Of a stretch of 42,025 nt of DNA, positions 1 through 42,025 are shown piece after piece. Made by a program: the position numbers and the translations under genes. This stretch comes from a virus. Its lineage: Duplodnaviria > Caudoviricetes. Within the stretch, counting starts at the first letter, position 1; each line of letters opens with the position of its first letter. The notes beneath the pieces were generated by a model. That model did no database searches. It was given only the letters and a program-made list of their open reading frames with translations, and was not told the origin of the DNA. The stretch covers positions 1 through 42,025 of IMG/VR virus record IMGVR_UViG_3300025168_000186. The stretch is one strand, 5' to 3'.

Positions 1-3000
1 GGTAATGCAACATCTGTTGTTCCGTTATTCGTATATACATCACCTTTATTACTTAAAGGACTTGAAGAACCTGCTGTTCCCCAAGAAAGAACTCCTTGAC
101 CATTCGTTTTTAAAACTTGTCCATTAGAACCAGTATTAATTGGGAATGTTAAAGTATAATTTTGTCCTTCAGAATGTGCTGGTGATTTAAGTTTTATACC
201 ATGCGAGTTTTGTGAACAATTTAATTGAATGTATCCATCTGTTGTACCATCTCCTTCTGCAATAATACCAGCATTAGAACTTGTAGAAACTCCAGAAAAG
301 TTACCATCAGTTTTAACTTGTGCTTTTGCTGTTGTTCCCTTAAATGATATAATATTACCAGTTGCACCAGTTGCACCTTTCATAATAAGTTTTATGTCAT
401 CAGTTGCACTTCTAGCTTGTAATAGAATCGAATTATCCCGCAAATCAATCATTGAAGAAACTCCACTATAATATCCAGCAGACCCAAGCTCAGGGGACAT
501 AATTAAATTTATCTTAGCATTTACACTTCCGCCACTTGCATTTAAGTTAATTCCCACTCTGCCATTGGGATTCCCTCCAGCATTTGCATTTATTTTATCC
601 GTTATATGCATTCCTGTTGTAGCGTCCCAAGCTATACTAGCTTGTCTTTCTTGTGAAAAACGACCATATATACCAAACGTAGAAACACTACTACTCGGGT
701 CAGCACCTAACATAATTTTACTATACTTATATTGAGACCCTGTGTTCATTATTTCAATTCCAGCACCACCGGTTCCACCTGGCCTTGTCATTTCAATTCT
801 TCTATAATTAAAAGCCGAAGTATAATATTGCCATCTTGTTCTATCTTGTGCTTTTTGTTCACCATCTACATACGTTCCTAAATCAAATTCTCTTATACTA
901 GTTGCTCCGGCATGTCCGGTATAATATTCGAAAGCATCATAATTTGCAAAATATGGACCTGATGTTGATTGTGTTATCGCACTATTGCCTATGTTTCTAT
1001 CATTACCTAAATATATTCTTCTATAACTTGCGTTACCGTTGAATGCGTCAAGTCTCTTTTGATTATAATTTGCCTTTACATCAAATGTAAAAATATTTCC
1101 AGTTGCCCCTAACTGACCTATACCAGTTACATTAGGAATAAATCCGACCTCTAAAGCACCATTTGCAGTTGCTCCGGTTGCTCCACCTTGAATTCTTATT
1201 CTATTAGGTTTCGGTGTTGTAACTCCTGTTTCAAAAGGGTCATTGACAAAAACTACTGCAGACCCAGCACTTGCTCCGGCTGCACCTTCATAGGTTTTGT
1301 TTATTGCACTTTGAAGATTTCCACCACCGGATATATCAGCTCTATATTTGAATTGTCCTGTTGTTGAATCAACAACTAAAACTCTATCATCACTTGCTGA
1401 ACCAACTGGAACAGTTTCTGCCCAAAAGTTACCATCGGTTTTAACTTGTGCTTTTGTTGTTGTTCCCTTAAATTTTGCATAATTTCCGGTTGCTCCTGTT
1501 GCTCCAATCAAAGTAACTTGTATGTCATCAGTTGCACTTCTAGATTTTAGATTAACATAATTATCTGCCATCATAAAAAATGAAGAAACTCCACTATAAT
1601 GTCCGGCAGAACCCGCCGTAGGAAATACTTTTGCAGTAATGAAATATTTATCGAGTTGAAATTTCGTTTTATCTTCAGCACTTGCCGAACTACTAGCATT
1701 CGTCTTCCTCTCCAAAGTCCATACACCACCATCAATACCCCCATTCAAGTCATAATAGAATCCACCTTGTTCAGATATTCCATGTCTAGCTACTAAATTA
1801 ATTGAAGGCCGTCCAGGAGAAGGTGTATTGGTTTGACTTAACAGAATTTTAGCATACTGATATTGAGAAACAATGTTGTCTAATTTAATAGAGGCACCAC
1901 CAGTTCCACCTGGTCTTGTCATTTCAATTCTTCTATAACTATTTGGTGATTCATAGTATGACCATCTTGTTCTATCTTGTGCCTCTTCACCGTCTGCGTC
2001 ATAAGTACCTAAATCAAATTCTCTTAGTCCAGCTCCTACGTTATTATAACCCGTAACATTGCTTAAATCATTGTTAAAGTTTGATAAATACGGTCCTTTC
2101 GTTTTATCTGTTGCTTCTGGCGGGCTCGGTCTTTTGAAATTTGTACCTAAATAAAATCTTTTTTGTGTTCCCGAAGCATCTACTGAAAGTGCATCTATGG
2201 TAAAATGTTGTCCTGTTACACCGGCAGCTGGTAATCCTACTGCGTTGATGTTTATATCTCTTTCAAATCCGGCCATAAAATAGCCATTTGCAGTTGCTCC
2301 TGTTACTCCCAAAATCACACCAGTTGAACCAAGTGTACTTTGTGGTCCACCTTGAATTCTTATTCTAGTGGGATTCGGTCCTGTAACTCCTGTTTCGAAA
2401 AAGTTATTAACAAGAACTATTGCATTACCGGCACTTGCACCAGTTGAACCTTCAAATGATTTGTTTATTACACTTTGAAAGTCTTGAACTCCTCCCGTTA
2501 CTCCTGTTGCACCTCTTGGTCCTTGAATTCCGGCACCAGTTGCTCCTGTTGCTCCTGTTGCACCTCTTGGTCCTTGAACCGTAGAATCGGCACCAGTAAC
2601 TCCTGTTGCACCTCTTGGTCCAGTAACTCCGGTTGCTCCTGTTGCTCCTGTTGCACCTCTTGGTCCTTGAACCGTAGAATCGGCACCAGTAACTCCGGTT
2701 GCACCTTGTGGTCCCGTAACTCCTGTTGCACCTTGTGGTCCCGTAACTCCTGTTGCACCAGTTACTCCAGCAAGACCGGTTGAACCTATTGGTCCTTGAT
2801 TTCCTTGAATTCCTTGAATTCCGGTTGCTCCTGTTGCACCTTGAATTCCAGTAACTCCTGTTGCACCTTGTGCTCCAGTTGCACCCTTTTCTGAAATTGG
2901 AATCGGTGTTCCTATTCTTGATGGTGTCGCTGTACTATCAATGCTAAGAGTTAAGTTAACACTAGACGCACTTGTTGTTTCGGCAAAAATGTCAACATAT

Positions 3001-4553
3001 AATCTATCGGTAGATGCTACAACATAATCTATCGGATGAATAAGTTCTGCGGTTACTAGTTCTGGTCCGTTTGCAAAATCACTTGTTATAAAAGTACTAT
3101 TTCCAGTTGCAATTTGTGTTTTTACTCCACCTGATGTTATAATTCCTACATCTACTTTAAAGGTATTTGCTACTGTAGCGTTGTTTGTTTTACCAAATAG
3201 AAAAGCTCTAAAAACACCAGATTGTAATGTAGTTAAATTCAAATCTCCAAACGATTTTACATAGGCAAAGTTTTTTATCAAAACTGGAGCTGCGTTTGTT
3301 GTTCCGATTGTTATATCAGTAGTCGTTGCTGTTGAAGGATAATCTGAAAGTATATCGAAATATCCAGAAACCCCACTTGTTGAAGTAATATCAAAATAAT
3401 TTATACTTAATGATGGTGGTCTTCCTTCGGGTCCTGTTGCTCCGGTTGGTCCGCCATCTCCTGGTTCTCCTGTTGCTCCTATGGCACCAGTTACACCAGT
3501 TGCACCTTTTAGTCCTTGAATTCCTTGAATTCCTTGAATTCCTTGAATTCCTTGTTGCCCTGGTAATCCTTCTGCACCTGTATCTCCTGTTGGTCCCGTT
3601 GCTCCAGTTGCACCAACTCCTGGTCCTTGAATTCCTTGAATTCCTTGTGGTCCTGTTGCACCAGTTGCTCCAGTAACTCCTGTTGCGCCTTGTGCTCCTG
3701 TTGGTCCTTGAACCGAAGATGCATTTAATATCCAATTGTTAGCTGCAACATTGTCTGAAAGTGGGGATACGTAATTAGGTGTTGCCAATTCCATTGTACC
3801 ACTAATTTCATCATAACTTACAATTCTAGAAACTTGAAATTGATAAGGTGCTACAAATTTTGCAATTTGAACATATCCTTCTGGCATAAATGCCAATGTT
3901 TTACTATCGTCAGTTAGATTAGGCCTTACAATTATACTAATAGTTCCGGCATTGTTTAATGCAAATGCTGATGTACTAGTTCCTTTAAGTCCTTTTCCAT
4001 CAGGTCCTGGATTTCCTTGTTGTCCCGGAGGACCTTGAACTGTTGACGTTGCTCCCGTTTTTCCGGTTGCTCCAGTTGCCCCTCTTATACTTGCACCAGT
4101 TGCTCCAGTTGCTCCGGTTGCTCCAGTCGGTCCTTGAACATTTGATGAACTACCTTGATTTCCTTGAATTCCTTGTTCTCCTTGTGGTCCTGTTACACCG
4201 GTTGCTCCTGTTGGTCCTTGAACCGTAGAATCTGCTCCGGTTGCACCAATCGGACCCGTTGTTCCTGTTGCACCTTTGATTCCGGTTGCTCCTGTTGCCC
4301 CTTGAATTCCTGGAACTCCTGAACCACCAACGCCAACTTTTGTCCATAAAAGACCATTAAAGGCAGTTGCTGATGTATGGTCATTATTTGATTTATAGAA
4401 ATATGGTCCTGCACCATCATCATACAATACAACCATTCCTTGTTCATATGGTGTATTAGCTTTCCATTCGTTAGTAAAACGAAAATTATTATCTAATTCT
4501 GTTTGTGTTAGTGGTCGGTTTTTATCACCTCTAAAATTAATTTTATCGGACAT
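1..4553 (-). CDS. Large collagen-repeat tail/head fibre protein, 3' end outside the window (>1517 aa); absent from the ORF track
   Basis: Manual translation from ATG 4553 gives [24 protein letters not shown] (typical phage fibre N-terminal motif), then a CBM5/12-like [16 protein letters not shown] segment and three G-X-Y blocks ([12 protein letters not shown]). The same frame gives sensible protein at ~2470, ~1300 and at the window edge ([23 protein letters not shown]...[15 protein letters not shown]). Frame was spot-checked, not read codon by codon. Confidence 0.85.
200..2480 (-). repeat. Tandem internal duplication of a ~376-aa domain within the fibre gene
   Basis: Matching segments offset by ~1128-1130 nt, e.g. 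gttccacctggNcttgtcatttcaattcttctataa at ~772 and ~1902, and gttttaacttgtgcttttg at ~311 and ~1438. Confidence 0.85.
2490..4325 (-). repeat. Collagen-like G-X-Y coding repeats in three blocks (~4030-4325, ~3420-3720, ~2490-2890)
   Basis: Exact 65-bp repeat at 2539-2603 and 2632-2696; 27-bp tandem unit at ~2698-2751; ccttgaatt x4 at 3514-3549. Confidence 0.9.
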
Positions 4554-4570
4554 ATTTCAATTATAATTTT

Positions 4571-5098
4571 TTATAAGTCATTTTCTATTGAATCTTGTAT
4601 TCTAGGAATAGTATCAACATAATTTGGACTAATATAACAAGCATCAACATATGTGCTAAGTCTTGTATTTGCCAATGCTACATTTCTATCAAAATTAGAT
4701 AACAAAGATTCTTCTAAGTACTTTATATATTTACTTTTATCAAAACCGTAAAATTCATTTCGATTATAGTCGAATTTAGTCTTGTTTCTTTTAGTAGGTT
4801 TTCTACTTGTTATCTGATAATAAAAGTATTCTGAAAGATAATTAGTAACATTATTTTCAAACTTAATATTTTCTATAAAACAATAATCTCCAACCGCACA
4901 ATATCTATTAGGTCTTAAATTGTCTAAATTTGTTTTATTATCTAAATATAAATCGTTAAGAGTTTTATATTTTTTGAAATAAGTTCCATTTCTTAACTTT
5001 TTGACAACTTTTAGATTGATATCTTTACAAATAAAACCATCTTTTTCTAAATTTGTCAAAAAGTTGTAAATATTTTCTATTAGAGTTATATCTTGCAC
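4571..5098 (-). CDS. Hypothetical protein
   Basis: 175-aa ORF directly upstream of the fibre gene, with ATTAAATA at 5115-5122. Confidence 0.7.
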   Translation of the reverse strand: MQDITLIENIYNFLTNLEKDGFICKDINLKVVKKLRNGTYFKKYKTLNDLYLDNKTNLDNLRPNRYCAVGDYCFIENIKFENNVTNYLSEYFYYQITSRKPTKRNKTKFDYNRNEFYGFDKSKYIKYLEESLLSNFDRNVALANTRLSTYVDACYISPNYVDTIPRIQDSIENDL

Positions 5099-5130
5099 AT
5101 GAAAACTTTTTTATTATTTAATCCAAAAGA

Positions 5131-5157
5131 AAAACCCTAGAACATGTCTAAGGTTTT
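5131..5157 (-). terminator. Probable intrinsic terminator
   Basis: Imperfect inverted repeat aaaaccctaga...tctaaggtttt with A/T tails. Confidence 0.55.
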
Positions 5158-5184
5158 AAAGTACTAATGTAAAATACTATGCTG

Positions 5185-5391
5185 TTATTGTATTATGTAT
5201 TGAAACTTTTTTTCTAAGAGGTTAGATTCTACTTCATCTATTGCGTATATACTACCTTTATCTTCTAATAACATCCAGGTTACGTTGTTTTTACCTTCAA
5301 TAGATTTTTCTACTAATCTTATATAAGAATGTCCCTCATCAAATATGGTATATCTAGTTATGTGTTCTGAATTTTGTAATATCATATCCAA
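5185..5391 (-). CDS. Hypothetical protein
   Basis: 68-aa ORF overlapping the upstream GT stop. Confidence 0.6.
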   Translation of the reverse strand: MDMILQNSEHITRYTIFDEGHSYIRLVEKSIEGKNNVTWMLLEDKGSIYAIDEVESNLLEKKFQYIIQ

Positions 5392-6071
5392 TCTAATTTT
5401 TTTTTGAATTCTCTTATTTTAATTATGCTTAATTCTAAGGAACTTTCAAATATTCTTTCTTTGTGTACACTACCGGAAATATTTTGGTCATGGAAAATAT
5501 AAACATATAGTTCAGGGTCAAATTGTGTTAGTAATTTATCTTCGTTGTATAATCTTTCTAACACCGGGGTATCTTCTCCTTTAGATTTATTTACATACTT
5601 AGGCATTGAACTCTTTTTACATATTAAAGAACCTTCCCAACCCATTTCTTGTCTTTCGAATGTTAATCTCAATTCTTGATATTTATTAGAATAAATTAAA
5701 ATAGAACGCAAAGTACAGGCATCAATATTTTCTTGTAAACAAAACTTTAATTGATTTTTTATTCTATTTTTATCGTAATAATCATCGTCATCCCAAATGC
5801 AAATCCAATTACCCTGTGATTTTGAAATTGCAAAGTTTCTGATTGCACCTAAATATAAACCTTCTTGTTCAACGAACTTATAAAAATAAATATTATTTTT
5901 TTCAAATACCTTTTTATTTTGTTTCAAATAAGATTCAGTTTCCTTATCACCACTATAATAAACAATAATTAATTCTTTATCTTTGTGTGTCTGTTCTGTG
6001 AAATATTTGACACAATTTTTCAAGTGAGGTACTCTATTTCTGGTAACTGTTATACAACTAACTTTATTCAT
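5382..6071 (-). CDS. Glycosyltransferase family 2 (GT-A fold)
   Basis: KVSCITVTRNR N-terminus, LGAIRNFAI and WDDDD (DXD) motifs; start moved to ATG 6071. Confidence 0.88.
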   Translation of the reverse strand: MNKVSCITVTRNRVPHLKNCVKYFTEQTHKDKELIIVYYSGDKETESYLKQNKKVFEKNNIYFYKFVEQEGLYLGAIRNFAISKSQGNWICIWDDDDYYDKNRIKNQLKFCLQENIDACTLRSILIYSNKYQELRLTFERQEMGWEGSLICKKSSMPKYVNKSKGEDTPVLERLYNEDKLLTQFDPELYVYIFHDQNISGSVHKERIFESSLELSIIKIREFKKKLDWI

Positions 6072-6714
6072 AAAAATAAGAATTCCAATGATGAACACAC
6101 CAAGTATCCGATGTGATATTTTCTTTTAATTTTCTAAAATTTTCTGTTCCGAATGGATAGTATGGTGCAGTATCTAAAGGATTTATAAAATTTATACTAC
6201 TATTTCTTTTAAAACTACCATCATTTGAATTAAGAATTGCACATTTACCAAATGTTTTAGGTAATACTTTTTTCAAAACTTTATCAGCAACCCATTTAAA
6301 GGTATCAAATTCATCATCATCATAACTGTTATATTCTTGTATAAGATTTTTCATCAGTCTTGATTTTTTAGGACTAGACATAACATAATTACTTGTAGTA
6401 AATTCAGTTTCTAATGGTAAAGATATTTGTTTATATAGTATTTTAGGAATGGGTTTCAAATGTTCTATGTCTGTATCTAAATAGATACCACCATAATTGT
6501 ATAGTATGTTAGTTCTTATCCAATCTGAATAATATGCATATCGTTTATCGTTCAAAGCGGACTTTGTGAATGCATTTTCTCCAAAGTCATTAGTTGTCCA
6601 CAATTTATATTCAAAATCCGGATTTAATTTCTTTAGTTTTTTTATCCATTTTAAATGATGGTCTGGAATAGGTTTATCGCCTACCCAGACCTGGTGTATA
6701 ATTTTTGGTATCAT
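6064..6714 (-). CDS. Glycosyltransferase, GT32/OCH1-like DXD family
   Basis: MIPKIIHQVW, SDWIR..LY.YGGIYLDTD and C-terminal HHW motifs. Confidence 0.9.
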   Translation of the reverse strand: MIPKIIHQVWVGDKPIPDHHLKWIKKLKKLNPDFEYKLWTTNDFGENAFTKSALNDKRYAYYSDWIRTNILYNYGGIYLDTDIEHLKPIPKILYKQISLPLETEFTTSNYVMSSPKKSRLMKNLIQEYNSYDDDEFDTFKWVADKVLKKVLPKTFGKCAILNSNDGSFKRNSSINFINPLDTAPYYPFGTENFRKLKENITSDTWCVHHWNSYFYE

Positions 6715-7820
6715 TAAAATAACTTTTTATAACTCTTAAAATCTGCTTTTCCTATATTGTTATTGATTGAACCTATTACATAGGAACTAATTTCAGTTTC
6801 TTGTGGTGCAACTTGAATTGCTTTTGAATCTGTCCAATTCTTAATCCACGGAATAGGATTCTTTGTTCTTTCAAAGATTGGTTCTAATCCTACTATTTTC
6901 ATTCTTTGATTAGTCAAGAACATCATATACTTTTTAAGAATTTCAGAATTCAATCCTATCATTTCACCATCTTTGAAAAGGTAATTTGCCCATTCGATTT
7001 CTTCTTGTGCTGCATCTCTATACATTTGTATAACAGTTTCTTCACATTCTTCTACGATATGTTGAAATCCTTCACTTGGTTCGTTTCTTAACTTTTTGAT
7101 AACGGATTGTGTAAATCCTAAGTGTAGATTTTCATCTCTTTGAATTAATTGAATAATCTTAGCATTTCCTTCCATTAATTTTCTTTCTGCAAAACCATAT
7201 GCACAAGCAAAAGAAACATAAAATCTAATTCCTTCTAAAATGTTTATTGATACTAGTGTTAGATAAAATTGTTTTTTGATTTCATCTTCTGTTGCATTTT
7301 TGTCTGCAGTTTTTTCTATCAATTCATCATAGTACTTAGTTACGGAAGATGCTCTTTTTAGAATTTCCTCATCATTCAATATTTCATCAAATACTTCACT
7401 TGGTTTACTGAAAAGATTCATAATAATCCAACTGTAACTGTAACTATGAATTGTTTCTTGAAATTCCCAGGCTTTACCGAATGCTTCTATTTCTGGATTT
7501 GATGCATAGTCAATAATATTGTGAATACCTCTACCTTGTACAGAATCTAAAAGAATTTGATATGAAAGATTTTTAACAAATATATGTTTTTGAGCATCTG
7601 ACATTTTATTCCAATCAGCAGTTTCGTTATCTAAAGAAACCTCTTCCGGTCTCCAAAAGAAACTTAATTGTTGTTTAAAAAATTCAAGATTAGATTTGTA
7701 TCTTGTTTTATCATATCTTTGTAAATTCAATCCTTTTCCAAAAAACATAGGTTCTTTAGTGTGGTCAATGTTAAGTTTGTTAATAACTGATTTTACGTAT
7801 TCTTTTGTATCTTCTATCAT
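6714..7820 (-). CDS. nrdB: Ribonucleotide reductase class Ia beta subunit
   Basis: FFWRPEEV, LDSVQGR, ETIHSYSY, LEGIRFYVSFAC, RDENLH and QVAPQETE motifs. Confidence 0.97.
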   Translation of the reverse strand: MIEDTKEYVKSVINKLNIDHTKEPMFFGKGLNLQRYDKTRYKSNLEFFKQQLSFFWRPEEVSLDNETADWNKMSDAQKHIFVKNLSYQILLDSVQGRGIHNIIDYASNPEIEAFGKAWEFQETIHSYSYSWIIMNLFSKPSEVFDEILNDEEILKRASSVTKYYDELIEKTADKNATEDEIKKQFYLTLVSINILEGIRFYVSFACAYGFAERKLMEGNAKIIQLIQRDENLHLGFTQSVIKKLRNEPSEGFQHIVEECEETVIQMYRDAAQEEIEWANYLFKDGEMIGLNSEILKKYMMFLTNQRMKIVGLEPIFERTKNPIPWIKNWTDSKAIQVAPQETEISSYVIGSINNNIGKADFKSYKKLF

Positions 7821-7888
7821 AGTGATTTATTTCTTTAGTAATTAAATGTTTTTATATTTGTAAATATTTTATAATTTGAATAATTATT

Positions 7889-8173
7889 TTATGGTATAGT
7901 AGCTGGTTCTATTTTTATTATGTCTGAACACAAAACGTGCTTAGTATTACCACTGATTACGATTGCTGAAGACACAATAAATTGTTCTTTTATTAGGTAA
8001 TAATCTACACTATATTTTGTTTTTACCGATTTTGTTCCTCCTATATCGTTTATTGCAATTTCTGTAAAGGATGAAACCGTTCCTGTATATTTTTCAACGA
8101 TTTCTCCTTCTATAATAATTTCGGATGATGCTAATTTATCGTATATTGTTAATTTCTTTGTAGTTCCTACCAT
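7889..8173 (-). CDS. Hypothetical protein
   Basis: Likely start is ATG 8173 (MVGTTKK), just downstream of ATTAAATA; the longer annotated start lies inside a hairpin region. Confidence 0.65.
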   Translation of the reverse strand: MVGTTKKLTIYDKLASSEIIIEGEIVEKYTGTVSSFTEIAINDIGGTKSVKTKYSVDYYLIKEQFIVSSAIVISGNTKHVLCSDIIKIEPATIP

Positions 8174-8187
8174 AATATATTTAATGC

Positions 8188-8267
8188 AAAAAAAGAGAAC
8201 CGTAGCGACACTGTTCTCTTTAAACACCTACCGAAGCAAGTAACTTTTACGGTCCTAAACGTAAAAA
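8188..8267 (-). other. Structured intergenic RNA element: two hairpins (one with a cUUCGg loop) followed by a terminator
   Basis: Minus strand: TTTTACG/CGTAAAA stem; ACTTGC-TTCG-GTAGGT; AAGAGAAC...GTTCTCTT followed by a U-tract. Confidence 0.6.
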
Positions 8268-8271
8268 TATT

Positions 8272-8679
8272 TTAATTGTATTCTATTGTACCAGATAACT
8301 GAATACTAGATTTTAATTTTTTCCAATTCGTTATATCATTAGACATAACTGGTTTACCACCATTATCAACATTTACAGCAATAGTTACATGTGGTATATC
8401 TTTGTCAGAATAATAACCTTCAACTTTTACAGCAATTGCCATATCTGATATTCCGATTTCTGTTGCTTTAATAACTTTAGTTTTACCAATATCACCTTGT
8501 AGGTTTTGAGACAAACCTTTATTTAAACTTATGGTCATATGGTGTGCAAATATTTTCCAGTCTTTTGGAATATATTCCTTTGTTTCTTTTATCAATTTTT
8601 CGTGTGAATCTTTGTCTAATGTTAGACCAACAAATCGAGTACCTTTTTTCTCGTTCAAAAATTCGTTTAGTCCTTTCAT
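8272..8679 (-). CDS. 2H phosphoesterase (cyclic phosphodiesterase-like) with capsid-targeting-like leader
   Basis: Two HxT motifs (HMT, HVT); leader MKGLNEFLNE. Confidence 0.8.
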   Translation of the reverse strand: MKGLNEFLNEKKGTRFVGLTLDKDSHEKLIKETKEYIPKDWKIFAHHMTISLNKGLSQNLQGDIGKTKVIKATEIGISDMAIAVKVEGYYSDKDIPHVTIAVNVDNGGKPVMSNDITNWKKLKSSIQLSGTIEYN

Positions 8680-8685
8680 AACTAT

Positions 8686-9144
8686 TTATTTACGCCAGTC
8701 CCAAACACTGTCTTTGTTTTTAACTCTAGAAAGACTACCATAGTCAATATATGTTCCTCTATTTATAAAAAGTACTTTATCATATAATAGGGCATCACCA
8801 AAGTTATCTCCAAAAGAATTAGATACCTGGCCATATTCTTTAGCACCTTTTTCTTTAAGAAACTCAAAAAATTTAGAAATCATTTCTAATTTTATGTTTT
8901 GATTAGGTTCAAGATTTCCTTTACGCATTGGTTTAGGAACTATTGAATCCATTTCTTTGCTTTTTTTACCATCACCTCTTTTATACCATTGATGTTTTAT
9001 TTTTTGTTCAGGAACAATAACGAATCCACTTTCTAAATATGAATCATCACTTTCATCGTTAAATTCCATAGAAATAGTATAAGCTACTTTCATTAGTCTT
9101 TCTTCAACTTTACTCTCATTCAAAAATTCGTTTATTCCTTTCAT
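8686..9144 (-). CDS. Leader-bearing putative internal head protein, function unknown
   Basis: Leader MKGINEFLNE. Confidence 0.75.
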   Translation of the reverse strand: MKGINEFLNESKVEERLMKVAYTISMEFNDESDDSYLESGFVIVPEQKIKHQWYKRGDGKKSKEMDSIVPKPMRKGNLEPNQNIKLEMISKFFEFLKEKGAKEYGQVSNSFGDNFGDALLYDKVLFINRGTYIDYGSLSRVKNKDSVWDWRK

Positions 9145-9152
9145 AACTATTT

Positions 9153-9353
9153 TTATTTTTCACAATCTTCACAAGCTTCACAGTCACAGTCACAATCAAC
9201 AGTTTTAAAACTACTAATTAATCTTTGAACTCCAAATCCAAGTGCAATTCCAAAAGGAAACCAATTTCCATAAAATGCAAATCCAGCCGCAACTGCAAAT
9301 GCAAAAATCGAGTTGAACCAACCCGAATTAACTACTTTTTTAATCTTATTCAT
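9153..9353 (-). CDS. Small membrane protein with a Cys/acidic tail
   Basis: Two hydrophobic segments; C-terminus DCDCDCEACEDCEK. Confidence 0.7.
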   Translation of the reverse strand: MNKIKKVVNSGWFNSIFAFAVAAGFAFYGNWFPFGIALGFGVQRLISSFKTVDCDCDCEACEDCEK

Positions 9354-9387
9354 ATCTATTATTTATTTTTAAAGAATTTATCATATT

Positions 9388-9651
9388 CTATTTAACTATT
9401 TCATTATACATTTGAGTTGCCAATTGAGCAATTTCTGATTTAAAGGCCACTTTCATATCGTGAGGTAAATGACCAGCAAATTTCTCAACAACACTGTGAG
9501 CTTTGATTCCCATAATTATACCTTCTGCTTTTTCCTTTGATTCAGAAACAGCAATTCCAACATAACCTTTCTTTACTAAACTTTGAATTTTAGTTTTAGT
9601 TCCTTTAACTGCAAAGAAATCTCCATCTTTTGATAATACGCAATATGCCAT
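9388..9651 (-). CDS. Hypothetical protein (probably early)
   Basis: 87-aa ORF; start context matches that of 25461-25964. Confidence 0.7.
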   Translation of the reverse strand: MAYCVLSKDGDFFAVKGTKTKIQSLVKKGYVGIAVSESKEKAEGIIMGIKAHSVVEKFAGHLPHDMKVAFKSEIAQLATQMYNEIVK

Positions 9652-9672
9652 AGTAGTAAGTTTTAAGTTTAG

Positions 9673-9882
9673 TTATTTTTTAAGTTTTTGATAGTAAAGT
9701 TTCAAGTTTAGGTAGCGTTCTCCCTCTTCGTAATGCCATGCTTCTCTAACCCAGTTTTCTTTTTCTAATGGGTCGTAACCTATGATAAATTTGTAATCTT
9801 TTTCACTTACAAATTCTTTAGTATTAACTAAATTTTCATATCTTTGATATTCTATTAAATTTTCGTAATCTATTTCTGTCAT
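9673..9882 (-). CDS. Hypothetical protein (probably early)
   Basis: Start moved to ATG 9882 (MTEIDYEN), downstream of the promoter-stem-loop repeat. Confidence 0.7.
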   Translation of the reverse strand: MTEIDYENLIEYQRYENLVNTKEFVSEKDYKFIIGYDPLEKENWVREAWHYEEGERYLNLKLYYQKLKK

Positions 9883-9895
9883 TTTTTGTAGTATT

Positions 9896-9968
9896 AAAGT
9901 TAAACAATAAGTTGATGACCTCATCAACAATTACAATGTACGAATAAATATTGACATTTGCAACTTTT
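9896..9968 (-). promoter_or_regulatory. Repeated early-promoter plus stem-loop element, copy 1
   Basis: AAAAGTTGCA...TACATTG followed by the hairpin GTTGATGA-GG-TCATCAAC (9911-9928). Confidence 0.75.
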
Positions 9969-9981
9969 CGAGCACATATGA

Positions 9982-10626
9982 TTAATTTATTTTTACTCTT
10001 TCTTCACCTTGCAAAAAGTTGTTTTTTATTGCTTTAGTACATTTTTTATAAATCTTAATATCCTTAACAAGTAAAATTTCGATATTTCTTTCTTTAATTA
10101 TATCCTTGTCTTTGTTTTCATAATAAACGTTTATATCTTCGCAGAAATCAATTCTATTCCAAAATTTATTTTTATCAGATACCCATCCTACTCTTGCTTC
10201 TTTGTAAAAGAAACCTTTTCCTTCCAAAACTAAGTCCATTATGGATTTGTTATCATATTCAGAAGCATTACTAACACTTGACCATATTCCAGTATATGAA
10301 TTTGTAGCACCGTTAGATTCAAATTGGAAAAAACTCGCATCAATATAACGGTTAACTTTTTTATGAGTGGGTTTTACAACTTCTGATTTAGTAAGTGAAT
10401 ATTTTACTTGATTGTAATTTTTACTTTTTAACCAGGCATTAAGTTTATCGTAGTGTTTTTTCATTGCAGTTTCCATATTTCCTTTTACAAAAGCAACTTT
10501 ATTAAGTTCTACCCAGATTTTAGGAATCCAAGTATTCAACTTTACTACCACTTCTTTTACACCTTTATATGTATCGAACTCTATCAAAAAAGCTTTTTCC
10601 GTTTCTCTAATAACTGTATAATCCAT
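9982..10626 (-). CDS. Hypothetical protein (probably early)
   Basis: Start moved to ATG 10626 (MDYTVIRETEKAFL). Confidence 0.75.
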   Translation of the reverse strand: MDYTVIRETEKAFLIEFDTYKGVKEVVVKLNTWIPKIWVELNKVAFVKGNMETAMKKHYDKLNAWLKSKNYNQVKYSLTKSEVVKPTHKKVNRYIDASFFQFESNGATNSYTGIWSSVSNASEYDNKSIMDLVLEGKGFFYKEARVGWVSDKNKFWNRIDFCEDINVYYENKDKDIIKERNIEILLVKDIKIYKKCTKAIKNNFLQGEERVKIN

Positions 10627-10645
10627 ATATCTTGTTTTTATCTTT

Positions 10646-10703
10646 GTTGATAACCTCACCAACAATTACAATATACGAATAAATATTGACATTTGCAACT
10701 TTT
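10646..10703 (-). promoter_or_regulatory. Repeated early-promoter plus stem-loop element, copy 2
   Basis: Near-identical to 9911-9968; hairpin variant GTTGGTGA-GG-TTATCAAC. Confidence 0.75.
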
Positions 10704-10712
10704 TAGGCATAA

Positions 10713-10745
10713 GAAAACCGATAAATCAAAGAAATATCGGTTCTC
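10713..10745 (-). terminator. Probable intrinsic terminator
   Basis: aaccgata...tatcggtt inverted repeat. Confidence 0.55.
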
Positions 10746-10762
10746 ATTTTAACTTTTTTAAG

Positions 10763-11014
10763 TTATGATTTTTTAAGATTCTTAATACATTGTATTGCCC
10801 ATGATTGAACATCGGCATTTAATTCATCTAATGAATCACTAAAAGGAAAATCATCTACTGCATTGTCATTGTATAAATCACTATCATCATCTATCCAATC
10901 AATTGTAAGTTCTTTGAAAGCTTTTGCCAAGTTACCTATAAGTTTGATGGCTTCAGCAGCTTCTTTTGATGCTTCGTTTAACTTTCCTTCGTTTAGTTCT
11001 TTTAATGTTTTCAT
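10763..11014 (-). CDS. Leader-bearing small acidic protein
   Basis: MKTLKELNEGKLNEAS (doubled LNE). Confidence 0.7.
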   Translation of the reverse strand: MKTLKELNEGKLNEASKEAAEAIKLIGNLAKAFKELTIDWIDDDSDLYNDNAVDDFPFSDSLDELNADVQSWAIQCIKNLKKS

Positions 11015-11032
11015 TTTTTATATTTATTTTAT

Positions 11033-11368
11033 TTAATCAAGACTATATAAATCTTTAATTTTCTTATGTTTAAATTTAGCACCTAAGTCTGTTTGCATAG
11101 ATGGTTTATAAGTTGCATCTTTGTGAAAGTCTTTAAGGTATTGCATCATTCTTGAACCAAAACCTTTTCTTCTATATTTAGGAACAACAACAACATCACT
11201 TACTGTTAGCTCTTTTTCAAAAATAACATACTCTACCATACCTACAATATCTCCGTTAATATACATACCTAACTCGTAGTTATTTTGACCTCCGTAAGAA
11301 TCTAAATGTTCAACTTTATATTCAATCTTAGTTTTAGATTCGTTTAGTATGTCTAAATAACTTTTCAT
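11033..11368 (-). CDS. GNAT acetyltransferase with capsid-targeting-like leader
   Basis: VVVPKYRRKGFGSRMM acetyl-CoA-binding motif; leader MKSYLDILNE. Confidence 0.82.
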   Translation of the reverse strand: MKSYLDILNESKTKIEYKVEHLDSYGGQNNYELGMYINGDIVGMVEYVIFEKELTVSDVVVVPKYRRKGFGSRMMQYLKDFHKDATYKPSMQTDLGAKFKHKKIKDLYSLD

Positions 11369-11373
11369 ATCTA

Positions 11374-11859
11374 TTATTTAATTAGCATAATCTGTTTGGG
11401 TTCAAATGCAACATATTCTGCTTTATACATTTGTTTTCCTACTTGGATGCCATCGAAACCTTTTCCTTTTACCATATTTGTCCACTTTTCAAGTTGTGTA
11501 TCTGTTTGTCGTCCAGATAGTTGTCCACTGAACCAATCACTATCTCTTATTAGTGGATTTTGTATTGATAGATAACAACTAAGAACAACTGGTTTTCCTT
11601 TTCCTTGTATTTCTACAGACTGTTTTGCATATTCCAATGCAAGTAGTCTATCAGGTGTAAAATAGAAACCTTTACCATACATTCCCCAATCAGTTTTTCC
11701 AAAATTATTATAACTGAAAGTATTAAAATGTACATTTGTTCCGTGATATACAATCAACGGTTTACCATCATGGTCTAGCACTTTAGAATCCTTGAACCAT
11801 TCAAAAAAAGTTTTATCTAATTTTGAACCTTCGTTTAAATATTCGTCTAATCCTTTCAT
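11374..11859 (-). CDS. ADP-ribosyltransferase-like protein (ART-PolyVal type) with capsid-targeting-like leader
   Basis: WFKDSKVLDHDGKPLIVYHGT, GKGFYFT, YA, GFDGI and EYVAFEPKQI (H-Y-E triad pattern); leader MKGLDEYLNE. Confidence 0.8.
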   Translation of the reverse strand: MKGLDEYLNEGSKLDKTFFEWFKDSKVLDHDGKPLIVYHGTNVHFNTFSYNNFGKTDWGMYGKGFYFTPDRLLALEYAKQSVEIQGKGKPVVLSCYLSIQNPLIRDSDWFSGQLSGRQTDTQLEKWTNMVKGKGFDGIQVGKQMYKAEYVAFEPKQIMLIK

Positions 11860-11862
11860 TCA

Positions 11863-12405
11863 TTACTTTAATTTTCTGTAAACTACATCAGCTTCACCGT
11901 ATAATGCTTTGAAAGAACCATCTGGGTCATATTTTGGGTCATATTTATCTCTGTCGTATTCAACAAAACCTAAATTAGAATAGAAATCATCCAATCTTCC
12001 TGAAAAGTGGTCTAAAACTTTAGCCCCTTGTTTGATTGCATATTTTACAACATCATCACCTACTAATCCAACACCTCGTTCATTTTTGTGAACAGCAACA
12101 AGTTCTTGAAACTTACCATCTTTCTTTTTTAATGCAAATCCAATATTATATCCTTTCAACTTATATAGTTTCATTTTTTTCAATTCAGAAATACTATAAT
12201 TTGTAAGCATTTTTTGATGTTTAGATTTACTCAAAGAGTTTTTGAATTCTACTGCATTAGATTCAAATTCCCCATTTTTAATCAATTCTAAAACTTCCGC
12301 ATCTGCCTTACCTTCATTTAAACTAAAAAAGTTTTCCATAATCATATGGAGAGCCATTTTATCTCTGCGTTCGTTGTATTCTTTTAATTCGTTTATTGTC
12401 TTCAT
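11863..12405 (-). CDS. Divergent GNAT-like protein with extended leader
   Basis: AIKQGAKVLDHFSGRLDDFYSNLGFVE resembles the GNAT C-terminal motif; MKTINELKE...SLNE leader. Confidence 0.6.
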   Translation of the reverse strand: MKTINELKEYNERRDKMALHMIMENFFSLNEGKADAEVLELIKNGEFESNAVEFKNSLSKSKHQKMLTNYSISELKKMKLYKLKGYNIGFALKKKDGKFQELVAVHKNERGVGLVGDDVVKYAIKQGAKVLDHFSGRLDDFYSNLGFVEYDRDKYDPKYDPDGSFKALYGEADVVYRKLK

Positions 12406-13178
12406 TAGTCAAATATTTTTTTCATTACATTATTTAATTCTAACAATTTCTTGTAATCAACATTATCATTTTCGATAAACAATTTTCTATTAACTTCAAT
12501 CATTATACTATGAACATTTTTATCTTTTTTATAGCATTTCAAAGGTACAATAGTTCCACCATAAGGATTGTTGATTTTAACAGTATAACCTAAATTCTCA
12601 AAATATATCCTTACTTGGTCACATAACCATTTTGGTGTATGAAAATCATCAGTACCTAAACAAATATCCGGTCTATTAGGTTCTTTAATCAAATCAGTTT
12701 CGAATGGGGTATCACTAAAAGAATGGCAATCAATTATAGTTGCAGAACCTCGTTTGTATATTTTATCAAATACCGCATCTTCAAGTTCATCGTGATGTCT
12801 ATCATAAAAATACTTAACATTACTTTTGGACGAACTTTCATTTCTTAAATCTCTACCATCATCTGTTTTTGTATAATAGAAACCTCTACCAAATTGAAAC
12901 ATTTCTTCTTGTTCGTCAGGTAATCTTTCTACATCACAATAAATTCTATTGTATTTGAATTTATGTTGTGTAATATTACTTCCTAAATCAAATATAACAT
13001 CAGTTCCTATGTCTGTCAATTTTAATATTTCTTTGTTTATTTCATCATCGTTTATTAAAAATTCACTTCTATCAGGAATAGACACACTTGCGTGTGGTAT
13101 ATGCATAATTAAAGTTTCTTTGAATTCATCATTGAATAAATCGTTACCAAGTATTGTATTATTTTTTATATCGCTCAT
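12405..13178 (-). CDS. N-formylglutamate amidohydrolase family protein
   Basis: HIPHAS, TD, CDVER, IDCHSF, PDICLG, NNPYGG and SIMIEVNR motifs. Confidence 0.88.
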   Translation of the reverse strand: MSDIKNNTILGNDLFNDEFKETLIMHIPHASVSIPDRSEFLINDDEINKEILKLTDIGTDVIFDLGSNITQHKFKYNRIYCDVERLPDEQEEMFQFGRGFYYTKTDDGRDLRNESSSKSNVKYFYDRHHDELEDAVFDKIYKRGSATIIDCHSFSDTPFETDLIKEPNRPDICLGTDDFHTPKWLCDQVRIYFENLGYTVKINNPYGGTIVPLKCYKKDKNVHSIMIEVNRKLFIENDNVDYKKLLELNNVMKKIFD

Positions 13179-13235
13179 ATTATTACTTTCTTACTTTTTA
13201 AAGGTAAAAATACTACTAAATATTTTATATTACAC

Positions 13236-13267
13236 AAAAAAACCCTACCAAGTAAATGATAGGGTTC
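13236..13267 (-). terminator. Intrinsic terminator after nrdA
   Basis: aacccta...tagggtt stem with a U-tract on the minus strand. Confidence 0.6.
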
Positions 13268-13277
13268 AATGATTTGT

Positions 13278-15818
13278 TTACAGTGTACAAGCACCACCAT
13301 CACAACCACTTTCCATCGGGTCGTCTTCTTTTGGTAAATCTTTTAAAGTTTCATTTAATTGATTAGTGAAATCTTCAGTTTTATTATCAAAGGTATTTGC
13401 ATAATATACTTGTTTTCCACCATAAGCATAAAATCTAAGTAAGTCATCAGCCAATACATCCATAGGAACTCTACCATCTTCCCAATCTTGTGGGTCATAA
13501 TAATGATTACAACTTAATGCTTGGTCAGTCCATTTTTGAATAACACTATGGATATTAATAATACCTTCATTACTTTCCATATCAAATGCATAAGTATATT
13601 TGTTCTTGTACTTTGAATATCCTGGAATAACCATCTTAATTGCACCGGCCTTACTAGTCTTAACTTGAATAGGGGTTCTTGGTGGTTCAAATCCATTTGT
13701 ACTATTAGAAATTACAGAAGAACTTTCTACTGGCATATGAGCATTTAAAGTACTATGTCGCATTCCATATTCTTTGATATTTTCTCTTAATGTTTCCCAA
13801 TCCAAATCTAATTTTCTATTGACAAGTTTATCTACATTTTTATTGTAGTTATCAATTATCAATTCACCTTTTGAAAATCTTGTTTTGTAATAGTAATCAC
13901 AGGCACCTTTTTCTTTTGCCATATTATTACTAGCTTTTAAACAATAATATGTAAAGTGTTCAAACAACCTATCAATTTCTTCTAATGCATTTGAATCTTC
14001 ATAATCAAAACCTTTCTTTGCCATCCAATATGCAAAGTTAGTAATTCCAATTCCTATACTTCTACGTTTTAACATTTTCAATGCAGCAAACATAGGATAT
14101 TCTTGTTTATCAATAACCCATTCTAATGTATCAACAATGTTTTTAGTAACTCTTTCTAATTCTTTATAATCTCTAATTTTACCTAAGTTTACAGCTGCAA
14201 GTGTACATAATGCTATTTCAGCAGGTTTTTCTCCATAAACTATTTCAGCTTTGATTTTGATATAATCTCTTAAACTACTATCTTCTTTTCCATAAGATAA
14301 GTATAAATCAGTTCTTCCTGTCGATTCGTGAATAATTTCATTTTCAGAACCAAAAGATTTTCCTGTAATGTAAACATCATTGTGTTTCAACCAGTTTTCT
14401 AGTTCATCTTTTTTGTTAGAATCGACAATTAAATATCTATCAACTAACTTACCGTCATCTTCGTGATTTAGTGGACTAGTAGGTAAATTAATTTCTTGGC
14501 ATAAATTACTCATTGTAATTCTATTACCATTTTCTGTATCGAAAGTAGTATGTGAATTAGCATTGTCTATATTCATAATATAGATTCTACCAGTTTCAAA
14601 TCGCTCTTGAATAATATCACCTATCAATTCTCTTGCCGAAACTAATTCTTTAGGAATTGATTCATCTCTTTCATATTTCAAATACAAGTCATCAAACTTT
14701 TCAAGTCCGAAATTATCATATAATCCTGGAACATCGTTAGGAGAAAATAAAGTAATCAAATCATTTTCAACAAAACGTTGCCAAAATATTTTAGAAAATT
14801 GAATACTATAATCTAATTTTCTAACTCTTTTTTCATCAGAACCTTTGTTGTTCTTTAAAACAATAATATCAGCAATTTGTTTATGCCAAATTGGAATATG
14901 TGCAGTTCCACCACCACCTCGTAAACCATTTTGATGAACTGCCTTTGTATTAGTTTCGAATGTTTTTAAGAAAGGAATTAATCCGGTATGAATAACATCT
15001 CCATTTCTAATTTCATCACCTACTGCTCTAATTCTACCAACATTCATACCGATTCCGGCACGTTTTGCTGTATAACTTACAATTGCATTAGAAGTCGAAT
15101 TGATTGACTTAATCGAATCATCGCATTCGATGAGAGTACACGAACTATATTGTGTCGTATTCGTTCTAATCCCAGATACAACTGGTGTTGACAATGAAAT
15201 ATAAAATTCTGAATAATCATTATATTTTGATTTAATATCTTGAAATCTTTTTCTTTTGTCTTGAATGCCAGCAGAAACACACATCGCAATTGCGATATAC
15301 ATAAATTGAGGTGTTTCGAATATTTCATCTGTTTTTCTATTTTTTATCAAGTACTTATCGGACATTTGTCTTATACTTGCATAAGTATAATCCCAATCTT
15401 TTTTGTGATTGAGTATTTTATTACCTATGTCTTGAATTTCTTCTTTAGTATAATTTTCTAAAATTTCTTTTGTGTACCAATTTTTATCTTGCATAACTTT
15501 TAAGTGGTCATACAAAGTAGGTAGGTATTTAAACGTATTGAAAACTTTCTTTCTCAAATACATATTGTAAAGCTTACCAGCCACTAAATCGTAGTTAGGT
15601 GTTTCTTCACAAATCAAATCAACACAAGAACTTATAAGAACTTGTTGAATATCTGAACTCTTTATTCCATCGTAAAATTGAAGATTGGCATTCATAGCAA
15701 TTTCCGATGCACTAACATCTGAAATATCGGCAGTTGCCCAAAGTAGAACTTTGTTTATCTTTTCGATATTGAGAGGTTCTTTCGCACCATCTCTTTTAAT
15801 AATCATTATATTATCCAT
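13278..15818 (-). CDS. nrdA: Ribonucleotide reductase class Ia alpha subunit with N-terminal ATP cone
   Basis: IKRDG ATP cone, QYSSC, SNLCQE, EIALC, SNSTNGFEP and C-terminal CDGGAC motifs. Confidence 0.97.
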   Translation of the reverse strand: MDNIMIIKRDGAKEPLNIEKINKVLLWATADISDVSASEIAMNANLQFYDGIKSSDIQQVLISSCVDLICEETPNYDLVAGKLYNMYLRKKVFNTFKYLPTLYDHLKVMQDKNWYTKEILENYTKEEIQDIGNKILNHKKDWDYTYASIRQMSDKYLIKNRKTDEIFETPQFMYIAIAMCVSAGIQDKRKRFQDIKSKYNDYSEFYISLSTPVVSGIRTNTTQYSSCTLIECDDSIKSINSTSNAIVSYTAKRAGIGMNVGRIRAVGDEIRNGDVIHTGLIPFLKTFETNTKAVHQNGLRGGGGTAHIPIWHKQIADIIVLKNNKGSDEKRVRKLDYSIQFSKIFWQRFVENDLITLFSPNDVPGLYDNFGLEKFDDLYLKYERDESIPKELVSARELIGDIIQERFETGRIYIMNIDNANSHTTFDTENGNRITMSNLCQEINLPTSPLNHEDDGKLVDRYLIVDSNKKDELENWLKHNDVYITGKSFGSENEIIHESTGRTDLYLSYGKEDSSLRDYIKIKAEIVYGEKPAEIALCTLAAVNLGKIRDYKELERVTKNIVDTLEWVIDKQEYPMFAALKMLKRRSIGIGITNFAYWMAKKGFDYEDSNALEEIDRLFEHFTYYCLKASNNMAKEKGACDYYYKTRFSKGELIIDNYNKNVDKLVNRKLDLDWETLRENIKEYGMRHSTLNAHMPVESSSVISNSTNGFEPPRTPIQVKTSKAGAIKMVIPGYSKYKNKYTYAFDMESNEGIINIHSVIQKWTDQALSCNHYYDPQDWEDGRVPMDVLADDLLRFYAYGGKQVYYANTFDNKTEDFTNQLNETLKDLPKEDDPMESGCDGGACTL

Positions 15819-16059
15819 TAGCAAGTATTATTTTTTGTATCAATTGAACAACAACATCTGGTGTAGTATCGTATTTCAATCGCAATTCGTCTAAAAACTT
15901 TAGTTCTTTATCTCTAAGTTTTTCCATAGTTTTCAATTCTTCTTGAATTTCTGTTTGAAGAATTGTTAATTCATCTTTATACCCTGATACCTTGTCCGCA
16001 CGTTTCTTGTAGTTTTTTGCAAATTCTAAAACTTTTTGTTCATCCTCTTTACTAATCAT
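15811..16059 (-). CDS. Hypothetical coiled-coil protein
   Basis: 82-aa ORF translationally coupled to nrdA. Confidence 0.7.
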   Translation of the reverse strand: MISKEDEQKVLEFAKNYKKRADKVSGYKDELTILQTEIQEELKTMEKLRDKELKFLDELRLKYDTTPDVVVQLIQKIILANG

Positions 16060-16060
16060 A

Positions 16061-16924
16061 TTATCTAAATGTTTTAAATGCTATTTCTATTTCTTTGTTC
16101 ATATCAATACATTCTATGAATACATCGTTTTTTCTTTTGTATTTTTCGTTTGCTGTATGAATTATCCATTTTTCTCCTGGTTCGAATCCTGTTATATCAC
16201 AAGCCATTTTTTGATAACCAGATAGTTGTGCAGAATACTTTGAAAAGTTACAGTCTTTGAACTTTCTAAATACTCCACTCATTACTTTATTCATAAAAGA
16301 AGTTTTTTCTATTTTCTTGTTTGTTTTATAATCAAGAATATGAACAACTCCTTTATCGAAAATAGGTAAATCAATAAGACCACATAGTTGACTTTCGTGG
16401 TCCCATACCATTATTTCTGGTATTACACAAACATCATCTTTAGTAACATCTAATATCGTCTTGTTCATATATGGATAGTATTTACCCTTCCAAGTAATTC
16501 CATTTTCTATAACATCTTTTTCTCTTTTGTCGTGTTCAATTGAACCTTCATTTGTAGAGTTGGCCCAATCAGCTAAAATGTTTTCCTTTTCTTTTACTAT
16601 TTTTGCACCTAATGTTGGGTTCGATTCACAAATCTTTTCATAAAATAAATGTACCTTAGACCACGCAGTAAAATTACTTTCGTTTAATTTTGATACTATA
16701 AGTTTTTTTAAGTCTTTAAACTTTTGTTCAGGTAAAGAATTTTTGATTGCTTTATATTTGGCAGTTTCGTCAGCTTTAAAAGGAGCACAAAAATCTTTAA
16801 GAAAAGTTGTCATCCCAGTGTATTTTACACCATCAGCATTATAATATGCATGTTCCTTTTCGTAGAATACAAGTCCTCCTCGCTTTCGCAAGTCTAAATC
16901 CCTGTTAGGTAAAATATTACTCAT
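16061..16924 (-). CDS. PD-(D/E)XK (RecB/Cas4-like) exonuclease
   Basis: GSIEH, CGLIDL, ILDYKT and YSAQLSGY motifs. Confidence 0.88.
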   Translation of the reverse strand: MSNILPNRDLDLRKRGGLVFYEKEHAYYNADGVKYTGMTTFLKDFCAPFKADETAKYKAIKNSLPEQKFKDLKKLIVSKLNESNFTAWSKVHLFYEKICESNPTLGAKIVKEKENILADWANSTNEGSIEHDKREKDVIENGITWKGKYYPYMNKTILDVTKDDVCVIPEIMVWDHESQLCGLIDLPIFDKGVVHILDYKTNKKIEKTSFMNKVMSGVFRKFKDCNFSKYSAQLSGYQKMACDITGFEPGEKWIIHTANEKYKRKNDVFIECIDMNKEIEIAFKTFR

Positions 16925-17139
16925 TATTTTATTTTTTTAGTAAAGTGGTTGCAATATTTAAAAAATTCTTGCATAGATTTATCAGTGTGTAGTGATGCAA
17001 AAACTTTTTTATTTTTATCACTTTTTTTAGATTCGGTCACAAAGATATTATACTTTCTATTTTTCTTAATCATTTTGATTTCGACACCTTCATTTGTAAC
17101 AAATTCTATTATACTTTTTTCTTTTGTTTTATTTTTCAT
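16924..17139 (-). CDS. Hypothetical basic protein
   Basis: 71-aa ORF with coupled start/stop. Confidence 0.6.
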   Translation of the reverse strand: MKNKTKEKSIIEFVTNEGVEIKMIKKNRKYNIFVTESKKSDKNKKVFASLHTDKSMQEFFKYCNHFTKKIK

Positions 17140-17461
17140 TTGAAAATTCCTTTTTAGATTTATCTATTGTTGTTGAAATTGTTTCCATAAATTTTTCGAT
17201 GTCTGATTTCATCTTATCTATCATAACTATATTGTCATCATCTTTTATCAAATTAAACATTTCTATCATGGTAGTAAGTTTAGTTACTAAAATTATGTAA
17301 TCTATTTTTTCTGTCTTTATAGCTTCAATTACTTTCGATTTACCATCTTCTTCAAAAATTTGTATCTTGAAAGATATTTTTTCAATGGCTTCGGTTAATG
17401 TTCTTTTAGAAACTACATTTTCTAAATATTCTTTTACTAAAGATGTACTTTGTTTGCCCAA
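17129..17461 (-). CDS. Hypothetical protein
   Basis: 110-aa ORF with TTG start. Confidence 0.6.
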   Translation of the reverse strand: MGKQSTSLVKEYLENVVSKRTLTEAIEKISFKIQIFEEDGKSKVIEAIKTEKIDYIILVTKLTTMIEMFNLIKDDDNIVMIDKMKSDIEKFMETISTTIDKSKKEFSNEK

Positions 17462-17557
17462 TTTTGTTTAAGTTTTTTTGCTATACCTATTAAAGAATAA
17501 ATATGACCATAATATTTTAAAGTCTGTATTGATTTATTTAATTTGAGTAAATATTGT

Positions 17558-19459
17558 ATGAAAAGTAATTCATCTAGATTTATAGAAAAGTCATTTGTAC
17601 CTACATTCGGAGAAGAGTTTAGTAACATAGAAACGCCTGAATTTGATTCTGAAATATGGACAACTGAACTAGTAGATGCTCTTATTGATAAGTTTGAACA
17701 TTATGGTTTGGATTTAGGTAAAGCTAAGAATCCTTTCTTTGATAAGAATCCTACTTTAAGAAAAGGTAGAGTTGCATTTAAAATGACTGATGATGAATTA
17801 TTAGAATTTAAAAGATGTAGAAAAGACATAATATATTTTGCAAATAAGTATGTTCAATTAATGACCCCTGAAGGAATAGGACACATTACTTTATATCCTT
17901 ATCAAGAACAAATGTTATTGAACTATAAAAATGGTAAAAACAATATAGTAGTAGGTTCTAGGCAAATTGGTAAAACCGTAGTTGCTGGTATATTTTTAAC
18001 TTGGTTTTTAATTTTTCATCCTGACAAAAATATAATGTTGGCTGCCAACAAAGGAGATACTGCAAAAGAAATATTAGACAAAGTTAAGAATATAATATCT
18101 TTCTTACCTTTTTGGCTGAAACCTGGATTATTTTCTTGGAATATGTTCAGTATAATGACTGATGCAAATTCAAGAATACTAGCAACAACTACTACGGACA
18201 AAGCTGCAATTGGTTTTACTATTCATTTACTTTTCTTAGATGAATTTGCACACGTTAGGGAAAGTATTCAAAGAAGTTTTTGGGATAACATTTATCCTGT
18301 AATGGCAGCTGACCCCAAATCTAAGATGATTATGACCAGTACACCTAATGGATATGAATTATTTCAAGAGTTATATCACAATGCGTCTGAATTGCCTGAG
18401 GGTAAAAGTAACGGATTTACGCATATGAAAATTCCTTGGTGGGATGTTCCAGGAAGAGATGAAAGTTGGGCAGACCAACAAAAAGCAATTCTGGGAGAAG
18501 ATGCTTTCAATGAACAATTTGCTTGTGCATTTCAAAGAAGTGATTTATTATTACTATCAGCAAAGGAATTGAATAGTATGAAAGGTAACATTGAACCGTT
18601 TGTACATCACGAATTTGAACATTTGAATGATTATAATATATTATATGAAAATCTAGTATTCAAAGAAAGTTATGATATTGAAAACCTAAAAAAAGATTTT
18701 ATAATCTTTAGTATAGATTTGGCAGAAGGTGTTGGTAGAGATTACACAGTAATGCAAATTTTTAAATTATCACCTAAATTTGAAAGAAACATAGAAGTTT
18801 CTAACAATGAAATTTTTCAATTAGAAAAACATTTTTACTTGGACCAAATAGGTATTTTTAGAGATAATTTAGTAAGTATAGAAGATTTTGCAAAATTAGC
18901 TTATAATTTTTTGTTTTCTGGTAAGTTTGTTAACATTGACAATATAAAAGTTGTATTAGAATGGAATACATATGGTTCATTTTTTGATGAAAAATTAAAA
19001 AATTTATATGGTAGTAAAAATATGTACGATGATTCTGTCTATCTAAAAACCTTTCATAGAAAAGGAGCTAAAAGGAAAAAAATTGGATTGCGACAAGATA
19101 AAGTTACTAAACCAAGAAATTGTGCCGAAGTTAAAAATTTGATTTCGAGTAACTTATTAGTATTGCACGATAAGTGGACGGCACAAGAATTTAATCATTT
19201 CAATAGAAACAAAAAAGGTTCTTATGAAGCAAGTACAGGACACGATGATACGGTCATGACTTGTGTTAATATTGTAGAAGTTTTCAGAGATTCTTTATAC
19301 GTAGATATGGTTGCAGAATGTTTTGAAACACAAGAACCGGATACTAAGATACACATAAATTCACAAATGAAAAATGGTAATTCTTTAGATAGTAGTACAG
19401 ATTATCTTGCAGACAAAGATTTTGACAATGACTTTTCGGTAGGAACTGATTGGTTCTAA
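17558..19459 (+). CDS. terL: Terminase large subunit (T4 gp17-like)
   Basis: LYPYQ, SRQIGKT (Walker A), LFLDEFA (Walker B), TSTPNG, IDLAEGVGRDY and HDDTVM nuclease motifs; ATG 17558 follows TAAATA. Confidence 0.96.
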   Translation: MKSNSSRFIEKSFVPTFGEEFSNIETPEFDSEIWTTELVDALIDKFEHYGLDLGKAKNPFFDKNPTLRKGRVAFKMTDDELLEFKRCRKDIIYFANKYVQLMTPEGIGHITLYPYQEQMLLNYKNGKNNIVVGSRQIGKTVVAGIFLTWFLIFHPDKNIMLAANKGDTAKEILDKVKNIISFLPFWLKPGLFSWNMFSIMTDANSRILATTTTDKAAIGFTIHLLFLDEFAHVRESIQRSFWDNIYPVMAADPKSKMIMTSTPNGYELFQELYHNASELPEGKSNGFTHMKIPWWDVPGRDESWADQQKAILGEDAFNEQFACAFQRSDLLLLSAKELNSMKGNIEPFVHHEFEHLNDYNILYENLVFKESYDIENLKKDFIIFSIDLAEGVGRDYTVMQIFKLSPKFERNIEVSNNEIFQLEKHFYLDQIGIFRDNLVSIEDFAKLAYNFLFSGKFVNIDNIKVVLEWNTYGSFFDEKLKNLYGSKNMYDDSVYLKTFHRKGAKRKKIGLRQDKVTKPRNCAEVKNLISSNLLVLHDKWTAQEFNHFNRNKKGSYEASTGHDDTVMTCVNIVEVFRDSLYVDMVAECFETQEPDTKIHINSQMKNGNSLDSSTDYLADKDFDNDFSVGTDWF

Positions 19460-19481
19460 ATATAAAATAGTTTCCTTTATA

Positions 19482-21050
19482 CTATACAACTTTCTTAAAC
19501 AAATCATCAAATGCTGATGTAGTCGATGCTTGAAATTGTGGGGCTGGTGTATATTCACCTTTATACCTTACTTCAATATTAACTAAAACTTTACCACCAA
19601 GTGAAATAGTAAAGAATATTTTTGCAGCACCTTCTTCTCCTTTTGGAATTTCAAATGCTTGTGTTTTTGCTTCGTTCAACTGAACTTTTAACTTATCATT
19701 TGACATCAAATCACTTATTACACTAATTGTAGTATCAAGGTCTTTCATATCTGCAGTTCCTACTTCAATGGTGTCTTTCAATTTCTTACCAATACCAGTG
19801 TTCAACCAAAAATCAAATCTACCTTCCGATAACTCAGTAACAACATCGTCTATCGTTTGGTTATTAGGTACTAATGTCTTCATTTCAGTTCTAAATGCGA
19901 GGTCAAAGAAACCTTGCATAAACTTTTTACCATTTCTTGGAACGGCATCAGCAATAGTTTTATAAAAGTGGAATTCCTGACTTTCATTTGATTTAAGTGC
20001 GCTTGTTATAATAGATTTATTTGTTTTTCTAACTACACCGAAAAGTTTTTTCTCAGACATTTTCTTCAAGGCATCTTTTTCTTTTGATGTTTTTGCATTA
20101 TTTATCAAAACAGTTCTAAAGAAGTTCACCCTTGCGTCTTCAATAACTTTAAGTTCACCTTTATCTAAAATGTTTTTCAACATACTACTTTCGCCAGTTG
20201 CCGGTTTGTTAATCAAGGTTGGATTTGCCGAAGACGATTTGAGTTTCTTTTTCAAAGAGAAACCATAGTAATTATTATTGGAACCTTTTATTATAATATC
20301 CGATGGGTTGAAGTTTTTAAAACTTTTTGCAGAATCTTCTGGATTGAATATTTCAATATCCTTGTGCCATGATTGACCTGTCCAATATGCTTTAGTTGGT
20401 TTCGCACCTTTTTTCTTCATAGTTTCCAAAATCGCATTACTTGATGATATGCTTGGTGCTAAATCAATATAGTTCATGTTAATACCATCTTTTATTTGCG
20501 TTTCTTTACCTTCTTGTCCTTCAACTTCACCAACTTTACCCTCTACTAATGCAAGTATTTTATCACAATCCTCCAGTGGTATGTTTGGTTCGGAATAAAT
20601 TGTTCCTAATAATACCAATGCGGCAGTTAAGACTTCTTGTACATCAATAGTTGTTTTCAGTGATTTAAAGAATATATCAATAGTTTGTGGTTTATTATCT
20701 TTAACTAATCCAGAATTGCCAATTCCAATACGAATCTTTCCCATTGTACCTGAAGTTAGTTCTTTCCAATCCCCTCCACCATCAGATGTTTTGAAATAAT
20801 CCTCAACAAAACTAATAACCGATTTTTTCGCTTGTGGTCGTTCTGATGATTTCATTTCAGTAACTACAATCTTAGTAGATATACCAGAAATAGGAGCTTC
20901 TGAATAGTTTTTTGTAGGTTCATCAGGGTCAACAAAAGATGAATAACCTTGACTACTCAACCAAGAAATAAATGCGGTGTAAAATTGGTCGTTTGGTGTT
21001 AATTCGTCTGTTAATAAATTTTCATTTAAAAATTGTCTGTAATCTTTCAT
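19482..21050 (-). CDS. Leader-bearing 522-aa protein, putative PD-(D/E)XK-like nuclease
   Basis: Leader MKDYRQFLNE; QE...NPSDIIIK...GFSLKK resembles a restriction-endonuclease-like active site. Confidence 0.6.
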   Translation of the reverse strand: MKDYRQFLNENLLTDELTPNDQFYTAFISWLSSQGYSSFVDPDEPTKNYSEAPISGISTKIVVTEMKSSERPQAKKSVISFVEDYFKTSDGGGDWKELTSGTMGKIRIGIGNSGLVKDNKPQTIDIFFKSLKTTIDVQEVLTAALVLLGTIYSEPNIPLEDCDKILALVEGKVGEVEGQEGKETQIKDGINMNYIDLAPSISSSNAILETMKKKGAKPTKAYWTGQSWHKDIEIFNPEDSAKSFKNFNPSDIIIKGSNNNYYGFSLKKKLKSSSANPTLINKPATGESSMLKNILDKGELKVIEDARVNFFRTVLINNAKTSKEKDALKKMSEKKLFGVVRKTNKSIITSALKSNESQEFHFYKTIADAVPRNGKKFMQGFFDLAFRTEMKTLVPNNQTIDDVVTELSEGRFDFWLNTGIGKKLKDTIEVGTADMKDLDTTISVISDLMSNDKLKVQLNEAKTQAFEIPKGEEGAAKIFFTISLGGKVLVNIEVRYKGEYTPAPQFQASTTSAFDDLFKKVV

Positions 21051-21604
21051 TATCTAGGTACTTTTTTAATATCGTCTAGTGCTTCTACAACTGCCAATTC
21101 AACTAATCCTTTAGCTGATTCATTTTCTAATAATGCCATATTATCCATTACCGGGGTTTTAAACTTTATAGTTTCTATACCAGCAATATCTTTATCTATA
21201 ATTTTACCTTCTTCATCCACATTAATAGAAACAGAAGAACTGAATTCTACACTTATTGAATAAGTTTCATCTTTATAAGTTGTTTCGATTAAAGGGATTA
21301 TAGTAAAAGAATTATATTCTTCATCTAATATTTTTTCCGAAACATATTGTTTTACTGAACTTTTAAATGCATCTACAAATAATTCGTCTTCGAAAATTTT
21401 TATCAACTCTTCCTCCCCTTCTTCTTCCTCTTCTTCCTCTTCTTCAGCGTCATCTTCTTCAGCAGAATCATCTTTTTTCTTTTCGGGAAAAGTTCCCTTT
21501 TCAGTTTCTTCAGTTTCAACTTCTTCCTCTTCTTCAGCTTCGTTTATACCTAAACGTTCTAACAGTTTAGAATGTTGGTTAAAAAATTTTCTATAATCTT
21601 TCAT
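21050..21604 (-). CDS. Highly acidic protein with leader variant, possible prohead core protein
   Basis: MKDYRKFF...GINE followed by poly-Glu tracts. Confidence 0.65.
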   Translation of the reverse strand: MKDYRKFFNQHSKLLERLGINEAEEEEEVETEETEKGTFPEKKKDDSAEEDDAEEEEEEEEEGEEELIKIFEDELFVDAFKSSVKQYVSEKILDEEYNSFTIIPLIETTYKDETYSISVEFSSSVSINVDEEGKIIDKDIAGIETIKFKTPVMDNMALLENESAKGLVELAVVEALDDIKKVPR

Positions 21605-21651
21605 ATCAATTGTTTCGTTTTAATATTTAATACTTACTTTAAATATACACA

Positions 21652-21685
21652 AAAATTCTTAGAAAAACAAGTCCTAAGAATTTTT
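21652..21685. terminator. Probable terminator
   Basis: aaaattcttag...ctaagaatttt inverted repeat. Confidence 0.55.
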
Positions 21686-21687
21686 AT

Positions 21688-22215
21688 TTAAAAATTAGCG
21701 TTTTTATCTTGCTGTTGTTTTATTTCTTCTGGGTCTTCTTTAGATGCCCAAATTGTGCTTCTTGCTGTACTTTGTTCTTCGTAGGAACAATTCATAAATG
21801 TATTACTGAATTTCATTTTGCAATAATCATCTAATTCTTTTCTTTGGTCTGGACTTAAATCGTTATATACTGCAATTTTATCAGCATCTTCTGAACCAGA
21901 ATATCCACCAAATGCAATACTTTCTGCAACATATTCATCTGGTATTTCTATAAGACTGCTACGTATTAAAAATTCATCATCATCGTATCCAAATTTTTGA
22001 ATAAGTTTTTCTATTTTATCAGCACCTTTAGGTTTACCTATTGGTCCTGTATCAAGATGTGTTGGATTTACAAAAGATAAATCGTTACCATCTAATTCAA
22101 TATCTTCCATACCTAATTTAGAAAGTAATTTTGTTAATTCACTTATGAACTTTTTATCACTTAATGGGTCCTTGTATTCGTCATTTTCTGTTAAAAATGT
22201 TCTATAATTCTTCAT
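21688..22215 (-). CDS. Leader-bearing putative internal head protein
   Basis: Leader MKNYRTFLTE. Confidence 0.75.
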   Translation of the reverse strand: MKNYRTFLTENDEYKDPLSDKKFISELTKLLSKLGMEDIELDGNDLSFVNPTHLDTGPIGKPKGADKIEKLIQKFGYDDDEFLIRSSLIEIPDEYVAESIAFGGYSGSEDADKIAVYNDLSPDQRKELDDYCKMKFSNTFMNCSYEEQSTARSTIWASKEDPEEIKQQQDKNANF

Positions 22216-22495
22216 CTTTATTTTCTTTTTTGTTCTTTTTACCTATACCTTCAACTAATGTTCCAGCTCCTAATAATCCAGCTCCTGTTATAATTATAAA
22301 TTGTATTAAAGATTCAGCATTTGAATCTGAATAACCATCAAAAGATTTATATACATAATAAGTTGCTGCAATAAGAGACCACTTTATCATTAGTATTCCA
22401 CAAATTCGTTTACTACTTACTTTAGAATCTTTGTGAAAAGCGCCTGTATACCAATTCAAAAATCTTTTAAATATGTTTTCTTTATCTTTTGACAA
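22202..22495 (-). CDS. Two-TM membrane protein, holin-like
   Basis: SSKR motif, two hydrophobic helices, charged C-terminus. Confidence 0.55.
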   Translation of the reverse strand: MSKDKENIFKRFLNWYTGAFHKDSKVSSKRICGILMIKWSLIAATYYVYKSFDGYSDSNAESLIQFIIITGAGLLGAGTLVEGIGKKNKKENKDEEL

Positions 22496-22505
22496 TTTTA
22501 TTTAT

Positions 22506-23855
22506 TTATTTTTGAATAGGATTACCTTTGTTGGGTCCATGTTTATGAATATAATTAGAAGTTCCTGTTTTAAGTTTTCTTAATAGGTTTTTACGTTCTC
22601 TATCCAAAGGAATTATTTTACCTTCTTTTTTTCCTTTTTTGATATCATCAATTTCTTTTTCTAATTCTTTAAGTCTGTTAAATTCTTCTTGACCTAAACT
22701 TTCTATTTTTTCAAGAAAATTAACTTTAGCACTTTCTATTGTACCCGTTATTTTAGAATTTCTATCTCTAATTTTTACTCTATCATCGGAATCTGGGTCG
22801 GATAGTACATCATAAACCTTTGCCGCTTCAGCTTTACTATCGGCATATCCTTTTTTCCATTTTACTACATCGCCAGTTTGAATATTTGATTTCTTTTCGT
22901 TTAAAAATTCGTTTAACGCTTTCATAGTTCTATTTGATTTTTGTTCTTTTACATAAGGAAACATTGCATCTATTTTACCTCCGTTTAAATCGGATGCAAT
23001 TTTAGCTACTTGCTCAGGTTCAATTTTCGGCATATCCTTTCTTGCCGGTGCTCCTGCTGGCAGTTTCTTAGATTGAATTGCTTTCAGTCTTTTTTCAACT
23101 AAATCTTTTCCTAAAGTTTCATACCAAGCAATTGAAGCATCTTTGTTGTAATATTTTTTATTCATATTCTTACCCGTATAAACAGCATCTTCAATATCTT
23201 GAATAGTTGCTTTATAGATATTTGTGTCTCCACCTTTAGGTTCTACACCTCTTTCGTTTCCTAATGCATCACCAGCTTTTCTTAATACAGGAACTAAATC
23301 TCCTATTGTTAAGTTAGATTGCATACCTTGTACTTTTGCATTTGGATTTCCGAACATAGTTGCAGCCCATCTATGATGACCATCTAAAATATAATTATCT
23401 CTGGAGACCATTGCATTCAAATCACCACCAACTATATTGTTGATTGCCATATCTAATGCTTTACTTAAATAAATTGCATCTTGACTAGGTTTCAATGCTT
23501 TTGCCGGAATACTAAACCTTTTAGTTTCAATTACATCATCACTGAAATCACCATCTTTTTTACCGTTTTTGAAAAATTCATCATCTTTCATCGGACCATC
23601 ATTTGAAAACTTATTTGGGTCGATTTCTTTTGTTTTCAAGTCTTCGAAAATTTCTGAATAAGAAAATACTTCACCACCATATTCTTTGGCAGCTTTTTCT
23701 GCATCTTTTTTATCTTCAAAGGGAAGAGATATGTGTTTATTATCAGTGAATGATATTTTTTTCATACCATGATATGTAAGATATTTTTCTCCTTTTTTGA
23801 CACGAAAAGTGTCTTTGTATTTTGCTTCGTTTAAAAATTCGTTGAATGATTTCAT
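22506..23855 (-). CDS. Leader-bearing multidomain protein with a ParB/Srx-like domain and an internal second leader
   Basis: MKSFNEFLNE; LKPSQ...VSRDNYILDGHHRWAA; internal MKALNEFLNE at ATG 22925. Confidence 0.8.
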   Translation of the reverse strand: MKSFNEFLNEAKYKDTFRVKKGEKYLTYHGMKKISFTDNKHISLPFEDKKDAEKAAKEYGGEVFSYSEIFEDLKTKEIDPNKFSNDGPMKDDEFFKNGKKDGDFSDDVIETKRFSIPAKALKPSQDAIYLSKALDMAINNIVGGDLNAMVSRDNYILDGHHRWAATMFGNPNAKVQGMQSNLTIGDLVPVLRKAGDALGNERGVEPKGGDTNIYKATIQDIEDAVYTGKNMNKKYYNKDASIAWYETLGKDLVEKRLKAIQSKKLPAGAPARKDMPKIEPEQVAKIASDLNGGKIDAMFPYVKEQKSNRTMKALNEFLNEKKSNIQTGDVVKWKKGYADSKAEAAKVYDVLSDPDSDDRVKIRDRNSKITGTIESAKVNFLEKIESLGQEEFNRLKELEKEIDDIKKGKKEGKIIPLDRERKNLLRKLKTGTSNYIHKHGPNKGNPIQK

Positions 23856-23871
23856 AATATTAGTTTCTTTT

Positions 23872-24213
23872 CTAGTCGTAATCTCTTAATGTTATTTTCC
23901 AAGAACGAACTTGTCCTAAAGGCACACCTAATTCTTTAGATTTTTTTTTCATTTCTCTTTTAAAAACCATAAAAACTTTGTCTGCAAGTGCTCTTGCTTT
24001 ACCATCTTTTCCAAATAGTTCATTTGTTGTTTCTCTAACAACCTTTGCACTATTTTTCATTTTCTTGGTTTGTTTAATTCGTCTTTCACTTAATTCGTCT
24101 TCACTTTCAATGTCGTCTTCATCAGGAATATCTAAATCGACTGTAATTTCGATATCATTTTCGTCTTCATCGTTTTCTTCAGATTCATATAAAAATTCGT
24201 TTAATGATTTCAT
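23872..24213 (-). CDS. Leader-bearing acidic-then-basic protein, possible prohead core protein
   Basis: MKSLNEFLYE, acidic stretch ending in LSE, then a Lys/Arg-rich half. Confidence 0.7.
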   Translation of the reverse strand: MKSLNEFLYESEENDEDENDIEITVDLDIPDEDDIESEDELSERRIKQTKKMKNSAKVVRETTNELFGKDGKARALADKVFMVFKREMKKKSKELGVPLGQVRSWKITLRDYD

Positions 24214-24239
24214 AATTTATTTACTTTTTTATAATATAT

Positions 24240-24827
24240 TTAATCGTTGTCCGGGTCTTCTATATTATCATCTTCTTCTGTATCTAAATCTTGTAATAAT
24301 GCCTTTGCATTCGTATAAACTTTTGTTTCTTTATTTCCAGAAACATCAATACTATTGTCTAGTACTTGTGCCTGTGGCAATTCTCCTTGCATACGTCTAA
24401 ATTCTTCTTGCATCGAAATAACGTGCAGTTGAACATTCTTTAACATATCAATAATATTTCCTTGTAATTGACCAGCAACTTCAAACAATCTTGGATTCAT
24501 ATCTCCAGCATCAATTCCGTTGACAATCTTATCAACCATATGTTCTGCAATTTTTATTTGTCTAAAAAGAGTTTTTATATTAGATGTGGTCACTGCAGCT
24601 TTGGCTTGCATAAATTCATTTTGAGATAGAATTTTTGCATCGAAATAAAGTTTCATACAAGAAAGAACAATTTTCTGTGCTTTCATTTTTGTTTTATTGT
24701 CAACTTCTGCAATGTTTAAAGGTTCTATTGGGTCTATTTCTAATGCTGGAAATCCTACACCAGAATCTTGGTCGTTAATTAGACCGGCAATTTCATCTTT
24801 TAAATAATCTTTGTCTTTATCTTTCAT
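24240..24827 (-). CDS. terS: Terminase small subunit (T4 gp16-like)
   Basis: NPRLFEVAGQL resembles the gp16 PRAxEVxxxL motif; helical protein; terL is nearby. Confidence 0.7.
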   Translation of the reverse strand: MKDKDKDYLKDEIAGLINDQDSGVGFPALEIDPIEPLNIAEVDNKTKMKAQKIVLSCMKLYFDAKILSQNEFMQAKAAVTTSNIKTLFRQIKIAEHMVDKIVNGIDAGDMNPRLFEVAGQLQGNIIDMLKNVQLHVISMQEEFRRMQGELPQAQVLDNSIDVSGNKETKVYTNAKALLQDLDTEEDDNIEDPDND

Positions 24828-24868
24828 AATAAATAGTATCTACACTATTTAACAAAGACAAAAAACAC

Positions 24869-25279
24869 CTATATGTCGGTGTCCTTTATCTTTTCTATGA
24901 ATTCAAACATTTTTTCGTTAGATTCAAAATACTCTACATAATTATGAAAAAATGGTAAGAAATGGTCAGAATGTGTTTCTTTTATAACAACAAATGCTTT
25001 TTTTAATACCTCTCTACCAGCTCTAGGGTGTTTAAAGAAAAACAACTTTTCGTGCTCTTCTATGTATTTTTCTGAATGTCTTTCTGGAATTGACCAATGT
25101 ACAACCCATTCGTTAGTATTCGATGGATTGGATTCTAAATAAGGTTCTCCTTCAGGACCCCATCCTTCGGGCACTTCGGGTTTTAATACGTTGTCAGAAG
25201 TACGAATACTACTTACTTTATTAAAAAAATACCATTCAGCTGTTTCAACCAAATGGTAAGATAAGATTTCTTTTTTCAT
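24869..25279 (-). CDS. Hypothetical protein
   Basis: 136-aa ORF. Confidence 0.7.
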   Translation of the reverse strand: MKKEILSYHLVETAEWYFFNKVSSIRTSDNVLKPEVPEGWGPEGEPYLESNPSNTNEWVVHWSIPERHSEKYIEEHEKLFFFKHPRAGREVLKKAFVVIKETHSDHFLPFFHNYVEYFESNEKMFEFIEKIKDTDI

Positions 25280-25449
25280 TCTTCAAAGTTTAGTAACAAG
25301 GTCCAAATTGATAATGAACCTATCATATAAACACAAAGAAAATCTACATCTTGTAGATTAGTAAAAAATTGTTGCATTACGCATATCATAGCAAAAGCTG
25401 AAATTACTAATTGCGTTGTTCGTTTAAAGAATGTTTTTAATATAGTCAT
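25276..25449 (-). CDS. Small two-TM membrane protein (57 aa, below the ORF-track cutoff)
   Basis: MTILKTFFKRTTQLVISAFAMICVM...IWTLLLNFEE*; ATGA overlap with the downstream gene. Confidence 0.6.
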   Translation of the reverse strand: MTILKTFFKRTTQLVISAFAMICVMQQFFTNLQDVDFLCVYMIGSLSIWTLLLNFEE

Positions 25450-25460
25450 ATTTTTATATT

Positions 25461-25964
25461 TTAGTTAATACTCAATCCTACTACGATTCTTCTTGCCACT
25501 CTTAAAGTTTTGTAACGGCCATGTTTTACGATTTCAACATTCGAAGCTGAAGTTTTTATCGTTTCTCCAACATCGTTGATTCCGATTAAAGTTTCTGAAA
25601 TAACTCTACCGAATTTCTTGAATGCTCTAACTTCTTCGATTTTGAAAGTTTCATCTTTGAACTTTCTTACTCTTGGATTAGTAACCTTAACAACATCACC
25701 TTCTTCAAGGTTGAAACTTCCTAATCTTCTTGGAACTTCGTTGATTGCATATTCAGTTGCCAACTCTTCGTACTTTTCAACTTCTTTAAGGTCTGACCTT
25801 ACATCATCATATTCATGTGGAAATTCTACTGAACCACCAAATCTGGTTGAACCCCAAATGTGCTTGATAACTTTTTTTTCTTTGGTATCTACGAACATCG
25901 TGTAGAAATCCGAATCGTTATAGTAATTATTTTCTCCTCCGTAGTATGCAATAAATCTTTTCAT
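25461..25964 (-). CDS. Hypothetical protein with a KOW/SH3-like C-terminal segment (probably early)
   Basis: Start moved to ATG 25964 (MKRFIAYY); LEEGDVVKVT motif. Confidence 0.7.
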   Translation of the reverse strand: MKRFIAYYGGENNYYNDSDFYTMFVDTKEKKVIKHIWGSTRFGGSVEFPHEYDDVRSDLKEVEKYEELATEYAINEVPRRLGSFNLEEGDVVKVTNPRVRKFKDETFKIEEVRAFKKFGRVISETLIGINDVGETIKTSASNVEIVKHGRYKTLRVARRIVVGLSIN

Positions 25965-25978
25965 AGTAGTAAATTTTA

Positions 25979-26020
25979 AGTTAAACGTTGATAACCTCAC
26001 CAACAATAACAAGATACGAA
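25979..26020 (-). promoter_or_regulatory. Repeated early-promoter plus stem-loop element, copy 3
   Basis: TATCTTG plus the GTTGGTGAGGTTATCAAC hairpin (25987-26004); upstream part overlaps a terminator-like hairpin at ~26022-26050. Confidence 0.7.
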
Positions 26021-26073
26021 AACGGTTCCATAGTTTTGTCATAGAACCGCCATAATTAGTTTGTTTTCAAAAA

Positions 26074-26259
26074 TTACAAATAAACTTCATAATCAGAATT
26101 CTCGTTGTAATTAATAAAATCTAACAACTCTTCTATTTGATGTGTTTTTTTACTAAACATTTGTTCGTCAATTTGTTCACCATCGTTGACTACTATAATG
26201 TTAAATTCATATCCTCTACTGAATTGTTTTCTTACGCTAGTTTCTTTGTAAATATCCAT
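26074..26259 (-). CDS. Hypothetical protein
   Basis: 61-aa ORF. Confidence 0.6.
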   Translation of the reverse strand: MDIYKETSVRKQFSRGYEFNIIVVNDGEQIDEQMFSKKTHQIEELLDFINYNENSDYEVYL

Positions 26260-26285
26260 ATTTATTGATTTTAGATTAGTAAATT

Positions 26286-26666
26286 TTAAAGTGTTGCAAT
26301 TGCTCTTCTTGGTAACTTGTAAGAAACTCCATCAGAAACTTTCGTTGCTATTATAGGAAACTTAGGACTTCTTGGTTTGAAACCAGTAAGTTCAAATTGA
26401 CTACCGTTGTAAGAAAACTTTTTCTTGAAATCTTTAGGTTCTAAACCGAACCTTTTACAAAAGTTACCGAATTCAACTTCTGCACCACTGATTCTTTTAC
26501 CAGTACTTGTTACAGTTTTTGTTACCTTTAGTTTAGAAGTAAAGGATTGGTCGGTATAAGATATGTTACCTATTCCTATTTCAACTTTGTATTGCTTTTC
26601 AAGTTTAGCAACTGCACTAGCGAAATCTGTTCTGAAACTGTTTAATTCTGTTCTTGTAAATGCCAT
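26286..26666 (-). CDS. Hypothetical protein (probably early)
   Basis: 126-aa ORF directly downstream of the promoter repeat. Confidence 0.75.
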   Translation of the reverse strand: MAFTRTELNSFRTDFASAVAKLEKQYKVEIGIGNISYTDQSFTSKLKVTKTVTSTGKRISGAEVEFGNFCKRFGLEPKDFKKKFSYNGSQFELTGFKPRSPKFPIIATKVSDGVSYKLPRRAIATL

Positions 26667-26680
26667 TTTTAGTAATTTTA

Positions 26681-26753
26681 AAAGTTAAACAATAAGTTGA
26701 TGACCTCATCAACAATTACAATATACCGAATCTATTTGACAATTGCAACTTTT
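26681..26753 (-). promoter_or_regulatory. Repeated early-promoter plus stem-loop element, copy 4
   Basis: aaagttaaacaataagttgatgacctcatcaacaattacaat is identical to 9896-9937. Confidence 0.75.
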
Positions 26754-26756
26754 AGA

Positions 26757-26891
26757 CTACTTATTTTCATTTATTTTTATTCTTAATTGAAATTCTTCAT
26801 AGGGAAGCCATTCGTCAGTTTCTATATTTCTGTATCCTGGATATCCTAAATATAGTGAATCATCTGGGCTTCTTTCGTAAACCCACAACAT
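26757..26891 (-). CDS. Small hypothetical protein (44 aa)
   Basis: MLWVYERSPDDSLYLGYPGY...; fills an intergenic gap. Confidence 0.45.
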   Translation of the reverse strand: MLWVYERSPDDSLYLGYPGYRNIETDEWLPYEEFQLRIKINENK

Positions 26892-26924
26892 TATATCTAT
26901 CAATTTTTTTACTTTTAAATGTAA

Positions 26925-27455
26925 TTAACTCTTTAACTTTTTATCTTGACCTCTTTTTCGAACTTCATCTGCCATATCTTTATCGGCTTTTCCCCAAGTT
27001 CCTGATGACTTAGTTAGAAAAGAACTTAATCTTGCATATCCCCATTGTTGTTGATTTGCACCGGGTCTGTGGCCAGTTTTCCAAGCTGCCATTCCTCTTT
27101 TCATAATAGTTCTTAGAATGTCTAAGTCAACTCCAGATTCTTCTTTTTTCTTTTTGAGTGCTTTTTCTATTGCAGCATCATCAATTTTACTACCATTAAG
27201 ACCTTCTGGTTTTTTATCTTCGTTTATAGATTCTTTCTTGTAAAGTTTGTTGTATTTCTTAGTATGTTTACTAGTTTTAACATCTCCATCTTCTCTTGCT
27301 TCCTCATCACCTGGTGCGTCTTTGTATGCACTATCAGAAGAATCTGATTTAGATGTTTGTTTTTTGAACAAGGCTTCTCTATCATCTTTATCGTCTTTAT
27401 CTACACCTTTGTAGTATTTCTTGGATTCCTTTAAAAAATATCTAAAACTTTTCAT
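26925..27455 (-). CDS. Leader-bearing DUF5824-like protein
   Basis: Leader MKSFRYFLKE; RGMAAWKTGHRPGANQQQWGYARL motif, recalled from viral DUF5824 proteins. Confidence 0.65.
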   Translation of the reverse strand: MKSFRYFLKESKKYYKGVDKDDKDDREALFKKQTSKSDSSDSAYKDAPGDEEAREDGDVKTSKHTKKYNKLYKKESINEDKKPEGLNGSKIDDAAIEKALKKKKEESGVDLDILRTIMKRGMAAWKTGHRPGANQQQWGYARLSSFLTKSSGTWGKADKDMADEVRKRGQDKKLKS

Positions 27456-27468
27456 ACACTATTTAATG

Positions 27469-27765
27469 CTAACGATACGGTTTCCAATCTTTAGATTTGA
27501 AAATAACATCTTTGAAAATATTGCCATGAACATTTTCTATATAAACTACAAATTCCATATCTTTTTTAGGAAGAGCTTCTTTGTAGTCATGTTGCCCTTT
27601 CCAATGTTCTACAAAATATTCAGCATCTTTGTGGTCATAGAAACCTAAAGTTTTTGTTTGAAGTTCCCAAACTGAACTATGATTTAAACTTTCAAATGCT
27701 GATTCTCTGATTTTTGCTTTTCCACCTGGAATAACAACTACTTTTGTTTTTATGTATTTTTCCAT
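27469..27765 (-). CDS. Hypothetical protein
   Basis: Likely start MEKYIKT, downstream of an AAAAGTTGCA...TATCTT promoter-like motif. Confidence 0.65.
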   Translation of the reverse strand: MEKYIKTKVVVIPGGKAKIRESAFESLNHSSVWELQTKTLGFYDHKDAEYFVEHWKGQHDYKEALPKKDMEFVVYIENVHGNIFKDVIFKSKDWKPYR

Positions 27766-27819
27766 ATAAAATATAAGATACACATAAATAATGACAATTG
27801 CAACTTTTTTGAAAAATAA

Positions 27820-29514
27820 TTATCTATTTGGCAATCCATCCATATACATAATAGGGAAACAGTCATCTACAATATAAGCATTACCATCATCCGGAAATAC
27901 TATTTTTGTAAACAATATAGATTGATTCTCCAAAGTTACTGGGGCTTTTAAAAATCTTATACTTGCAATTCTATCATTACTATTCATAAGTACTGGTTTC
28001 CAATTTCCTGTTACTGTTGTTGGTATAGTATCAATACATTGAAAGAATACCGACATTTTGATAGTCTTTTTATTAAGGTCGGCTCTTTTCCATATTCTTA
28101 ATGTCATAGTATTATCAACTCTATTGAATCCAATATAGTAAGCATACCAATCATTCAATGGTACATTGATATCATAAACTTTACCAGCACATCTAAGTTT
28201 TGTTATTAGATTACCCGAAACATATAATTCAATTTTCTGACCTCCCCTGAATATTTCTCTCCAAGTATTGTTTTGATTTGTAGGTCTTATTTTTCCGTTG
28301 TACCAAAACATAAGACTAAGATTTTTACTTACATCTATTGTATCTTGATAGGTAATTAATTCTGTTGCAGTCGCACCATAAGCGGTTGCACCATTAACAG
28401 CGGTTGCACCCGGTATAACATATTCACCATCATTTTGTGTTAAGTCATAATGATACTTACTAAAAACTGTAAAGTAATTAGTTAAGTTTTCTTCTTTAAC
28501 ACCATTTGGTTCCCAAAGTAAGTTTACAGTTTCTCTCACATTATCACTAAGGTTAACAGCTCTAACAACATATTGTTCTTCTTTGACTATACTTGCTTCT
28601 TCAATTTCTCTTTCTGCTTCAAAACCTACGTCTTCAAAATTAAGAGTTAATTCATCTATTGTAGTTTGAATATCTGAATCTTTTATTATAGAATCGGATT
28701 CGTTCCATTTTACTAATGTTCCTTTCCACCAATTAGATTGTCTCATGAAATCTTTAGATTCTTGAGCTGAATTTATTCTATACATTCTACCTTCTAATGG
28801 AAAATATAAGAAATCTTTTTCTGCTGGTTGTTCATAAGTTCCGAATGCGGTCCAAAAAGATTCTTTAGATATTTGAAATTCTAATTCATCAGCAAAGTCA
28901 ATATCGAATTCTGTAAATTGAAAATCCCCAGAACCAAAATCATTTCCTGGAACAACAACTTTTATTTGTTTACATTCTCTAACTTCTAATAAAGACCATT
29001 CTTTGAATACAACATCTCTTGATTGTTCAACAGGGTCACATTTAAAATACACAACTGGCCATCCAAATCTATTGAATACACTTTGGGACATCTTTTGCCA
29101 TATACCTACACTTGCAAGTGCATTTGAATATTCATATTGATTGTTATTTCCGCAATCAACAATAAAAGAATCTTCACTATATTTTATAACTGAACAAAGG
29201 CAATCACCTAATAATTCACCACCAGTCCATTCTAAATCTATTCCTGTAAAATTCCAAGATGTATCCGATTTTACTCTGAATCCAAACCAAGTAAGTTCTC
29301 CAGGATTTAGATTCCAATCCGGCCAAGATATCCATTCAGACCAAACATTTCCATCATTTGAATAACGATATTCTATTACAATATTCTTTGCACTATTACC
29401 TAATGCAACTATACTTGTTAATCTTTCTAATGTTTGTATAGGTGTATCAAGTTCTAATAATACGAACTCATCACACTTAACGGATTTCTTTGTTTCGATT
29501 TTATATGTTGGCAT
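27820..29514 (-). CDS. Neck/head-completion protein (T4 gp14-like core) with extra N- and C-terminal domains
   Basis: FGWPVVYF...FQFTEFDIDFADELEFQIS...PAEKDFLYFPLEGRMYRI resembles gp14; the C-terminus looks LamG/ConA-like. Confidence 0.72.
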   Translation of the reverse strand: MPTYKIETKKSVKCDEFVLLELDTPIQTLERLTSIVALGNSAKNIVIEYRYSNDGNVWSEWISWPDWNLNPGELTWFGFRVKSDTSWNFTGIDLEWTGGELLGDCLCSVIKYSEDSFIVDCGNNNQYEYSNALASVGIWQKMSQSVFNRFGWPVVYFKCDPVEQSRDVVFKEWSLLEVRECKQIKVVVPGNDFGSGDFQFTEFDIDFADELEFQISKESFWTAFGTYEQPAEKDFLYFPLEGRMYRINSAQESKDFMRQSNWWKGTLVKWNESDSIIKDSDIQTTIDELTLNFEDVGFEAEREIEEASIVKEEQYVVRAVNLSDNVRETVNLLWEPNGVKEENLTNYFTVFSKYHYDLTQNDGEYVIPGATAVNGATAYGATATELITYQDTIDVSKNLSLMFWYNGKIRPTNQNNTWREIFRGGQKIELYVSGNLITKLRCAGKVYDINVPLNDWYAYYIGFNRVDNTMTLRIWKRADLNKKTIKMSVFFQCIDTIPTTVTGNWKPVLMNSNDRIASIRFLKAPVTLENQSILFTKIVFPDDGNAYIVDDCFPIMYMDGLPNR

Positions 29515-29547
29515 CTAAGAAATATTCTTTTCTTATTTAATTAAACA

Positions 29548-29574
29548 AAAAAAGACACCCGAAAGTGTCTTTTT
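29548..29574. terminator. Bidirectional intrinsic terminator
   Basis: aaaaagacac-ccgaaa-gtgtcttttt. Confidence 0.8.
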
Positions 29575-29575
29575 A

Positions 29576-30322
29576 TTACTGATTTGTTTGTGCCAATAAG
29601 TTAACTATTTTATTTGGGTCTTTCCTATCTTCCCATTTAATTAGCTTCCTGTTGAAATCACTTACTGTATGAATTGCTTTACCTTTTCTTGCTTTCCACT
29701 TGTTAGTAAAGAAAGGTCTTTCTGGTCCACCTCTATGTTCAATATAATAATCACAAGTCTTTTCCCATTCTGCAATAGAAACCGCTTTGCCATAGTGTTG
29801 AATGAATCCACCTACTACTGCATTTCTAAATCCAATAGGTTGTCGGTCATAGAATACAATGCCCGGTTTGGGTCTAAACAACATCATTATATCTCTGTAT
29901 TCCGGCCCCATCCATTCTCTTTCTAAGTAATTCTTATCAACATCATCTTTTGTAATATAATAATCAAATAATCTCATATAGTAAGAATCAATTCTATCAT
30001 CTTCTAAGTTTATACCATCGAAATCTGCAATTTCGTCCGAATCAAAATAATAAACCCAATCCGGATTGCTTTTTAAACTTTCTTCATAAATAATTTGACG
30101 CAAACTACCTTCTGCTTTTGCTCTACCATTCGAATCACTTGACCAAGAAGTTCCTCTTATTACCTTAACAACTGATGGATGATTCTCACATATATTAGGC
30201 GTTTCGTCTGTACTACAATCGTCATATACATAAATCTCATCAACTAATGTTGCAACATGGTCTAATGTATTCTTAATGATTTCTTGTTCGTTTCTAACTC
30301 TTGTTATTCCTACTATTTTCAT
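29576..30322 (-). CDS. Glycosyltransferase family 2
   Basis: RVRNE, VYDDCSTDET and DWVYYFDSDE motifs. Confidence 0.88.
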   Translation of the reverse strand: MKIVGITRVRNEQEIIKNTLDHVATLVDEIYVYDDCSTDETPNICENHPSVVKVIRGTSWSSDSNGRAKAEGSLRQIIYEESLKSNPDWVYYFDSDEIADFDGINLEDDRIDSYYMRLFDYYITKDDVDKNYLEREWMGPEYRDIMMLFRPKPGIVFYDRQPIGFRNAVVGGFIQHYGKAVSIAEWEKTCDYYIEHRGGPERPFFTNKWKARKGKAIHTVSDFNRKLIKWEDRKDPNKIVNLLAQTNQ

Positions 30323-31206
30323 AATCCTAAATATTTTTCTATTTGTATATCCATATTAAAATTCTTCAATGCATAATCTCTAAAATAATCACCTAGTGTG
30401 TCATCATACTTAGCAAATTCATCAAGTACCATTTGTTCATCAAAACGCAATTTTAACGCTCGACCACTACAATTATTTTCTAATGATTTGTCAATAGTAT
30501 CCGGTGTTAATAATCCATCTCCTACCATTCCTTGACCTGAATATCCTCTATTATCTAATATAAATACCGGACGACCACAAGCCATTGATTCATAGGCACC
30601 TCTACCTAATGTAACAACTAAATCAGCTTCTTGAATCTTTTTTTCGATGTCAAAAATAGGATTGATATACTTATTATGCCATTCAAATTCTACACCTACT
30701 TTTGCACAAGCATTGGCAATTAATTGATTAACACCTTGGTCGTGTGCCAAAGAAAAAACCTTTTTCAATTTTTTATTTATTGGTTTAATAGGTATAAATC
30801 TATCACAATCAACACCATTGTGTATGATAGTAGATTCCATTCCTTTACTTTTGATATGCGTTTGAACTTCTTGTGATATTGCAACTAAGTTTGTAACATT
30901 AGGGTCTGGTTGTTCTAATTCTGGATATATACCATGACAAGTTTGAATTGATTTGTTTGCAACTTGATGTGTGTATTGTGTTGTAGATAAATGTGAAGAA
31001 AGTGCAACATCGTAACCTCTATTCAATTTGGTTGTGAATATTTTTACTCCTAATTTCTTGACTTCATCTCCTACCATTGTTACTGGTCCTGTTGTAAATG
31101 CATCTACATCATATCCGTGTTTTTTCAAGGTAGCAATAACACAATATGCATAAGTTTCACTACCTCCAGTAAAGGAAAATGTATTGTTTGATACTAATAT
31201 TTTCAT
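30319..31206 (-). CDS. GT-B fold (GT4-like) glycosyltransferase
   Basis: MKIL...GGSETY, TCHG, IHNGVDCDRF and ADLVVTLGRGAYESMACGRPV motifs. Confidence 0.88.
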   Translation of the reverse strand: MKILVSNNTFSFTGGSETYAYCVIATLKKHGYDVDAFTTGPVTMVGDEVKKLGVKIFTTKLNRGYDVALSSHLSTTQYTHQVANKSIQTCHGIYPELEQPDPNVTNLVAISQEVQTHIKSKGMESTIIHNGVDCDRFIPIKPINKKLKKVFSLAHDQGVNQLIANACAKVGVEFEWHNKYINPIFDIEKKIQEADLVVTLGRGAYESMACGRPVFILDNRGYSGQGMVGDGLLTPDTIDKSLENNCSGRALKLRFDEQMVLDEFAKYDDTLGDYFRDYALKNFNMDIQIEKYLGL

Positions 31207-31274
31207 ATGTTTATAGTTTAGCGAGTATGTAATTTCATATTAATGTATTCTGGTTGACATAATAATCAGCACTA

Positions 31275-31715
31275 TTATTTTTTGATATCATAATCTAATT
31301 TCATTAAAATATTTGTATTGTCTTTTTCTATTACCTTGAAATTTAATTTGTTATATATGTAAATTGCTCGTTCATTATGAGGTAATACTTCTAAGTATAA
31401 GGTATTTATACCTTTTTCTAAATGCAATTTTTTCATAAATTTTACATAGGATATCGTTGCCCATCCTTGCCCCCTAAAATCTGGGTGTATGTCCATACCT
31501 ATGTAACAAGTATCATCTATATAATTTGATGTTCTAAAATAACCTATTTTCTTAATGCCTATACTAACAATATAGTAAACATTCGGGGTTTCATTAAACC
31601 ATTTTTTTACTTGTTCAAAGGTGTACTTTGTTTTATCGTGTAAGAATTCAACACTTTTGTTTCTAACCTCAGTAAAGAATTCTAAATCGTTTTTTGTCAT
31701 CTTTCTTATAACCAC
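31275..31715 (-). CDS. GNAT N-acetyltransferase (PseH/RimJ-like)
   Basis: IHPDFRGQGWA, LEVLPHNERA and YNKLNF motifs; located in the sugar operon. Confidence 0.82.
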   Translation of the reverse strand: MVIRKMTKNDLEFFTEVRNKSVEFLHDKTKYTFEQVKKWFNETPNVYYIVSIGIKKIGYFRTSNYIDDTCYIGMDIHPDFRGQGWATISYVKFMKKLHLEKGINTLYLEVLPHNERAIYIYNKLNFKVIEKDNTNILMKLDYDIKK

Positions 31716-32491
31716 AATTCCTTTGCTTTTAGTAATAATGAATCATATTCTGTAAAACTTAATATGTTGGAATCCGATAGAAGTCGTAACCAAGAATTAG
31801 TATCCCAAACTCCCCTGTTTGCCGATGGTGCATTTGGTGACTTATATATCAACAAATCCCCACCAAAATATGCGGGAATAACACAATCTCCAGCCGGAGA
31901 AATATGTTTATCTGAATTTGCTAATATCTTAAATTGCAATTCGTTATAAGAATCTTTTGTATCGTTATATAAATCTTTAATCCAAATAACATTCGAAAAT
32001 TCACTCAATACTTGTTCATCTCCAATATCCATAACATTTTGATTATTGTCTTTAGTTATATTCGAACAGTCAAATGGTCTGATGTAAATTATTTGATATT
32101 TTTCTTGAAAGGTTTCAAATATATTTCTAAGAGTATCAGCATCTAAATAATTTTTAGGAAACTGTAACCATTCTTGCGTATTCTTATTGTTGATTGTCAA
32201 TATTGGTTTATCAAAAACAATTTCGTTATTTTTATATTGTTCTTTTAGTTTCGGAGGTTCCCAATCTTTTTGTGTAAATTGTGGTGCATTAAAATCATAA
32301 CATTGAAAATGATATTCAAATATAGTACCATCGTGTTTGTCTAACTCTTCGTGATTTTCTGAAAAATAAAACAAAGGTTTAGTTCCTAATCTACTACTCG
32401 TTTTTCCTAACCTACCTTGTTTATGCAATGAATATGCATTAGGTAAAAAGTACATTAGGATGAACCCAAATTCTTTATAAGTATTGTACAT
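31706..32491 (-). CDS. Putative glycosyltransferase-like protein
   Basis: EFG..L...P.AY N-terminus, GT-B-like C-terminal half, operon context. Confidence 0.45.
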   Translation of the reverse strand: MYNTYKEFGFILMYFLPNAYSLHKQGRLGKTSSRLGTKPLFYFSENHEELDKHDGTIFEYHFQCYDFNAPQFTQKDWEPPKLKEQYKNNEIVFDKPILTINNKNTQEWLQFPKNYLDADTLRNIFETFQEKYQIIYIRPFDCSNITKDNNQNVMDIGDEQVLSEFSNVIWIKDLYNDTKDSYNELQFKILANSDKHISPAGDCVIPAYFGGDLLIYKSPNAPSANRGVWDTNSWLRLLSDSNILSFTEYDSLLLKAKELWL

Positions 32492-32493
32492 AT

Positions 32494-33192
32494 TTATTTA
32501 TGGATAGGTATTGATTTAATTAATAGTGGAAGTTTATTGTTGGTGTATATTCTCGGGTTGTTAATTTCAAATGCTCTTTGAAATTCAGTATATCCAACAT
32601 CTGTAATGTCTGTAAATTTGTTTTCTAAAAAATTTAGAAAAGTTAGTTGACACTTACCAAATTTTGCATAATTATAAGTACCGGCTATAGTACTATCTAC
32701 ATTCAAATCAAAAAGTCTATCGTGTTTTTTTAAAGTAGGAAAAACTAAGGAATTTTTAAATAGACCATTAGATATTGAAGCGTGATTGTTGACCCAATAT
32801 GATGCAACAAAACTGTGATTTTCTATCTTTTGTAAAAAGAAACTTATTGTATTTTTAAGATTGGGTATATAGTCATCTTCTATTAAAAAAGAATAATCAT
32901 AATCTTTATAGGTTTCTATGATTCCTTTTTCCCAAGCACCATAAGAACCATATGTATTTTTTCTAACAAATAAATTTCCTTTTAAGTTACTTTTTTCTAT
33001 GAATTCATTTATAGTATCAATACAGTATTTGTCATCTTCAATATCAGATTCGTTGATTACAAAAGTAAACCCACTAATGTTTTCGGGTTCCTTAGATAAA
33101 TATTTTATGTGTTCATTTAAGAACTTTTTAAATTGAGTTTTACCTCCAGTTCTTCTAATACCACAATATAGAGCTACAATATAATTTACCAT
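32494..33192 (-). CDS. Putative GT-A glycosyltransferase-like protein
   Basis: N..GSYGAW...YDYSFLIEDDY motif. Confidence 0.6.
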   Translation of the reverse strand: MVNYIVALYCGIRRTGGKTQFKKFLNEHIKYLSKEPENISGFTFVINESDIEDDKYCIDTINEFIEKSNLKGNLFVRKNTYGSYGAWEKGIIETYKDYDYSFLIEDDYIPNLKNTISFFLQKIENHSFVASYWVNNHASISNGLFKNSLVFPTLKKHDRLFDLNVDSTIAGTYNYAKFGKCQLTFLNFLENKFTDITDVGYTEFQRAFEINNPRIYTNNKLPLLIKSIPIHK

Positions 33193-34382
33193 CCTTTTTT
33201 TATTACATCAACTATATATTGTCTATCTTCTTTTGATACCCACCATCCAACTGGAATCGCAGTTAACTTACCTTTGATACTATCTAAGTTAGGTAATGAA
33301 CTTCTAAATTCACTTAAACAACTATGAATATCATTTCTTTCATGAACTTGACTTGTAGCAATACCATGTTCTTTCATATGTTTAGTAAACTTATCTTTAT
33401 CATCAACTAACAAAGAATAAATCCAATATGCACTTTCCATTCTTGTATCTCTTTCTAATAGAGTAATTCCAGATATTCCCTTTAATGCATCATCATAGAA
33501 CTTACCATTTGAAATGTGTTTATCTATAACATCTTTTTGAACATTTTCAAGGTTTGACATACCAATAGATGCACTGACATCGTTCATGTGAAATTTGAAT
33601 CCCCATTCTGGAATGTCGGCTTCACATCTAAAATCTTTTCTATCAGATTCTCTATCTATACCATACCATCTTAATAACTTTGACCTATTGTATAAATTCT
33701 TGTGAGGAACAATTAAACAACCACCATCTACTGAAGTTAAATGTTTAATTGCTTGAAAACTAAATGTGCATATGTTTCCGTGGGAACCTATAATCTTATC
33801 ATTAAATTTACTACCTAATGAATGAGCACAATCTTCTATGACCGCAGGTTTAAATCCGAAATTAAGTTTTGCTTTTCTTTGTATTTCTTTTACCTTATCT
33901 AAATCCACAGGATAACCTCCCCAATGTACTAAGAATATAACTTTAGTTTTACTTGTAATTTTTCGAGATAGGTCATCTAAATCCATATTTAAAGTTTTAG
34001 GGTCAATATCAACCCACTTAATCTTTAAATTGTTGGCCAAAATAGGAAAATTAGTTGCAGTACAAGTCAATGCTGTTGCCAAAACTTCGTCACCATCTTG
34101 AATACCTGGCCATTTAGATTCTATTCTAGCGAGACCTCCGAATATTTCAGAATTTTCTTGTGGGGTTTTTAACATATGCAATGCTAAATGTTCTGCCGAT
34201 GTTGCAGAATTTGTTGTTGCAACATAATCAGAATTAAAAAAAGTTTTTAATTTCTTTTCAAATTTATCAACTACTGGTCCTTGACCTATAAACCCAGAAT
34301 CTATAACTTTTGCTGCATCCTTTGATGCATTTTTAGACATATATACTTTAAATAGTGGGATATTCTTTTTAGAATCTTTCAT
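33186..34382 (-). CDS. DegT/DnrJ/EryC1/StrS PLP-dependent sugar aminotransferase
   Basis: GPVVDKFE, NSATSA, GDEV, VHWGG, IEDCAHS and FSFQAIKHLTSVDGG (catalytic Lys) motifs. Confidence 0.95.
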   Translation of the reverse strand: MKDSKKNIPLFKVYMSKNASKDAAKVIDSGFIGQGPVVDKFEKKLKTFFNSDYVATTNSATSAEHLALHMLKTPQENSEIFGGLARIESKWPGIQDGDEVLATALTCTATNFPILANNLKIKWVDIDPKTLNMDLDDLSRKITSKTKVIFLVHWGGYPVDLDKVKEIQRKAKLNFGFKPAVIEDCAHSLGSKFNDKIIGSHGNICTFSFQAIKHLTSVDGGCLIVPHKNLYNRSKLLRWYGIDRESDRKDFRCEADIPEWGFKFHMNDVSASIGMSNLENVQKDVIDKHISNGKFYDDALKGISGITLLERDTRMESAYWIYSLLVDDKDKFTKHMKEHGIATSQVHERNDIHSCLSEFRSSLPNLDSIKGKLTAIPVGWWVSKEDRQYIVDVIKKGW

Positions 34383-34411
34383 ATTTGTTAACGTTATATA
34401 CTATTTAAAAC

Positions 34412-34451
34412 AAAAAAAAGAGGATAATATTTTACTACTATCCTCTTTTTT
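34412..34451. terminator. Intrinsic terminator ending the leader-cassette array
   Basis: aaaaaagaggata...tatcctctttttt. Confidence 0.7.
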
Positions 34452-34466
34452 ACTATTTTATTTTTA

Positions 34467-35276
34467 CTATATTGAATTTCTAAGTCTTGCTAAAATATCT
34501 TTTTGTCTAGAAACATTTCCACCACTTGACATAACAGCATCTGCTAACCATTTTGCAGCACCTTTTTTATTTTTAACTCCTTTGTCGTATTTGATAATTG
34601 CATCTACTAAATACTTATCACCATCAGTAACTATTTCAGCACTGAATTGTACATCATCGGCATCCAATTTTTGTGTGCCCCAATTTGATTGTTCATCAGC
34701 TAAACTTTCTATAAAGTTTAACAATTGTTGATTTGAATAATCCAAAGCACCTTCGTTCAAGAATTCTTTATTTCCATTTAGTACAGCATTAGTAATACTC
34801 AATCTATCTTTTAAACTTCCTTTCTTTGCAAATGTAAAAAGTTTCTTTGCAAATTTAACATCACCTCCTATAAAATCTATAACTGCAGTAACTCTTAATC
34901 CTGTATAGTGTGCAATATCTTTTGATAAAGAATCTACTAGATTTTGTCCAGATTGACTTTCGTTTATTCCTTTCTTAATATTATCAAGTTTTTTCTTTGC
35001 TTCTTCAATATCCTTTTCTATAAACTTAATAAACTTTGGATTGGTTTCAGCTTCTAATTCTTTGTGTAAGTCAATAAGATACATTGCCATATTGTTCATA
35101 TCTCTTTGTTTACCTTCGTTCATTTCTTGATGTTTGATATACATCTCTTTATATTCTTTTATTTTCTTATTACTCAAAGAAGAAAATTGAAACCAAGTCA
35201 TTCCATAATAACTTGCAACAGCTTTTAGGTCTACTGATTTTTTCTTTTCGTTCAGAAATTCGTTTAATGGTTTCAT
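34467..35276 (-). CDS. Leader-bearing putative internal polyprotein
   Basis: MKPLNEFLNE; internal EMNE/G, GINE/S and EFLNE/G. Confidence 0.8.
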   Translation of the reverse strand: MKPLNEFLNEKKKSVDLKAVASYYGMTWFQFSSLSNKKIKEYKEMYIKHQEMNEGKQRDMNNMAMYLIDLHKELEAETNPKFIKFIEKDIEEAKKKLDNIKKGINESQSGQNLVDSLSKDIAHYTGLRVTAVIDFIGGDVKFAKKLFTFAKKGSLKDRLSITNAVLNGNKEFLNEGALDYSNQQLLNFIESLADEQSNWGTQKLDADDVQFSAEIVTDGDKYLVDAIIKYDKGVKNKKGAAKWLADAVMSSGGNVSRQKDILARLRNSI

Positions 35277-35281
35277 ATCTA

Positions 35282-35737
35282 TTATTTATTTATTTTATAA
35301 ACTTCTCTAGGAATTACATAATATTCTACTTGAACTTCATATTCAGAATATTCGTCTATATCATCTGGATAAATTGTAGTTATAGAACCTTCTCCTCTAC
35401 CACCAGCATCACTAACAAAATGAATTTTTCCTTTACCGTCAGGAACGTAATCATCACCATTATCTATTTTAGCATATTTGGTATTCCCAGTATATCCATG
35501 GTGGATTGCTAATCTAAATAAATCTCTTGGTGTTACTCTACGCCCTAAAACATTTACACGAACTCTAATTTCCCCAGATTTAGTAATAAAGAATTCTCTC
35601 TGAACAAAAATTCCTTTAGACTGATAATCTTTTGTTTTCAATTCTTTATTCATTTTAACTAGGGTCTTTTTATCAATCCCCAGTTTCTTTGCGTTCATAT
35701 CATCACTCTCATTTAAAAATTCGTTTAATGGTTTCAT
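35282..35737 (-). CDS. Leader-bearing putative internal head protein
   Basis: MKPLNEFLNE. Confidence 0.8.
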   Translation of the reverse strand: MKPLNEFLNESDDMNAKKLGIDKKTLVKMNKELKTKDYQSKGIFVQREFFITKSGEIRVRVNVLGRRVTPRDLFRLAIHHGYTGNTKYAKIDNGDDYVPDGKGKIHFVSDAGGRGEGSITTIYPDDIDEYSEYEVQVEYYVIPREVYKINK

Positions 35738-35747
35738 AATCTATTAT

Positions 35748-36053
35748 TTATTTAAAATATAATTTAATTAAAATCTTATAGTTCCAATGGTCATATCCGA
35801 CAATATGTTCTTTTTTCTTATCAATTATTACATAACAATCATCTTCACCACCATTACCGTCAAAATAATCACCATTAACTATAACATATTGTTTATTTTC
35901 TTTAATAGGGGAATCAATTTGTGATTTGTCAACTTTAATATATGCGTTACTTGGTGTATCAATATATATGTTTAAAGTATTATCTCTTTGGTCTTCCCAA
36001 GTTTTCCCCTTAAAGTTGTTTTCTTCGTTCAAAAATTCGTTTAATGGTTTCAT
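35748..36053 (-). CDS. Leader-bearing putative internal head protein
   Basis: MKPLNEFLNE. Confidence 0.8.
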   Translation of the reverse strand: MKPLNEFLNEENNFKGKTWEDQRDNTLNIYIDTPSNAYIKVDKSQIDSPIKENKQYVIVNGDYFDGNGGEDDCYVIIDKKKEHIVGYDHWNYKILIKLYFK

Positions 36054-36062
36054 ATCTATTGT

Positions 36063-36419
36063 TTATTTTTTCCAAAAGTAATACATTTCATATTGACGGT
36101 CCTGAAATTGAACAATTCCGACTTTTTTATTTAACCCATATATGTTACCTAAACCATCGTCTGCCCAAACTTGTGGGTCGTATCCTTTATTGAAAGCTTT
36201 TTCGACTTTGTTAAATACCATTTTATCTACATGTTTACTATTACCAGATTTGTTATATAATGCCTGATTGCTATTTACAGATAAAATATCTGATGCTTTT
36301 TTAGCACCTAAAATTGACATAATATGTTTAATAGTTTCTGGTTCAAATGGACCATCCGTGATATTATAATTTGATTCAGAACTAAAGGATTCATTTAAAA
36401 ATTCGTGTATTGCTTTCAT
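36063..36419 (-). CDS. Leader-bearing putative internal head protein
   Basis: MKAIHEFLNE. Confidence 0.8.
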   Translation of the reverse strand: MKAIHEFLNESFSSESNYNITDGPFEPETIKHIMSILGAKKASDILSVNSNQALYNKSGNSKHVDKMVFNKVEKAFNKGYDPQVWADDGLGNIYGLNKKVGIVQFQDRQYEMYYFWKK

Positions 36420-36455
36420 ATCTATTATTTATTTTAATCGTATCTATTATTTAAT

Positions 36456-37052
36456 TTAATCGTATCTTTCTTCATCTTTTCTAATGAAAAAATCATAACC
36501 CCAATCGTTTCCTTTATCACCTTCTCTTGCAAGTACAATTTCTTTACTTCCATACCAATCTGTAAAAAAGTTGCGAGGATATTCAGTAATCGAATCTAAT
36601 TCTTTTGTTATCTTTTTCCAATTTAATTTTCCTGGCCAATCACCGTACCTTTTGATTAGTTCAGGTAAAGTTTCAAAACCTTGTTCGAACCCACCACTAC
36701 CATCAGCACCTCTTTTAATGAAAACATATCTATATTTAGGTATGTCTGGTTGTCTTATAGTTAAACTAACCCATTCGTCAACTTCTTCAATTTGAAATTT
36801 TAAATCTGGAAATTTCTTAGAAAGAATCTTTTCAACTCTTTTTACTTCTTTAACATCGGCAGAACCGGTTGTTTCACTTCCAACATTACCATTTTCTCTT
36901 GTTTGAAGCATAACTTCGTCAGTATGATAAGTAAAATCTTCATCATAAATATCCATATAAGTTTTAGTAGCTTTTATGGCATCAAGTAACTTTTTGTGAG
37001 TTCTACTTTCAAAATTAGTACTTTCATTAAGAAATTCGTTTAATGCTTTCAT
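36456..37052 (-). CDS. Leader-bearing putative internal head protein
   Basis: MKALNEFLNE. Confidence 0.8.
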   Translation of the reverse strand: MKALNEFLNESTNFESRTHKKLLDAIKATKTYMDIYDEDFTYHTDEVMLQTRENGNVGSETTGSADVKEVKRVEKILSKKFPDLKFQIEEVDEWVSLTIRQPDIPKYRYVFIKRGADGSGGFEQGFETLPELIKRYGDWPGKLNWKKITKELDSITEYPRNFFTDWYGSKEIVLAREGDKGNDWGYDFFIRKDEERYD

Positions 37053-37350
37053 ATCTATATATTGTCATTTTTCATTTTTTATTATTTATTTTAATCTTAT
37101 TCAGATTCAAATGATACATTTATATTTTTTTTAATGAATATTTTATCTAATTCTTTTTCTAAGTTATCTAAATTATCTTCTATAAAAGTAAAATAATCTG
37201 ATTTATCTTCTGCAGTAAACTCAGAAGTTTTTAACCACTTTTTTATTTTATCATGGTCAGAGGGTGTCGAACCAATTACAATTAATGTGTTTGGTTTACT
37301 TTCATTAAGAAATTCGTTTAATGCTTTCATATCTATATATTGTCATTTTT
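37019..37350. repeat. 54-bp exact direct repeat flanking a cassette (37019-37072 and 37297-37350)
   Basis: tactttcattaagaaattcgtttaatgctttcatatctatatattgtcattttt at both sites. Confidence 0.92.
37097..37330 (-). CDS. Leader-bearing putative internal head protein
   Basis: MKALNEFLNE. Confidence 0.8.
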   Translation of the reverse strand: MKALNEFLNESKPNTLIVIGSTPSDHDKIKKWLKTSEFTAEDKSDYFTFIEDNLDNLEKELDKIFIKKNINVSFESE

Positions 37351-37665
37351 TATTTTTTTGGATATAATTTTTTCCCAAATATCACTCGATAAGGGGTAAG
37401 CATCTTCAGTACCTTCCCATTCGTCAATATTGTGCCAAATAGATTGAATTGCAGCATAGACTAAATTGCCATATTGCACCATTTTTTCATCTTTATAAGC
37501 GTTCTTTACATAATTTGCATATTCATCAATAAATTCTTTTGCTGATTTCTTATCTTTAATTCCCATAAGTATATCAGAAATAGCTGACCAATTCTTTTCT
37601 GGGTCTATATTATAATCTATCGAAAGTTTTTTTCCTTCATTTAAAAATTCGTTTAGTGCTTTCAT
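37333..37665 (-). CDS. Leader-bearing putative internal head protein
   Basis: MKALNEFLNE. Confidence 0.8.
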   Translation of the reverse strand: MKALNEFLNEGKKLSIDYNIDPEKNWSAISDILMGIKDKKSAKEFIDEYANYVKNAYKDEKMVQYGNLVYAAIQSIWHNIDEWEGTEDAYPLSSDIWEKIISKKIKNDNI

Positions 37666-38051
37666 TATACTTTAATAATTTTTTGATTTCTACCTACTCT
37701 AAATTCAGCACCTCTATATAAGGTAATAACAACAAAAGATAAATCGTTTCCATTCTTTTCCAGTATACCTACAACAGTTAATCCATCAGATTCTCTTTGT
37801 AAAACAAAACGGTCTTCGCCAATATCCATAGCATCATAGACTAAATCGTTTATCATATCTACGGTTGCTTTGCTTATTACTGAATTTACTTCTTTAAAAG
37901 TAACTGGTTCATATGCAGCTTGACCTTTTTTATCTTTTCGATTTAATCTTTCGATTGCATGTGTAGTTGATTCAATATCAATATCAAACTTAATCTTTCT
38001 GGAAACATGTCCTTCACTCTTTTCATTTAATATTTCTCTGTAACTCTTCAT
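37665..38051 (-). CDS. Leader-bearing protein, possible DUF4258/RelE-like RNase fold
   Basis: MKSYREILNE; THAIERL...VVITLY pattern. Confidence 0.6.
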   Translation of the reverse strand: MKSYREILNEKSEGHVSRKIKFDIDIESTTHAIERLNRKDKKGQAAYEPVTFKEVNSVISKATVDMINDLVYDAMDIGEDRFVLQRESDGLTVVGILEKNGNDLSFVVITLYRGAEFRVGRNQKIIKV

Positions 38052-38222
38052 ATTGATATCATTTAATCTATTTAATACTATCTATTACAATAGCAATATG
38101 TTTGTACTATATATTTTCCCCTGGAGAATTATACAATTATTAAATGCGTAGCCATCAGGTTTTATTTTATTTTTAGTCATTTATTTTTGATTAAATAATT
38201 AACAAATTCAAATGTAAACAAA

Positions 38223-38531
38223 ATGAAAAATTTAAAACACTTTAAAGAATTATTAGAGGCACAAAAGGGTCTTGATTATTCAAAACTTAGTAAGTTAACA
38301 GTTACTAATTCTGATGGTTCTCAAACTGTTCATACAGCATCGGATGGTTCTAAAACTGTTGCAGAAAGTAAACCGGATGGTTCTAAGGACACTAAAGAAA
38401 CTAAGAAAATAGACCAATATAAATCCGATGAACAACAAGAAAGTGAATCAGAAGGTTCTGAAACGCCATCGGAAAATCAATCAGAAACTGCACCTAAAGA
38501 AACTAAGAGGGTTGAAATTAAACCAATCTAA
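38223..38531 (+). CDS. Low-complexity protein with a leader variant and DGSxT repeats
   Basis: MKNLKHFKELLE; SDGSQTV/SDGSKTV/PDGSKDT; ATTAAATA at 38190-38197. Confidence 0.72.
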   Translation: MKNLKHFKELLEAQKGLDYSKLSKLTVTNSDGSQTVHTASDGSKTVAESKPDGSKDTKETKKIDQYKSDEQQESESEGSETPSENQSETAPKETKRVEIKPI

Positions 38532-38564
38532 ATGAAAAGTCTTAACGAATTTACTTTGCTTTGA
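38532..38564 (+). pseudogene. Orphan truncated leader (MKSLNEF-TLL*)
   Basis: ATGAAAAGTCTTAACGAATTT directly follows the previous stop codon; similarity ends at the stop codon of the convergent gene. Confidence 0.7.
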
Positions 38565-39084
38565 AACTATGTTTTTTTCCTATTAATTGTTTAGCAATTT
38601 CTTTATCACTATCACTAATTTTTAGATTTTGTTTGTTACTACTAAACATTACGTACATATAACATTCAGTATCTTTTGTGATGATTTGATGGATTGCATT
38701 TCTTGGAATAATATACACATCTCCTTTTTTCAATTTTGTATCTGTAGATTTGTCATAACAACTACCATCTAAAATTGTAATGATTTCCCATTCTTTACTG
38801 TGAAAATGTTGTGCCGAAAAACTGTTTTCTTGATGATGTACTAATAAACTTTTATAGTCTTTGCCTTTATGTAAACCCATTGTGTGGATTCCTTTTCCGA
38901 CTGAATCTTCTAATTCAATCCACTTATTTTTAAAGGTTTGGATATCTTTACTACTAACATCAGGAAAATCCATTGTAGTATTTGAAATAATATCTTTCAC
39001 TCTTGTAAGTGATTCTACAGCATCTGTGTATGTTTCGCTTTTTTTGTTAGTAAAAATTATGTCAAATATGTTAAGGTCTTTCAT
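38551..39084 (-). CDS. Cupin-domain protein
   Basis: HFHSKEWE and GDVYIIPRNAIH motifs. Confidence 0.82.
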   Translation of the reverse strand: MKDLNIFDIIFTNKKSETYTDAVESLTRVKDIISNTTMDFPDVSSKDIQTFKNKWIELEDSVGKGIHTMGLHKGKDYKSLLVHHQENSFSAQHFHSKEWEIITILDGSCYDKSTDTKLKKGDVYIIPRNAIHQIITKDTECYMYVMFSSNKQNLKISDSDKEIAKQLIGKKHSFKAK

Positions 39085-39196
39085 TTCGTTTCCATCTTTA
39101 TTTATTTAATCGTTTATATTTTAGTAAACCGTATTTTAAAGAAAAATGTACATCTAATAGACTAATGGTAACTTTTCATCTATCAAGCATATTACT

Positions 39197-39451
39197 TTAT
39201 TTGCTCAACATTCCTTTTATCTCACTGAGTATTCTTAATATTTCCGCTTTGTGCTTTAAATCTTCTTCTTTATCATCGGTCATAGAACTAGCTTTAGTTT
39301 CCCACATTGCGGTCAACTTAATAACATCTTGCGATAGTTTATCTTTTGCTTTTTCGGTATCCATCAATCTTTTAGCTAACCACCATATAACAACAGCCAT
39401 AATGACTACCATACCCATCTGCTCTATCAACCACTTTGTTATTTCGTCCAT
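39197..39451 (-). CDS. Single-TM coiled-coil protein, holin-like
   Basis: N-terminal TM helix followed by a coiled coil. Confidence 0.55.
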   Translation of the reverse strand: MDEITKWLIEQMGMVVIMAVVIWWLAKRLMDTEKAKDKLSQDVIKLTAMWETKASSMTDDKEEDLKHKAEILRILSEIKGMLSK

Positions 39452-39513
39452 TTACCGTATAAACTTTTTTTCTTAATTTATTTAATCAAATCATATTTAC
39501 TTATCTACATAAC

Positions 39514-39543
39514 AAAAAAGTCTAAGAATAAACTTCTTAGACT
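39514..39543 (-). terminator. Intrinsic terminator
   Basis: agtctaagaa-taaac-ttcttagact with a U-tract on the minus strand. Confidence 0.7.
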
Positions 39544-39568
39544 AATTGAATAAAACTTAAAGGTAAAT

Positions 39569-39766
39569 TTAATAAACAGTACCCATCAATATAGATGAAA
39601 GTAATTTCCATCCACCAAAAGATAAGACAAACCCTATAACTAAAGATAGTGTTTTATCTTTCTGAGACATAACTTCATTTGAACTAATTGTTACACCTTT
39701 TATAACAACATATCCACACCAAATGCATACTAATGCAAAAATAAAATCAAGTACTACCATTTCCAA
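39569..39766 (-). CDS. Small two-TM membrane protein
   Basis: Two hydrophobic helices. Confidence 0.65.
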   Translation of the reverse strand: MEMVVLDFIFALVCIWCGYVVIKGVTISSNEVMSQKDKTLSLVIGFVLSFGGWKLLSSILMGTVY

Positions 39767-40040
39767 ATTCTTTATATAACCTAACTACCTTTTCCTTTTT
39801 TTCTTTTATCAAATCATCATCTAAACCAGGCACAATACCTAATTCAACAATCATTTCATAAACAGCAACTAAGTCTGCAATTTCATAACTAATCTTTTCA
39901 GCGTTAGTCAAATTACTTTCAAATTTACTTTCGAATCCAAATCTGTTAGCTTTACTTATAGCTTGAATAACTTCTGCACATTCTTCTCCTAATGTACTAA
40001 GTAAGTACGATTCTGGAGGATATTCATTGTTTATTTCCAT
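39747..40040 (-). CDS. MazG-like nucleotide pyrophosphohydrolase
   Basis: EECAEVIQA...EIADL motifs. Confidence 0.8.
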   Translation of the reverse strand: MEINNEYPPESYLLSTLGEECAEVIQAISKANRFGFESKFESNLTNAEKISYEIADLVAVYEMIVELGIVPGLDDDLIKEKKEKVVRLYKEFGNGST

Positions 40041-40053
40041 AATAATATTTTAA

Positions 40054-40269
40054 TTATTTTATTAAGTCTTCTAAATTAATATCGTACTCCTGAAACACTT
40101 CATTTATTTTACTTTGAAATTGTGTTGCAGTAAATTCATATCCCCATTTATTTTTAGATATATCTTTAATCTTCAACAAAGCAAGGGCCATATCTAAGGA
40201 CTTAACGCATCTTAAATGCGACATTACATCATCCAAATCTTCTAAATCGAATTCTAGTTTTGCTTTCAT
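40054..40269 (-). CDS. Hypothetical phage protein
   Basis: MKAKLEFDL N-terminus, common in phage hypotheticals. Confidence 0.7.
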   Translation of the reverse strand: MKAKLEFDLEDLDDVMSHLRCVKSLDMALALLKIKDISKNKWGYEFTATQFQSKINEVFQEYDINLEDLIK

Positions 40270-40272
40270 AGT

Positions 40273-40500
40273 TTATTTATAGGTAGTAAATAAATCTACT
40301 TTGAATTTTTCTAAGGTAGATAATTTATCTTCTGCATCAACTAACTTTTGTAAAGCTTGTTCAGCATTGGCATAAAAATCATCCGTAGAGTGGTCACCAA
40401 TTCCGGCAGGATGTTCAGTTAACAGTGTAATAGTTGTAATTGCTTCTTCCTTTTCGGATAGAGCTTTAGTTTCTAGTAATCGGTACAATTGTTCTTTCAT
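40273..40500 (-). CDS. Hypothetical phage protein
   Basis: PAGIGDHS motif, common in T4-like phages. Confidence 0.72.
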   Translation of the reverse strand: MKEQLYRLLETKALSEKEEAITTITLLTEHPAGIGDHSTDDFYANAEQALQKLVDAEDKLSTLEKFKVDLFTTYK

Positions 40501-40538
40501 AATGTATTCTTTTATATTAAAGCTTAATAACAGAAGTT

Positions 40539-40670
40539 TTATTTTGCGTTATTCTTTAAATAATTGTAGTATTTTTTAAGCGATTTGCCTAATTCTTTAC
40601 TGGATTCACTTTTCTTAATCATGTTGATAATGTAATCACTATCTAAAATAATCTTTTTGTCTTTACTCAT
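40539..40670 (-). CDS. Small basic protein (43 aa)
   Basis: MSKDKKIILDSDYIINM..., preceded by ATTAAATA. Confidence 0.5.
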   Translation of the reverse strand: MSKDKKIILDSDYIINMIKKSESSKELGKSLKKYYNYLKNNAK

Positions 40671-40703
40671 TTGTCTTTTATTTAATAGTATGGTTTAAGT
40701 TTA

Positions 40704-41285
40704 TTATTTACCTTTCATAAAAAATCCGTTGATAACGTATTTATTTTCTGACAATGGTGTGTTTCCTTTGTGTGGGTGTGTAAAGAAAGGTGGAAACATA
40801 ACTACTCTACCGACTTTTGCTTTTACAGTAATTCCTTGACTTGGGAATTCGGTTTCCCCACCTTCTTCAATCGTATTTAAGTAAAGTAAAGCTGTTAGGA
40901 ATCTATGACAAGTAGTATTGTGAAAACTATTATCAATGTGTTCGTCAAACTTTCCTGTTCCTTTAATGTATTCCATTACCTTATATCCACCATCGCAAAT
41001 TGTAAATGGTAGTGATGAATGTGAAATGTCGAACTTTTCAATATACTTTTTAAAACAATTAGAAAATGTTTCATAAATAAGGGCATCAGTGTCTTTATCT
41101 AAACTGGGGTCTATGTTCCAATCTGTTGTTATTTTACCTTTCCAATCTGCACCACCAGTTGTTTCACCTGGATAATGTCGGTCTTTGTTTAGTTTAAATT
41201 GTTCTAGTATTTCTTGGCATTTTTCTGGTGATACCACATCATCAAATATTCCTATGTGTGATAAGATAGTTTTGTCTTTTTCCAT
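40704..41285 (-). CDS. 2OG-Fe(II) oxygenase (prolyl-4-hydroxylase-like)
   Basis: HID, LLYLN, GGETEF, HPHKG and KY motifs; likely start MEKDK. Confidence 0.9.
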   Translation of the reverse strand: MEKDKTILSHIGIFDDVVSPEKCQEILEQFKLNKDRHYPGETTGGADWKGKITTDWNIDPSLDKDTDALIYETFSNCFKKYIEKFDISHSSLPFTICDGGYKVMEYIKGTGKFDEHIDNSFHNTTCHRFLTALLYLNTIEEGGETEFPSQGITVKAKVGRVVMFPPFFTHPHKGNTPLSENKYVINGFFMKGK

Positions 41286-41457
41286 AATATATATTTTTAT
41301 AAATATAAACAAATAGTTTTAGAATTGCAACTTTTGGATTACTTTTTTCTAAGAGAATCTACTAAGGTAAGTGCTAAACCTATTGAAATAATTATTCCGA
41401 TTATGTTGAATGTTTGGTCTTCCATATAGTTATGTAGTATCCTTACATACTGCATCT

Positions 41458-41661
41458 TTAAAAATCAGTATATATTTTATCAAAAAATGTTTCTGCAGCT
41501 CTAGCACCTGGCCATTCTCCTATTCTTTCTTTATTACCTATTAAAGTAAAATGAATTCTGTTATTAATTCTTTCGATATCTATAATGTTATCAAGATTCA
41601 ATAGTACAGTATTAGTTTCATTTCTACCTTTATCCACTTTTATTTTAATCAAATATGACAT
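41458..41661 (-). CDS. Hypothetical protein
   Basis: 67-aa ORF. Confidence 0.6.
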   Translation of the reverse strand: MSYLIKIKVDKGRNETNTVLLNLDNIIDIERINNRIHFTLIGNKERIGEWPGARAAETFFDKIYTDF

Positions 41662-41757
41662 AGTTCTTATTTTTTAAGTACCCATTTAAGTACTTCGATT
41701 TCTAATTTAATATCTTCTATTGCACTTCTACAATGGGGTTGATGTTCACAGTAATGT

Positions 41758-42021
41758 TTAAGATTTTCTTGTAGATATTTTAATTGTTTCGTAACTTTTT
41801 TCTTTTTTCTCATATTCGTAAAGTGTGTTAATAGTTTCTTGTAGTTCTTCGAATTCTTGTATATACTTTTGTGCTAAAGTTTTGCATTTGTTTATTTCTA
41901 ATTGCAATTTTTTAATATCCTCAGGGTCTGTATATACCTCTCTATCTTTTAAGTTCTGCAAACGACCCCATTCTTTTTGATAATTACTAACAAAAGGAGC
42001 AAGGTCATTAGATTTCTGCAT
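41758..42021 (-). CDS. Hypothetical coiled-coil protein, possibly 5'-truncated by the window edge
   Basis: 87-aa ORF at the window edge. Confidence 0.5.
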   Translation of the reverse strand: MQKSNDLAPFVSNYQKEWGRLQNLKDREVYTDPEDIKKLQLEINKCKTLAQKYIQEFEELQETINTLYEYEKKEKSYETIKISTRKS

Positions 42022-42025
42022 AAGG

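Follow-up and report, generated by a model that had tools for sequence, protein, structure and literature searches.

A leader-gene array of a marine T4-like phage whose modules appear to be shuffled and fused at candidate head-protease sites

Integrons hold promoterless cassettes in a tandem array on one strand, each with its own 3′ spacer, and rely on the integrase IntI, a palindromic attC site after each cassette, and insertion at one attI. T-even phages carry two hypervariable IP loci, which encode the internal proteins IpI-III with a capsid-targeting sequence (CTS; Repoila et al. 1994, as summarized in PMC3012670, PMC2839356, and PMC12373910), and the three internal proteins of T4 inhibit three different restriction enzymes, one apiece (PMC12373910). 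Positions 4 and 7 of the T4 CTS serve targeting and positions 8 and 10 cutting, where the protease gp21 cuts L/I-X-E (PMC9026906). The PeSL cassettes of RB49 and phi1 (Arbiol et al. 2010) are repeat-bounded ORFans with no known integrase, for which mini-circles were shown and the integron analogy was already drawn (PMC2839356). Polyvalent proteins (Iyer et al. 2017), finally, are predicted to be packaged, protease-released, and injected chains of effectors (PMC5512222). The principle of the locus described here is thus already known from the T-even IP loci and the PeSL cassettes.

We analysed a window of 42,025 nt (the whole stretch of DNA under study), a contig 22% complete from an uncultured marine T4-like phage. 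As a first-pass annotation had noted, its ORF listing contains eight consecutive minus-strand ORFs, A to H, at 34467-38051 (Table 1), with intervening spacers that range from -1 to 44 nt and in several cases measure 2-10 nt. All eight open with a 10-residue leader of the type MKxLNEFLNE that ends in LNE (8/8); the seven near-identical starts reported by that annotation are those of B to H, which fit its consensus, and A has a variant leader. The bodies, described there as unrelated and 200-780 nt long, measure 201-777 nt (67-259 aa) and are indeed mutually unrelated, apart from a weak 37-residue match between C and module H2 (E 5e-4, pairwise). The repeats of 30-55 bp that were said to join the genes did not hold up: exact repeats among leaders span 11-28 nt, and the C/D pair alone reaches 54 nt. 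Nor is the leader confined to this array, as the window contains 18 leader matches (17 gene starts and 1 internal). In the second group of leader genes, two products match known families (GNAT, 1.9e-10; ART-PolyVal, 3e-20), and the gene at 8272-8679 found nothing in a PDB sequence search; in G004, the ART body is missing and the ART leader now stands on the GNAT body. The internal leader, at 22925 in the third group, is the start of a separate gene in L011.

Table 1. Coordinates of the leader-gene groups, array cassettes, modules, and repeats in the window.
Feature	Position	Strand	Remarks
Second leader-gene group	8272..11859	-	starts 8679, 9144, 11368 (GNAT), 11859 (ART-PolyVal)
Third leader-gene group	19482..27455	-	starts 21050, 22215, 23855, 24213, 27455
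Terminator-like hairpin	34414..34451	-	16 pairs and T tail; closes array
Module H4	34467..34751	-	starts after EFLNE; invariably last, invariably behind H3
Module H3	34752..34958	-	starts after GINE; preceding module H2, Y3, or Y4 by haplotype
Module H2	34959..35114	-	fused on both sides in window
Gene H leader and module H1	35115..35276	-	H1 ends EMNE
Cassette G	35282..35737	-	151 aa; directly after D in L032 and one X11 contig
Cassette F	35748..36053	-	101 aa; D adjoins F directly in X3 and X5 contigs
Cassette E	36063..36419	-	118 aa; next gene F here, H1 in L024; missing from L001, L032
22-bp tandem duplication	36424..36467	-	one mismatch; end of D and D spacer; read from sequence
Cassette D	36456..37052	-	198 aa; 56 homologues
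54-nt exact repeat, copy 2	37019..37072	-	duplicated B gene end and D leader
Cassette C	37097..37330	-	77 aa; missing from L001, exactly skipped in X4 and X5 contigs
54-nt exact repeat, copy 1	37297..37350	-	B gene end, C start region, and C leader
Cassette B	37333..37665	-	110 aa; preceded by A, X, or K depending on haplotype
Cassette A	37665..38051	-	128 aa; leader MKSYREILNE; leads array in all relatives reaching this end
Array leaders	35247-35276 (H), 35708-35737, 36024-36053, 36390-36419, 37023-37052, 37301-37330, 37636-37665, 38022-38051	-	

The leaders resemble one another in DNA as well as in protein. The window contains 11 copies of an 11-nt core, TAAACGAATTT, where 0.11 are expected. 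The first-pass annotation held that conservation extends into the start region and the synonymous positions, which stands in part: ATAGAT lies at most 9 nt upstream in 6/7 array leaders (0/6 other leaders tested, 0/21 leaderless genes), and leader identity exceeds codon bias, at 26.5/30 versus 24.7 from window codon usage (p = 0.002, a value that counts no independent events because the copies share descent), but leader codons 8 and 9 vary synonymously. Its observation that neighbours share leader variants was not borne out, as the MKA/MKP runs were not significant (p = 0.057), nor was the DNA similarity of adjacent leaders (p = 0.31 for the window, p = 0.12 across the 11 contig pieces).

Cassette content and order proved not to be fixed across relatives, with breakpoints in the repeat, in agreement with what the annotation had anticipated. 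The 11 contig pieces of the locus represent at least 8 different arrays, in which 26 modules (labelled by us) form 46 neighbour pairs; these counts exclude L026/L027 (the window's own contig), L002/L006/L009/L020/L021 (same contig as L001), L039/L040 (arrangement as L001), the duplicates L025 and L034, and L018, where D has another context. Cassettes were gained, lost, and reordered among close relatives, the reorderings including S0S/N and W/H1, and the gains and losses sit on either side of A, midway along the array, and within the last gene. Read contigs independently contain the joints B-D (X4, X5), D-F (X3, X5, in both cases without E), D-G (X11), and G-H2 (X9), and in an X4 contig a new sequence of 354 letters precedes A, accompanied by a leader duplication of 33 nt. 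Two scars are visible in the window itself: copy 2 of the 54-nt repeat is the scar of the gain of C, and the 22-bp duplication is a mis-registered junction scar preceding E.

Exchange also extends beyond the locus. Cassette B is present at a different locus in L035 (92% aa), L007, from an unrelated phage, holds H1 inside a polyprotein (89% nt), and the Y4 modules of G004 and G001 share 92% identity; G004 has a TerL 91% and a neck protein 95% identical to those of the window, G001 54% and 49%. The homologues of D have other leader dialects or are fused at xNE behind another module, and in A and D homologues the leaders are rewritten into the dialect of each lineage. These comparisons show that modules move from locus to locus and across distant phage lineages and adopt the local leader dialect. 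It is barely credible that the array differences are artefacts of chimeric assembly at the repeats, even though all data are metagenomic contigs and the C/D repeat, which exceeds the 31-letter word, breaks the contigs of the source run: exact matches within the remaining leader pairs do not exceed 28 nt, junction leaders are unlike both window copies (the D leader of L001 reads TCA CTA), relatives bring new modules missing from the window, and joints recur across separate studies, namely D-G (L032, X11), G-H2 (L032, X9), B-D (L001, L039, X4), and D-F (X3, X5). Two supposed signs of circles were discarded: joints that go back along the array, which have short sides with unknown sequence between and which also fit other leader loci, and the depth of the X1 contig with C (128 versus 102-105 in the flanks), as contig depth is no copy number.

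The moving unit, new in this analysis, is a module bounded by xNE. The array bodies contain 34 internal [LIMVK]NE sites in 6183 residues, all of them (34/34) at module borders, a density of 5.5 per 1000 versus 0.96 in leaderless genes. At 26 of the 34 sites, the neighbour across the border differs among haplotypes; the H3-H4 border, with 6/34, never varies. Depletion of xNE inside modules was not significant (P = 0.15), and the leader bodies of G001 showed no excess of internal xNE (2 in 1849 aa). Modules keep their own fixed terminal xNE (EMNE, GINE, GLNE) irrespective of the module that follows: the partner of H1 is H2 in the window and L031 and module W in L024. A module can directly follow a leader or, in frame, the xNE of another module, so that genes alternate between single genes and parts of a polyprotein, as exemplified by H2, which L001, L015, L022, L024, and L032 carry as a separate gene under its own leader. 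The polyprotein chains of the array comprise 2-7 modules and reach 445 aa.

We located the ends of homology between relatives by unguided blastn. Of 82 3′ ends, 43 fell -3 to +9 nt from the end of an xNE, compared to 5.3 at random (maximum 15), and 64/78 5′ ends fell within -50 to +3, compared to 16.8 (maximum 34), where all ends stem from pairwise comparisons and are not independent events. The 39/82 3′ ends outside the narrow window lie mostly in the leader, the spacer, or the stop/fusion point of H2, and 15 of these 39, located inside A and H4 at a distance from every xNE, probably reflect plain divergence; 14/78 5′ ends were outside their window. The 30 nt before the ATG had an identity of 0.86 among pairs with the same upstream module (21 pairs) and 0.69 among those with the same downstream module (27 pairs), on a background of 0.57, whereas the first 30 nt of the body track the downstream module (0.96). 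The leader had been credited with supplying a translation start to whatever is captured behind it; instead, the start spacer travels with the upstream cassette. A cassette consists of body, stop, and spacer, with exchange inside the next leader or at xNE. The proposal that leader DNA doubles as a recombination site is therefore right in that breakpoints fall in the leader, but internal xNE also serve as joints and no defined site emerges.

How the exchange comes about can be narrowed down. Because the repeats are mostly 11-28 nt, synonymous variation exists, scars are mis-registered, and five partial genomes lack an integrase, general short-homology recombination combined with selection seems likelier than an integron-type reaction. 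T4 recombination uses microhomology of 6-10 bp (PMC9391042), and crossovers here would run via T4-type UvsX/RecA-gp46/47 or replication template switches on matches of 6-30 nt, with survival of those recombinants that retain leader and cut site. A RecA-type gene is present in G001 and G002 and adjoins a second array in L017. It is unlikely that selection acts alone, with illegitimate breaks and joins anywhere, no preference for leader DNA, and retention of whatever keeps an intact leader and cut site. Such a process would suit the mis-registered scars after C and D, the one leader joined inside H2 (L013), the internal joints that share just ~6-10 nt, and the synonymous freedom at codons 8-9; it sits poorly with leader DNA whose similarity exceeds the level set by codon usage (p = 0.002) and with a codon 5 ending in C in 13/13 window leaders (AAC is 29% in gene bodies and 9/19 near the starts of leaderless genes), and both the exact leader-to-leader excisions (C; ART) and the 33-nt leader duplication around an insert are what a crossover within the repeat would give. 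By sequence comparison alone, a preference of recombination is inseparable from selection.

A dedicated site-specific recombinase acting on the core TAAACGAATTT, which would make the array a true integron analogue, is more doubtful still and in our judgment highly improbable. No tyrosine or serine recombinase, including the tyrosine integrase IntI, was found in 5/5 partial genomes (22-67% complete), the core is absent from internal joints, leaders are rewritten per lineage dialect, and exchange occurs at every array position. The core is nearly invariant at codons 5-7 over 36 leaders (AAC 32/36, GAA 36/36, TTT 34/36), as such an enzyme would predict, but the search pattern itself constrained these codons; the tendency of codons 8-10 to track the downstream body (1.04 versus 1.96 mismatches) points the same way. 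The integrase-free, integron-like array envisaged at first is an analogy, with no integrase in the five partial genomes, no attC-type site, and no single insertion point. General recombination with selection remains our preferred account.

The leader has the look of a packaging signal, as had been suggested, and matches that of T4 position by position. It is equal in length to the T4 CTS MKTYQEFIAE, with M1, K2, E6, F7, and E10 identical and hydrophobic residues at 4 and 8, and both MKALNEFLNE and MKPLNEFLNE fit the pattern M-K-x-hydrophobic-x-E-F-hydrophobic-x-E. Its final E is invariant in 35/35 A homologues despite varied leaders. The window encodes a T4-type TerL and a neck gene; gp23 and a gp21-type protease occur in 3/5 related records (two of which are one phage) and not on the window contig. 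The distant relatives G001 (TerL 54%) and G002 encode both, their capsid proteins have xNE at most 9 residues from the start, and the protease-scaffold of G002 holds 9 [LIMV]NE in 612 aa (p 1e-6), that of G001 one. By analogy, the leader likely acts as a capsid-targeting sequence of the T4 type and xNE likely marks where the prohead protease cuts. As in T4, the leader would dock the precursor in the prohead core, a gp21-type protease would cut after each xNE so that fused and unfused forms yield the same mature proteins, and the released proteins would be injected to act on host defences or machinery, like T4 Ip1-3 and Alt. We find it quite improbable that the leader is instead an expression or other targeting tag (an efficient start, a chaperone or membrane address) and the internal xNE left-over leader ends with no cutting role. 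LNE does occur twice in the leader, so internal xNE could be crossover remnants, and the ATAGAT start region is common to array leaders; against this stand the position-wise match to the T4 CTS, the terminal E invariant across dialects, the motif at capsid protein N-termini and in one scaffold, and modules that end in their own xNE whatever comes next. We consider it probable, overall, that modules are gained, lost, reordered, and fused at leader or [LIMK]NE DNA, with the leader as a likely CTS, xNE as a likely target of the prohead protease, and general recombination on short homologies, combined with selection, as the likely source of the swaps.

A-H had no significant match in Pfam, PHROGs, or NCBIfam, and the array polyproteins scanned had no Pfam match at 1e-3, hence no embedded peptidase or MuF-type domain. 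The loci fetched contain 109 leader ORFs in 69 clusters, and 3/55 cluster representatives from relatives matched Pfam. For A, whose homologues keep H31, T110, and E10 invariant in 35/35, the predicted fold gave a weak best match (Z 6.1, rmsd 3.0, 80 aligned), and Foldseek returned nothing at E ≤ 0.001, with RelE/ParE-type rows on top, which weakly suggests a predicted BECR/RelE-type RNase fold. D had no fold match at E ≤ 0.001, and the best atlas comparison of G (0.89) was below the reliable range, with no fold match. A cupin anchor found no relative among the viral contigs searched, where the strict leader pattern hit L001's contig alone, and H had no match in the phage collection searched for a cultured model. 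When five cultured TerL neighbours were scanned with two leader patterns, one pattern matched nowhere and the other once, so none of the five shares the dialect as patterned.

The array would likely extend the capsid-cargo scheme known from phage T4. It provides base-level, population-scale evidence for the T-even idea of leader-tagged injected proteins shuffled by recombination, and leader-tagged proteins form a candidate pool of new counter-defence proteins; if packaging holds true, injected cargo and mature ends become readable from sequence. In a broader form, to which we give an even chance, head-protease cut-site codons would be a universal joint in a whole group of aquatic T4-like phages, a crossover point in DNA and a cut site in protein. 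Any xNE-bounded module could then be placed after a leader or linked in frame to others, and the modules, released intact in the capsid, would pass among distant lineages as a common, sequence-readable repertoire of injected counter-defence effectors. The literature searched, with most subscription papers outside it, contained no xNE-bounded modules that switch between single and fused form.

Compared with integrons, the array shares the tandem one-strand layout and cassettes with their own 3′ spacer, but it has no integrase in the 5 partial genomes, no single insertion point, and no attC-sized palindromic site, its spacers being -1 to 44 nt and its joints lying in coding DNA. With PeSL cassettes, it shares repeat-bounded ORFans gained and lost without a known integrase; the PeSL repeat, however, is an intergenic early (sigma70) promoter plus stem-loop, whereas here it is the coding leader of a protein signal. 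Sigma70-type promoter matches numbered 29 versus 26.6 expected, and a hairpin was present at the array end only. The T-even IP loci, as summarized in the later papers, resemble it in a 10-residue leader ending L/I-x-E on unrelated small bodies and in varying gene number, order, and identity, and T4 ipII and ipIII likewise have 46 nt in common across the start region and the leader. In contrast to those two small loci, this phage has another host group, probably marine Bacteroidota, and another leader dialect, and carries 17 leader genes in three groups over 42 kb, and its spacers leave no room for promoter or stem-loop elements of the kind that those summaries describe. In-frame polyprotein fusion at internal xNE was absent from a small sample of 17 T4 CTS genes and six T-even ipII/III loci. 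Polyvalent proteins likewise join unrelated effector domains (ART, GNAT, BECR), there in one chain; here ART, GNAT, and a weak BECR fold are single leader genes, and the chains, which lack family matches, are short (up to 445 aa) and without a peptidase domain. The units here also occur as stand-alone leader genes, and their release would be by the head protease, a grammar of protease-site-delimited modules switching between single gene and polyprotein that links T4 internal proteins with polyvalent proteins.

The array consists of eight minus-strand genes, read from A (38051) to H (35276), whose shared ten-residue leader is MK[AP][LI][NH]EFLNE in B to H and MKSYREILNE in A. A motif search found 18 leaders in the window, 17 of them at gene starts and one within a 449-aa gene. 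Leader DNA identity was 26.5 of 30, against 24.7 predicted from codon usage (p = 0.002), and synonymous pairs were identical in 127 of 165 cases (103 expected), chiefly due to AAC at codon 5. The eight-gene array of the first-pass annotation is real, largely as guessed there, and so is its leader identity above codon bias. The proposed 30-55 bp repeats joining the genes hold for the C/D pair (54 nt), but the other exact stretches common to leader pairs were only 11-28 nt, and the clustering of leader variants among neighbours was not significant. At 37387 the window has C where all 4 runs compared, the possible source run among them, have T; the C is either an assembly error or a minor allele. 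The 449-aa gene is a fusion: its internal leader begins a separate gene in L011, and its second module, after IFE, carries a leader directly in L012. It also has a DGHHRW motif, which is typical of ParB-like domains.

Features of the window and of relatives' contigs
Feature	Contig	Position	Strand
Terminator-like hairpin, array 3' end, after H	window	34414-34451	
58-nt repeat copies	window	9911-9968, 10646-10703, 25987-26044, 26696-26753, 27751-27808	
Collagen-like region	window	229-4450	-
Leader gene with HxT motifs	window	8272-8679	-
449-aa fusion gene	window	22506-23855	-
Its internal leader	window	22925	
Sugar-modifying gene block	window	29576-34382	-
MKSLNEF-like remnant	window	38533-38570	+
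198-aa leader-like gene	L001	1139-1735	-
Cassette X	L001; L033	2570-2833; 5613-5876	
Tandem F homologues	L053 (G001)	19072-19596	

Cassette content and order differ among relatives, as the first-pass annotation had anticipated. The relative L001 (terminase 91% and neck 95% identical to the window's) has the array A-X-B-D-H2-Y versus A-B-C-D-E-F-G-H in the window, and their common cassettes, A excepted, are 94-99% identical in DNA. Scanning metagenomes with the leader pattern yielded 31 loci, which, minus the window's own contig and duplicates, left 11 pieces of the array locus. Because L013/L016, L022/L030 and L033/L024 may each be one array, these represent at least 8 differing arrays. Order changes as well: module S0S precedes N in L033 and follows it in L030, and module W precedes H1 in L031 and follows it in L024.

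Array haplotypes (slash, new gene; plus, in-frame fusion; first partial modules of L015, L022, L024 and L032 included)
Locus	Modules
Window	A/B/C/D/E/F/G/H1+H2+H3+H4
L001	A/X/B/D/H2/Y0+Y3+Y4+H3+H4
L013	K/B/../Y0+Y3+H3+H4
L016	A/S
L015	D/T0+T/H2/Y
L022	N+S0S/K/H2/Y
L030	A/N+S0S/K
L024	X/D/E/H1+W/R/H2/Y0+Y2+Y3+Y4+H3+H4
L031	V/W/S/H1+H2/Y0+Y3+H3+H4
L032	D/G/H2/Y0+Y1+Y2+Y3+Y4+H3+H4
L033	A/S0S/N+T/X/D

We also compared contigs from 8 public runs for joints lying on single contigs (X4 and X5 come from one study, and X1 may be the source sample). C was exactly skipped at the 54-nt repeat in X4 and X5, E was skipped in X3 and X5, and H1 in X9, while an X11 contig skipped E and F and had 224 other nucleotides in place of B and C, and an X4 contig carried 354 new nucleotides ahead of A with a doubled 33-nt leader. 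Another array, flanked by a RecA-type gene and a helicase, had 5 different contents in 5 full loci (L010, L017, L019, L036, L037). In the partial genome G004 the ART-PolyVal body is absent and its leader now sits on the next body, a GNAT. Cassette B is found at another genomic locus as well (L035). L001 also carries an inserted leader-like gene of 198 aa (MKSLNEYTNHLNE), which lies on the opposite strand behind its homologue of window 38223-38531; the window has only a short remnant at that place. The partial genome G001 has two tandem homologues of F (38-41%).

The joints cluster at the leader and at xNE, its last three codons, which recur at internal module borders. In unguided pairwise blastn, which counts pairwise ends rather than events, 43 of 82 downstream homology ends lay within -3 to +9 nt of an xNE end, where random placement gave 5.3; for upstream ends the count was 64 of 78 within -50 to +3 (random, 16.8). 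The downstream misses were mostly in the leader, the spacer or the H2 stop/fusion point, with 15 deep within A or H4. Sequence in the 30 nt preceding the ATG tracks the upstream module, and that of the first bases of the body tracks the downstream one; exchange therefore falls in the leader, and each cassette comprises a body with its stop and spacer. The earlier placement of breakpoints in leader DNA is right to this extent, but internal xNE codons serve too and mis-joined cases exist: in L013 a leader runs straight into the final 14 codons of H2, and in the window the gain of C duplicated the end of B (20 nt) and that of E the end of D (22 nt). Such slips fit short-homology recombination better than a fixed site.

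Every one of the 34 [LIMVK]NE sites inside array proteins coincides with a module border: the neighbor changes at 26, 6 belong to the fixed H3-H4 border and 2 to the hybrid start of X. Since xNE sites helped to define the borders, the main evidence is the unguided blastn test. Four modules (H2, W, S0S and Y4) were seen both as a gene of their own and as part of a fusion; Y4, internal in L001, is in G001 a separate gene with the leader MKSYKSFLNE (92% identity), with G001 otherwise distant from the window (terminase 54%, neck 49%). H1 sits between FLNE and EMNE within a polyprotein of L007, a phage that otherwise shares nothing with the window over 7 kb. In homologues of A and D, the leader is of a different dialect (MKHVKLFEQFLNE and MKNIPTYNQFKLNE among them), or the body sits behind a different module, joined to it at xNE. 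The start of cassette X, MKALNEFSNEEINE, combines a leader with SEEINE, the end of module N, and is likely a relic of an earlier fusion.

The first-pass annotation had proposed an integrase-free, integron-like array. The shuffling is real, and no tyrosine or serine recombinase was found in five partial genomes, but the slips argue for short-homology recombination and against a fixed site. We favor a mechanism in which co-infecting or sister genomes would pair out of register at their leaders or xNE codons and cross over there, with selection retaining products that keep both leader and cut site. RecA-type genes are present in G001, G002 and L017, and T4 amplification and deletion are reported to use 6-10 bp microhomologies (PMC9391042). 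By analogy with PeSLs, the promoter and stem-loop cassettes of RB49 and phi1, for which PMC2839356 describes demonstrated circles, circles may arise as by-products of exchange.

The leader matches the T4 capsid-targeting sequence (CTS) at each position named for targeting (4, 7) and cutting (8, 10). According to PMC9026906, these ten residues suffice for packaging in T4, and the prohead protease gp21 cuts after L/I-X-E. T4 IpII and IpIII start MKTYQEFIAE and have 46 nt of DNA in common, ribosome site included. The partial genomes G001 and G002 encode gp23, with xNE close to the start of both capsid proteins, and a gp21-type protease (L045, L046; 544-612 aa in total). To this protease is fused a long C-terminal part, coiled-coil and rich in repeats, that is probably the scaffold and has nine xNE sites in G002 and one in G001. 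By analogy with T4, we infer that the array proteins would be packaged and cut.

Family searches gave no significant match for any array cassette. The predicted fold of A (pLDDT 81) weakly matched CdiA-CT, RelE and ParE-type structures (Z 6.1 and below), and its invariant His31 and Thr110 are consistent with the phage BECR RNase pattern as given in PMC5512222; fold comparison yielded no assignment for D and G. Other leader genes in the window encode a GNAT and an ART-PolyVal. As T4 Ip1-3 are each reported to inhibit GmrSD specifically (PMC12373910), counter-defense would, by analogy, be the likeliest role of the cargo. One further leader gene matches PHROG 36523 (function unknown) at 5e-8, and a PDB sequence search found no match for it. 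Its two HxT motifs are suggestive of a 2H phosphoesterase, the family to which the T4 anti-CBASS protein Acb1 belongs.

The window (42 kb, 30% GC; 22% complete by CheckV) belongs to a large T4-like phage with a T4-type terminase, a neck gene and ribonucleotide reductase, and the array-carrying runs are of marine or aquatic origin. Its closest cultured terminases, mostly from Bacteroidota phages (Tenacibaculum PTm1 and pT24, Chryseobacterium MA9V, Flavobacterium MaF61; also PAU), are so distant (29-34%) that the host is a guess. The collagen-like (Gly-X-Y) repeats with duplicated blocks are probably a fiber gene truncated at the contig end. The sugar-modifying block adjoining the array differs in gene content in L001, L013 and L024, being swapped between relatives. 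Another family of repeats, each 58 nt long, lies upstream of small minus-strand genes; its best copies contain a short hairpin, GTTGATGA-GG-TCATCAAC (minus strand), and it looks like an early promoter and stem-loop cassette of the PeSL kind.

Published work on T4-type phages (PMC2839356, PMC3012670 and PMC12373910) already describes variable loci of leader-tagged internal proteins and the shuffling of repeat-bounded cassettes without an integrase. Modules switching between stand-alone and fused states at the predicted cut site were seen in none of 17 CTS genes of seven T-even phages, nor were they found in the literature searched. Compared with the published systems, the joint here is a coding repeat, the array is tight and promoter-free, and its modules toggle between single and fused at the predicted cut site.
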